DNA of 32,000 bases, from positions 390,001-422,000 of the forward strand of contig NC_006624.1 in assembly GCF_000009965.1 (NCBI RefSeq). The letters are read 5' to 3'. The notes beneath the pieces are model-generated. The model saw only the letters and a list, made by a program, of their open reading frames with translations. It searched no databases and was not told where the DNA came from. Below are positions 1 to 32,000 of the stretch, one piece after another (the first letter of the stretch is position 1; each line of letters opens with the position of its first letter). The translations under genes were made by a program, and so were the position numbers. The DNA comes from Thermococcus kodakarensis KOD1. GTDB taxonomy: Archaea; Methanobacteriota_B; Thermococci; Thermococcales; Thermococcaceae.

Positions 1-2619
<2,619 letters not shown>

Positions 2620-3318
2620 TCAGAGAAGCATCCTCGCGTCAACGGCAACGGCGCCGTCCTCGTAGGCGAAGATCGGGTTGATGTCGAGCTCTCTGATCTC
2701 CGGAAGCTCGAGGGCGAGCTCGCCGACCTTGACGATGATGTCAGCGAGGGCCTCGATGTCGACGGGCTTCTCGCCACGCGCTCCGGCGAGGATCGGGTAG
2801 GCCTTGATCTCCTTTATCATCTCAAGGGCCTCGTCCTTGCTTATCGGGGCAACGCGGAAGCTGACGTCCTTGAGTATCTCGACGAAGATTCCACCGAGAC
2901 CAAACATAATGGCCGGGCCGAACTGCGGGTCGCGGATCATACCGACTATAACTTCTTTGCCGAGCGGGAGCATCCTGTAGATGATGACGCCCCAGAGGTC
3001 AGCATCGGGCTTGTAGTTCCTCGCGTTCTCCATGATGGTCCTGAAGGCCTGTCTAGCTTCTTCATCGTTCTTGATGTTGACCTTGACACCACCGGCGTCG
3101 CTCTTGTGGATGATCTGCGGAGAAACGATCTTCATAACGACCGGGTAGCCGATTTCGCGAGCGAACTTTACAGCTTCTTCCTCGTTGGTGGCGACCTTGA
3201 AGTCCGGAACCGGGACGCCGTAGAGCCTGAGAATTTCCTTCGCCTCCGGCTCAACGAGCGGCCTGTTTTCGGCCTTGGCCTTCTCAATTATCTCCCTAGC
3301 CTTTGCGATCCTGTCCAT
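2620..3318 (-). CDS. acdB: ADP-forming acetyl-CoA (acyl-CoA) synthetase, beta subunit (ATP-grasp)
   Basis: 232 aa, MDRIAKAREIIEKAKAENRPLVEPEAKEILRLYGVPVP...GYPVVMKIVSPQIIHKSDAGGVKVN...ELDINPI. This matches my memory of Pyrococcus/Thermococcus ACS beta subunits. ATG 3318 is preceded by GAGGTGAT; the track's GTG at 3327 lies inside that SD. Confidence 0.8.
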   Translation of the reverse strand: MDRIAKAREIIEKAKAENRPLVEPEAKEILRLYGVPVPDFKVATNEEEAVKFAREIGYPVVMKIVSPQIIHKSDAGGVKVNIKNDEEARQAFRTIMENARNYKPDADLWGVIIYRMLPLGKEVIVGMIRDPQFGPAIMFGLGGIFVEILKDVSFRVAPISKDEALEMIKEIKAYPILAGARGEKPVDIEALADIIVKVGELALELPEIRELDINPIFAYEDGAVAVDARMLL

Positions 3319-3463
3319 ACCAATCACCTCATCAGCTTGACATTCCTCAATCAGAGCGGACGGTTAAAAGGGTTTCCATTTGCAAACCTTTGGGTTCGGC
3401 CTGGATTGAACCGATGGTGGGGGTATAAATAGTTTGAAGACGATTCCTATTGAGGTGAAAATT

Positions 3464-4756
3464 ATGGAGAAAAAGTGGGTTCTTGCCGCTGGCGCCGTTG
3501 TGATTCTTCTGCTGGCAGTCTTCTCGTTTCAGGGTGAAAGGGCAGTCGAGGGCACGACAGCGGTCGCCCTTTACAACTCCGTGGGTATAGGAGTCGTTGA
3601 AAAAACGCTGACCCTTGAGTTGAACGAGGGCCTAAACAACGTTCCCCTAAAGGAGCTGGAAGGGCTCAACGTTGCGGAAGTCACGATTATGCCCCCTGAG
3701 GGGGTTGAAGTCCTCGGAATATTCAGCAGGGGAACAAACGAAGATGCCTACAGCGCCAACGTTGGAATGGACGTTGAGGTAAAGCTGGACACCGGGGAAA
3801 CAATCCAGGGAAAGTTCTACGGCCTCAAAGACGGAAAGCTGGTGGTCGAGGGTGAGGACTACTACCTGATCGACCCGGCAAAGGTCGTTTACTTTAAGGC
3901 CTCAACCCTTGACGAGTCAAGTGTCTACGCCGTTCTCCGTGCCGAGAAAAAGGGCGAGTACAACGTCACCTTAATCTACCGCGTTGAGGGGATGAACTGG
4001 AAGAGCAGGTACAAGCTTTACATAGGAGAGAGAGCGAAACTCCAGGGATACGTCGTCATAACCAACCCGACGGCGGTTGGGCTTGAAAGCGCGGACGTTC
4101 TCCTCGTTGCGGGCGATGTTCAGCTCTACCAGACCCTACCAGGGCCGAGGGTAGTTTACTCCCTCGACGAAAAGGCATCCCAGGCCACCGTCGGAGAACC
4201 TCAGAAGCTCGAAGCGTTCTACGTCTATGCACTTGGAACGGCCAACATAAACCCGTCGAGCACGATGGTTTATCCCTACGTATCAATGGAAGTCCCGTTC
4301 CAGAGGGAGTACCTCTACGAGAGCTGGGTAGCCGACGGAGAGCGGCCGGTTTACGAGTCGATCTCCTTCAAAACGGACAAAGTCCTCCCGGCGGGCATCG
4401 TGGAAGTCTACCGCGAAAGCGAAGGAAGAGCCCTACTGATCGGTGAGATGAGCATAGAGCACACGCCGAGGGATGACGTTGTGAGAATAGGCATCGGCAG
4501 GGACTACGACCTGAAGGGAAGGACGACCGTGCTGGACGTCCAGCGGAGTGATGACAGGACGTATTACAAGATAAAGATAGAGGTCGAGAACTTTGGAAAC
4601 GATACGAAAACCGTTATTATTAGACACCACAAGAGCGGGAATCTCCTAAGCTCGAGCGTTGAACCCATTGACGAAACTGCCAGCTACGTGGAGTTCAGCC
4701 TCACCGTGAACCCTGGAGAAAAGAAGGAAGTAGTCTTTGAGTACAGTTATAAATGA
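3464..4756 (+). CDS. N-terminally membrane-anchored protein, DUF4139-like (function unknown)
   Basis: 430 aa from ATG 3464 (GAGGTGAAAATTATG). It has an N-terminal hydrophobic helix, WVLAAGAVVILLLAVFSF, and is beta-rich. The MNWKSRYKLY region resembles DUF4139 proteins as I recall them. The family assignment is tentative. Confidence 0.45.
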   Translation: MEKKWVLAAGAVVILLLAVFSFQGERAVEGTTAVALYNSVGIGVVEKTLTLELNEGLNNVPLKELEGLNVAEVTIMPPEGVEVLGIFSRGTNEDAYSANVGMDVEVKLDTGETIQGKFYGLKDGKLVVEGEDYYLIDPAKVVYFKASTLDESSVYAVLRAEKKGEYNVTLIYRVEGMNWKSRYKLYIGERAKLQGYVVITNPTAVGLESADVLLVAGDVQLYQTLPGPRVVYSLDEKASQATVGEPQKLEAFYVYALGTANINPSSTMVYPYVSMEVPFQREYLYESWVADGERPVYESISFKTDKVLPAGIVEVYRESEGRALLIGEMSIEHTPRDDVVRIGIGRDYDLKGRTTVLDVQRSDDRTYYKIKIEVENFGNDTKTVIIRHHKSGNLLSSSVEPIDETASYVEFSLTVNPGEKKEVVFEYSYK

Positions 4757-4758
4757 GA

Positions 4759-4777
4759 TTTTTTTCTCTCTGTTTTT
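4759..4777 (+). terminator. oligo-T archaeal terminator candidate
   Basis: T7 run followed by a T5 run (TTTTTTTCTCTCTGTTTTT), starting 3 nt after the stop at 4756. Confidence 0.5.
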
Positions 4778-4908
4778 AGATTTAGGTATTCTTAATCCCT
4801 AGCACTTAAACATTATTTACAACTTAATGATTTTCAATATGACAGATCATAAACTTTAAATTGATACCTAGATTTATAGAGTGCCGACAAACTCCGGAGG
4901 TGGCTACA

Positions 4909-7900
4909 ATGACCACAAGAAAACGTGCTAGCGTTCTGTTAGTGATGATGTTGTTCTTGGCAATTGTGCCATATAAAGCATCCGCAGGCAACAGCATCCA
5001 AGGTTACTTTACTACAATAAAGAGTACGGTGAAAACATTCTTCGGGGGAGATTACAACGGGTGGAACCCACAACTTAAGATAGTTCCCGGGTCAGAGGTC
5101 AGGATTTCAAGAGACGAGATACGAGTCGGTGCAGACTTCTTCAAAGAAGAGTATTCTGGCGTTAAAGGTGGTAAAGGATATTACCTAATCGCTTATGGCA
5201 CCGTGAAGAGCTATCTAGACAGTATTGCCACAAACTGGCCCGGAGATGACAGAAGTCCTCTCTGGCACATGAACATCCAGACATACGACTCGGACTATTC
5301 AACAGATCTGTTCAGTGAGATCCTTGCAATCGAGATTCTAAGAACTCTGCTCCCGGAATACAACGGAGTTGATCTAAAGGCCGTGGCCAATGGTAGGTTT
5401 GAAGATATAAACTCGAAGTACTCAACCCTCGGCAAATCTGATGTCATGAAATGGATTCAGAAAATATCAAACCCCCAAGTTATGCAAGTGATCGCCCGCA
5501 GGATGAATGATTTTGCTGGCGGGATACCTAATAGGAATCTATCTACAATCCCCGACATCTATGGTGCTCCATACAGAACGGCAGTTTTGGTGGCTCTAGT
5601 TGAAGAAGTAGATCCTCAGCTTTCAGAAGAGGTTCCATTTGATATTCCCGGGGAAATTCTCGAACTAGCCAGAGTGTATGTTGGACAGAATCGGGGCTGG
5701 GACTACCTTAATCGTGCAACCATGGCACTTCCCATACTTCCCATAAAGCACCTAAGCATTACTATCCTTGGCACCAATTACACCATAGGAAACGGGATCG
5801 ATGTTCTCATGATAGACACCACAAATAGAGAATACCTTCTTGGCCTCTGGAACGGGACTGACTACTCGGTTATCCTGAAGATAAAATACCTGAACGCAAC
5901 TAACCTAGCAATAACACCCGTAAAATATGCAGAAAGAGCTGGGGCTATTCTCCATGCAGGAGAATACCCTGTCACACTAACTCCAAGTTCAATTGGCAGG
6001 ACTATAAAGACCCCCCTCGCAGGATTCCCCTGGGAATTAAGTGAAGTTGTTATGTACTGGACAGGTAACCCAACCAGTTATCTGAACTACAACATCAAGA
6101 AAGAGGGGAACTCCTACGTTTATGAAGGCGATCCAGGAGGTCTCAGGATAACACCCCTTGCAGAAGGCTCGTTCCTTGTGACATTCACGAACAGGGATGG
6201 CTTTACATTCATATTTGGAAACGCCGCAATTAACGTAACAGGGGACATGAAAGGAAAGACGTACCTTGTATATCCAAGAGAAGGGGCCATAATCCAGTGG
6301 AACTCTATTCAGATGCCCACAACGGCTTTGATAAGTGCAAACTCCTTTGATAACTGGCATGTTGTGGGCAACGCATATGTGGATCCAACCATTAACGCCA
6401 TCGTGTTAACTCCAGATCAGGGATACAAAGCGGGAGCAACGTGGTATCTGATCCCAGTAGATCTAACGATGACCTTCCAAGCTAGGGCAAAGTTCTATTC
6501 AGGTCGCTGTGGAGGGGGAGATGGCATTTGGGTTGGATTCCAGAACGCTGGTACTAATGTTGTTGGCGGAACCGGCAGTGGTGTTGGTATTAGTGGTATT
6601 TGGCCAGCAGTAGGATTTAGAATATGGGAAATCGGAAGAAGCGTTGATCTCTATCTAAACGGCAACTTCCAAGAGATTACAAGCGGTGTTTGCTTCGCAG
6701 ACGAAAAAGAACATGATATGTTGTTCTATTGGGACCCCGATACAGAGACACTTGGCATCAAAATTGATAACACTTATGAATACACTAAGAACATAGACCT
6801 GATATCCGAACTGGGACAGACCGCATACTTTGGATTCACCGGTGGTACTGGCGGTGCCCGTAATCTGCACTACGTAAAGCCAATATTCGTTGGAGTATCT
6901 CTGGAAGACCTCAAAGACCTCATTGAAAGCACTCGCGAATTCCTTCAGAATGTCTCCTCCCTTGGTGTTGATGTCAGCGATCTCATGACAACGCTCAGCT
7001 CAGCGGAGGAATCTCTTCAAGGTGTTGATCCTTCAGACACACGTACGATTTCAAAGATTTCTAAAGAAGTAGCAGGAATACAGACCGAAGCTATAACAAG
7101 GCTCGCCAACAAAGTTGCAGATCTGTATTACAAAGTCTCTCTCGCCAGATCAGTTGGTCTGAGCGATATCTCATTGGATGTTAACTTTGAGTCAGGTAAG
7201 AATTCAATGATATCCGGTGACTTAACCAATGCATTAAAGTACCTTAACGATGCATTTAATGAAGCAAATTCAATGGCCAAAGAGTCCCTCGATGAGATAG
7301 AGCAGAACATAACATCGTTGATGTCAGAGGCCATCAAGTACGGAGTAGCTATAGGCGACCTTAAGGATAGACAAAAAATCATTGAGGCTTCGAAGTCTCA
7401 AGGAGACTACGTATCCGCGTACGTCGAAGCAATGAAAATATATAAGCAACTCTCAAAGAAAGTTGAAATTGCAAAGCAGAAGACCACAGAACAAACAACC
7501 ACAACACAATCGAATAATAAAACTCTAGAACAGAAAACAGAAGAGACAACAACCACTCAAAGAACCTCTGAGAGTTCTCCTGAAAGCGCTACCACCGAGT
7601 ATCCACTTAAAGTTGGAGACTGGGCAAAGTACAAACTCAAGTTCGAAGCATCAGGAGACAACGAGAAGATCTCGGGATCAATAGAGTACAAAGTCGTCGT
7701 CATAAATGTGGATGATCAGGGGTTCACCATTAGGTTTGAAGACGTCAAAGGAGATCTGGACAAATACAAGAAGTTATGGGGCGATGAAGGAAAAATCAAA
7801 GAAGGTGATACCCTAACCATTCCGTGGGATGTGGAACCAGGAGATAACAACATTTACGCAGACCCCAAAAAATTGCCAGAGGACGGAAAAGTTAAGAATA

Positions 7901-8115
7901 TGATAGAAACATGGGAATATGATACGAGAACAGGCTTGCTAAAGAGTTACAAGGGATCAGTAGATCTATTCGGTGTAAAGATCAGCGAGGAGATTCATCT
8001 GGAATCATCCAACGCTGTCAAAGGTGGCAGTTCCGGCAGTGGAGGAATATGTGGGCCCGCAATGTTCATTACTCTAGCGCTAGTTCCTCTAATCCTCAGA
8101 AAAAAGCGATTTTGA
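4909..8115 (+). CDS. large secreted surface protein: signal peptide, legume-lectin/ConA-like domain, helical region, Thr-rich stalk, CGP-CTERM anchor
   Basis: 1068 aa from ATG 4909 (GGAGGTGGCTACAATG). Signal peptide is MTTRKRASVLLVMMLFLAIVPYKASA. The lectin-like block (~6340-6895) reads NWHVVGNAYVD...GDGIWVGFQN...AYFGFTGGTGGARNLHYV. The Thr-rich linker (~7481-7597) reads KTTEQTTTTQSNNKTLEQKTEETTTTQRTSESSPESATT. The C-terminus GGSSGSGGICGPAMFITLALVPLILRKKRF fits the Thermococcales CGP-CTERM sorting signal (Cys-Gly-Pro, then TM, then basic tail). Confidence 0.75.
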   Translation: MTTRKRASVLLVMMLFLAIVPYKASAGNSIQGYFTTIKSTVKTFFGGDYNGWNPQLKIVPGSEVRISRDEIRVGADFFKEEYSGVKGGKGYYLIAYGTVKSYLDSIATNWPGDDRSPLWHMNIQTYDSDYSTDLFSEILAIEILRTLLPEYNGVDLKAVANGRFEDINSKYSTLGKSDVMKWIQKISNPQVMQVIARRMNDFAGGIPNRNLSTIPDIYGAPYRTAVLVALVEEVDPQLSEEVPFDIPGEILELARVYVGQNRGWDYLNRATMALPILPIKHLSITILGTNYTIGNGIDVLMIDTTNREYLLGLWNGTDYSVILKIKYLNATNLAITPVKYAERAGAILHAGEYPVTLTPSSIGRTIKTPLAGFPWELSEVVMYWTGNPTSYLNYNIKKEGNSYVYEGDPGGLRITPLAEGSFLVTFTNRDGFTFIFGNAAINVTGDMKGKTYLVYPREGAIIQWNSIQMPTTALISANSFDNWHVVGNAYVDPTINAIVLTPDQGYKAGATWYLIPVDLTMTFQARAKFYSGRCGGGDGIWVGFQNAGTNVVGGTGSGVGISGIWPAVGFRIWEIGRSVDLYLNGNFQEITSGVCFADEKEHDMLFYWDPDTETLGIKIDNTYEYTKNIDLISELGQTAYFGFTGGTGGARNLHYVKPIFVGVSLEDLKDLIESTREFLQNVSSLGVDVSDLMTTLSSAEESLQGVDPSDTRTISKISKEVAGIQTEAITRLANKVADLYYKVSLARSVGLSDISLDVNFESGKNSMISGDLTNALKYLNDAFNEANSMAKESLDEIEQNITSLMSEAIKYGVAIGDLKDRQKIIEASKSQGDYVSAYVEAMKIYKQLSKKVEIAKQKTTEQTTTTQSNNKTLEQKTEETTTTQRTSESSPESATTEYPLKVGDWAKYKLKFEASGDNEKISGSIEYKVVVINVDDQGFTIRFEDVKGDLDKYKKLWGDEGKIKEGDTLTIPWDVEPGDNNIYADPKKLPEDGKVKNMIETWEYDTRTGLLKSYKGSVDLFGVKISEEIHLESSNAVKGGSSGSGGICGPAMFITLALVPLILRKKRF

Positions 8116-8116
8116 A

Positions 8117-8139
8117 TTTTTTCTCTTATTGCCTTTTTT
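8117..8139. terminator. oligo-T terminator candidate between convergent genes
   Basis: Two T6 runs (TTTTTTCTCTTATTGCCTTTTTT) directly after the stop at 8115. Confidence 0.45.
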
Positions 8140-8183
8140 CTCGATCCTCTTAACTAAAGGTATAGGGGTTAAGTAAATAGAGG

Positions 8184-8477
8184 TTAGCTCTTCCTCAGTA
8201 TTATCTCAAAGCTCCTGTCTCCTTTCGTTATTTCCATTACAAGGCTCTTGTCGTAGTCTATGAACTTGGTGCTCACGATAGAATAGCCGTTCTGCTTGAG
8301 GAAGTCCGCCATCTGGAGGCCGAGATCTTCGAACATCTCAGCCGCCATTGTGGCGAGACTCGGTTCCTTTACCCCAAGTTCGTCGTGATAGCGCCGGGCG
8401 AGTTCAAAAACGTCCACCATGTTCACCACCAGGAATAATAAGTCATCAGAGCCTATAAACCTTCCCTCCGAAACCAT
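8184..8477 (-). CDS. small hypothetical protein (97 aa)
   Basis: The ORF has normal local composition. ATG 8477 is preceded by GGAGAGGG; the track start at 8495 is a TTG. I recognise no motif. Confidence 0.5.
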   Translation of the reverse strand: MVSEGRFIGSDDLLFLVVNMVDVFELARRYHDELGVKEPSLATMAAEMFEDLGLQMADFLKQNGYSIVSTKFIDYDKSLVMEITKGDRSFEIILRKS

Positions 8478-8516
8478 TTTAAACGCCCTCTCCAATAACC
8501 AGCCTCAGTGGTAAAA

Positions 8517-9017
8517 ATGGGAAGCGTCCTGTGGGTTCTGAAGAGCGGGAAAAAGATCCACGGCAAGGTGCTGGGCCTGTACCCGTACTACGTCGAGATT
8601 GACCTGTCCACCGGTGAAGGCCTCTGCACCTGTTCGAAGGGCGGCAACTGCGAACACGTTGAAGCCGTTAGGAGGGCGTACGAAAACGGTGCATACTTTT
8701 CAGAGAACTCCAAACTGGCCGAGGTTAACCCTGAGGCCGTTGTCTGGGAATTTCTAATTGAAGTGCCGACTCTCGCCGTCGAAGTTTCGGTGAAGGAGCT
8801 GATATCAGCCCTGAAGCGCGACGAGAGTGGAAGCGAAACGGCGAGGCTTTTCTTCAGGACTATGAAACTCATTGAGCTTTCCGGGCGGGAGGAATACCTC
8901 CACGTTTTGGAAGAGGCCTTTGAGGAGTTCGCGCGGGTGTTCCCTGATTACCCCCTGACTGAAAAGATCGAGAAAGAACTTGAAGCCCTGAAAGGCAGAA
9001 CCAGAAAAGCCTTATAA
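8517..9017 (+). CDS. SWIM zinc-finger domain protein
   Basis: [12 protein letters not shown] matches the SWIM CxC...CxH signature. 166 aa from ATG 8517 (GTG 8508 is also possible). It ends 38 nt upstream of reverse gyrase on the same strand. Confidence 0.65.
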
Positions 9018-9055
9018 ATTCTCCTTTTCCAGAGAAAGACTTAGAGGGTGGGGCC

Positions 9056-12000
9056 ATGAAAGCCGTATACAGGGAGATGTGCCCAAACTGCTGGGGGAGA
9101 ATATCCGACGAAAGGCTCGTAATGAGGAACCCGTGTGAAGAATGCCTCGACGAACCCGTTCACGCTGACTCCTACTTCCAGCTCGTTTCTGCGGTGAGGA
9201 ATGCGCTTAAACTCAGGGGCACTCTCAAGGAGTGGGAGAAAATATACCAGCTTGAGAACCAGACGAGGGAGATAGAGGAGTTCTTCAAGAAAGCCACAGG
9301 CTTTACGTTCTGGAGCGCCCAGAGGACTTGGGTAAAGAGGCTTCTCAAGGGGAGGAGCTTCTCCATCATAGCGCCTACTGGAATGGGTAAGAGCACCTTT
9401 GGCGCCTTCATGGCCGTCTGGCACGCTCTAAAGGGCAAGAAGAGCTACATAGTAGTCCCAACAACTCCTCTCGTCATCCAGACCGTCAGGAAGATAGAGG
9501 GTATAATGGAGAACGCGAACGCCGACGTCAGGCTCGCCTACTACCACGGGAACCTCAGGAAGAAGGAAAAAGAGGAGATGCTTGAGAGAATCAAAAACGA
9601 GGACTACGACATCCTTGTAACCAGCGCCCAGTGGCTGGCCAGGAACTACGAAGAGGTTCTGAAGGGCAGGCACTTCGACTTCATATTCGTTGACGATGTT
9701 GACGCTTTCCTTAAGGCGAGCAAGAACATAGACCGCTCCCTTTATCTCCTCGGCTTTACGGATGAGATAATCCAGAAGGCCTGGGAAATAATCAGGCTGA
9801 AGAAGCAGATGTCAAGATACCTGAACGGGAACTCAGAGGACAGAAATGAGAAGCTGAACGGGCTTAACAGGGAAATAGAAAAGCTTCAGAGGGAGATAGA
9901 AAAGTTCAAGCGGAAGAACAAGATTGGAATAATGATAATCGCATCTGCCACGGGTTCCGCGAGGGGCGACAGGATAAAGCTCTACCGCGAGCTTCTGGGC
10001 TTTGAAGTCGGAAGCGGAAGGAGCGCCCTTAGGAATGTCGTTGACAGCTACCTCAAGCCAACTAAAGACATTAAGGAGCACGTTGAGGAGCTTCTCACAA
10101 GGCTCGGAAAGGGCGGCCTGATATTCGTCCCAGTTGATCAGGGTCTTGGCTACGCTGAGGAATTAGCTAATTATCTCAGCGAGAAGGGCTTTAAGATAGA
10201 GCTCGTCTCGTCCAAGAACAAGAAGGCCCTTGAGAAATTCGAGAACGGCGAGGCGGACTACCTGATAGGTTCTGCCACCTATTACGGCTCCCTCGTCAGG
10301 GGTATTGACCTACCGCACCTCATACGCTACGCCGTCTTCACGGGCGTTCCGAAGTTCCGCTTTAGTATAGACCTTGAGAGACCAACCATATATCGTGCCC
10401 TAGGCCTGCTCAGCGAGATAATGGACTTCCTCAGTGAGGAAGACAGGAGGCAAGCCGAAAAGCTCCACGCCCGCTTGAGGAGGCTCATAAGGAACATCCC
10501 GCAGTTCGAGCTCCTAAAGATTGAAGAGGCCCTTGCCGAGGGTCTCCCGATAGAAAACGAGTTCCACAACCACGTCCTCGGCGTTTTCCGCGAGCTGGTG
10601 GAGTTCCTGAGGAGGGTTCTCAGAGACGAGGAAGTCCTTAGAAAGCTCGCCGAAGATCCGTTCATAAGCCTGGTCAAGGAAGAGGGCAAGTGGTACATTG
10701 AGATACCCGACGTCAGAACCTACATCCAGGCAACGGGAAGGACGAGCAGGCTCTTCGCGGGAGGAATCACGAAGGGTCTGAGCGTCCTCATAGTGGACAA
10801 CGAGAAGGTCTTCAACGGCCTCGTCAGGCAGATGCGCTGGCGTTTCCAGGAGTTCAAGATGGTTCCATTCGAGGAGCTTGACCTCGATGAGATTCTCAGG
10901 CAGATAGACGAGGACAGAGAGAAGGTCAGGCTCGTTATGGAGGGCAAAATAAGCGCCAAAGTCAAAGACCTCGTCAGGTCTGCCCTCATGATAGTCGAGA
11001 GCCCGAACAAGGCCAGAACTATAGCGAACTTCTTCGGTCAGCCGAGCAAGACGAGGATAGGGGACCTGGTCGCCTACGAGATAAGCGTTGGGGACAGGAT
11101 GCTGACGATTCTGGCCAGCGGAGGTCATATGTTCGACCTCGTCACGAACGAGGGCTATCACGGCGTTCTAATCCAGAACGAGGGTGACATGCTGAAGTTC
11201 ATTCCCGTTTACGACACCCTCAAGAGATGCCGTGACTGCGGCCACCAGTTCGTGGACTGGGAGAAGAAAGGGGTGTGCCCGCGCTGTGGCTCTACTAATG
11301 TCAGGGACGCCCTTGAGAACGTCATTGCTATGCGCGAGATAGCACAGGAAGTTGATGAAATCCTCATAGCGACCGACCCCGATACCGAGGGTGAGAAGAT
11401 AGCCTGGGACATCAGGAACGTCCTCGCCCCGTACACGCCCAACATAAAGCGCATAGAGTTCCACGAGGTAACGAGGCCGGCCATAATGAAGGCCATCCAG
11501 GAGGCGAGAGATGTCAACGAGAACCGCGTCAACGCGCAGATCGTTAGGAGAATCGAGGACAGATGGATAGGCTTCGAGCTGAGCCAGGAGCTCCAGAGGG
11601 TCTTTGAGAGCTACAACCTGTCAGCAGGAAGAGTTCAGACACCGGTTCTCGGCTGGATAATCGAGCGCTATAAGGAGTTCACGGAGAGCGAAGTTTACTT
11701 CCTCGGCCTGACCCTTGAGAACGGCTTACAGGTAACTATTGAACTCGGAAAAGACGGCAAAGACGTAGAGCCGCCTGAATACGTCACCGTCGAGGAAGTC
11801 CAGCTCGAGGAGAGGGAACTCAACCCAGCTCCACCATATACTACGGACGCGATGCTGAAAGATGCTTCGACCTTCCTGAAGCTTTCGGCTCCCGAAACGA
11901 TGAGGCTCGCACAGGATCTCTTCGAGGCAGGTCTCTGCGTCACACCCGATACTCTCGTTAGCCTTGCCGACGGAAGGATCATGGAGATAAAGGATGCGGT

Positions 12001-14191
12001 GGAGAAGTCCGAGGGGAATCTGCTCTCAGTGAACGGCCTTAAGCCAAAAGAAGCAAAAGCCCTCAAGTTCTGGGAGATTGACTGGAACGGGCCTCTTAAG
12101 GTCATCAAGCTCAAAAACGGACACGAAATTAAGGCAACTCCCGACCATGGTCTCCTCGTGATGAGAGAGGGCAAGCTCGGCTGGGTCTCCGCCAAGAACG
12201 TCAGGGAAGGAGACTACGTTGCCTTCGCCTACAACACCGGCCACCGTGGAAGAGATGAATACACGCTCCTCAAACTCATGATAAAGCTCGGAATAACCGA
12301 CGTGATGGTCGAGCTGGACGAGGAGTATTTCAACGAGAAGGTAGCTCCAATCGTCAGGGAGAGGATCTCAACGAGCACCAAGTACAAGTATCTCCGCAGG
12401 CGTGTCCTTCCCCTCTACCTTCTCCAGGAATGGGGGCTTGATGACTACGAGGCCCACGTGAAGTCCCTCTACCGCCAAAGGGCAGGCTCAAAGCCCATAC
12501 CCAACTTCAAACTTGACGGGAGGTTCTGGTACGTCTTCGGCCTCGTCCTTGGCGATGGAACCCTAAGGGACAGCAAGGTCTTGATTTCCCAGACTCCCCT
12601 GAAGGACGTTAAATCCGTACTCGAAGATGTTTTCCCGTTCCTCCGTGTCTTTGAAACGACGAACCAGGTTGGCTTCTCGAACTCAATCATCGCCGAGGTC
12701 TTCAGGAGACTTGGAGCGAGAAAAGGAAAGCTCCACCCGCTCGTGTTTGGACTCCGTGAGGAGTACATCAACGCAATGATCGCAGGCTATTTTGACACGG
12801 ATGGAACTTTCTCCATCCTCAACGACAGGAAAGGGCCGAACTTCAGGGGGATCCTGACTTCAAAGAGGGGCGACGTCCTCAGAATGCTCAGCGTTTACCT
12901 CTACCAGATCGGCATCATGAACTACCTCAGACGGGACGAGCGCACTGGGGTTTGGGACTTGATAATAAGCAACAGGAGCCTCGAAAAGTTCAGGGAGAAA
13001 ATATACCCGTACCTTAGAATTAGAAGGGCGCAGTTTGACGAGGCGTATTCCGTTTACAGGGCATCGCGGAGGGCCTTTGAGGGTGACCTGCTCCCGGTCG
13101 CTCCCGTCTTCGGAAAGCTGAAGTTCAAAAACGGCACCAAGAACAGGATCCTGAAGGAAACTGGAATCGACGTTTGGAACTGGCTCAAACGTCCGGAGGG
13201 AGAGATTCCACGGGACAAACTCTCAAAGGTGCTTGAGTACGCAGAGGAAAGCCCAGAGAAGGAGTTCCTCAAGTCCCTCGTCGAGGCGGGGGTTACCTGG
13301 GTTAAAGTGAAGGGGGTTGAAGAAGAACTTTACACCGGAAAGCTCTATGACTTCACGACGACCACTGAGAACTTCCTCTCCAACGGTGCCGTCTCCCACA
13401 ACTGTACCTACCACAGAACTGACAGTACACACGTCAGCAACACCGGAATAGAGGTCGCGAAGGAATACATAACCCAGGAACTCGGCGAAAAGTACTTCAA
13501 ACCCAGGCCGTGGGGAGAGGAGGGAGCACACGAGGCCATAAGACCCACTAGACCGATAGACACCGGCAGGTTGATGCAGCTCATCCGCGATGGAATAATC
13601 CAGCTCCCGAGGAACCTTACAAGGAATCACTACAGGCTCTACGACATGATATTCAGGCGCTTCATGACGAGCCAGATGACCCCAGCGAAGATACTCTACG
13701 AGAAGGCCGTAATCAACGCTGGCGTCGGAAAGGCCGAGCTTGAAGGCTACGTTGAGATAATCGAGGACGGCTGGACAAGACTGCGCTCGCCGCCGCTCAG
13801 GGAGCTTCCAAAGCTTGAGAAGGGAATGAAGCTCAAGGTGGTTGAGGCAAAGAAGTGGAAGGCTCCAAAGGTTTCCCTCTACACTCAGGGAGACATAATA
13901 GCCCTGATGAAGGAGAGGAAGATAGGAAGACCGTCAACGTACGCCAAGATCGTTGAAACGCTCATGAGAAGAGGTTACGTCGTGGAAACAAAGGGAAGAA
14001 AGAAGCTCCTTCCAACGGAAAAAGGCATCAAAGTCTACCACTACCTCGTCAGCAAGTACAGGGACCTTGTGAGCGAGGAGAGAACGAGGGAACTTGAGGA
14101 AATAATGGACCGCATAGAAGAAGGGATTGAGGATTACATAAAGGTTCTCGGGGAGCTTTATTCGGAAATTCAAAGATACGTTTCGGGTTGA
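9056..14191 (+). CDS. rgy: reverse gyrase (helicase-like domain fused to type IA topoisomerase), interrupted by an intein
   Basis: N-terminal Zn finger CPNCWGR...CEEC. Walker [10 protein letters not shown] and DDVD box. TOPRIM motifs [13 protein letters not shown] and [14 protein letters not shown]. Zn ribbon CRDCGH...CPRCGS. The topo IA active-site motif TYHRTDS is split from LFEAGL by the intein. 1711 aa total, 1222 aa after splicing. Confidence 0.95.
11936..13402 (+). mobile_element. intein (489 aa) with LAGLIDADG homing-endonuclease domain, inside reverse gyrase
   Basis: Junctions are ...[19 protein letters not shown] and ...[15 protein letters not shown]. These give Cys1, a terminal His-Asn and a +1 Cys. 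Block B is IKATPDH. The two LAGLIDADG motifs are [14 protein letters not shown] and [15 protein letters not shown]. Confidence 0.9.
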
Positions 14192-14352
14192 TGGTGTTTT
14201 AATCGCTTGCCACTATCTTTTTATGCTGTCCCATTCTGTCTTTTTGAATGCTTGAGCCTTAGGGTATGTTTACCGTAAATAATCCATTATGTTATCTTGT
14301 TCTCTCTTGAGGTTCTGATTTCCAAAAACTTTAAAACCCCAGCTGTGGTAAC

Positions 14353-14376
14353 CTGGTTGTATCCCCATACAACCAG
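14353..14376. repeat. perfect 10-bp inverted repeat with a 4-nt loop (hairpin or palindromic site) in a long non-coding spacer
   Basis: CTGGTTGTAT-CCCC-ATACAACCAG, read directly. It lies 162 nt after the rgy stop and 126 nt before the trmBL2-like ATG. Confidence 0.6.
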
Positions 14377-14449
14377 AGTATAATCTAAGTAAGTTATCCA
14401 ATCCAACTATGTCCGACACATGCCATGAACTTCCCCTGGGAGGAAAAGA

Positions 14450-14457
14450 TTTATATT
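14450..14457 (+). promoter_or_regulatory. TATA-box candidate with A-rich BRE-like flank for the TrmBL2-like gene
   Basis: AAAAGATTTATATTGG lies 45 nt upstream of ATG 14502. The SD-like TAGGTGGTGG lies in between. Confidence 0.45.
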
Positions 14458-14501
14458 GGTTGGGACCCAATTTAGAAATAGAAAATTAGGTGGTGGTAAA
14501 G

Positions 14502-15296
14502 ATGGTCAAGGACAGGATGGTGGAGCTCCTTCAGGAGCACTTTGAGTTGAACCTCTACGAGGCAAGGGCGTACGTGGCCCTGGTCGGTTTTGGTGTTCTT
14601 ACACCGGCCGAGCTTGCCAGCGTCTCAGAGGTTCCGGCTCCAAGAACTTACGACGTCCTCAGGAGCCTTGAGAAGAAGGGATTCGCCATCAGCCAGCCGG
14701 GCAAGGTCAACAAGTACAGGCCGGTGCACCCGGAGAACATCCTCGAGAAGTTCATCGAGGAGTGGCAGGAGCGCGTTAAGGAAGAGCTCGAGGCCAAGAA
14801 GAAGGCCAAGGAGGAGCTCATCGAGCTCATGAAGCCGCTCATCGAGACCGAGATTCCGAAGTACGGCGTTGAGAGGGTCTGGGTTGTCAGGGGCATAAGG
14901 AACGCCACCCTCAAGACCAAGGAGATGTTCGAGGAAGTCAAGGAGAAGATCCTCCTCGCCGACGACGGTTACATCGCCATAAACCTCGAGAACGACCTCA
15001 TTAAGGCCATCGACAACGGCGCCAAGGCCAAGATCATCGTGAGCAAGTCCCTCCTCAAGAGGCTTGAGGGCTCAAAGATCATGGAGTACGCCAAGAAGGG
15101 CAAGCTCGAGCTCAGGGCCCTTGACAAGTTCGAGCTCCCGATGCTCATCTGCGACGACGAGGTCTTCTTCGCCCTTGAGGACATGGCTGCAAGGTACTTC
15201 AACTACGAGACCCAGGTCTGGATCAAGGACTTCAGGGTCAGGGACCTCTTCGAGGCAAAGTTCAACGAGTACTGGGAGAAGGCCGAGAAGGTCTGA
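14502..15296 (+). CDS. trmBL2: TrmB-family DNA-binding protein, TrmBL2-like (chromatin-associated regulator)
   Basis: 264 aa, MVKDRMVELLQEHFELNLYEARAYVALVGFGVLTPAELASVSEVPAPRTYDVLRSLEKKGF, which is a TrmB-type wHTH. It has a coiled-coil linker and no sugar-binding-size C-terminal domain. Its position next to rgy matches T. kodakarensis as I remember it. Confidence 0.8.
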   Translation: MVKDRMVELLQEHFELNLYEARAYVALVGFGVLTPAELASVSEVPAPRTYDVLRSLEKKGFAISQPGKVNKYRPVHPENILEKFIEEWQERVKEELEAKKKAKEELIELMKPLIETEIPKYGVERVWVVRGIRNATLKTKEMFEEVKEKILLADDGYIAINLENDLIKAIDNGAKAKIIVSKSLLKRLEGSKIMEYAKKGKLELRALDKFELPMLICDDEVFFALEDMAARYFNYETQVWIKDFRVRDLFEAKFNEYWEKAEKV

Positions 15297-15424
15297 TCCC
15301 TTCTCTCTGTTCTTGCTTTTACTGTTCTTTTCTTCGGTTGTTCAGAGAAACATTGTGCTACCTATCATAGGCGTTCAATCCCATACTGGGCCGAGAAGTC
15401 AAAAGTGGAGAGAATAGAGGTTAG

Positions 15425-15637
15425 TCAAACGTACTTGAACTCCTCTTCCTCCTCTCTCTTTTCCCGGATTTTCCAGAAGATTTTTCCTTCCCTCTGGAAG
15501 CTCTCCACCTTGCCCTGCTCGGCGAACCTTAGGAGGTAGCGCCTTACCTCCATCGGGCTGATTCCAGTCTCCTTGGCTATCTCATCAACGGTCTTCGGGC
15601 CGCTTTCAAGGGCCTTCAAAACCCTCTGGTTCTTCAT
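15425..15637 (-). CDS. small winged-helix DNA-binding protein (70 aa)
   Basis: PKTVDEIAKETGISPMEVRRYLLRFAEQGKV is a helix-turn-helix pattern, followed by an acidic tail. The start overlaps the upstream stop (ATGA). Confidence 0.6.
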   Translation of the reverse strand: MKNQRVLKALESGPKTVDEIAKETGISPMEVRRYLLRFAEQGKVESFQREGKIFWKIREKREEEEEFKYV

Positions 15638-15969
15638 TCAGATCCCTCCAGTCGTTTATACCTCTCCAACAGGTCGATTATCTTCTCCATCACCCTTAAA
15701 TGTTTCTCAAGTTCTTCAATGTCCTCTGGAAGGGAGTTCGCAAGCTGGGTCAGCTTCTCCCTCAGCCTCTCTTCGACGTCTTTGACCTCCTCCTTCATTT
15801 CGGCCTTCCTTTTTCTTTCCCTGTACTCGCATACTGGACAGAAAACCCTACCGTCCTTCTCAAAGAGGGGCGAACCGCACCTCGGACAGTGTCTATCGAG
15901 CATCTTAGCGCCGGAAAGCATCAGAGGCATTATCACGTTCCTGATTTCTTCTTCGGTTGGCCCCTTCAC
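15634..15969 (-). CDS. zinc-ribbon protein, UPF0148 / Sjogren autoantigen-1 (p27)-like
   Basis: CPRCGSPLFEKDGRVFCPVC zinc ribbon followed by a charged coiled-coil tail. 111 aa. Overlaps both neighbours by 4 nt. Confidence 0.55.
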   Translation of the reverse strand: MKGPTEEEIRNVIMPLMLSGAKMLDRHCPRCGSPLFEKDGRVFCPVCEYRERKRKAEMKEEVKDVEERLREKLTQLANSLPEDIEELEKHLRVMEKIIDLLERYKRLEGSE

Positions 15970-16700
15970 TCCAATCCCTCCGTCAGGAGCTGGAAGACCT
16001 CAAAGAGTGCCCGCTTTCCAAGACGGGAGTGCCTTATTCTGTCCGAAATTTCGGCAATGTCAAACGCAACAACGTTGAACTCCCGCTTTATCGCCTCAAG
16101 TATCTCGATTAGCTCATCGAGAGTCAGCTCACCGTGCTGGAATCGAGCTATTTTGTACTCCGGCCTGAGAACGTCCATATCGACTGTGAGGTATATTTCA
16201 TCGCCGAGGTACTTCTTTGCATCGGCTATTATGTCCTCAATGGAGTTCGTCTGGAAGTTCTTATAAGCCCTCCACTTTCCACCCCGTTTTCTGCTCCTCA
16301 ACAGGGCTGGATATATCTTGACTCGCCTCGTCCAGAGCTGGGTTCTGTCGGTTGTCGGTATCATCAAGACCGGAGCCATCACGGCGGCCCTCTCAACGAG
16401 CCTGTTCTCAAGGGCATAGGCCAGCCACGAGCCGTGATCAAGGTAGTCGTGCATCAAATCTGTGTGAGCATCAACGCTGATCAGGGATTTTGGCCTCAGC
16501 CTGTCGATTATCCCGTAGGTTGCGAGGTGTTCACCGACCACATAGGCCCTGTCCTGGGGAATTCGCTCTGATAGAAGGTCAATCCTGCTGGCCTCGACGA
16601 TGACGTAGTCATCAATGAGCTTGTTCCTTTTTAGGAGCTGGAGGGTGTAGAGAACTCCATCGCGGTTGGGCTTCTCTCCAAAGGGTATGAAAGTTACCAT
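15966..16700 (-). CDS. arginase/agmatinase/ureohydrolase-superfamily protein
   Basis: Metal-ligand-like motifs SVDAHTDL, TVDMDVL and AFDIAE. 244 aa from ATG 16700 (GGTGGAAGGAATG); GTG 16715 is possible. Confidence 0.6.
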   Translation of the reverse strand: MVTFIPFGEKPNRDGVLYTLQLLKRNKLIDDYVIVEASRIDLLSERIPQDRAYVVGEHLATYGIIDRLRPKSLISVDAHTDLMHDYLDHGSWLAYALENRLVERAAVMAPVLMIPTTDRTQLWTRRVKIYPALLRSRKRGGKWRAYKNFQTNSIEDIIADAKKYLGDEIYLTVDMDVLRPEYKIARFQHGELTLDELIEILEAIKREFNVVAFDIAEISDRIRHSRLGKRALFEVFQLLTEGLE

Positions 16701-16788
16701 TCCTTCCACCAGCACAACATTGGGAACTTTTTTTAAAAGCGTTGGGAGGAATAATAGGCATTTTTATGTCAATCTTCACGGCCAAACC

Positions 16789-16796
16789 TTTAAAAA
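16789..16796 (+). promoter_or_regulatory. TATA-box candidate for the hps-phi operon
   Basis: CCTTTAAAAACT lies 45 nt upstream of ATG 16841. The SD GGAGGTCG lies at 16819-16826. Confidence 0.4.
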
Positions 16797-16840
16797 CTCG
16801 ACCCAAAACCTTCAACTGAAAAATCTCCGGAGGTCGTGTC

Positions 16841-18061
16841 ATGATACTCCAGGTCGCTCTTGACCTTACCGATATTGAGCAGGCCATTTCTATAGCTGAG
16901 AAGGCCGCCCGCGGCGGGGCCCACTGGCTTGAAGTAGGCACTCCCCTCATCAAGAAAGAAGGAATGAGGGCAGTAGAGCTCATGAAGAGGCGCTTCCCGG
17001 ACAGGAAGATAGTCGCGGATCTCAAGACAATGGACACCGGTGCCCTCGAGGTCGAGATGGCCGCGAGGCACGGCGCTGATGTTGTTTCTATTCTGGGCGT
17101 TGCAGACGACAAGACCATCAAGGATGCAGTTGAGGTCGCGAGGAGGTATGGAATAAGGGTTATGGTTGACCTGATCGGCGTCAAGGACAAGGTTAAGAGG
17201 GCAAAAGAGCTTGAGAAGATGGGCGTCCACTACATCCTCGTCCACACTGGAATTGACGAGCAGGCCCAGGGCAAGAACCCACTTGAGGACCTTGAGAAGG
17301 TCGTAAAGGCCGTCAAAGTTCCGGTTGCAGTCGCTGGGGGCCTGAATCTCGATACGATACCTAAGGTCATAGAGCTCGGCGCCACGATAATCATCGTGGG
17401 AAGCGCCATAACCAAGGCCAAAGACCCTGAAGAAGTCACCAGAAGGATAATAGACCTCTTCTGGGGCGAGTACATGATGACGATAAGAAAGGCCATGTTC
17501 GACATAACGGACCACATAAGGAGCGTCGCCGAAAACCTCAAGCTCGAACAGGTTAGAGGCCTCGTGGATGCCATGATAGGGGCCAACAAGATATTCATCT
17601 ACGGCGCCGGAAGGAGCGGGCTCGTCGGCAAGGCCTTCGCGATGAGGCTCATGCACCTCGACTTCAACGTCTACGTCGTCGGTGAGACAATCACGCCAGC
17701 ATTCGAGGCAGGGGATTTACTCATAGCCATAAGTGGTTCGGGTGAAACAAAGAGCATAGTGGATGCCGCTCAGATAGCAAAGGAGCAGGGCGGAAAGGTC
17801 GTCGGCATAACCTCGTACGCGGACTCGACACTCGGAAAACTCGCTGACGTTGTCGTTGAAATCCCGGGAAGGACAAAGGCAGACGTCCCCACTGACTACA
17901 TAGCCAGGCAGATGCTCACCCAGTACAAATGGATAGCCCCTATGGGAACTCTTTTCGAGGACTCCACTATGGTCTTCCTTGACGGCATTATAGCACTCCT
18001 CATGGCGACCTTCCAGAAGACCGAAAAGGATATGAAGAGGAAGCACGCGACCCTTGAGTGA
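16841..18061 (+). CDS. hps-phi: bifunctional 3-hexulose-6-phosphate synthase / 6-phospho-3-hexuloisomerase (Hps-Phi fusion, RuMP pathway)
   Basis: The N-terminal half resembles the OMP-decarboxylase/Hps family (MILQVALDL...IVADLKTMDTG...LVHTGIDEQ). The C-terminal half is a SIS domain (IYGAGRSG...ISGSGETKS). The fused 406-aa form is the Thermococcales arrangement. Confidence 0.9.
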   Translation: MILQVALDLTDIEQAISIAEKAARGGAHWLEVGTPLIKKEGMRAVELMKRRFPDRKIVADLKTMDTGALEVEMAARHGADVVSILGVADDKTIKDAVEVARRYGIRVMVDLIGVKDKVKRAKELEKMGVHYILVHTGIDEQAQGKNPLEDLEKVVKAVKVPVAVAGGLNLDTIPKVIELGATIIIVGSAITKAKDPEEVTRRIIDLFWGEYMMTIRKAMFDITDHIRSVAENLKLEQVRGLVDAMIGANKIFIYGAGRSGLVGKAFAMRLMHLDFNVYVVGETITPAFEAGDLLIAISGSGETKSIVDAAQIAKEQGGKVVGITSYADSTLGKLADVVVEIPGRTKADVPTDYIARQMLTQYKWIAPMGTLFEDSTMVFLDGIIALLMATFQKTEKDMKRKHATLE

Positions 18062-18069
18062 GGGTCGCG

Positions 18070-18813
18070 ATGTTCTCCTTTACCCATATTTTTGCTGGAA
18101 TTGGTAGCAATGGTTCAAGGATAGTCAATGGAATTGAAACGGACTCCGTGGTAAAGGTATCCTTGAATCCAGCCAGGTACATTCTGCGGCCTAAGGAATA
18201 CCGGGAAAGGATTGTGAACTTCTTCTCTAACGTTCCCGAAAACAGCTTTGTGTGGCTCGTCTTTGATGACACAAAGACAAACAGGGAAATTATGGAGATA
18301 ATCCTTGAAGCACTCCCCTCGGATTCTATAAGGCTCGCTTATGTACTCACGCCTAAAGTTGAGCTGATCAACCAGAAACCCGAATGGGCGGATAAGTTCG
18401 AGACGGTGTTCTACGACTCCCTCTGGGACTTCTTAAAGGAGGACGTGCCCCTTGGAAAGGCTTTTGAGGAAGCTTCAAAGAACATTTCTGATATGTTCTC
18501 AAAGCTCTACCGTTACCTTGAAAGTGAGATGCTCGTGAACATAGACTACGCGGACCTGTTCAGCATGATACGGGGAGGAAACGTCGGCATAATGCGCCTT
18601 CTCCGCGAGGTTGACTTCAGCTGGCACTGGGGCATCTGGGAGCGCGGGCTTGTTGGAATACTTGTCGGTGAAGACTTCCCGCTGAGCGGTGCTCACAGAA
18701 TACTCTCCAAGTTTCAGGAGATACTCTCTGAGAAGGACATAATCTGGGGTGTGATCACCGACAAAAACGTTAAAGGCTCGGAAGTCCTCGCCCTGCTTGT
18801 GAAGAGGTGGTGA
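18070..18813 (+). CDS. short FtsZ/tubulin-fold paralogue with a degenerate nucleotide-binding signature
   Basis: By-eye alignment to archaeal FtsZ runs end to end. [12 protein letters not shown] aligns to [32 protein letters not shown] aligns to [44 protein letters not shown] aligns to [43 protein letters not shown] aligns to IIWGATIDENLENTVRVLLVITG. GTG 18058 is an alternative start. Confidence 0.55.
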   Translation: [247 protein letters not shown]

Positions 18814-18814
18814 T

Positions 18815-19468
18815 ATGGGCAGGATAAAGGCCGTTCTCTTTGACATCGATGGCACACTGCTAACTGAAATGCCCCTTATTCAGCTCTTTCTCCCGCAGGT
18901 GTACGAAAAGCTGGCAAAAAAGCTGGAAACTACCAAGGAAGAGGCCAGGAACGTGTTTCTGTCCGAGATATTCTCAAGGCGAGACACCTACGACTGGCAC
19001 GACTGGAACTTTTTCTTTGAGCTTTTTGGCCTCAATATGCGGTATGAAGACCTTCTGAGGAGGTACCCACACAAGCTCCACGTTTATCCGGACACCATTC
19101 CGACCCTTGAGTGGCTTAAAGGATCTGGATACCCTCTGGGAGTTGTCACGAGCGGGCCCGAATACCAGCGCCTTAAGCTCAAGCTGACTGGGCTCGAAGG
19201 GTACTTCGATGTCATCGTGACCAGGGAGGATGTTAAGGCGATAAAACCCGAGCCAAAGATATTTCTCTACGCCCTTGAAAAACTCGGAGTTGAACCAAAA
19301 GAGGCCGCTTTCGTTGGGGATTCCCTGAGCCAGGACGTTTATGGGGCGAAGCACGTTGGCATGCTCTCAATATGGATAAACCGTGAGGGCGAACCCGGGC
19401 ATCACTTAGCGGACTATGAAATCAGGACGCTCCACGAGCTTAGAAAAATACTGGGGGTGGTAGAATGA
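18815..19468 (+). CDS. HAD-superfamily hydrolase (phosphatase-like)
   Basis: Motif I LFDIDGTL, motif II VVTSG, motif III/IV K...FVGDSLSQD. The ATG lies 1 nt after the upstream stop. Confidence 0.8.
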   Translation: MGRIKAVLFDIDGTLLTEMPLIQLFLPQVYEKLAKKLETTKEEARNVFLSEIFSRRDTYDWHDWNFFFELFGLNMRYEDLLRRYPHKLHVYPDTIPTLEWLKGSGYPLGVVTSGPEYQRLKLKLTGLEGYFDVIVTREDVKAIKPEPKIFLYALEKLGVEPKEAAFVGDSLSQDVYGAKHVGMLSIWINREGEPGHHLADYEIRTLHELRKILGVVE

Positions 19469-19653
19469 AGAAGGTGTTCGAAGGGGAAGGGACGTTTGTT
19501 GAATACGAGGAGAAGAAGGTAAAGCTTGAGAACGGCCACGAGCTGACCCACAGGCGCGAAAACCCGACTGAGCTCTGGTGGAAGTTAAAGGAAGCCATCA
19601 AAGGCAGGAAAGTTAAGATCGTGGCCTACGAGCTGGAGGAGAGCGAAGACTGA
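19465..19653 (+). CDS. small hypothetical protein (62 aa)
   Basis: Overlaps the HAD stop (ATGA) and the next start (TGATG). Charged and non-repetitive. Supported mainly by the translational-coupling geometry. Confidence 0.45.
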   Translation: MKKVFEGEGTFVEYEEKKVKLENGHELTHRRENPTELWWKLKEAIKGRKVKIVAYELEESED

Positions 19654-20465
19654 TGATCGCCCACCTTGTAAACACCGACGTTGGAAGCAGGGGAATAGGA
19701 AGGCTGTATCTTGACTACCGCACCAGAAACTTCCATTTTTTGGAGGACGCCGCTGAGACGTTTCTCAACAACCTTGAGAGAACTCTTATAGTAACCGGCT
19801 TCCCGATTCCGCCTTCTATGACTCCTGAAACCGACGGCCCACCCGGGGCATTGGCAGTCGCAAAAGCCGTAGAAAAGCTCGGGGGAAGGGCGGAAGTCCT
19901 CAGCTATCCGGAGGTAATGGGAGCATTGAGGCCGTTTGGCGTCACTTTTGCAAGGGACGGTGATGTCTCGGAATACTCGCTGGTCGTCGCCATTGAGACT
20001 CCCGGAAGGGCAGTTGACGGCAGGTATTACTCCATGAGCGGCATGGAGATAACGAGGGAGGCCTTTGACGGGCTGGTAATTGAGGCGAGAGAATATGGAA
20101 TCCCAACAATAGCGGTTGGTGACGGCGGAAACGAAGCCGGGATGGGCAACGTCAGGGACCTAATTGAGCTGTACATTCCCCTTGGAGAAAAGATAGCCAG
20201 CGTTGTTGAGGTTGATCACCTTATAACGGCTGGAGTGTCGAACTGGGGTTCCTACGGGCTGGTGGCACATGCCTCGATCTTAGCCGGCACAAATCTCCTT
20301 GCAGACTGGGATGAAGAGAGGGCAGTAAAAGCCCTAACAAGCGCCGGGTTGATAGATGGGGTTAGAAAGAAATCCAGCGAGAGCGTGGACGGGATCGGCC
20401 TCGAAGTCCATAAGGAAGTCGTTGAGCTTTTAAAGGCACTAATTAATGATGCCCTAGGTGGTTGA
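19653..20465 (+). CDS. DUF4392 (D-glutamate cyclase-like) domain protein
   Basis: The TGFPIPP...PETDGPPGA motif and GDGGNEAGMG fit my recollection of DUF4392. 270 aa. The assignment is tentative. Confidence 0.5.
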   Translation: MIAHLVNTDVGSRGIGRLYLDYRTRNFHFLEDAAETFLNNLERTLIVTGFPIPPSMTPETDGPPGALAVAKAVEKLGGRAEVLSYPEVMGALRPFGVTFARDGDVSEYSLVVAIETPGRAVDGRYYSMSGMEITREAFDGLVIEAREYGIPTIAVGDGGNEAGMGNVRDLIELYIPLGEKIASVVEVDHLITAGVSNWGSYGLVAHASILAGTNLLADWDEERAVKALTSAGLIDGVRKKSSESVDGIGLEVHKEVVELLKALINDALGG

Positions 20466-21086
20466 ATGAAGCTTGAGGAGTTCATATCTGACCCGAAGTC
20501 AAGGGAGCTGATAGAGACCGTCAGGGAGTTCGCCAAAAGCTTCTTCGACAGGGAGGGCACGCACGGCTTCAGCCACGTTGAGAGGGTCTTCAACCTCTGC
20601 ATGCATATCGGGAAAGAAGAGGGGGCTGATTTAGAAGTCCTCGCCCTGGCGGCGCTTCTCCACGATATTGCCCGCCCGCTGGAGGATTCAGGGAAAGTCG
20701 AGGACCATGCCCTTGAGGGGGCAAGGATAGCGAGGAGGTACCTGAGGAGCCTCGGTTATCCCGAAGACAAGGTTGAAGCCGTTGCCCACGCGATAGAGGC
20801 CCACCGCTTCTCACGTGGGCCTGAACCGGCAACACTTGAGGCAAAGATCCTGAGCGATGCCGATAAGCTCGACGCAATAGGGGCCGTGGGGATAGCGAGG
20901 GTCTTCATGTACTCGGGGGAGCATGGGAGGGGCATAGACGCCTCAATAAAGCACTTTGAGGAGAAGATACTGAAGCTGAAAGACCTGATGTACACAGAAA
21001 CCGCGAGAAAGATGGCCGAAGAGAGACACCGCTTTACCGAGGAGTTTATTGAGCGGCTCAGGCGTGAGATAGAGGGTGAAATCTGA
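20466..21086 (+). CDS. HD-domain metal-dependent phosphohydrolase
   Basis: HGFSHVERV ... LLHDIARP ... DADKLDAIG is the classic H...HD...D pattern. The start abuts the upstream stop. Confidence 0.8.
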   Translation: MKLEEFISDPKSRELIETVREFAKSFFDREGTHGFSHVERVFNLCMHIGKEEGADLEVLALAALLHDIARPLEDSGKVEDHALEGARIARRYLRSLGYPEDKVEAVAHAIEAHRFSRGPEPATLEAKILSDADKLDAIGAVGIARVFMYSGEHGRGIDASIKHFEEKILKLKDLMYTETARKMAEERHRFTEEFIERLRREIEGEI

Positions 21087-21181
21087 CCTTTTGGAGGAGA
21101 GCTTTTCTCCATAATAACCTTTTTAAATGCCTTCCTGAATTATGGGGTAGTCTGCTCAGGGTCATTCTGGGGGGTGAGAAC

Positions 21182-21694
21182 GTGAAGGCGCCGATCTGTG
21201 AGGTGTGCTTGAAGACGGATGGTATTCTCTGTCCCGCCGATGAGAAAAAACTCCAGGAGGGTATAATCTCCGAGCTTGACGTTAAGGTCGCGAGGCTTCT
21301 CTACAAGCTTCTCGGTGACGCTGATATCGAGTTCAAGAATGCCGTCGAAGCTGGAGATCTCGTTGTCATCGTCGTTGGGGAAGGAGACGTGCCCGTGGTC
21401 ATAGGTAAGGGTGGAAAGAACATCAAAGCCCTGATAAGGGAGCTTGGAAAGCGCGTTAGGGTTATCGAGGGTATGAAAGCGGAAAACCCGAACGAGCTGA
21501 AGAAGCTGGCCTCTGACCTGTTCTATCCTGCTGGAGTCTTTGGCGTTAACGTGGTCTACAAGGCCGGAGGAGAGAGGGACTACAAGATCCTCGTCTTTGG
21601 AAGGGACAGAAAGAAGCTCCCTGAGAAGCCAGAAGTTCTTGAGAGCATTCTCAGCCAGATAACCGGCAAAGACGTTAGGATATCCTTTGTTTGA
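21182..21694 (+). CDS. KH-domain RNA-binding protein, archaeal NusA-like
   Basis: GXXG KH motif VIGKGGKNIKALIRELG. N-terminal Cys pair CEVC...C. GTG start preceded by GGGGGGTGA. Confidence 0.6.
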   Translation: MKAPICEVCLKTDGILCPADEKKLQEGIISELDVKVARLLYKLLGDADIEFKNAVEAGDLVVIVVGEGDVPVVIGKGGKNIKALIRELGKRVRVIEGMKAENPNELKKLASDLFYPAGVFGVNVVYKAGGERDYKILVFGRDRKKLPEKPEVLESILSQITGKDVRISFV

Positions 21695-21831
21695 TGCTCT
21701 TTTCTGTTCTCATCCTGTTTTTGGCACTTTGCTTTTGAGTTTCTTCCCTCGATGTGAGACGATTCTGGTGGCATTATCCCGCATCACATAGCGACTTCTA
21801 CTTTTGTTTCCAACTTTAAGTTTACGAAATT

Positions 21832-21840
21832 CTTTTAAAG
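21832..21840 (+). promoter_or_regulatory. TATA-box candidate for the toxin-like gene
   Basis: CGAAATTCTTTTAAAGC lies 44 nt upstream of ATG 21884. The SD GGAGGTGA is at 21872-21879. It lies in a 189-nt spacer after an oligo-T (21718-21722) that ends the previous gene. Confidence 0.4.
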
Positions 21841-21883
21841 CTGGATTATTCGTCCATAGTTGAAACCATCTGGAGGTGAGCGG

Positions 21884-23299
21884 ATGAGCCGCCAGATGGT
21901 TGGAGCGCTGGTTCTCCTGCTCTTGCTGACGCTGCCCGGAGTCTCCGCCGTTTCCCTGCCGTGGTCAGGGCTTTCCATCTTTGGAGCAAGCTCAGGGGCC
22001 TACCCAATCCGCCTCGACGGCGTTGAACAGACCGGCAACATCGCGGTCGTAACATGGGACGTCCCGCCCAACTGCCTCTCCGGCTACGGCACCGTGTTCA
22101 TCAGCAGGGATGGAAGAACCATCACAGAGCGCGTCAGCCTCGGCCGGCTGAAGCCCTGGGGCAAGAAGGTAGCGGTTTTCCTCAACGTCAGGGAGCCGGT
22201 TTACGTCAAACTGCGCATCACCTCTGGAAACGGAATCTTCATGAGCTCGTGGGTGAAGTTGAGGCCCCAATCCGTACCGAGAGTCTTCTCGACAGGCTAT
22301 ACGACCACTTATTCCTGGGGAGACGGGGAGATAAGGCCGCAGTTCGTCCCAATTCCAGCCATCATCGGGGCAATAATCTCGGTGGGCTTTGCGCTCTGGG
22401 ACGCCTACGATGCCTATAATGCGTGTTCCGACTACGGGGAGGACTCAATAAAGTGCACCGTCGCCGCTGGTTCGGTGTTCGTTTTCAGCCTGGCTATGGA
22501 GGGCGATGAGCTGGTCGGCGTGCTCAGGCACGGTGATGAACTCGTTGAGGTTCCTGGAAAGCTATACAGCACGCTGAAGCGCCTCGACCTCGTTGAGGAG
22601 GTTGGTGATGGAGTCGTCAGGGCCAAGGAGAGGTTCGCCCACATATTCGACGACATAGTAAAGCACGGCGACGATGCCGCAAAGGCCCTCGACGACCTCG
22701 TCAGGGCTGGAGTTTCAAAGGAGGCCGTCGAGGAGACAGTCAAGCACGGCGCGACGATAAAGGAGATAAAGGAAGGAATTGAACGGTCGGAGAGGGCATT
22801 AGAAAGGATAGCAGGTGGAGCGGAAGGAAAACATGTCCTCGGAAAAGTACGGACGTACGACGTGGCCATAGAGAAAGGGAACGAAAAGGAGGGGCTCATT
22901 CACATGCTCCTCAGGCACGTGTGGGGATACGACATGGAAAACGTGGGAAAAACATCCTTCTGGCCGATGGGCCAGAAGATCATCGTGAGCGGTCAGGAGA
23001 AGCAGCTTCCCAGGGTTTTCAGGGATGAGGGGGAGCTGATGGAGTTCCTGAAGGAAGTTGTGGAGAGGGTGAGCAAGGATCCAGAGTACATATCTGAGAA
23101 ATTCTTTAAGAATGGGGTGCCCAACAGGAACTTTGGGATTCCAGTGGATCTTAAGAAGCTTGGAATGCGTGTTGATGGGATTGATGTTGTTCAGCTGGAG
23201 TTTAGGTTCGAGAAGGGTGAATTCGTCCTGAAGACGGCGTATCCTGTTGATGGTTGGGCTGTTGAGACGTTTATTCCTGGTAAGGGTGGCTGGCAGTGA
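21884..23299 (+). CDS. full-length polymorphic-toxin candidate: signal peptide, beta-rich ectodomain, two hydrophobic segments, helical linker, 115-aa swappable C-terminal module (CT1)
   Basis: 471 aa. Signal peptide is MSRQMVGALVLLLLLTLPGVSA. Hydrophobic segments are VPIPAIIGAIISVGFALWDAY (22346-22408) and CTVAAGSVFVFSLAM (22454-22498). Residues 357-471 (nt 22952-23296) recur downstream as start-less copies. Confidence 0.6.
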   Translation: MSRQMVGALVLLLLLTLPGVSAVSLPWSGLSIFGASSGAYPIRLDGVEQTGNIAVVTWDVPPNCLSGYGTVFISRDGRTITERVSLGRLKPWGKKVAVFLNVREPVYVKLRITSGNGIFMSSWVKLRPQSVPRVFSTGYTTTYSWGDGEIRPQFVPIPAIIGAIISVGFALWDAYDAYNACSDYGEDSIKCTVAAGSVFVFSLAMEGDELVGVLRHGDELVEVPGKLYSTLKRLDLVEEVGDGVVRAKERFAHIFDDIVKHGDDAAKALDDLVRAGVSKEAVEETVKHGATIKEIKEGIERSERALERIAGGAEGKHVLGKVRTYDVAIEKGNEKEGLIHMLLRHVWGYDMENVGKTSFWPMGQKIIVSGQEKQLPRVFRDEGELMEFLKEVVERVSKDPEYISEKFFKNGVPNRNFGIPVDLKKLGMRVDGIDVVQLEFRFEKGEFVLKTAYPVDGWAVETFIPGKGGWQ

Positions 23300-23822
23300 G
23301 GTGATACGAATGTGGGCCACCATACAAGGAAAACACTTGACGATAAAAATAGACCTAGATAGGTACATTCCATCTCCAGATCCTTTCTTTTCGATTTTTA
23401 CGATAGGTGACCATTTACTCGTGGGGGCCTGCTGGAAGGGAAAACTCGAAGGAGATGAAAGTGATGTCTACAGAGTTTTTGAGAACTTGTTGACTGCTTG
23501 TTATTACTTTTTACAGCCAGAGCATCCGCACGTTCAGAAACTAACCAGGTTTGAGAAAAAGAATGTGGAAGAGGCAGGATTCAGATTAAAAGGGGAGGAG
23601 GTTGTTGTGTATCAGGGTGTTGAGAGGAACAGTATTTACTACGCTTGCTCTACAGGGAAGACCGCGAGAATTTACTATCACAATGGACTCCTTGAATTCA
23701 CTGATTGTCCAGAATACAAGGGCAAGCACAAGGGTGTCGTTGAGCTCCCGCTTAGAGAGTTCATTGAAGACGTTCTGAAAGTCAGCAAGGAGTACTTGGA
23801 AAAATACGCTCCAATTATTGAG
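22952..23822 (+). repeat. cassette repeat copy A (CT1 plus most of immunity-like 1)
   Basis: Colinear without indels with 24868-25738 (constant offset 1916 nt). Roughly nine positions in ten are identical by eye, not computed. It includes a ~50-nt perfect run, CCCAGGGTTTTCAGGGATGAGGGGGAGCTGATGGAGTTCCTGAAGGAAGT. Confidence 0.8.
23171..23315 (+). repeat. 145-nt perfect direct repeat, copy 1 (3' end of CT1, junction, first codons of the immunity gene)
   Basis: Identical base for base to 26529-26673 on my reading. The flanking similarity extends over 23157-23365 versus 26515-26723 with 5 mismatches. Confidence 0.8.
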
Positions 23823-23921
23823 AAAATCAGGCTGGAGCATGGGGAAAAGCCTGACGACTATGACTTCCTCCAAAAGTTCTATCTGGAAGTTGAGAGACTG
23901 TATAAGGAGAAGTTTGGGTAA
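23310..23921 (+). CDS. immunity-like protein 1 (203 aa), cognate position to CT1
   Basis: The ATG lies 10 nt after the toxin stop, within TGAGGTGATACGAATG (SD spanning the stop). Family motifs are GKHLTIKIDL, VGACWKGK, DCPEYKGKHKGVVELPLREFIEDVLKVSKEYLEKY. The track ORF's first 21 codons are a spurious extension. Confidence 0.6.
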   Translation: MWATIQGKHLTIKIDLDRYIPSPDPFFSIFTIGDHLLVGACWKGKLEGDESDVYRVFENLLTACYYFLQPEHPHVQKLTRFEKKNVEEAGFRLKGEEVVVYQGVERNSIYYACSTGKTARIYYHNGLLEFTDCPEYKGKHKGVVELPLREFIEDVLKVSKEYLEKYAPIIEKIRLEHGEKPDDYDFLQKFYLEVERLYKEKFG

Positions 23922-24258
23922 GAGGATCATCGTGAACGGTCAGGAGAAGCGGTTGCCAAAAGTCTTCAAGAACGAGAAAGAGCCCAGAGAGTTCCTTGAT
24001 GAAGTGTTGAAGAGGGCACTTCAGGAGGAAGAGTACTACACAGAATTTAGGGGACAGAGCTTTGTGAAGCTAAGGGTAAACTTGGATAAGCTTGGGGTGC
24101 ATATAGACGGGATAGATGCGGTAGAGTTCCAGTTCTCGTATAACCAAGCTAAGGGTGCCTATCAACTTATCACAGCGTATCCCTCAAAGGGTAAGAATGT
24201 TTTAGGGTACGTGTGGGACAGAGAAAAACAATCTGGTAAATGGATACGCATGGGGTGA
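23917..24258 (+). pseudogene. orphan toxin C-terminal cassette CT2 (113 codons, no own start or promoter), divergent variant
   Basis: GKRIIVNGQEKRLPKVFKNEKEPREFLDEVLKRA...GIDAVEFQFSYNQAKGAYQLITAYP is colinear with residues ~363-455 of the full-length gene. The tail is different. Homology begins exactly at the stop codon of the preceding gene, and there is no in-frame Met until the last residues. Confidence 0.6.
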
Positions 24259-24263
24259 CTTCA

Positions 24264-24860
24264 ATGAGGTGCAAACTTCGTGGAAAATTTATTGAGGTTG
24301 AAATAGATTTGGAATCCTTTGAGCCAGACCCATTTCCCGGCCGTTTTCCTATTCTTTTTTTGGTGGCTGGGCACGAAGTAGGTGGATACCACAATGAGGG
24401 ATGGCTTGGCGACTCATATGGCCTCTTTCAGGATCTACTCCTCTGTACGAGAGATCTCCTAAAGTGCCCTGAAAGTTGTTTTAACAAAAGGAAAAACGCT
24501 GAGAGCGATGGTTTTAAGTTGTTACCTGATAGCTATGTCTGCGGACCAATACTTGACTTAGATTTTAACACGTATTATCTTGAAAGAAAGGGAGAATTGT
24601 TGCGTTTTCATTTCATAAATGAAGCTCCCAAGTATATTTCTTCGAAGAATTCCCTTCAGGGCACTATCGAACTACCGTTTGGGGCCTTTGTCGCCGATAT
24701 TCTCAAAATAAGCGAGGAGTACCTTGAAAAATGTTTCCCAATAGAAATGGAGACTAAAGCCATGCAATATAACAGATTTACCGAGGAAATTTCTCGGCTT
24801 AGGCAATACTTAGAAAACCTCATACAGGAAATTAAAACAGAACTGGATTTTGGGCATTAA
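24264..24860 (+). CDS. immunity-like protein 2 (198 aa), divergent family member paired with CT2
   Basis: The ATG lies 5 nt after the CT2 stop. MRCKLRGKFIEVEIDL..., YGLFQDLLLC, GTIELPFGAFVADILKISEEYLEKC share the family architecture. AT-rich, about 35% GC in a spot count of 24541-24600. Confidence 0.55.
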   Translation: MRCKLRGKFIEVEIDLESFEPDPFPGRFPILFLVAGHEVGGYHNEGWLGDSYGLFQDLLLCTRDLLKCPESCFNKRKNAESDGFKLLPDSYVCGPILDLDFNTYYLERKGELLRFHFINEAPKYISSKNSLQGTIELPFGAFVADILKISEEYLEKCFPIEMETKAMQYNRFTEEISRLRQYLENLIQEIKTELDFGH

Positions 24861-24861
24861 T

Positions 24862-25215
24862 TGGGAAACATCCTTCTGGCTGATGGGCCAGAAGATCATC
24901 GTGAACGGTCAGGAGAAGCAGTTGCCCAGGGTTTTCAGGGATGAGGGGGAGCTGATGGAGTTCCTGAAGGAAGTCGTGGAAAGAGCTCTCAAGGACCCAG
25001 ATTATCAAAAAGAATTCTTTAATAGACTTGGAGCACCGAAATCAAGCTTTGGGATTCCAGTGGATCTTAAGAAGCTTGGAATGCGTGTTGATGGGGTTGA
25101 TGTTGTTAGGTTGGAGTTCAGGTTCGAGGATGGGAAGTTTGTCCTGGAGACGGCGTATCCTGTTGATGGTTGGGCTGTTGAGACGTTTATTCCTGGGAGA
25201 GGTGGCTGGCAGTGA
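24862..25215 (+). pseudogene. orphan toxin C-terminal cassette CT3 (start-less), about 80% identical to CT1
   Basis: WETSFWLMGQKIIVNGQEKQLPRVFRDEGELMEFLKEVVERALKDPDYQKEFFNRLGAPKSSFGIPVDLKKLGMRVDGVDVVRLEFRFEDGKFVLETAYPVDGWAVETFIPGRGGWQ. In-frame homology to 22952 onward starts at 24868, right after the stop of the preceding gene. The track 'M' is a TTG. Confidence 0.6.
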
Positions 25216-25738
25216 GGTGATACGAATGTGGATCACCATACAAGGAAAACACTTGACGATAAAAATAGACCTAGATAGGTACATTCCATCTCCAGATCCT
25301 TTCTTTTCGATTTTTACGATAGATGACCACATACTCGTGGGAGCCTGCTGGAAGGGAAAACTCGAAGGAGATGAAAGTGATGTCTACAGAGTTTTTGAGA
25401 ACTTGTTAGATGCGTGTTCTTGTCTTTTAGACCCGGAGCATCCGCATGTTCGGGCACTAACCAGGTTTGAGAGAAAGAATGCAGAAGAGGCAGGATTCCG
25501 GTTAAAAGGGGATGAGGTTGTGGTGTATCGGGGGGTTGAGAGGAACAGTATTTACTATGCTTGCTCTACCGGACGGATTGCGAGAATTTATTATCACAAT
25601 GAGCTCCTTGAATTCACAGATTGCCCAGAATACAAGGGCAAGCATAAGGGCGTTGTTGAGCTTTCACTTAAGGAGTTCGTTGAGGACGTTCTGAAAATCA
25701 GCAGGGAATACTTGGAAAAATACGCTTCGATTATTGAT
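24868..25738 (+). repeat. cassette repeat copy B (CT3 plus most of immunity-like 3)
   Basis: Partner of 22952-23822; see that entry. Confidence 0.8.
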
Positions 25739-25876
25739 AGGATTTTGATCGAGAATGAACACAATCCCGGTGATGACTATGAATACCTTTTGAACTTTTA
25801 TCAGGAGGTTAAGAAAATGTACGAGAAACCCAGTTGCGGGAGCTCTAGCTTAAGCAAAAAAGAACATTGGGCGTGA
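25226..25876 (+). CDS. immunity-like protein 3 (216 aa), close paralogue of protein 1
   Basis: It has the same TGAGGTGATACGAATG junction. It is roughly 80% identical to immunity-like 1 by eye, with a different C-terminal tail. The first 66 codons of the track ORF 25028.. are out-of-frame read-through of CT3. Confidence 0.6.
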   Translation: MWITIQGKHLTIKIDLDRYIPSPDPFFSIFTIDDHILVGACWKGKLEGDESDVYRVFENLLDACSCLLDPEHPHVRALTRFERKNAEEAGFRLKGDEVVVYRGVERNSIYYACSTGRIARIYYHNELLEFTDCPEYKGKHKGVVELSLKEFVEDVLKISREYLEKYASIIDRILIENEHNPGDDYEYLLNFYQEVKKMYEKPSCGSSSLSKKEHWA

Positions 25877-25880
25877 TCCC

Positions 25881-26501
25881 ATGAACACGCTCAAATTATC
25901 TGGCAAGCACATCTACATAGAGGCTGACTTAGGGAAATTCTATGGGGGAGCATATCCCTTTCCCCTCATCATGTTACTGGATGACCATGTCATCGTGGGC
26001 ATGTGCTGGAAAAAATGGAGTTCAGGGAAGCTGGTTGGGTCGCCAGGGGACCCATATGGAGTTGTGCAGGATTTACTGGACAGTGTGAGGTTCTTTATGG
26101 TGGCGAAGCCAAGACGGCTCGTTGGTGTTAAGCCGGACACTGTTAGAGAGTACGGATTTCAGGTTGGGGAGGACTCTTCGATTTACTCTGCAACATCGGT
26201 AGCGGACTCAGTCTTCATTTTTCTTGAAAGAAAGAATGATGTAGTGAAAATACATTACTATAACCAGCTTCTCTACGAAACAGATTGCCCGGAATTCAAG
26301 GGAATGGGCAGGGGTACAATTGAATTGCCTTTCTTGGAATTTGTTAATGATGTGCTCGAGATTTCGGAGGGATACCTCAAAAACTATGCAGGTGTCATAG
26401 AACGGATTATGAGAGAGTATGAGGAGGAACCGTATGACCATGATATCCTCTGGAGATGGTATCTGGAAATCAAGGAGGAAATTACAGGCAGGAGGATATG
26501 A
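25881..26501 (+). CDS. immunity-like protein 4 (206 aa), stand-alone divergent member
   Basis: Starts 4 nt after the previous stop with no CT module in front. MNTLKLSGKHIYIEADL, VGMCWKKW, YGVVQDLLDS, DCPEFKGMGRGTIELPFLEFVNDVLEISEGYLKNY. Confidence 0.55.
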   Translation: MNTLKLSGKHIYIEADLGKFYGGAYPFPLIMLLDDHVIVGMCWKKWSSGKLVGSPGDPYGVVQDLLDSVRFFMVAKPRRLVGVKPDTVREYGFQVGEDSSIYSATSVADSVFIFLERKNDVVKIHYYNQLLYETDCPEFKGMGRGTIELPFLEFVNDVLEISEGYLKNYAGVIERIMREYEEEPYDHDILWRWYLEIKEEITGRRI

Positions 26502-26516
26502 ATACATTGTCACTAG

Positions 26517-26657
26517 CTTGGAATACACGTTGATGGGATTGATGTTGTTCAGCTGGAGTTTAGGTTCGAGAAGGGTGAATTCGTCCTGAAGACGGCGTAT
26601 CCTGTTGATGGTTGGGCTGTTGAGACGTTTATTCCTGGTAAGGGTGGCTGGCAGTGA
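26517..26657 (+). pseudogene. truncated toxin C-terminal stump (last 46 codons of CT1)
   Basis: LGIHVDGIDVVQLEFRFEKGEFVLKTAYPVDGWAVETFIPGKGGWQ is preceded by an in-frame TAG at 26514-26516. Positions 26529-26673 are identical to 23171-23315. Confidence 0.75.
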
Positions 26658-26673
26658 GGTGATACGAATGTGG
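26529..26673 (+). repeat. 145-nt perfect direct repeat, copy 2
   Basis: Partner of 23171-23315, offset 3358 nt. Confidence 0.8.
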
Positions 26674-27276
26674 ATCACCATACAAGGAAAACACTTGACG
26701 ATAAAAATAGACCTAGATAGGTATATTCCCTCTCCTTATCCATTTTTTCTGATCTTTGGGATAAAAGATAACCTGATTGTAGGAGCCTGTTGGAAGGGTA
26801 AGCTTGAAGGAGCAGAAACAAACGTTTATGGGGTTCTCCAAGAGCTCCTTATAGCGTGCATTCAGATGCTTAACCCAAAGAGTAGCACTTCAAATTTTGC
26901 CAGAAAGGAAGCGAAGTGGCATGGGTTTGTTCTTAACGAGAACAATCCGTCTTATGAGCTCATTACGTCATCAAATCCATCTAGCATTCTTTACTTTGAA
27001 GCAGATGGGAATATCCTAAAAGTTTACTATTATAATGATCTGCTTGCATATACCAACTGTCGTGAATATGAGAACAGACATAGGGGTGTCGTTGAACTCC
27101 CGCTTAGAGAGTTCGTGGAGGATGTTCTGAAAATCAGCAGAGAGTACTTAGAAAAGTACGCTTCGATTATTGAGAAAATCAGGCTGGAGCATGGGGAAGA
27201 ACCTGACGACTACGATTCCCTCAGGGGGCTCTATCGCGAGGTTGAAAGGTTGTATAGAGAGTCAGGATTCCGCTGA
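26668..27276 (+). CDS. immunity-like protein 5 (202 aa), mosaic member
   Basis: The first ~19 codons are near-identical to proteins 1 and 3. The central ~120 codons diverge. The last ~60 codons are again about 88% identical at nt level to protein 1 (23733-23870 versus 27085-27222, 17 mismatches counted by eye). Confidence 0.6.
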   Translation: MWITIQGKHLTIKIDLDRYIPSPYPFFLIFGIKDNLIVGACWKGKLEGAETNVYGVLQELLIACIQMLNPKSSTSNFARKEAKWHGFVLNENNPSYELITSSNPSSILYFEADGNILKVYYYNDLLAYTNCREYENRHRGVVELPLREFVEDVLKISREYLEKYASIIEKIRLEHGEEPDDYDSLRGLYREVERLYRESGFR

Positions 27277-27326
27277 GGAGCTCTGGGGGTGATTCTGTGA
27301 GCTGGTGGCTCGGAAGTTTAAAGCCC

Positions 27327-27935
27327 ATGAGGCTCGTTGGGAAGCACATAGAAATTGACGTGGACCCCAACGCCCCCACGTGCTTTCCATCTCCTATCCC
27401 GACCCTGATGAGAATTGACAGAAGGCTGATCATCGGCGGAATATTCAAATCCTCGGGATGCACTCCCTTGATGATGGATACAAACCTCCACGGCATGTTC
27501 CAGGACCTTCTCGACCTCTGCATCTCCTTTCTCGACCCCGACTTCGACGAGCAGGGGGAGATGGCGTATCCCAGAAGGGAGGCAAGAAAGTTGGGCTTTA
27601 AAATAGGGGACAGCACAAAGCTCTACCAGACGAGCCTCTTTGTGGACCAAGGGGTTACCACCGTGTTTTTTGAGCTCGTCGGGGAAAGGCTGAGGATTCA
27701 CTACCTCAACGAGCTTCTCGGATGGAGCGACTGCGAGGATGCCAGGAAAACACACAGGGGGACATTCGAGGTTCCCTTTTTGGAGTTCGCGGAGGACGTT
27801 TTAGTGCTCTCTAGGAGGTTCCTAACGGAGGTAGCACCCATTATTGAGGAGGTCTGTCCCGAGCTTGACGATCCCGAGTACCTGTGGAAGCTGTACCTTG
27901 AACTGAACGCAAGGTTGGTGGGGGAGGATGATTAA
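27327..27935 (+). CDS. immunity-like protein 6 (202 aa), GC-rich divergent member
   Basis: MRLVGKHIEIDVD, HGMFQDLLDLC, LGFKIGD, DCEDARKTHRGTFEVPFLEFAEDVLVLSRRFL share the family layout. About 58% GC in a spot count of 27481-27540. The track start 27297 (GTG) is less likely than ATG 27327. Confidence 0.55.
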   Translation: MRLVGKHIEIDVDPNAPTCFPSPIPTLMRIDRRLIIGGIFKSSGCTPLMMDTNLHGMFQDLLDLCISFLDPDFDEQGEMAYPRREARKLGFKIGDSTKLYQTSLFVDQGVTTVFFELVGERLRIHYLNELLGWSDCEDARKTHRGTFEVPFLEFAEDVLVLSRRFLTEVAPIIEEVCPELDDPEYLWKLYLELNARLVGEDD

Positions 27936-29181
27936 GTGGGCGAAAACCTACTGGAAGGGCGGAGTGGCATCTATCTCCCTCACACGGGGCGGAGACATGA
28001 TTGCTGCGGGGGTGGCGGAAAAGGAGCTGCATTTCTTGGCAGAATATGGCCCACGCAGGGTAATCCTCAGTGGGGGCTTCGTGGCAAGGCTCGGGAGAGA
28101 TGGAAGCCTCAAGTGGTTTAGAATCATCCCGAAGGTGACCATAACCGATGCTGAAGTTACTGGTAACGGGGAAGTGGTATTGGTGGGGGTAACGAGGGAA
28201 CCCCGCTCCATGATGCTGGGGGTGATCCTCAAATTCGATGGTAATGGAAACTTCCTGTGGGGCAGGAGGTTTAACGGAGGTGTGCTTGATAGCTTCAATG
28301 CCCTCACGACGACAAGAGACGGTGGAACTGTAGTTGTCGGCGAAACAAGAAGCTTCGGCGCGGGGGTCAGCGACGCCCTGGTCCTAAGGCTCGACGGAGA
28401 TGGAAACTTTGTCTGGTGGGGAACCTACGGCGGCAAGCTGTGGGACGGGGCAGAGTCCGTAGCTATCGACAGAGAAGGGAGGATAGTGGTTGCGGGCTAC
28501 ACATACAGCTTCAGTGAAGGCCCATCGAACGCGTGGCTCCTCTGGCTCGATAACGAGGGTGATGTTCTTCTGGGGAAGACGTACGGAACGGAGAGCCTGG
28601 AAAAGGCCGTTAAAATCGCGCTGACTCCTGAGGGTGACCCCGTGGTGGTCGGGAAAACCTACGTTCCAATAAAGTCCCGCCACGATGCCTGGGCCATCCG
28701 CCTGGACGGCGAGGGGGAACCTGAGTGGGGGCTGAGATTTCCTGGGATGGAAGCCGTCGACATTGCGGTAAGCCCCAGCGGTGATCTGGTTGTCGCCATG
28801 GAAGATTTTGAGCTGGCCGGAATTGGCTCCACAGGAGAACCCTTGTGGGGAGAAAGGCTAAAGCTGAAAATGGACGGTGGACTGAGAACAGTTTTGGCGG
28901 ATGAACACGTTCTCGTGGGAGGTGGAGCTCTCTGGGGAATCGGAGAAGCGTTCATCGCATCAATTCAGCCCGAAGGGGAACCTCCTGCTGTCCTTGACTG
29001 GAATCCTGAGGTGAAAGAAAGCGAGTGCACGGTTTTCAGGGCGTACGCTAACGGCGAGGCCTGCTTTAAGGCCACTCCCGTCGGAAGGTTCACCGAAGTG
29101 AGGCTAAAACCCGTGGAGTTCAAGCCAGATGTATTCAGCAGCTTCGAGGAGTTCGCAGAAAGCAGTTACGTTCGTCGTTGA
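27928..29181 (+). CDS. cytoplasmic 7-blade beta-propeller repeat protein with a ~70-aa C-terminal domain
   Basis: About seven 45-50-aa repeats with the pattern W..(T)YGG...D.a.sva...dG.ivvaG.T.Sf....dawll.lD..G...W. No signal peptide. The ATG overlaps the stop of immunity-like 6 by 8 nt (ATGATTAA). Confidence 0.65.
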   Translation: MIKWAKTYWKGGVASISLTRGGDMIAAGVAEKELHFLAEYGPRRVILSGGFVARLGRDGSLKWFRIIPKVTITDAEVTGNGEVVLVGVTREPRSMMLGVILKFDGNGNFLWGRRFNGGVLDSFNALTTTRDGGTVVVGETRSFGAGVSDALVLRLDGDGNFVWWGTYGGKLWDGAESVAIDREGRIVVAGYTYSFSEGPSNAWLLWLDNEGDVLLGKTYGTESLEKAVKIALTPEGDPVVVGKTYVPIKSRHDAWAIRLDGEGEPEWGLRFPGMEAVDIAVSPSGDLVVAMEDFELAGIGSTGEPLWGERLKLKMDGGLRTVLADEHVLVGGGALWGIGEAFIASIQPEGEPPAVLDWNPEVKESECTVFRAYANGEACFKATPVGRFTEVRLKPVEFKPDVFSSFEEFAESSYVRR

Positions 29182-29215
29182 AATGTCTGCGTTTCCATAT
29201 TCCCTCACGAATACC

Positions 29216-29222
29216 TTTAAAA
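29216..29222 (+). promoter_or_regulatory. TATA-box candidate for aspS
   Basis: CCTTTAAAAGG lies 31 nt upstream of ATG 29253, implying a very short leader. Confidence 0.4.
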
Positions 29223-29252
29223 GGTGCCCGCGACTCTTTCTGGGGGGTTGCC

Positions 29253-30569
29253 ATGTACAGGACGCACTACTCAAGCGAAATTACGGAGGAGTTGAACGGC
29301 CAGAAGGTTAAAGTCGCTGGCTGGGTCTGGGAAGTCAAAGACCTCGGCGGCATAAAGTTTCTCTGGATACGGGACAGGGATGGAATCGTCCAGATAACCG
29401 CTCCTAAGAAGAAGGTCGACCCGGAACTCTTCAAGCTCATTCCAAAGCTCAGGAGCGAGGATGTGGTTGCAGTTGAGGGAGTAGTTAACTTCACTCCAAA
29501 GGCCAAGCTGGGTTTCGAGATTCTGCCCGAGAAGATCGTTGTGCTGAACAGGGCCGAAACGCCTCTTCCGCTCGACCCGACAGGTAAGGTCAAGGCTGAG
29601 CTCGACACCAGGCTTGACAACCGCTTCATGGACTTAAGAAGGCCCGAGGTCATGGCCATATTCAAGATACGCTCAAGCGTCTTCAAAGCTGTGAGGGACT
29701 TCTTCCACGAGAACGGCTTCATTGAGATTCACACGCCCAAGATAATCGCTACCGCCACCGAGGGTGGGACGGAGCTCTTCCCGATGAAGTACTTCGAGGA
29801 GGACGCTTTCCTCGCTCAGAGTCCCCAGCTCTACAAGCAGATAATGATGGCCAGCGGTCTCGACAGGGTCTACGAGATAGCGCCGATATTCAGGGCAGAG
29901 GAGCACAACACAACGCGCCACTTAAACGAAGCATGGAGCATTGACAGCGAGATGGCCTTCATAGAGGACGAGGAGGAAGTCATGAGCTTCCTTGAGAGGC
30001 TTGTCGCCCACGCAATAAACTACGTCCGCGAGCACAACGCCAAGGAGCTCGATATACTCAACTTTGAACTTGAGGAACCCAAACTTCCCTTCCCGCGCGT
30101 GAGCTACGATAAGGCCCTTGAAATCCTCGGGGACCTTGGAAAGGAGATTCCCTGGGGAGAGGACATAGACACTGAAGGGGAGAGGCTTCTCGGAAAGTAC
30201 ATGATGGAGAACGAGAACGCTCCGCTCTACTTCCTCTACCAGTACCCGAGCGAAGCAAAGCCGTTCTATATAATGAAGTATGATAACAAGCCCGAGATAT
30301 GCAGAGCCTTCGACCTCGAGTACAGAGGAGTTGAGATAAGCTCCGGCGGCCAGAGGGAGCACAGGCACGACATCCTTGTTGAGCAGATCAAGGAGAAGGG
30401 CCTCAACCCAGAAAGCTTTGAATTCTACCTTAAGGCCTTCCGCTACGGCATGCCGCCCCACGGTGGCTTTGGACTCGGCGCCGAGAGGCTGATAAAACAG
30501 ATGCTCGACCTTCCGAACATCAGGGAGGTCATCCTGTTCCCGAGGGACAGGAGGAGGCTGACACCGTAA
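29253..30569 (+). CDS. aspS: aspartyl-tRNA synthetase, archaeal type (class IIb)
   Basis: 438 aa from MYRTHYSSEITEELNGQKVKVAGWVWEVKDLGGIKFLWIRDRDG (OB anticodon-binding domain). Class II motif 2 is FRAEEHNTTRHLNEAW and motif 3 is GGFGLGAERL. The track ORF's first 25 codons are an upstream extension. Confidence 0.95.
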   Translation: MYRTHYSSEITEELNGQKVKVAGWVWEVKDLGGIKFLWIRDRDGIVQITAPKKKVDPELFKLIPKLRSEDVVAVEGVVNFTPKAKLGFEILPEKIVVLNRAETPLPLDPTGKVKAELDTRLDNRFMDLRRPEVMAIFKIRSSVFKAVRDFFHENGFIEIHTPKIIATATEGGTELFPMKYFEEDAFLAQSPQLYKQIMMASGLDRVYEIAPIFRAEEHNTTRHLNEAWSIDSEMAFIEDEEEVMSFLERLVAHAINYVREHNAKELDILNFELEEPKLPFPRVSYDKALEILGDLGKEIPWGEDIDTEGERLLGKYMMENENAPLYFLYQYPSEAKPFYIMKYDNKPEICRAFDLEYRGVEISSGGQREHRHDILVEQIKEKGLNPESFEFYLKAFRYGMPPHGGFGLGAERLIKQMLDLPNIREVILFPRDRRRLTP

Positions 30570-30632
30570 GGCCTTTATACTTTTCACCATTTAAACTGAT
30601 AGCCAGCAACATAAACCTGCGGAGGTTGGAAA

Positions 30633-32000
30633 ATGAGGAAACTCCTGGCTTTAATTTTGGGGATTGTTTTAATGGTTTCAGGTGGAATTACGTCTAATAA
30701 GGGCATTGTCCGCGCTGAAGAAACTAATTATGCAACCGTTGGGCCGTCCGTTCAGCTTAATCTAGGAGATTCTGTAACCCTTGGTGAGTACACTATCAAG
30801 TTCTCGGACATCAGCGTTGATTATAGCCAGGTTTCTCTGACGATTCAGGGGCCGACAGGGGCACCTTCAACTATAATAGTTCCCGAGGGCTCTAACGCGT
30901 ACTATCCCAACAGCAAGAACCCCAAGCTAGTATTTGGAGCGGCTGTATGGACCAAAGACAAAAAGCCGCTCCTGTACCTTGACATAAAGTCCCCACTCAA
31001 AAAGGTAAACGGCGACCCGTTGATACTTTCCGCAGGAAAGAGCTACACCCTCCCAGTGGGTACAATAAAAGTCTATAAAGTCACTTCCACAGAGGTAACT
31101 TTCACGATTTACCTCCCGAACAATCCATCTAAGAGCATCACCCTCAAGGAAGGTGAAAGTGGGGGAGTTGCCTACGCATTCCCGAACACGGACTTCAAGT
31201 ACTACGACTTCGTCTATGTTGAGCTCCTTGACATTACACCTGGAAAATCAGCGAAGTTCAACGTCTACATGCCGGCAGTTCCCGCTACAAAGATATCAGT
31301 GAGCCGCGCGGGGGGCTCGAGCTCAAGCTCGGGCTCGGGAACATCAACAACCCAAACCCTCATATCCCTGTACGATGGTCTCCTCTACACGAACGAAAAG
31401 CTGACCATCACCCAGAACAAGACCAAGTACGAGCTACAGCTCGTTTCGGCCGTCTCCACGAAGGCCAGTATAAAGGTCTACAAGGACGGCAAGGCACTAG
31501 ACACTTACATAATCAGCATAGGTGCCATTAAGGACATCCCAAACACTCCCCTGAAAGTTTTGATATCGAAATCTGAACCGCAGTATGGAAGGGTGTCCCT
31601 AACGGTATATGGCCCGGAGGACGCAAAGGCGACGCCGATTCTTAGGCCGGCAACCATAGTGGCCTCGATAGACACCGTTCCAAAGACCGTCATGGTTGGA
31701 CAGGACATGGTTATCATAGTAACGGTCGAGAACAAAGGCAAAGGCGATGCCTACGATGTTAACGTCGCAGCCCCAGTTCCGAACGGCTTCAAACTCGTTA
31801 GCTCAGTCAAGAGCTGGACGTTTAAGAGCTTTCCTGCATTCACAAAGATGCCCGCTTTAATATACGTTCTCCAGCCCACAAAGGTCGGAAAGTTCGATAT
31901 TGGAAGGGTGATGGTAACCTACTACGATGATCAGAGCCTTGAAACTGGCAAGCAGAAGACCATATACTCCCAGCCCCTCAGCGGCATCATCGTGTACGGA
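30633..32000 (+). CDS. secreted S-layer-like / CARDB(DUF11)-repeat surface protein, 5' part; open to the right edge
   Basis: ATG 30633 follows GGAGGTTGG. Signal-like MRKLLALILGIVLMVSGG. Ser/Gly/Thr linker GGSSSSSGSGTSTTQT. CARDB-like VGQDMVIIVTVENKGKGDAYDVNVAAPVPNGF. It is in frame for 456 codons to position 32000, and is absent from the track because it has no stop. Confidence 0.65.
   Translation, partial: MRKLLALILGIVLMVSGGITSNKGIVRAEETNYATVGPSVQLNLGDSVTLGEYTIKFSDISVDYSQVSLTIQGPTGAPSTIIVPEGSNAYYPNSKNPKLVFGAAVWTKDKKPLLYLDIKSPLKKVNGDPLILSAGKSYTLPVGTIKVYKVTSTEVTFTIYLPNNPSKSITLKEGESGGVAYAFPNTDFKYYDFVYVELLDITPGKSAKFNVYMPAVPATKISVSRAGGSSSSSGSGTSTTQTLISLYDGLLYTNEKLTITQNKTKYELQLVSAVSTKASIKVYKDGKALDTYIISIGAIKDIPNTPLKVLISKSEPQYGRVSLTVYGPEDAKATPILRPATIVASIDTVPKTVMVGQDMVIIVTVENKGKGDAYDVNVAAPVPNGFKLVSSVKSWTFKSFPAFTKMPALIYVLQPTKVGKFDIGRVMVTYYDDQSLETGKQKTIYSQPLSGIIVYG

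Follow-up and report, generated by a model that had tools for sequence, protein, structure and literature searches.

Shuffling of toxins and their immunity genes is known from bacteria, where the conserved motifs of CDI and Rhs systems precede the toxin. In the archaea, a Thermococcus toxin with a 22-residue signal peptide has been linked to PDB entry 5e3e and to PF14436 (PMC7297114). The locus described here lies in a 32,000-nucleotide stretch of the Thermococcus kodakarensis KOD1 genome (the window) and looks like a polymorphic toxin/immunity array. It would provide a genetically tractable archaeal example of such shuffling, with the difference that its conserved junction motif lies inside the toxin domain, at the start of the outer two-thirds that would be exchanged along with the neighbouring immunity gene. 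The window contains a 471-aa gene, six immunity-like genes, two intact 5′-truncated orphan tips and one tip fragment, probably corresponding to TK0482-TK0491:

21884..23299, + strand: full-length 471-aa gene (BAD84671.1, probably TK0482), from the ORF list and an exact match to the KOD1 protein
23310..23921, + strand: immunity-like gene 1 (BAD84672.1, 203 aa)
23917..24258, + strand: orphan CT2, a gamma-type tip, 5′-truncated at GKRII
24264..24860, + strand: immunity-like gene 2, cognate of the CT2-type tip
24868..25215, + strand: orphan CT3, alpha-type, beginning TSFWLMGQ
25226..25876, + strand: immunity-like gene 3, with 79% aa identity to gene 1
25881..26501, + strand: immunity-like gene 4 (BAD84677.1), no CT ahead of the gene
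26517..26657, + strand: CT fragment 4, the final 46 codons of an alpha-type tip (tblastn 96% over aa 426-471; repeat family D1)
26668..27276, + strand: immunity-like gene 5 (BAD84678.1, 202 aa)
27297..27935, + strand: immunity-like gene 6 (BAD84679.1), with a host-like GC3 of 0.70

CT fragment 4, which is 3′-only and precedes immunity-like gene 5, was absent from the first-pass annotation of this DNA. That annotation placed the two orphan starts correctly. Homology of CT2 to the full-length gene begins at ~23917, at the (L)GKRII codons, and overlaps the TAA of immunity-like gene 1 (23919-23921), while that of CT3 begins at ~22948/24864, at TSFW, with the TSFW codon 8 nt past the stop of immunity-like gene 2 (which ends at 24860). 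Within the homologous part CT2 lacks its own start codon, and the GenBank annotation of CT3 starts at the motif's Met (BAD84675.1, 110 aa). CT3 is 79-83% identical to CT1, the resident tip (83% aa), and is thus hardly a different tip. The CT2 tip is 86-95% identical to those of loci L002 (full-length), L004 and L008. GC3 is high in the scaffold and junction (0.70-0.81) and lower in the tips and in immunity genes 1-5 (0.40-0.57); for immunity gene 6 it is back at 0.70. No secretion machinery is encoded near the locus.

The 471-aa protein is predicted to consist of a signal peptide, an N-terminal ectodomain, one TM helix, a helical linker and a C-terminal toxin domain:

21884..21949, + strand: predicted Sec-type signal peptide, aa 1-22, ending LPGVSA (Kyte-Doolittle peak 2.37 at aa 5-23)
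22343..22408, + strand: sole strong TM helix, aa 154-175, with PQF just before it (KD19 maximum 2.11)
22835..23296, + strand: C-terminal toxin domain, ~aa 318-471 (~150 aa), a candidate RNase conserved on unrelated scaffolds
22901..22918, + strand: H340-x3-R344-H345, putative catalytic histidine pair (invariant columns in alignments A3, A6 and A7)
22952..23060, + strand: junction block TSFWPMGQKIIVSGQEKQLPRVFRDEGELMEFLKEVVER, aa 357-395 (alignments, orphan 5′ ends, conservation profile and GC3)
23060..23299, + strand: resident CT1 variable tip, including T451-A-Y-P454 (alignments)
22978..23003, + strand: 26-nt core, copy 1
23925..23950, + strand: 26-nt core, copy 2
24894..24919, + strand: 26-nt core, copy 3

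The N-terminus appears to follow an n-h-c signal peptide layout, and a further run of hydrophobic residues, aa 192-205, falls below the hydropathy threshold. As predicted, this topology would leave the toxin domain in the cytoplasm of the producer, which would be awkward for a secreted toxin. Full-length relatives (n=14) are all from Thermococcales, and in a set of 1.84 billion proteins the family is covered by just 30 cluster representatives.

Judged from its sequence, the C-terminal domain is probably a prokaryotic ribonuclease of the RNase A/EndoU type. The published motif description for these enzymes fits the invariant H-x4-H and T-x-aromatic-P of the domain (PMC7297114). The T451-A-Y-P454 strand (23234-23245) is invariant as T-x-Y-P near the C-terminus, and the tip alignments have invariant T, P, G and V columns. 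Two distant members match PF14436 in the same register at E 1.6e-3 and 6.5e-3, below the gathering score; a Pfam search with the window's 471-aa protein matched no family. The AF2 model of the domain has a mean pLDDT of 79, and Foldseek returned nothing significant against the PDB (best E 0.26; the EndoU protein Nsp15 at rank 43, E 2.5). A PDB sequence-profile search recovered neither 5e3e nor 5hkq. On a Halorussus plasmid the same domain occupies the extreme C-terminus of a TSP3-repeat protein of 1340 aa, and a small gene comes next. This haloarchaeal toxin is only 30% identical overall, yet keeps TSFWPLGQK. The 471-aa protein may be a toxic RNase that is exported or delivered, and the immunity-like proteins would neutralise it.

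The conserved in-frame junction had been read as a recombination point for tip swapping and likened to VENN-type pre-toxin motifs. The likeness does not hold: the motif sits within the ~150-aa domain, 12-17 residues past the invariant H340-x3-R344-H345. Its conservation in the haloarchaeal toxin indicates that protein-level conservation is mainly functional, and no recombination-based explanation is needed for it. At the nucleotide level, the profile is conserved at 22910-23060, variable at 23090-23660 and conserved again at 23720-23810, the last block being the C-terminal part of immunity-like gene 1, whose N-terminal two-thirds are variable. GC3 drops from 0.81 inside the junction block to 0.54 just downstream of its 3′ edge. 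The shared core, GATCATCGTGA(G/A)CGGTCAGGAGAAGC, is present in exactly three + strand copies (0 expected, 100 shuffles); the coordinates first given were exact for copy 2 and 1 nt low for copies 1 and 3. The exact 26-mer was not found in nine homologous loci of other Thermococcales, so the three-fold nucleotide identity is specific to the KOD1 genome.

The deletions predicted from these repeats are sound as arithmetic: 1916 bp for CT3 (24868-22952) and ~0.95 kb for CT2 (23926-22979 = 947), and both fusions keep the frame of the 471-aa gene. CT1 and CT3 share the expected perfect run of 50 nt just downstream of the core (23009-23058), and, deeper in the CT and the immunity gene, additional perfect runs of 49, 49, 31, 89 and 65 nt. 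The CT1/CT2 core has perfect identity over only 11 + 14 nt, and with a longest run of 14 nt this pair is a poor substrate for homologous recombination. The predicted fusions of the full-length gene to CT2 or CT3 were not found among ~15 billion public proteins, in a search of low power. Breakpoints are also seen at ~aa 299-336, in the 'HVDGI' block, at ~aa 451 and in the conserved 3′ block of the immunity genes. The junction is therefore a crossover zone as proposed, but only one of several.

Comparison of ten Thermococcales loci suggests that such exchange has occurred repeatedly. Arrays of orphan CTs and immunity genes are also present in T. eurythermalis, T. sp. 21S7, T. indicus and a henrietii-like contig, with array fragments in JdF3 and Pyrococcus NA2. 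Tip type tracks the downstream immunity gene and not the scaffold: tip identity correlates with the identity of the immunity N-terminus (Mantel rho 0.58, reached by 0 of 2000 permutations), compared with a rho of 0.05 for scaffold versus tip (reached by 739 of 2000). Alternative tips fused to the scaffold in the junction region, which the first-pass annotation had expected in related strains, do occur, and the motif is found at other loci with variable sequence downstream. In Thermococcus sp. JdF3, a CT2-type tip is resident in the full-length gene and is followed by the CT2-cognate immunity gene (91% identical); the same tip type is an orphan in KOD1, T. eurythermalis and T. indicus, always with the cognate immunity gene next, although in T. 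indicus that gene is frameshifted. Immunity gene 2 is 79-91% identical to the gene after every CT2-type tip in L002, L004 and L008 (the L008 copy is frameshifted). Eight of the 10 pairs with junction nucleotide identity of at least 90% have distal-tip identity below 70%, while among gamma-type tips with 91-95% identity the junction alleles are only 68-78% identical. The same junction alleles are thus joined to unrelated tips and the same tips to different junction alleles, with a four-gamete pattern on both sides of the motif allele.

All nine intact orphans in these loci are 5′-truncated, and most start within the first 10 codons of the junction block. Across the orphan tips overall, the 5′ ends fall at TxFW (n=4) or GQKI (n=4), with two longer and two shorter, and in five other genomes most likewise start at TxFW or GQKI. 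Because the histidine pair lies upstream of the junction, it is missing from 7 of the nine, CT2 among them, and is present in the two longer ones (L006 10874 and L008 10644); most orphans would therefore not be toxic alone.

The sister strain KS-1, with flanks ~97% identical to KOD1, shows an indel of exactly 1916 bp involving modules 1 and 3. This is not the predicted junction deletion: the crossover lies at 23792-23811, in the immunity gene, and the CT1 tip is retained. The KS-1 assembly is a draft with many frameshifts, and the repeat may have been collapsed. KS-1 also carries a clean cassette replacement at ~26535-27085, comprising CT fragment 4 and the variable part of immunity gene 5.

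We consider it likely that the KOD1 array is a polymorphic toxin/immunity locus in which cassettes are exchanged within the toxin domain. The hypervariable specificity cassette would start at the 3′ edge of the junction block and extend about two-thirds into the next gene, joining the outer part of the toxin domain to the N-terminal portion of a cytoplasmic immunity protein of ~205 aa, with the two halves co-varying. The junction block would serve as the 5′ homology arm and the ELPLKEFVEDVLKISREYLEKY block of the immunity gene as the 3′ arm, and homologous recombination in these arms, as well as in a few smaller islands of conservation, would have replaced cassettes repeatedly. T. kodakarensis is naturally competent, and the recombination partner could be incoming DNA or another array copy. 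Displaced tips would be left behind as a trail, 5′-truncated at the junction and each with its own immunity gene. Recombination at the junction could then re-arm the scaffold with a stored tip and its matching immunity gene directly behind, and such switching may take place within a culture. The retained immunity genes probably also guard against the toxins of neighbours. The tips overall are variants of one domain, 40-90% identical, and not unrelated toxins, and a tip swap might alter specificity alone, or nothing.

A possible but clearly less probable reading is that the orphans are displacement debris and not a reserve, with selection retaining the immunity genes against neighbours' toxins and the junction conserved for the toxin fold or active site, so that recombination there is incidental and no switch exists. 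It differs from the preferred reading mainly on selected re-use of the orphans and not on anatomy. TSFWP(L/M)GQK is kept in all distant homologues as well as the haloarchaeal toxin, and degraded fragments make up 6 of the ~15 orphan tips while the immunity genes are mostly intact; the scattered breakpoints, the tip left unchanged by the KS-1 indel and the short CT1/CT2 identity also fit. However, intact orphan tips have a dN/dS of 0.12-0.23, orphan-versus-orphan comparisons included (CT2 0.13-0.23), the same as immunity genes (0.12-0.18 for gene 2). At synonymous sites the three KOD1 copies also have a junction allele in common that is specific to this genome, while the CT2 tip type carries others elsewhere, which suggests that the resident gene and the orphans have exchanged sequence. 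A tip type that is resident in one species can be an orphan in others, which likewise counts against this reading.

It is improbable that the locus is a self/non-self identity or adhesion system, in which the variable C-terminal domain of a membrane protein binds a matching variable partner, as in Ids of Proteus or the VARTIG module of Thermococcales. The tips are indeed homologous variants co-varying with a homologous partner, no known toxin family is matched at a curated threshold, all fold matches are non-significant, and Thermococcales carry another hypervariable module of unknown function (PMC8416519). Against this, the invariant H-x3-R-H and T-x-Y-P strand, kept over a long evolutionary distance, point to an enzyme, the Halorussus protein is of secreted type with the domain in the classical toxin position, and the Thermococcus toxin has a published link to CdiA-CT(Ykris)/EndoU. 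The partner proteins, moreover, lack both a signal peptide and any TM segment (KD19 maximum <=1.29).

We give slightly less credence still to an intracellular toxin-antitoxin or abortive infection system, in which the ectodomain would sense a signal such as virus attachment or envelope damage and the tethered RNase, once freed from its antitoxin, would kill or arrest its own cell. Such a system would account for an RNase-like domain placed in the producer's cytoplasm beside a cytoplasmic inhibitor, and for the tight coupling of the gene pair (10-nt spacing and a GGTGAT ribosome-binding site). However, no PADLOC model matches any locus protein, and in distant homologues the domain terminates large proteins of secreted type. 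Arrays of orphan tips and inhibitors, co-variation and scaffold-independent exchange are also the hallmark of conflict between strains and not of antiviral sensors. Recent tandem duplication without a recombination role, the common 26-mer reflecting shared descent, fits the ~87% identity of modules 1 and 3 over ~970 nt (start-to-start spacing 1916 bp) but is very hard to credit, since dS of 0.49 (CT1/CT3 tips) and 0.47 (immunity genes 1/3) makes the duplication old, with a junction block 93-100% identical, CT2 is a different tip type with its nearest relatives in other species, KS-1 has an indel and a cassette replacement, and the mosaic pattern and cross-species data contradict it.

The AF2 model of immunity-like gene 1 (mean pLDDT 95.8) has a weak PUR-alpha-like fold match. 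Immunity-like gene 6 is always paired with a downstream 417-aa gene.

We read the KOD1 locus as one of polymorphic toxins and immunity proteins that also carries orphan cassettes; in this model archaeon the case is real and fairly well supported. The full-length gene and six downstream immunity-like genes, paralogues of about 200-216 aa each, were taken from the ORF list and the sequence. Interleaved with the immunity-like genes are copies of the long gene's 3′ end.

Features of the locus (window coordinates)
21884-23299, + strand, full-length 471-aa gene (BAD84671.1), carrying the resident tip CT1
23310-23921, + strand, immunity-like gene 1 (BAD84672.1)
23917-24258, + strand, orphan CT2, 5′-truncated copy of the long gene's 3′ end
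24264-24860, + strand, immunity-like gene 2
24868-25215, + strand, orphan CT3, 5′-truncated copy of the long gene's 3′ end, annotated as BAD84675.1
25226-25876, + strand, immunity-like gene 3
25881-26501, + strand, immunity-like gene 4
26517-26657, + strand, CT fragment 4, 46 codons of the 3′ end only
26668-27276, + strand, immunity-like gene 5
27297-27935, + strand, immunity-like gene 6

Immunity-like protein 1 is 100% identical to T. kodakarensis KOD1 BAD84672.1. Counting from the Hps-Phi fusion gene (16841-18061), which we take to be TK0475, the locus presumably corresponds to TK0482-TK0491; no mention of TK0482-TK0488 was found in the searchable literature. GenBank annotates orphan tips as separate ~110-aa genes that start at the Met of the WPMGQ motif (BAD84675.1, window 24883-25215; P0113, P0116, P0119), and the ATG of KOD1 BAD84675.1 has no obvious GGTGA-type ribosome-binding site upstream.

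The core GATCATCGTGA(G/A)CGGTCAGGAGAAGC occurs in all three CT copies, at 22978-23003, 23925-23950 and 24894-24919, where 0 occurrences are expected by chance; the coordinates of the first-pass annotation were exact for the second copy and off by 1 nt for the first and third. That annotation had proposed the core as the point at which recombination exchanges tips, and much of its description of the repeats stands: CT1 and CT3 have a perfect 50-nt run in common (23009-23058), the orphan boundaries and the spacings of 1916 and 947 bp are right, and both predicted fusions, of CT3 and of CT2 onto the scaffold (the 471-aa protein upstream of the tip), are in frame. Perfect identity between CT1 and CT2 in the core is limited to 11 + 14 nt, so a CT2 swap by intragenomic homologous recombination should be rare. 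The CT1 and CT3 units are alike over ~970 nt at ~87% identity, with runs up to 89 nt, so that a crossover could fall anywhere in the unit; since CT3 is 83% identical to CT1, such a swap may leave specificity unchanged. The five predicted chimeras of the full-length gene with CT3 or CT2 were absent by exact-sequence look-up among about 15 billion public proteins, a comparison of little power as consensus assemblies would hide subpopulations.

The position of the motif relative to the toxin domain has to be revised. An exhaustive profile search recovered only 30 relatives among 1.84 billion representatives, and in the alignment of distant members the domain starts ~35 residues upstream of the motif. 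Thus, the orphan tips contain only the C-terminal two-thirds of the domain, and the H-x3-R-H element is missing from seven of the nine intact orphans. The motif is not a boundary in front of the whole CT: it sits within the toxin domain, past the putative catalytic histidines. In KOD1 numbering, G332, H340, R344, H345, G348, P361 and P454 are invariant and T357, G363 and G432 nearly so. The C-terminal domain is also found on other N-terminal parts, namely a periplasmic-binding-protein domain, a signal peptide only and acidic haloarchaeal-looking proteins. In a tblastn search of plasmids, a Halorussus caseinilyticus plasmid proved to encode a 1340-aa TSP3-repeat protein with this domain at its very C-terminal end and a small gene after it, which is the classical polymorphic-toxin tip position; the phage collection gave no match. 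The Halorussus protein reads WIHITARHIIG...TSFWPLGQKV...LP...SYP, and because T-S-F-W-P-(L/M)-G-Q-K is kept there it is an ancient feature, one that on the sequence comparison appears to be maintained for the domain's own function, beyond the Thermococcales too. The gene after the Halorussus toxin encodes an unrelated 173-aa protein (L011, the plasmid locus, 2347-6894, NZ_CP119811.1, a record with a second matching place), and comparison of the immunity profile with this downstream gene by hhalign found no relationship.

The domain is probably a candidate prokaryotic RNase A/EndoU-type ribonuclease, as judged from conserved residues and predicted structure. Hallmarks of this superfamily are a pair of histidines near the N-terminus, borne by a helix-turn-strand element and spaced 5-6 residues apart in prokRNase A, and an aromatic-Pro motif on a C-terminal strand; T276, a Thr of CdiA-CT(Ykris), touches both histidines (PMC7297114). 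In the KOD1 family, H340 and H345 are invariant in all homologues including the distant ones, and lie in and just past a predicted helix (aa 337-343), and T451-A-Y-P454 falls in a predicted strand (aa 446-456) with its T and P invariant or nearly so. The toxin of Thermococcus sp. EXT12c (WP_099209516), which has a 22-residue signal peptide, matches CdiA-CT(Ykris) (PDB 5e3e) and PF14436, the bacterial EndoU nuclease domain of polymorphic toxins (Mushegian et al., PMC7297114). Two distant members matched PF14436 weakly in the same register (E 1.6e-3 and 6.5e-3), with scores of 19.3 and 17.3 bits that fall below the gathering cut-off of 25.3, and the 471-aa window protein had no Pfam match to PF18431 or PF14436. 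An AlphaFold model of the CT (mean pLDDT 79) gave nothing significant with Foldseek against PDB and BFVD. Sequence-profile searches of the PDB with the full and trimmed CT alignment returned spurious helical-repeat or weak matches and neither 5e3e nor 5hkq, and a search of 5.8 billion proteins with the CT-alignment profile yielded further Thermococcales orphans only, with no Pfam-annotated bridge to EndoU. We infer toxicity, RNase activity, immunity, delivery and switching in culture.

Comparison with nine further loci, in which tips and immunity genes were mapped by tblastn and stop-to-stop translation, indicates that tips and immunity genes travel together. Besides KOD1, orphan arrays are present in four loci (L004, L006, L007 and L008), which between them represent T. 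eurythermalis, T. sp. 21S7, T. indicus (L008) and a T. henrietii-like contig, and degraded tip fragments in T. sp. JdF3 and Pyrococcus sp. NA2 (L002, L003); the loci occupy at least four distinct chromosomal positions. The scaffold is 57-95% identical between strains and the tips form at least eight types. In JdF3 the full-length gene carries the CT2-type (gamma-type) tip as its resident tip, whereas KOD1, T. eurythermalis and T. indicus have it as an orphan, and every such tip is followed by a CT2-cognate immunity gene with 79-91% identity to immunity-like gene 2 (frameshifted in the T. indicus copy, L008). Across 15 modules, each a tip with its immunity gene, the more alike two tips were, the more alike were the N-terminal parts of their immunity proteins (Mantel rho 0.58, reached by 0 of 2000 permutations), and scaffold identity did not predict tip identity (rho 0.05, reached by 739 of 2000). 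The arrangement expected of a polymorphic toxin is thus present: an N-terminal part with predicted export or anchoring signals, a C-terminal part variable between strains, a co-varying immunity gene directly downstream and arrays of orphan cassettes after it.

Several observations suggest where exchange takes place. When the domain was typed in six segments, reassortment was visible on each side of the motif, with more between aa 405/406 and aa 451/452. The distal tips fall below 70% nucleotide identity in eight of the ten copy pairs whose junctions (51-57 nt) are at least 90% identical. The reverse holds for gamma-type tips: with 91-95% identity among them, they are joined to three different junction alleles, namely IIVNGQEK in KOD1, IVVNGQAK in T. 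indicus and IVDPKTGRVV in JdF3. The allele common to the three copies in KOD1 is specific to that genome and absent from the nine other loci, which suggests exchange between the resident gene and its orphans. A conserved in-frame junction associated with tip exchange therefore holds in the cross-strain comparison, but it is not the sole crossover zone. Orphan 5′ ends fall at TxFW in four cases and at GQKI in four others, while two longer orphans start upstream of GLLHAFLRHVWGY and two shorter ones past LPKVF. In several of the other genomes, type-1-family immunity genes end in ...KKFGSENRRA*, and their last codons overlap the GQKIVEPK of the next orphan in another frame (L007 9376-10384, L004 12828-13458 and L006 11170-12232), so the junction DNA is dual-coding there.

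Mean pairwise nucleotide identity is high in 22910-23060, low in 23090-23660 and high again in 23720-23810, within the immunity gene. GC3 is 0.70-0.81 in the scaffold and junction block (22952-23060, aa 357-395), 0.40-0.57 in the tips and immunity genes 1-5, and 0.70 in immunity gene 6, which with its downstream gene spans 0.62-0.70. Taken together, the identity profile, the breakpoints and GC3 define a cassette made up of the distal tip and the variable stretch of the immunity gene; of the two homology arms at its edges, the toxin gene contributes one and the immunity gene the other. A better description of the junction is that of a functional part of the toxin domain which doubles as the 5′ homology arm, has the immunity gene's 3′ arm as its counterpart and is one crossover zone among several. 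The anatomy suggests that the exchange point lies inside the enzyme, whose catalytic centre would combine a scaffold half that is fixed with a half that can be exchanged. The sharp GC3 step between window 22952-27276 and its flanks was also seen, and the cassettes seem to come from a lower-GC pool.

The orphans could be thought of as products of a simple recent duplication, which is ruled out by a dS of 0.49 between CT1 and CT3, or as decaying remnants. About 6 of the 15 orphan tips are visibly degraded. Gamma-type tips have pairwise dN/dS of 0.12-0.23, orphan-versus-orphan pairs included, and their cognate immunity genes lie in the same range; dS between modules 1 and 3 is 0.49 for the tips (CT1 and CT3) and 0.47 for the accompanying immunity genes, while the junction block is 93-100% identical. 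The low dN/dS, the old duplication and the near-identical junction block argue against pure decay and for continued or recurrent use of the orphans.

Sister strain Thermococcus sp. JCM 11816/KS-1, about 97% identical to KOD1 in the flanks, differs from it at two places. KS-1 has one module in place of KOD1 modules 1 to 3, a difference of 1916 bp, exactly the length of the deletion predicted in the first-pass annotation. However, the crossover is elsewhere: the KS-1 sequence is like module 1 up to ~23792 and then like module 3 for 91 consecutive distinguishing sites from 23811/25727, which places it in the conserved 3′ block of the immunity gene. As a result, KS-1 keeps the CT1 tip and is without CT2, immunity gene 2 and CT3. 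As KS-1 is a frameshift-rich draft, this difference could be an assembly collapse. At about 26535-27085, covering CT fragment 4 and the variable part of immunity gene 5, KS-1 carries a different CT fragment and immunity N-terminal part, with flanks 93-100% identical; the left edge of this replacement lies in the CT 'HVDGI' block and the right edge in the immunity 3′ arm. Separately, the KS-1 full-length gene (L010 8541-8560 and 8873-8876) contains CT3-like patches in a CT1-like tip (FWLMGQ for FWPMGQ, PGRGGWQ for PGKGGWQ), which by their sequence look like short gene-conversion tracts.

By hydropathy, the 471-aa protein begins with a signal-peptide-like segment (aa 1-22) and has a single strong transmembrane helix (aa 154-175), with a second hydrophobic stretch (aa 192-205) below threshold. 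A conserved ~125-aa domain lies between signal peptide and helix, and the helix gives way to helical repeats of (V)KHG(A)T(I)K type and then to the C-terminal domain of ~150 aa. Pfam, NCBIfam and PADLOC scans of the locus proteins found nothing at threshold, and six locus proteins had no match to PADLOC-DB anti-phage models at E <= 0.1. With a signal peptide and one transmembrane helix (window 21884-22408), the product would be a membrane protein of type I whose putative toxin domain faces the cytoplasm of the producer. A simple secretion model does not explain this predicted position, which is the most intriguing feature of the locus. The topology also raises the question of how toxin is delivered by an archaeon without known toxin secretion systems. 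Thermococcales make membrane vesicles and undergo transient cell fusion. It is conceivable, though we think it improbable, that the cytoplasmic toxin of a type I membrane protein, with its N-terminal domain outside, reaches competitors by these means, and that intradomain exchange swaps only the immunity-specifying shell. The small ectodomain would then serve as a targeting or fusion module, the RNase would face the recipient's cytoplasm after fusion, and the catalytic histidines would stay on the scaffold with only the immunity-specifying enzyme shell exchanged; if true, polymorphic toxins would here have a new route of delivery. A P-Q-F before the transmembrane helix resembles the archaeosortase PGF sorting signal, but it is internal and followed by acidic residues.

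The immunity-like proteins have neither a signal peptide nor a transmembrane segment by hydropathy. In the family alignment, the N-terminal two-thirds are variable and ...GVVELPLKEFVEDVLKISREYLEKYAP... is highly conserved. Immunity-like protein 1 was modelled with a mean pLDDT of 95.8 and pTM of 0.92 as two beta4-alpha repeats plus a long C-terminal helical hairpin. Its best PDB resemblance is to PUR-alpha repeats I-II and Whirly-like repeats, which bind nucleic acid (probability up to 0.97, with a TM-score of just 0.3-0.46); on this modelled resemblance, the protein might mimic nucleic acid. A 402-aa product follows the full-length toxin of T. eurythermalis (L004 9424-10632) with two separate tblastn segments to immunity gene 4, and from its sequence it looks like a tandem of two immunity-like units.

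It is useful to set this anatomy against known systems. Contact-dependent inhibition (CDI) loci of E. coli EC93/EC869 and Yersinia contain orphan cdiA-CT/cdiI modules and a VENN pre-toxin motif. The KOD1 locus resembles them in having one long protein, exported or anchored, whose C-terminal toxin varies, with a cognate immunity gene directly downstream, in the downstream arrays of 5′-truncated CT/immunity pairs with a short conserved stretch permitting in-frame fusion, and in a CT domain that appears related to CdiA-CT(Ykris)-type RNase A/EndoU toxins. It differs in that the host is an archaeon, the scaffold has only ~320 aa and includes a transmembrane helix, all tips of the family are one homologous domain, and the junction is internal to the toxin domain, past the putative catalytic histidines, whereas that of CDI precedes the whole CT. 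Membership in CDI was rejected: there is no VENN in the sequence, no CdiB, T5SS or FHA repeats (no such Pfam domains), and the neighbouring genes are unrelated. Rhs/YD-repeat toxins of Salmonella and E. coli likewise have orphan tips, and their PxxxxDPxGL motif is the autoproteolytic site at the shell/toxin boundary. Shared with KOD1 are orphan tip/immunity pairs with a conserved junction; recombination between its copies can delete the DNA that separates them and so install an orphan tip. The KOD1 motif, in contrast, belongs to the enzyme domain. The 471-aa protein has no RHS/YD Pfam matches, no Rhs core and no PxxxxDPxGL, and was not assigned to this class.

Colicin E2-E9 and pyocin S DNases, plasmid-borne, lysis-released and without orphan arrays, pair an HNH DNase with a four-helix Im protein. 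In these as in KOD1, homologous toxin and immunity diversify together in their specificity parts with catalytic residues fixed and recombination at conserved flanks, but the KOD1 family combines an alpha/beta domain with a ~205-aa two-repeat beta4-alpha protein and has orphan arrays. Makarova and colleagues (mBio, 2019) reportedly predicted archaeal polymorphic toxin systems (PTS) computationally, with C-terminal RNase or DNase toxins, orphan cassettes and adjacent immunity genes; the KOD1 locus, with its C-terminal candidate RNase, shares these features. VARTIG, a Thermococcales-specific hypervariable locus, also has a PTS-like organisation, the C-terminal part of its first gene being shuffled between species; it encodes large proteins with several Ig domains (arCOG07710) and, after them, small membrane proteins, and has no recognisable toxin (PMC8416519). 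Hypervariability in Thermococcales, a shuffled C-terminal part and a PTS-like layout are found in KOD1 too, but its 471-aa protein has an enzyme-like C-terminal domain and is followed by cytoplasmic proteins. With no Ig-domain matches, and downstream proteins without transmembrane segments, it was not placed in VARTIG. The junction anatomy, two-arm cassette, tip/immunity co-variation and KOD1/KS-1 differences were not found in the searchable literature, and the KOD1 anatomy suggests a variation on the bacterial theme of toxin/immunity exchange. T. kodakarensis KOD1 is naturally competent with routine gene-replacement genetics, so toxicity, cognate immunity, tip swapping and delivery are directly testable. 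To our knowledge, hyperthermophilic archaea have so far yielded no polymorphic toxin system that was put to an experimental test. For archaeal contact-dependent antagonism, a haloarchaeal type VI-like system (PMC11566945) was the only such paper our literature searches surfaced.

Two further observations concern the neighbourhood. Immunity-like gene 6 is always paired, with an 8-nt overlap, with a 417-aa gene (window 27297-29181) whose product has weak beta-propeller repeat matches (DUF5122, delta-60, SBBP); the pair is kept in three syntenic loci (L001, L005, L008), and in T. sp. JdF3 (L002 10258-12192) the homologues are fused into a single 635-aa product. Window 9056-14191 holds a 1711-aa reverse gyrase-like ORF with a large insertion between C...SHNC and a homing-endonuclease-like sequence inside it, and this insertion is probably an intein.

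Follow-up and report, generated by a model that had tools for sequence, protein, structure and literature searches.

The orphan Rhs and CdiA-CT modules of bacteria (Poole et al. 2011, PMC3150448; Koskiniemi et al. 2014, PMC3967940) are the closest described layout to the locus presented here, and homology between their main and orphan copies permits recombination that deletes the intervening DNA and alters which product is expressed. The RNase A-like/EndoU-like toxin superfamily has as its hallmark two N-proximal His residues 5-6 residues apart and a C-terminal aromatic-Pro strand, and a Thermococcus toxin whose signal peptide is 22 aa long is reported to match CdiA-CT(Ykris)/EndoU (PMC7297114). 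Archaeal polymorphic toxin systems are genome predictions with no experimental test, while the VARTIG modules of the Thermococcales have been compared explicitly with polymorphic toxin systems; Thermococcus kodakarensis KOD1 is a commonly used model organism of that order (PMC8416519).

Here we describe the anatomy, identity pattern, purifying selection and transcription of KOD1 genes TK0482-TK0490, together with a difference between strains. The genes lie in a window of 32,000 nt (NC_006624.1:390001-422000), in which genome coordinates equal window coordinates + 390000. The locus is probably a polymorphic effector/immunity-like array, in which a 145-nt perfect repeat marks a recently converted cassette boundary and the repeats are deletion substrates. 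Located 3' of TK0482 are six partner genes, two orphan C-terminal (CT) fragments and one unannotated 46-codon stump. We infer that the partners are immunity proteins, hence the term immunity-like (Imm). The features, in window coordinates, are as follows.

21884..23299, plus strand: TK0482, the main toxin-like gene, 471 aa; primary TSS at genome position 411862 (studied by homologues, alignment, structure model, Foldseek and hydropathy)
22950..23850, plus strand: long direct repeat copy 1, CT1 + Imm1
22952..23296, plus strand: CT1, the polymorphic C-terminal region of TK0482 (CT HMM positions 2-114; conserved-to-variable switch in the alignment)
23171..23315, plus strand: 145-nt perfect repeat, proximal copy (exact match)
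23310..23921, plus strand: TK0483, immunity-like 1, 203 aa, N-terminal type W, centre type 1 (AF2 model, pLDDT 95.5)
23914..24258, plus strand: TK0484, orphan C-terminal fragment CT2, without the N-terminal 350 aa (12-29 reads, near-silent)
24264..24860, plus strand: TK0485, immunity-like 2, CT2's partner type (highest transcription of all array genes)
24865..25215, plus strand: TK0486, orphan C-terminal fragment CT3, of CT1 type (4-28 reads)
24866..25766, plus strand: long direct repeat copy 2, CT3 + Imm3
25226..25876, plus strand: TK0487, immunity-like 3, type W, centre 1, with a distinct C-terminal tail
25881..26501, plus strand: TK0488, immunity-like 4, with no toxin fragment directly 5' in KOD1
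26517..26657, plus strand: stump of a toxin C-terminus, 46 codons, unannotated (CT HMM positions 69-114; absent from the RefSeq gene list)
26529..26673, plus strand: 145-nt perfect repeat, distal copy (exact match)
26668..27276, plus strand: TK0489, immunity-like 5, type W, centre type 3/11
27297..27935, plus strand: TK0490, immunity-like 6, the array's conserved final member in syntenic genomes (dN/dS 0.12)

The C-terminal variants have a partner gene for a cytoplasmic protein of ~205 aa 10 nt downstream, preceded by a GGTGAT ribosome-binding site. The downstream C-terminal fragments lack a promoter or start and each has its own partner, and some partners have no fragment. Both orphan fragments, TK0484 and TK0486, are nearly untranscribed by the read counts listed above. 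Purifying selection is observed, the partner genes having dN/dS values of 0.10-0.24 and the orphan CTs values of 0.23-0.33, including 0.23 for CT2 (TK0484) compared with the main CT of Thermococcus sp. JdF3. In that strain the CT2 type, an orphan in KOD1, is the tip of the main toxin and CT2/Imm2 is the main pair; likewise, the Imm4 type sits behind a full CT in T. eurythermalis (L007_13545). Arrays of CT fragments and partners were found at 19 further loci, where fragment starts recur at HMM position 1-8 or 78-86.

TK0482 begins with a Sec-type signal peptide of 22 aa, followed by an FN3/Ig-like ectodomain, one TM helix (residues 153-172), a helical region, a conserved GLIH340-x4-H345 motif and, last, the variable C-terminus; its structure model is unreliable over residues 130-213. 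The protein is restricted to the Thermococcales, and in the homologues (n=14, Thermococcus or Pyrococcus only) the N-terminal ~350 aa are conserved and the C-terminus is variable. The constant part ends with an invariant G-L-x-H-x3-R-H, and exchange affects the last ~115 residues, which start at F-W-P-M-G-Q-K-I; CT1 starts at the conserved T-S-F-W-P-M-G-Q-K-I junction, and variability follows T-x-F-W-P-M-G-Q (alignments A1/A2). Unrelated toxin folds swapping at the C-terminal position were not found; all C-termini align to one HMM and share invariant residues. Across 16 diverse members these invariants are H20, R24, H25, P41 and P134, where H20/H25 correspond to H340/H345 of TK0482 and P134 to Y453-P454, so that the two N-proximal His and the C-terminal aromatic-Pro strand of RNase A-like/EndoU-like proteins are present in all 16. 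The Pfam EndoU_bacteria profile (PF14436) gave sub-threshold matches in 2/16 members (E 8.6e-4 to 6.5e-3), UniRef names the T. thioreducens homologue EndoU, and the Methanothermococcus version of the module occurs fused to a domain of the periplasmic-binding-protein type. An archaeal survey by Makarova and colleagues (2019) is a further reference for RNase A-like/EndoU-like polymorphic toxin domains. Taken together, the architecture, the H-x4-H ... Y-P pattern and the weak EndoU matches suggest that the TK0482 C-terminus is a putative RNase A/EndoU-like toxin. TK0482 itself has no Pfam match, profile searches against PDB sequences returned nothing, with neither a sequence nor a fold match in the PDB for the C-terminal module, and the top 50 Foldseek matches to the TK0482 model all fall on the N-terminal FN3-like domain.

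Hydropathy analysis finds a single TM helix above threshold in TK0482, which predicts that the C-terminal 300 aa are in the producer's cytoplasm. This would place the C-terminus in the same cell as the partners, as expected if the locus is not an inter-cellular toxin/immunity system and TK0482 is instead a type I membrane receptor whose ectodomain is FN3 and whose polymorphic tail binds polymorphic cytoplasmic partners; such a receptor could act in self/non-self recognition, signalling or as an abortive-infection-type module. Also in its favour, no delivery or secretion machinery is evident for TK0482, no toxin or immunity family was detected among the window's own proteins in Pfam, NCBIfam or PADLOC, the TK0483 model only weakly resembles PUR-alpha/Whirly-like tandem repeats (E 1e-3, TM 0.3-0.4), and VARTIG provides a precedent for hypervariable surface modules in the Thermococcales, with role unknown (PMC8416519). 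We nevertheless consider a receptor doubtful: the invariant H-x4-H and Y-P, the sub-threshold EndoU matches and the published link between Thermococcus and CdiA-CT(Ykris) point to an RNase, the orphan fragments, fragment-less partners and orphan-here-main-there distribution are hallmarks of toxin/immunity loci, and the periplasmic-binding-protein fusion in Methanothermococcus suggests extracellular display. An effector/immunity-like array is the preferred reading.

The 145-nt repeat was first described in a reading of the sequence alone, and an exact match search confirmed it: positions 23171-23315 and 26529-26673 form a maximal exact match of 145 nt at an offset of 3358, within a wider similarity of 209 nt (23157-23365) that contains 5 mismatches (23167, 23169, 23170, 23316 and 23317). 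The contents of the block also proved to be as described, namely the last 42 codons of TK0482 (23171-23296), TGA, GGTGATACGA, and the ATG and TGG that form the first two codons of TK0483. An in-frame TAG at 26514-26516, likewise reported previously, lies directly 5' of the stump, which begins at a conserved L-G-x-H-V-D-G-I point. Downstream of the block, Imm1 and Imm5 were said to diverge strongly over their central ~120 codons and then reconverge; the strong divergence and the reconverging C-terminal part stand, albeit with a centre of ~85 aligned columns rather than ~120 codons (42/50 identical positions N-terminally, 26/77 centrally and 51/66 C-terminally).

Compared with CT3, the third copy in the window, these 145 nt have 12 differences, and compared with the orthologue in the sister strain Thermococcus sp. 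JCM 11816 they have 5; over 112 nt compared, KOD1 CT1 differs by 2 from the stump, 12 from CT3 and 5 from the JCM 11816 orthologue. Given ~3% orthologue divergence, the Poisson probability of zero differences in 145 nt is ~0.01, and the identity of the repeat is thus above chance, since its copies have 0 differences compared with 5 between the KOD1 and JCM 11816 orthologues. Both the first ~24 nt of the stump and the Imm4 flank have orthologous sequence in JCM 11816, the homology ends within GTTGATGGGAT, and segment 26541-27020 is not homologous to JCM 11816 at the same position. An independent replicate is provided by a metagenomic locus (L011) in which 23-32 of 112 nt differ from KOD1; here the tail of the main CT and its stump share an exact run of 74 nt. 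The perfect identity had been attributed to recent gene conversion or duplication, and conversion accounts best for the comparison of the KOD1 copies with CT3 and the JCM 11816 orthologue; the most likely history of the repeat is a recent gene conversion involving the TK0482 tail and the stump.

A recent segmental duplication, in which the CT1 tail and the start of Imm1 were copied 5' of an older immunity gene and no stump was converted, would also produce perfect identity with abrupt ends that crosses the intergenic junction, and would fit the N-terminal type that Imm5 shares with Imm1. This is unlikely, as JCM 11816 has a stump at the same L-G-x-H-V-D-G-I point, with the same Imm4 flank and an orthologous first ~24 nt, and L011 independently shows identity between main gene and stump. 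Moreover, ETF-type stumps with W/centre-3 immunity modules are also present in L011 and L015, which argues that the stump/immunity module is old. The sister strain's stump also begins at this VDGI point, and an origin of the KOD1 stump as a fresh duplicate of CT1 was rejected on that ground.

It is highly improbable that the identity is due to selection acting directly on the sequence, whether for a regulatory or structured RNA element, for promoter function or for an extremely constrained peptide. The next 48 nt (23318-23365) are identical across all three KOD1 copies and dRNA-seq 5' ends map at +53 of TK0483, TK0485 and TK0487, as such selection might produce, but TK0489 has no reported 5' end, the CT3 peptide is nearly the same despite 12/145 nt differences, and even the JCM 11816 orthologue differs at 5. 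In addition, the 145-nt region has no RNA family match in Rfam and is predicted to fold no more stably than shuffled sequences do (z = +0.69). We infer that conversion, not selection, has kept the copies identical.

Recombination across the 145-nt repeat had been predicted to delete 3358 bp and place Imm5 behind CT1, and a simulated deletion bore this out, leaving TK0482 unchanged with TK0489 directly behind it. Imm5 has an intact ORF, the same GGTGAT ribosome-binding site as the others, a dN/dS of 0.13 that indicates purifying selection, and low transcription (42-95 raw reads, PMC4247193 Table S7), in answer to the concern that it might not be expressed or folded. The Imm5-type centre was found behind short stumps and never behind a full C-terminus (3/3 contexts). 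The sequence-only reading had further raised the case that specificity resides in the variable centre, a premise to which the comparative data give no backing: N-terminal and centre types assort combinatorially, in the combinations W/1, W/5, W/11, Y/1 and Y/5. Among 32 non-redundant CT/partner pairs it is the N-terminal type of the partner that tracks the toxin tip (ETF with W/W' in 11/11, WEY with Y in 5/5), and CT2 is paired with the Imm2 type in 4/4 contexts. Plain linkage could be the source of this association and is inseparable here from function, since the Mantel r between CT tail and Imm N-terminus (0.71) is close to that between Imm N-terminus and Imm centre (0.68) over the same 32 pairs.

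A second, longer direct repeat of ~900 nt relates 22950-23850 to 24866-25766 at an offset of 1916, with ~85-96% identity. It did not feature in the earlier reading, and is the repeat for which an actual natural deletion exists. JCM 11816 lacks exactly one 1916-bp unit; the crossover is single and clean, and the Imm1/Imm3 gene there is chimeric (window 12496-23902 corresponds to 1-11499 of the JCM 11816 locus, L010, and 27021-32000 to 12740-17799). Up to 23792, 119/127 informative sites are copy-1-like, with short copy-3-like patches, and from 23811 on 61/61 are copy-3-like; left of the switch the sequence is 96.5% identical to copy 1, and right of it 99.2% identical to copy 3. The JCM 11816 genome is a draft assembly with many homopolymer frameshifts, in which the deletion could be an assembly chimera, but copies 1 and 3 have just ~18 identical nt in common at the switch, which speaks against this. 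The last cassette also differs between KOD1 and JCM 11816.

These observations can be accommodated in a model in which conserved blocks (FWPMGQKI, VDGID, GxCW and, in the partner genes, the last ~60 codons) would act as crossover points and the variable blocks in between would travel as cassettes. One cassette would combine a toxin tip with the ~45 codons that open its partner gene, with the 145-nt repeat as its boundary region, where intrachromosomal gene conversion would recently have homogenised the TK0482 tail and the old 46-codon stump 5' of TK0489. The repeats would be substrates for deletion, and the JCM 11816 unit would have been lost via a single crossover inside Imm1/Imm3. A more specific version is distinctly unlikely: the exchange unit would be the C-terminal two-thirds or last quarter of an RNase-like domain plus the first ~45 inhibitor residues, with the expressed gene and the silent stumps as the two parties held in register by conversion, and a cytoplasm-facing nuclease would be delivered by membrane exchange. 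Should the nuclease side of TK0482 face the cytoplasm, delivery via vesicles, nanotubes or fusion would be needed and, if true, TK0482 would be the archaeal counterpart of outer-membrane-exchange toxins and not of the secreted kind.

Since KOD1 is genetically tractable and a natural comparison is at hand in JCM 11816, which lacks one cassette unit and has a chimeric Imm1/Imm3 and a different last cassette, several questions can be addressed by deletion or swap. These are the RNase activity of the C-terminal module, the protective part of the partner and the route of a membrane-anchored effector to other cells.

The 145-nt repeat itself is ordinary behaviour for polymorphic-toxin loci, and by analogy the locus would be the archaeal form of an arrangement familiar from bacteria. 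As in Rhs/CdiA-CT systems, a main gene with a conserved body and variable C-terminus has an immunity-like gene directly 3', downstream fragments lack start codons or export signals and each have their own such gene, and recombination is matched by the natural one-unit deletion in JCM 11816. Unlike those systems, the host is archaeal and has no T5SS or T6SS, TK0482 is a small (471 aa) single-pass membrane protein, its family's C-terminal variants are all one fold, and recombination across the 145-nt repeat would swap the toxin's neighbour only, leaving the toxin unaltered. The crossover junctions of TK0482 (FWPMGQKI and VDGID) lie inside the putative nuclease domain, 3' of the invariant His pair, giving a partial domain swap, and its predicted cytoplasmic C-terminus differs from the arrangement of classical secreted polymorphic toxins. 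With the RNase A-/EndoU-like toxins (CdiA-CT Ykris PF18431; EndoU_bacteria PF14436; Mushegian et al. 2020, PMC7297114), TK0482 shares the His-x4-His in an N-proximal helix, the aromatic-Pro motif on a C-terminal strand and the C-terminal location of the module in a Thermococcus protein that has a signal peptide, although it differs in matching neither Pfam nor the PDB, and membership is a lead. VARTIG (Makarova et al. 2021, PMC8416519) is similarly Thermococcales-specific, with an Ig/FN3-like ectodomain, a recombining C-terminal region and variable downstream genes. VARTIG proteins, however, are large and multi-Ig with no candidate toxin, and their recombination is reported between genomes and not within a locus, whereas in the TK0482 locus the repeats are clearly intra-locus, the partner genes are paired and there is a candidate nuclease motif.

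A repeat search recovered the perfect repeat claimed by the sequence-only reading: 23171-23315 and 26529-26673 form a maximal exact match of 145 nt at an offset of 3358, and the claimed similarity beyond the exact run is also present, 23157-23365 with its flanks matching with five mismatches. The content of the block is as described: it runs from the final 42 codons of the upstream gene through TGA and GGTGATACGA to ATG and TGG, and an in-frame TAG (26514-16) does precede the distal copy. Taken together, the sequence comparisons show a genuine, non-random repeat that is best read as a recent conversion tract in an archaeal polymorphic toxin/immunity-like array, composed of the following genes.

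Genes of the array and its distal flank, with window coordinates where listed
TK0482, main toxin-like gene of the array, ending in the variable region CT1
TK0483, immunity-like partner Imm1
TK0484, orphan C-terminal fragment CT2
24264-24860, TK0485, immunity-like partner Imm2
TK0486, orphan C-terminal fragment CT3
TK0487, immunity-like partner Imm3
TK0488, immunity-like partner Imm4
26517-26657, unannotated toxin C-terminus stump of 46 codons
TK0489, immunity-like partner Imm5
TK0490, immunity-like partner Imm6
TK0491, beta-propeller
TK0492, AspRS

Recent gene conversion, as had been proposed, is upheld by comparison with the other copies: within the 145-nt block the stump differs from CT1 at 0 positions, the orthologue in the sister strain JCM 11816 at 5 and CT3 at 12. 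The KOD1 stump itself is not new: in JCM 11816 the same Imm4 flank is likewise followed by a stump, the first ~24 nt of which are orthologous to that of KOD1. Homology between the strains stops inside GTTGATGGGAT (~26540) and returns at ~27021, within the final third of the partner gene, which is conserved, and therefore the module comprising tip, partner N-terminus and centre differs between them. The KOD1 version would later have been matched to the TK0482 tail, or the tail to it; no direction is assigned, since at four sites JCM 11816 CT1 agrees with KOD1 CT3 against KOD1 CT1 and the stump. A parallel is found in a metagenomic locus (L011): ahead of an Imm5-type gene lies a stump of 37 codons that is identical to the main tail over a run of 74 nt, in a segment that differs from KOD1 at 23-32 of 112 nt. 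This is an independent case in support of conversion. An RNA-level cause of the repeat was also considered and rejected (no Rfam family match, fold z-score +0.69).

Recombination across the 145-nt repeat would rearrange the genes as predicted, the simulated 3358-bp deletion leaving TK0482 unchanged with TK0489 placed exactly behind it. The centres of Imm1 and Imm5 do diverge as claimed, although over a shorter stretch than the 120 codons suggested: protein identity is 42/50 in the N-terminus, 26/77 in the centre and 51/66 in the C-terminus, so the divergent centre spans ~85 columns. The proposal that specificity resides in this variable centre is not favoured by the comparative data, in which partner N-terminal and centre types combine freely. 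Toxin tip type instead tracks partner N-terminal type (tip ETF with W/W' in 11/11, tip WEY with Y in 5/5); a centre-2 partner was found with one core-A toxin, and the Imm5-type centre occurs behind stumps only. Mantel tests do not separate binding of the tip to the N-terminus from plain linkage, which is a possible explanation of the association since the correlation of tip with partner N-terminus (r 0.71) is barely above that of N-terminus with centre (0.68).

A repeat finder also detected a longer direct repeat that was absent from the sequence-only reading, 22950-23850 versus 24866-25766 (offset 1916, ~85-96% identity), whose units, copies 1 and 3, comprise CT1 with Imm1 and CT3 with Imm3. 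JCM 11816 aligns to the window at ~97% identity and is missing 1916 bp, with the caveat that its assembly is a draft containing numerous homopolymer errors. The two KOD1 copies differ at 188 sites. In an informative-site scan JCM 11816 resembles copy 1 as far as 23792, apart from three short patches that resemble copy 3, and from 23811 on it resembles copy 3 at 61/61 sites; left of the switch it is 96.5% identical to copy 1, and right of it 99.2% identical to copy 3. This pattern is that expected of one crossover within Imm1/Imm3, after which the main toxin would be followed by a chimeric partner. Copies 1 and 3 (dS 0.47) are far older than the split between KOD1 and JCM 11816, which argues that the KOD1 array state is ancestral and that JCM 11816 carries the deletion.

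TK0482 has 14 close relatives, every one from Thermococcus or Pyrococcus, and an HMM run exhaustively against 1.84 billion representative proteins returned only 28 matches. In alignments the N-terminal ~350 residues are conserved and the last ~115 variable, the switch falling after T-x-F-W-P-M-G-Q-K-I. The protein has a signal peptide of 22 residues and a single hydrophobic helix (153-172) exceeding the transmembrane threshold; in Foldseek searches the model gave weak matches, all on the ectodomain, to FN3/Ig folds, archaeal pilin and FlaF, and nothing on the C-terminal module. The partner proteins have ~40 relatives, in Thermococcales only, and are modelled (pLDDT 95.5) as two beta4-alpha units with long C-terminal helices, for which PUR-alpha repeats were the sole, weak Foldseek match. 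No array protein matched Pfam, NCBIfam or PADLOC above noise, leaving the partners without a family assignment, and profiles of the partner family and C-terminal module found no relevant match among PDB sequences.

A toxin-profile search of genome contigs yielded one locus, and gene contexts were instead gathered protein by protein, without proteins P0014 and P0037. HMM scans showed array order to be alike in 20 loci: the main gene, its partner, C-terminal fragments with partners, then partners alone. Fragment starts recur at HMM positions 1-8 or 78-86, the FWPMGQKI and VDGID blocks. The main pair of Thermococcus sp. JdF3 is KOD1's orphan CT2/Imm2, and in T. eurythermalis a full C-terminal region precedes the Imm4 type, which has no fragment in KOD1. 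Partner genes have dN/dS values of 0.10-0.24 (Imm5 0.13) and orphan fragments 0.23-0.33. Imm6, which never has a toxin fragment directly ahead of it, and the TK0491 beta-propeller that follows (together 27297-29181) overlap by 8 nt and, as a conserved pair, close the array on its distal side in all syntenic genomes (L001, L002, L008, L010). In the syntenic JdF3 locus (L006) a 635-aa gene call (12288-14195) fills the space of these two genes, and an immunity-like HMM match inside it (12312-12911) suggests an immunity-like/propeller fusion.

Distant members of the TK0482 family, from Methanothermococcus, Methanocaldococcus, T. thioreducens and metagenomes, keep the C-terminal module only, fused in Methanothermococcus to a periplasmic-binding-protein domain. 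G-L-x-H-x3-R-H-x2-G, F-x-P and (Y/F)-P are invariant among these members. Pfam EndoU_bacteria, with sub-threshold matches in two members, is the sole family matched by more than one, and the T. thioreducens protein is named EndoU-domain protein in UniRef. Mushegian et al. reported HHpred matches to CdiA-CT(Ykris) and EndoU for a Thermococcus toxin whose signal peptide is 22 residues long, and gave as the hallmark of the superfamily a pair of N-proximal histidines spaced 5-6 residues apart and, at the C-terminus, a strand with an aromatic-Pro motif (PMC7297114); H340/H345 and Y453-P454 of TK0482 agree with this. TK0482 had no Pfam match, its C-terminal module matched nothing in the PDB by sequence or by fold, and a third homology search with a widened C-terminal profile yielded nothing beyond further Thermococcus fragments, with no protein annotated as EndoU among them. 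The TK0482 C-terminus is a candidate EndoU/CdiA-CT(Ykris)-like toxin domain, a lead rather than proof. If so, the histidine pair would lie in the constant part of TK0482, and what the cassettes exchange would be limited to the C-terminal two-thirds, or the last quarter, of the domain.

Published primary-transcriptome supplementary tables place TK0482 at 411884-413299 and TK0483 at 413310-413921, i.e. window coordinates plus 390000 (PMC4247193); no main-text mention of TK0482-TK0489 was found in the literature searched. By dRNA-seq a primary TSS is reported for TK0482, with 158-1571 raw reads for this gene, 4-29 for the orphan fragments and 42-95 for TK0489 (PMC4247193). The highest transcription in the array, by a wide margin, is that of TK0485 (1029-3914 raw reads, against those of TK0482), although the orphan fragment with which it is paired is almost silent. 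'Internal' 5' ends are reported at window 23363, 24317, 24541 and 25279 (genome 413363, 414317, 414541, 415279), falling exactly 53 nt past the start codons of the three paralogous partners TK0483, TK0485 and TK0487, the first and last of which short reads cannot distinguish there; none is reported in TK0488-TK0490. They are preceded only by an A-rich ATAAAAATAGA at about -20 to -12, with no canonical BRE/TATA at -26. An antisense TSS is reported within TK0488 (window 26353, minus strand; genome 416353). Upstream of the partner genes their frame remains open for a further 21 codons, across the toxin tail (MMVGLLRRLFLVRVAGSEVIR-MW...; 23247-23309 and 26605-26667); for some relatives (P0033, P0036) the database entries include this extension, probably an annotation artefact of overlapping frames.

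Elsewhere in the window, CRISPR-associated genes lie at the start (135-2613, minus strand), encoding Cas6 (1576-2613) and a Cas_CXXC_CXXC protein (135-1607). The large upstream ORFs were rejected as VARTIG: they encode reverse gyrase (1711 aa, 9056-14191), interrupted by an intein that carries a LAGLIDADG domain, and a 1084-aa protein (4861-8115) whose sole Pfam match, under the gathering score, is an L-type lectin beta-barrel domain.

The main value of the locus lies in the combination of a genetically tractable archaeon with a natural deletion variant in a sister strain. The KOD1 array resembles bacterial Rhs/CDI orphan loci in its behaviour (PMC3150448, PMC3967940). It is unusual in two respects: its swap junctions would fall inside the putative nuclease domain, and its predicted topology faces the cytoplasm.

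Follow-up and report, generated by a model that had tools for sequence, protein, structure and literature searches.

What do six related genes, lying one behind the other downstream of a gene for a signal-peptide protein, do in Thermococcus kodakarensis KOD1? The window analyzed here, a stretch of 32,000 nucleotides, carries at 23310-27935 six paralogous plus-strand ORFs of about 200 residues each, with pairwise identities of 26-79%. An earlier note had proposed a six-member family at this place; its outer coordinates proved exact, and an HMM of the family matched all six window proteins (E=1e-69 to 1e-96). Even p2 and p6, which are furthest apart, are still joined by BLASTP (E=4e-15), and the kinship of the six, as judged from these comparisons, is far above chance. 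Identity to p1 is 29% for p2, 78% for p3 (close to the 80% claimed before), 35% for p4, 60% for p5 and 31% for p6. Interspersed with the genes are copies of toxC, the C-terminal domain of the upstream protein, of which one is full and 2.5 are truncated; the previous count of 3.5 toxin tips was correct. We consider it quite probable that the six genes encode cytosolic proteins that confer immunity within an archaeal polymorphic toxin system, orphan immunity genes included; toxicity and immunity we infer from the architecture, which is as follows.

21884-23299, + strand: full-length predicted polymorphic toxin, 479 aa (ORF open from TTG 21860)
21884-21952, + strand: signal-peptide-like N-terminal hydrophobic segment, ORF residues 9-31 (Kyte-Doolittle)
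22337-22405, + strand: second hydrophobic segment, residues 160-182, candidate membrane anchor (Kyte-Doolittle mean 2.11)
22856-23296, + strand: complete C-terminal toxin-like domain toxC (HMM coverage 1-144/147, E=1.5e-66)
23131-23430, + strand: direct repeat of 300 nt, covering tip end, intergenic spacer and immunity gene start
23310-23921, + strand: p1, 203 aa, predicted to be the immunity protein cognate to the resident toxin (HMM E=2e-96)
23911-24258, + strand: orphan toxin tip 2 (toxC HMM coverage 39-147, E=3e-43)
24264-24860, + strand: p2, orphan-cassette predicted immunity gene (lowest GC3)
24859-25215, + strand: orphan toxin tip 3 (toxC HMM coverage 32-144, E=6e-50)
25226-25876, + strand: p3, predicted immunity paralogue of p1 (78% identity)
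25881-26501, + strand: p4, predicted orphan immunity gene, tip lost in T. kodakarensis
26517-26657, + strand: 46-codon 3' remnant of a toxin tip (toxC HMM coverage 99-144)
26668-27276, + strand: p5, mosaic predicted immunity gene (nucleotide identity profile)
27297-27935, + strand: p6, host-like subfamily (GC3 0.70)
27928-29181, + strand: gene for a 417-aa β-propeller-like protein (weak repeat-profile matches)

The toxin gene, which we take to be TK0482 by counting from TK0475 and TK0492, likely starts at ATG 21884; a Shine-Dalgarno-like GGAGGTGA lies 6 nt before this codon, a TTTTAAA box lies at about 21835, and the homologues begin at the equivalent Met. The p1 gene starts 10 nt past the toxin stop and is preceded by a GAGGTGAT site, and its product matches a hypothetical protein of T. 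kodakarensis with 100% identity. An alternative ATG is present for p2 at 24240, and p6 has a GTG start with a Shine-Dalgarno-like GGGGGTGAT upstream. Orphan tip 2 is 41% identical to tip 1 and is devoid of the HxxLRH part; identity to tip 1 is 79% for orphan tip 3 and 96% for the 46-codon remnant. In T. kodakarensis p4 starts 4 nt past the p3 stop, and its relatives (cluster 10) in two other loci still have their own upstream toxC, an orphan tip in L001 and a frameshifted copy in L006.

The 21884-23299 product would consist of a Sec-type signal peptide, a conserved N-terminal region and a C-terminal toxin domain of about 145 residues, the front of which would be the conserved E..GLxHxxLRHxxGY / T.FWPxGQ segment and the last ~105 residues its variable tip. 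The N-terminal segment reaches a Kyte-Doolittle 19-residue mean of up to 2.37, is followed by ...PGVSA/VS, and is kept across the toxin family, of which just 14 homologues were found, all in Thermococcales. In the window, the motif E..GLIHxxLRHVWGY lies at 22892-22930 together with a T.FWPMGQ junction, and residues E342, H348, R352, H353, P369, G371 and Q372 are invariant in toxC. As invariant polar residues are almost lacking in the variable tip, catalytic residues, if any, would be confined to the conserved HxxLRH part. An AlphaFold2 model of toxC (pLDDT 83.8) gave no significant Foldseek match in PDB or BFVD (best PDB E=0.5), and toxC had no match in Pfam, NCBIfam, PADLOC or PDB sequences.

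Loci were mapped with HMMs in the window and at 19 other distinct places, namely in seven named Thermococcales genomes, one Methanothermococcus MAG and 11 other MAG or metagenome contigs. That immunity-type genes lie behind variable tips, as had been claimed, holds well beyond T. kodakarensis: every mapped locus but one contains a toxC-containing cluster, and what precedes each clustered family gene is either toxC sequence (full domain, truncated tip or remnant) or a further gene of the family. The order, again in all but one locus, is full toxin, immunity gene, then repeated units of a tip fragment plus an immunity gene. The 43 near-full-length family copies are preceded by a complete toxin (13), a truncated tip (11), a remnant of at most 50 codons (8) or none of these (11). 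Orphan tips begin just past the HxxLRH motif, at toxC profile positions 32-62 (11 cases). Tip identity and adjacent partner identity covary (r=0.84 for 24 adjacent pairs; 0 of 5000 Mantel permutations reached the observed value), although covariation of adjacent genes can also reflect simple co-inheritance of linked DNA. The modules are separable, since toxC in Methanothermococcus is joined to an unrelated N-terminal part, which has a signal peptide and a helical stretch rich in K and N, and a family member still comes next downstream. Both toxC and the immunity family were seen just in Thermococcales and a few Methanococcales; the latter family is small (57 clusters at 90% identity and 25 representatives at 50%, among 1.84 billion proteins) and limited to hydrothermal-vent archaea.

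These arrangements are consistent with the notion that p1 binds and neutralizes the resident toxin, and that the cassettes downstream are promoter-less, each orphan tip running from the FWPMGQ junction and bringing its own immunity gene. Conserved stretches at this junction and at the boundary between tip end and immunity gene start would permit homologous recombination, by which the expressed gene could acquire a new tip together with its immunity gene, and cassettes could undergo gene conversion with one another. Immunity genes may then outlive the decay of their tips as a shield against neighbours with those toxins, and such protection would let tip-less immunity genes accumulate. Physical binding, an export route and a biochemical target are parts of this scheme that we infer.

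Traces of recombination are plain in the window. Two further copies of the 300-nt direct repeat lie at 25047-25346 (93%) and 26489-26788 (86%), with patchy tracts of 97-100% inside, and the repeat is a likely substrate for recombination; a 139-nt repeat, 91% identical to 22950-23088, marks the 5' boundary of tip 3. Between p1 and p3, dS is 0.057 in the first 60 codons versus 0.5-0.7 in the rest, a drop that indicates gene conversion. Sliding identity at the nucleotide level likewise confirmed that p5 is a mosaic: compared with cassette 1, it shows 97-100% identity over the equivalent of 23170-23349, about 45% over 23470-23672 and 60-97% past 23673. Its two ends resemble p1, and the divergent centre groups (70% identity) with the first T. 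gammatolerans immunity gene; the tip remnant before p5 is tip-1-like, unlike the T. gammatolerans gene's own tip.

The heterogeneous base composition described earlier, with spot GC values of 0.35 and 0.583, was reproduced exactly, and the contrast persists over whole genes: GC3 is 0.50 (p1), 0.40 (p2), 0.475 (p3), 0.53 (p4), 0.45 (p5) and 0.70 (p6), with 0.57-0.72 in neighbouring housekeeping genes. However, GC3 values of 0.40-0.62 are common to the entire cassette pool in every Thermococcus host, and low GC3 is therefore not by itself a clock for recent arrival. The suggestion that the cassettes differ in age or origin is supported by dS, which marks p2 as recently transferred and fits vertical descent of p6. 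The p2-type cassettes (cluster 5) are 89-96% identical across four genomes and always lie 2 nt past a tip-2-type toxC; their dS is 0.12-0.32, versus 1.35-1.7 for the AspRS, KH and propeller genes in the same genome pairs, which indicates recent horizontal transfer between species. All family members are under purifying selection while many tips have decayed. With dN/dS at 0.06-0.30, orphans included (0.08-0.11 for p4), and 11 of the 43 copies tip-less, the predicted build-up of orphan immunity genes is supported.

The p6 gene stands somewhat apart. The p6-type (cluster 6) occurs in T. indicus, T. aciditolerans, T. sp. AM4 and a vent contig, always before the propeller gene and, where an array exists, solely at the array 3' end; the 417-aa propeller protein has weak matches to DUF5122, delta-60 and SBBP repeats. 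It is possible, though rather unlikely, that p6-type genes are housekeeping-like partners of the propeller protein and not immunity genes, perhaps the ancestral form that gave rise to the immunity genes, alongside which a toxin array landed. GC3 of the p6-type (0.70-0.73) is host-like and its dS (1.1-1.2 in three syntenic genomes) is of the vertical type, both of which fit vertical inheritance. Moreover, p6 overlaps the propeller gene by 8 nt, an overlap kept in all five p6-type carriers (the window, L007, L009, L013 and L014), its own tip is never directly upstream (0/5 loci), and in the vent contig L014 the gene lies alone with the propeller gene, away from any toxin cluster. Given this coupling, not every family member need be an immunity protein. 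However, the p6-type closes a toxin array in four of the five cases, and p6 keeps every family-wide motif; in T. sp. AM4 the array that it ends lies in a different chromosomal neighbourhood, so that the p6/propeller pair seems to travel with the array.

As to the proteins themselves, the motif layout that the earlier note listed was found, except that "G.CW" is missing from p2 and p6. Its picture of conserved ends around a hypervariable centre had the right direction but was overstated: mean pairwise identity of the six is 0.37-0.49 in the N-terminal part, 0.22-0.29 at profile positions 66-117 and 0.59-0.62 at positions 144-169, and the last ~40 residues are variable again. All six are acidic (pI 4.6-5.9), the signal segment is absent, and the family has no matching model in Pfam, NCBIfam or PADLOC. 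An AlphaFold2 model of p1 (pLDDT 95.7) predicts that a four-stranded sheet and then a helix make up each of two halves, between which profile comparison detected no kinship (E=0.17). Its best Foldseek PDB matches are PUR repeats (E=2e-3, probability 0.95), and PDB entries 3k44 and 8cht, as well as 2it9, 2nvn and 2gid, resemble it. This predicted PUR-alpha/Whirly-like resemblance is weak, with TM-scores of only 0.3-0.4, an rmsd of ~10 Å and no sequence similarity to p1; as the proteins are acidic, PUR-style binding of nucleic acid is unlikely. Pfam DUF5984 (PF19446), which no paper found by a literature search names, gave colinear weak matches in 8 of 50 family members (best E=0.0056; best score about 16 bits versus a gathering threshold of 23.8) and in 0/6 window proteins, with family residues ~111-189 aligned to profile positions ~139-218 of 245. 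The aligned region includes the family's most conserved block.

It is doubtful that the locus serves kin recognition or adhesion, and not killing, through a surface identity protein with a switchable tip. The ~200-aa proteins would then be partners specific to each tip, for example chaperones or subunits for cognate recognition, and Proteus offers an analogue in its identity pair IdsD/IdsE. A tip with no recognizable enzymatic fold or conserved catalytic residues, and an upstream protein that has a signal peptide and may be anchored in the membrane, speak for such a role, with which the cassette architecture and the covariation are equally compatible. Self/non-self recognition has been proposed for another hypervariable Thermococcales module (PMC8416519), and the third hypothesis offered there for VARTIG is analogous. 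However, tip-less partner genes are kept under purifying selection, as immunity predicts, which counts against a chaperone role because a chaperone is useless without its client; in addition, the partners carry no export signal, yet the variable tip would be extracellular. It is very improbable that the locus is an intracellular toxin-antitoxin-like addiction or abortive-infection array whose partners restrain a cytoplasmic toxC until its release on stress or infection: hydropathy predicts that the N-terminal domain is external, that the chain crosses the membrane once and that the C-terminal domain is cytoplasmic (residues 160-182, as a single-pass anchor, would therefore place toxC in the cytoplasm), the partners are cytosolic and adjoin the toxin, and Cas genes also lie in the window, but PADLOC finds nothing in the locus, no plasmid or phage copies of it were found, 5'-truncated orphan tips and a tip-swapping layout are foreign to such modules, and the Methanothermococcus homologue is without the second, internal hydrophobic segment, so that its toxC should be extracellular.

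A polymorphic toxin system with its immunity genes, which we favor, has close bacterial counterparts. CdiA-CT/CdiI, Rhs and MafB (PMC3482391) likewise combine a large exported protein whose variable C-terminal tip begins at a junction motif, a cognate immunity gene immediately downstream, a downstream array of 5'-truncated orphan tips with their own immunity genes, short homologous stretches permitting tip swaps, and horizontally mobile cassettes with more immunity genes than tips. Unlike these, the Thermococcus toxin and immunity families have no Pfam, NCBIfam or PADLOC model, the junction has its HxxLRH motif inside the toxin domain itself, and the locus has no T5SS, T6SS, T7SS, RHS or filamentous-haemagglutinin module. 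Its delivery features are just the Sec-like signal and the possible membrane anchor, and the genes nearby encode no archaeal apparatus dedicated to export or delivery. Makarova et al. (2019, mBio 10:e00715-19) reportedly predicted archaeal polymorphic toxin systems by guilt-by-association, the same logic as that applied to the T. kodakarensis locus. Such predicted systems lacked experimental tests as of 2021, and the toxin moieties common in archaea are DNases and RNases (PMC8416519), unlike toxC, in which neither domain is detectable. According to Zhang et al. (2012), most immunity superfamilies are missing from archaea and the archaeal systems look bacterial-derived (PMC3482391), whereas the Thermococcus system does not look bacterial in origin. 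VARTIG (PMC8416519), also from Thermococcales, shares a polymorphic-toxin-like organization, with a variable upstream secreted protein and shuffled downstream genes, but its centrepiece is a large protein with multiple Ig domains, whose partners are membrane proteins; the upstream protein studied here has 479 aa and no Pfam Ig match, and its partners are soluble and of ~200 aa. The Thermococcus locus, most likely a toxin/immunity cassette locus, is built from protein families absent from the profile libraries (Pfam, NCBIfam and PADLOC). As T. kodakarensis is genetically tractable, the toxin/immunity idea can be tested there.

From 21884 to 29181, all genes of the window lie on the + strand, separated by tiny gaps or overlapping. 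They comprise a predicted toxin gene, whose C-terminal toxin-like domain is referred to as toxC, the six candidate immunity genes p1 to p6 (the imm family), and further C-terminal pieces of toxC, or tips. A tip and its own immunity gene make up a cassette, the toxin itself carries the resident tip, and a tip truncated at its 5' end is called an orphan tip.

Features of the toxin/immunity array in the window
ATG 21884 (likely true start, with a GGAGGTGA site ahead of it), + strand, toxin of 479 aa, with toxC at 22856-23296
23310-23921, + strand, p1; the KOD1 protein with 100% identity is annotated "hypothetical protein, conserved"
23911-24258, + strand, orphan tip 2, with 41% identity to the corresponding stretch of the resident tip
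24264-24860, + strand, p2
24859-25215, + strand, orphan tip 3, with 79% identity to the corresponding stretch of the resident tip
25226-25876, + strand, p3
25881-26501, + strand, p4
26517-26657, + strand, tip remnant of 46 codons, with 96% identity to the corresponding stretch of the resident tip
26668-27276, + strand, p5
27297-27935, + strand, p6
27928-29181, + strand, propeller gene (417 aa, β-propeller-like), overlapping p6 by 8 nt

By our own count from landmarks, the array is probably TK0482-TK0491. A scan for bacterial promoters and terminators, which is not applicable to archaeal promoters, gave sites no more numerous than in shuffled sequence. Elsewhere, the window carries ordinary T. 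kodakarensis landmarks, namely Cas genes (a Cas_CXXC_CXXC-domain protein and Cas6) and an intein-containing reverse gyrase at 135-2613 (minus strand) and 9056-14191, together with an Hps-Phi fusion and AspRS. A compositionally atypical 1084-aa ORF with an L-type lectin β-barrel domain (4861-8115; GC 0.445, GC3 0.45) may encode a surface protein.

The toxin begins with a signal-peptide-like N-terminus, followed by a conserved region of ~130 residues, a hydrophobic segment, a conserved helical region and toxC. In an alignment of 11 homologues, it was conserved over the N-terminal ~330 residues and divergent over the C-terminal ~110. toxC starts with an invariant E..GLxHxxLRHxxGY plus T.FWPxGQ segment and ends with ~105 variable residues. 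The internal segment at residues 160-182 (22337-22405), which follows the conserved N-terminal domain and precedes an acidic stretch with two cysteines, is strongly hydrophobic (Kyte-Doolittle 2.1); as a single-pass anchor, it would leave toxC facing the cytoplasm. No delivery domain of the T5SS, T6SS, T7SS or PVC type was found in the toxin or its neighbours, only the Sec-like signal. The conserved E/H/R/H motif is the sole clue in toxC to the type of toxin, and no candidate for an active site is available other than this invariant Glu/His/Arg/His cluster. The AlphaFold2 model of toxC (pLDDT 83.8) gave no significant Foldseek match (best E=0.5 in the PDB and 0.025 in BFVD). A RelE/BECR-like fold (β-α-α-β4 order) was considered and dropped, as the solved RelE, ParE and barnase structures were absent from the Foldseek matches.

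Downstream of p1, the window holds orphan cassettes, that is, 5'-truncated tips with immunity genes, represented by two orphan tips and one remnant. Both orphan tips start at the FWPMGQ junction, directly past the HxxLRH motif. This junction is marked by 139-nt DNA repeats that are 91% identical, and 300-nt repeats (86-93% identical) cover the end of the tip and the start of the immunity gene.

The six immunity proteins belong to one family: p2 to p6 are 29, 78, 35, 60 and 31% identical to p1, respectively, in alignments covering the whole length, and even the most distant pair is matched by BLASTP at E=4e-15. The motifs listed for the family in the earlier note are present, except that G.CW is missing from p2 and p6. 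Its description of conserved ends around a hypervariable centre stands only in part: the centre (profile positions 66-117) is indeed the least conserved, with a mean pairwise identity of 0.22-0.29 as compared to 0.37-0.49 in the N-terminal part and 0.59-0.62 at positions 144-169, but conservation is uneven rather than the centre being hypervariable, and the last ~40 residues vary too. The mosaic nature proposed for p5 was borne out, with ~180 nt at 97-100% identity to cassette 1 (a tract made up of tip remnant, spacer and first codons), a centre at ~45%, and 60-97% near the 3' end. So was the excess of immunity genes over tips, as six candidates stand against one full toxin and three tip fragments.

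Several variants of the family were seen. A shorter subtype lacks profile positions ~76-100, part of the variable centre, and gives two contiguous in-frame HMM matches (L004 4064-4621, L006 10952-11509, L018 2797-3354, L019 503-1060 and L020 2128-2679; the L numbers denote other mapped loci). Two particular immunity types are repeatedly found together as a fixed doublet downstream of a toxC copy, which is a full domain in 3/4 loci (L007 5234-6428, L008 7465-8626, L001 2400-3681 and L002 8382-9647), and fused double-length members of 402 and 451 aa (P0075 and P0089) occur in T. eurythermalis, T. nautili and Thermococcus sp. These doublets and fusions hint that an immunity protein of two units is required against some toxins.

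The imm family is small. A profile search placed it in 57 clusters at 90% identity, and the organism-named ones are all Thermococcus or Pyrococcus "hypothetical proteins". A full HMMER scan of 1.84 billion representatives gave 25 matches (21 with E≤1e-10), Methanothermococcus and Methanocaldococcus included, and toxin homologues (n=14) and toxC homologues (n=20) came only from Thermococcales. HMMs for the imm family, the toxin N-terminal region and toxC were then run on the window and 19 further distinct loci, translated in six frames. The linkage to variable tips proposed earlier was evident, since all loci but one consisted of a full toxin, an immunity gene, and repeated units of a tip fragment and an immunity gene, and the orphan-cassette layout was also present in the other loci that reach beyond the first toxin-immunity pair. 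The upstream neighbour of 43 near-full-length immunity genes was a complete toxC (13/43), an orphan tip (11/43, starting at toxC profile positions 32-62), a short remnant (8/43) or another immunity gene (11/43), and in most pairs the gap between toxC and the immunity gene was -1 to 12 nt. By tblastn, none of the locus genes was detected on plasmids or phages.

Array size varied: Pyrococcus sp. NA2 has a minimal one, with one toxin, one immunity gene and a short toxC remnant downstream, and T. gammatolerans has eight immunity genes. The first "toxin" genes in the arrays of T. gammatolerans (L006 6582-7313) and T. sp. AM4 (L013 6820-7521) lack the signal peptide and the N-terminal domain, starting inside or past the helical region; these arrays may be disarmed yet rich in immunity genes. 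In Methanothermococcus, a 443-aa protein carries toxC (E=6.5e-19) on an unrelated N-terminal region without an equivalent of the 160-182 segment, and an imm member comes after it. The presence of toxC on differing N-terminal regions is modularity, a hallmark of polymorphic toxins. The Methanothermococcus MAG also holds, at L011 8810-10184, a 144-aa ORF between two toxC/immunity pairs, with two unrelated small ORFs after it. Its GWKHIIKQNHHNH...DAYP pattern resembles GLxHxxLRH...TAYP, and it gave no Pfam or PADLOC match. One possibility is that it represents a divergent toxin from the same superfamily, paired with another immunity family.

In 24 adjacent pairs, tip identity was correlated with partner identity (r=0.84, a value reached by 0/5000 permutations in a Mantel test). 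As linked co-inheritance adds to this value, the covariation shows the integrity of the cassettes, not binding. Covariation by region was uniform (r=0.55-0.78) and does not localise an interface.

The spot GC contrast noted earlier persists in whole-gene composition: GC3 is 0.40-0.53 in p1 to p5 and 0.70 in p6, with 0.57-0.72 in neighbouring housekeeping genes and 0.68 in the toxin gene. In every Thermococcus host, all members other than the p6 type have a GC3 of 0.40-0.62. Low GC3 is thus a marker of the mobile cassette pool, not of the age of a single copy.

The earlier suggestion that the cassettes are of different ages or origins was substantiated by synonymous divergence (Nei-Gojobori), with p2 recent and p6 old. 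The p2 type, always found behind a tip-2-type toxC, is 89-96% identical across four genomes, and its dS against these counterparts (0.12-0.32) is far below that of AspRS, the KH protein and the propeller gene in the same genomes (1.35-1.7), indicating that the p2 cassette has spread horizontally and recently. By clustering, p1 and p3 represent the commonest immunity type, and p5 falls into one group with the immunity gene that comes first in T. gammatolerans. Over their first 60 codons, p1 and p3 differ by a dS of only 0.057, as compared to 0.5-0.7 in the remainder; this stretch is a gene-conversion tract. In two other genomes the p4 type still has toxC upstream (one copy being frameshifted), so its tip was lost in the window. 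Along the family, dN/dS was 0.06-0.30 in all comparisons, orphans included; immunity genes are kept by selection while tips decay. The variable centre showed no dN/dS sign of positive selection (0.23 for p1 vs p3; 0.61 for p1 vs p5, where dS is saturated).

The p6 type is old and vertically inherited, with a dS of 1.1-1.2 and, in each of the three syntenic genomes, a GC3 like that of the host (0.70-0.73). It clusters apart as a type found only at the 3' ends of arrays, and in 5/5 genomes or contigs it overlaps the propeller gene, which has weak DUF5122, delta-60 and SBBP matches; the two genes share 17 nt in T. sp. AM4 and 8 nt elsewhere (window 27297-29181, L007 8657-10541, L009 10001-11885, L013 10001-11882 and L014 10001-11612). 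In T. sp. AM4 the array and the pair lie in another chromosomal neighbourhood, and in L014, a vent-metagenome Thermococcus contig lacking any toxin array, the KH gene is followed directly by the pair. One reading is that p6 is an orphan immunity gene of ancient origin, serving as the anchor of the array; that it is instead a member with a different, propeller-linked role is conceivable, if somewhat doubtful.

Known families gave little guidance. No Imm-type Pfam-A domain (Imm1-74, SUKH, SuFu, barstar and others) matched the six proteins or 50 members at E≤0.05 in hmmscan; the immunity proteins, the toxin, the orphan tips and the Methanothermococcus neighbours had no above-threshold match in Pfam, NCBIfam or PADLOC; and sequence-profile searches of the PDB matched neither family. 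Colinear DUF5984 matches in 8/50 relatives, none from window proteins, stayed below the gathering threshold (best ~16 bits against 23.8). The papers searched contained no mention of the presumed locus tags TK0482-TK0491, of PNA2_1642/1643 or of DUF5984. An AlphaFold2 model of p1 from a 50-sequence alignment (pLDDT 95.7, pTM 0.92) consists of two halves, in each of which a helix comes after a four-stranded sheet, and a profile comparison of the halves (E=0.17) detected no homology between them. PUR-alpha repeats ranked first against the PDB in Foldseek (E=2e-3, probability 0.95), with TM-scores of only 0.3-0.4; on this predicted model, a PUR/Whirly-like label is a lead, not a finding.

Taken together, the array is probably a polymorphic toxin/immunity locus. 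In such a locus: p1 would shield the producer against the resident toxin; the cassettes further downstream would serve as a recombination reservoir; and immunity genes without tips would be kept as protection against neighbours' toxins. It shares with the polymorphic toxin systems of Zhang et al. (2012) a multi-domain, presumably exported protein that is conserved at the N-terminus and variable in its C-terminal domain, a small gene immediately downstream whose type tracks the tip type (by sequence), orphan cassettes, and one toxin-like domain on different N-terminal regions; it differs in that no dedicated delivery route was found. Both families are found only in hydrothermal-vent Euryarchaeota, which argues against a simple bacterial import as described by these authors.

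Thermococcales make membrane vesicles, nanotubes and cell fusions. Delivery by these routes in place of a bacterial-type secretion machine would explain why a Sec signal and an anchor alone are present. There is some small chance that the whole is a polymorphic toxin system born in archaea, in which the toxin fold and the PUR-like immunity fold are both new and the toxin is membrane-anchored, exposing its ectodomain outside and its toxic C-terminal domain to the cytoplasm, and delivered by vesicles, nanotubes or cell fusions. A non-lethal kin-recognition system, for which the same locus could also be taken, seems unlikely to us. VARTIG loci encode a large upstream protein with several Ig domains, whereas the 479-aa protein has no Ig-type Pfam match. 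Least likely is an intracellular toxin-antitoxin or abortive-infection-like module. Type II systems pair a small cytosolic toxin with a DNA-binding antitoxin in a two-gene operon, whereas this toxin has 479 aa and a signal peptide, the immunity partner has no HTH, RHH or AbrB match in Pfam, and the orphan-tip architecture is alien to toxin-antitoxin loci.

For a polymorphic toxin locus, the architecture itself is classical and has been described for bacteria (PMC3482391); what is new here is both protein families and their restriction to hyperthermophilic Euryarchaeota. According to Zhang et al., most immunity superfamilies are absent from archaea, and archaeal systems look like bacterial imports (PMC3482391). 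Archaeal polymorphic toxin systems had been predicted by comparative genomics, with none experimentally tested as of 2021 (PMC8416519).

This work allows about 60 clusters of "hypothetical proteins" to be annotated as candidate components, either immunity or toxin. Many archaeal conflict loci were reportedly predicted by Makarova and colleagues in 2019, possibly including this one. The locus is clean and complete in T. kodakarensis KOD1, a standard and genetically tractable archaeal model, and its single expressed toxin, together with three more fragments of tips and six candidate immunity genes that are related to each other in varying degrees, provides a ready cross-immunity matrix. The dS contrast of p2 shows cassettes being exchanged among Thermococcus species, and this implies ongoing competition between strains at high temperature.
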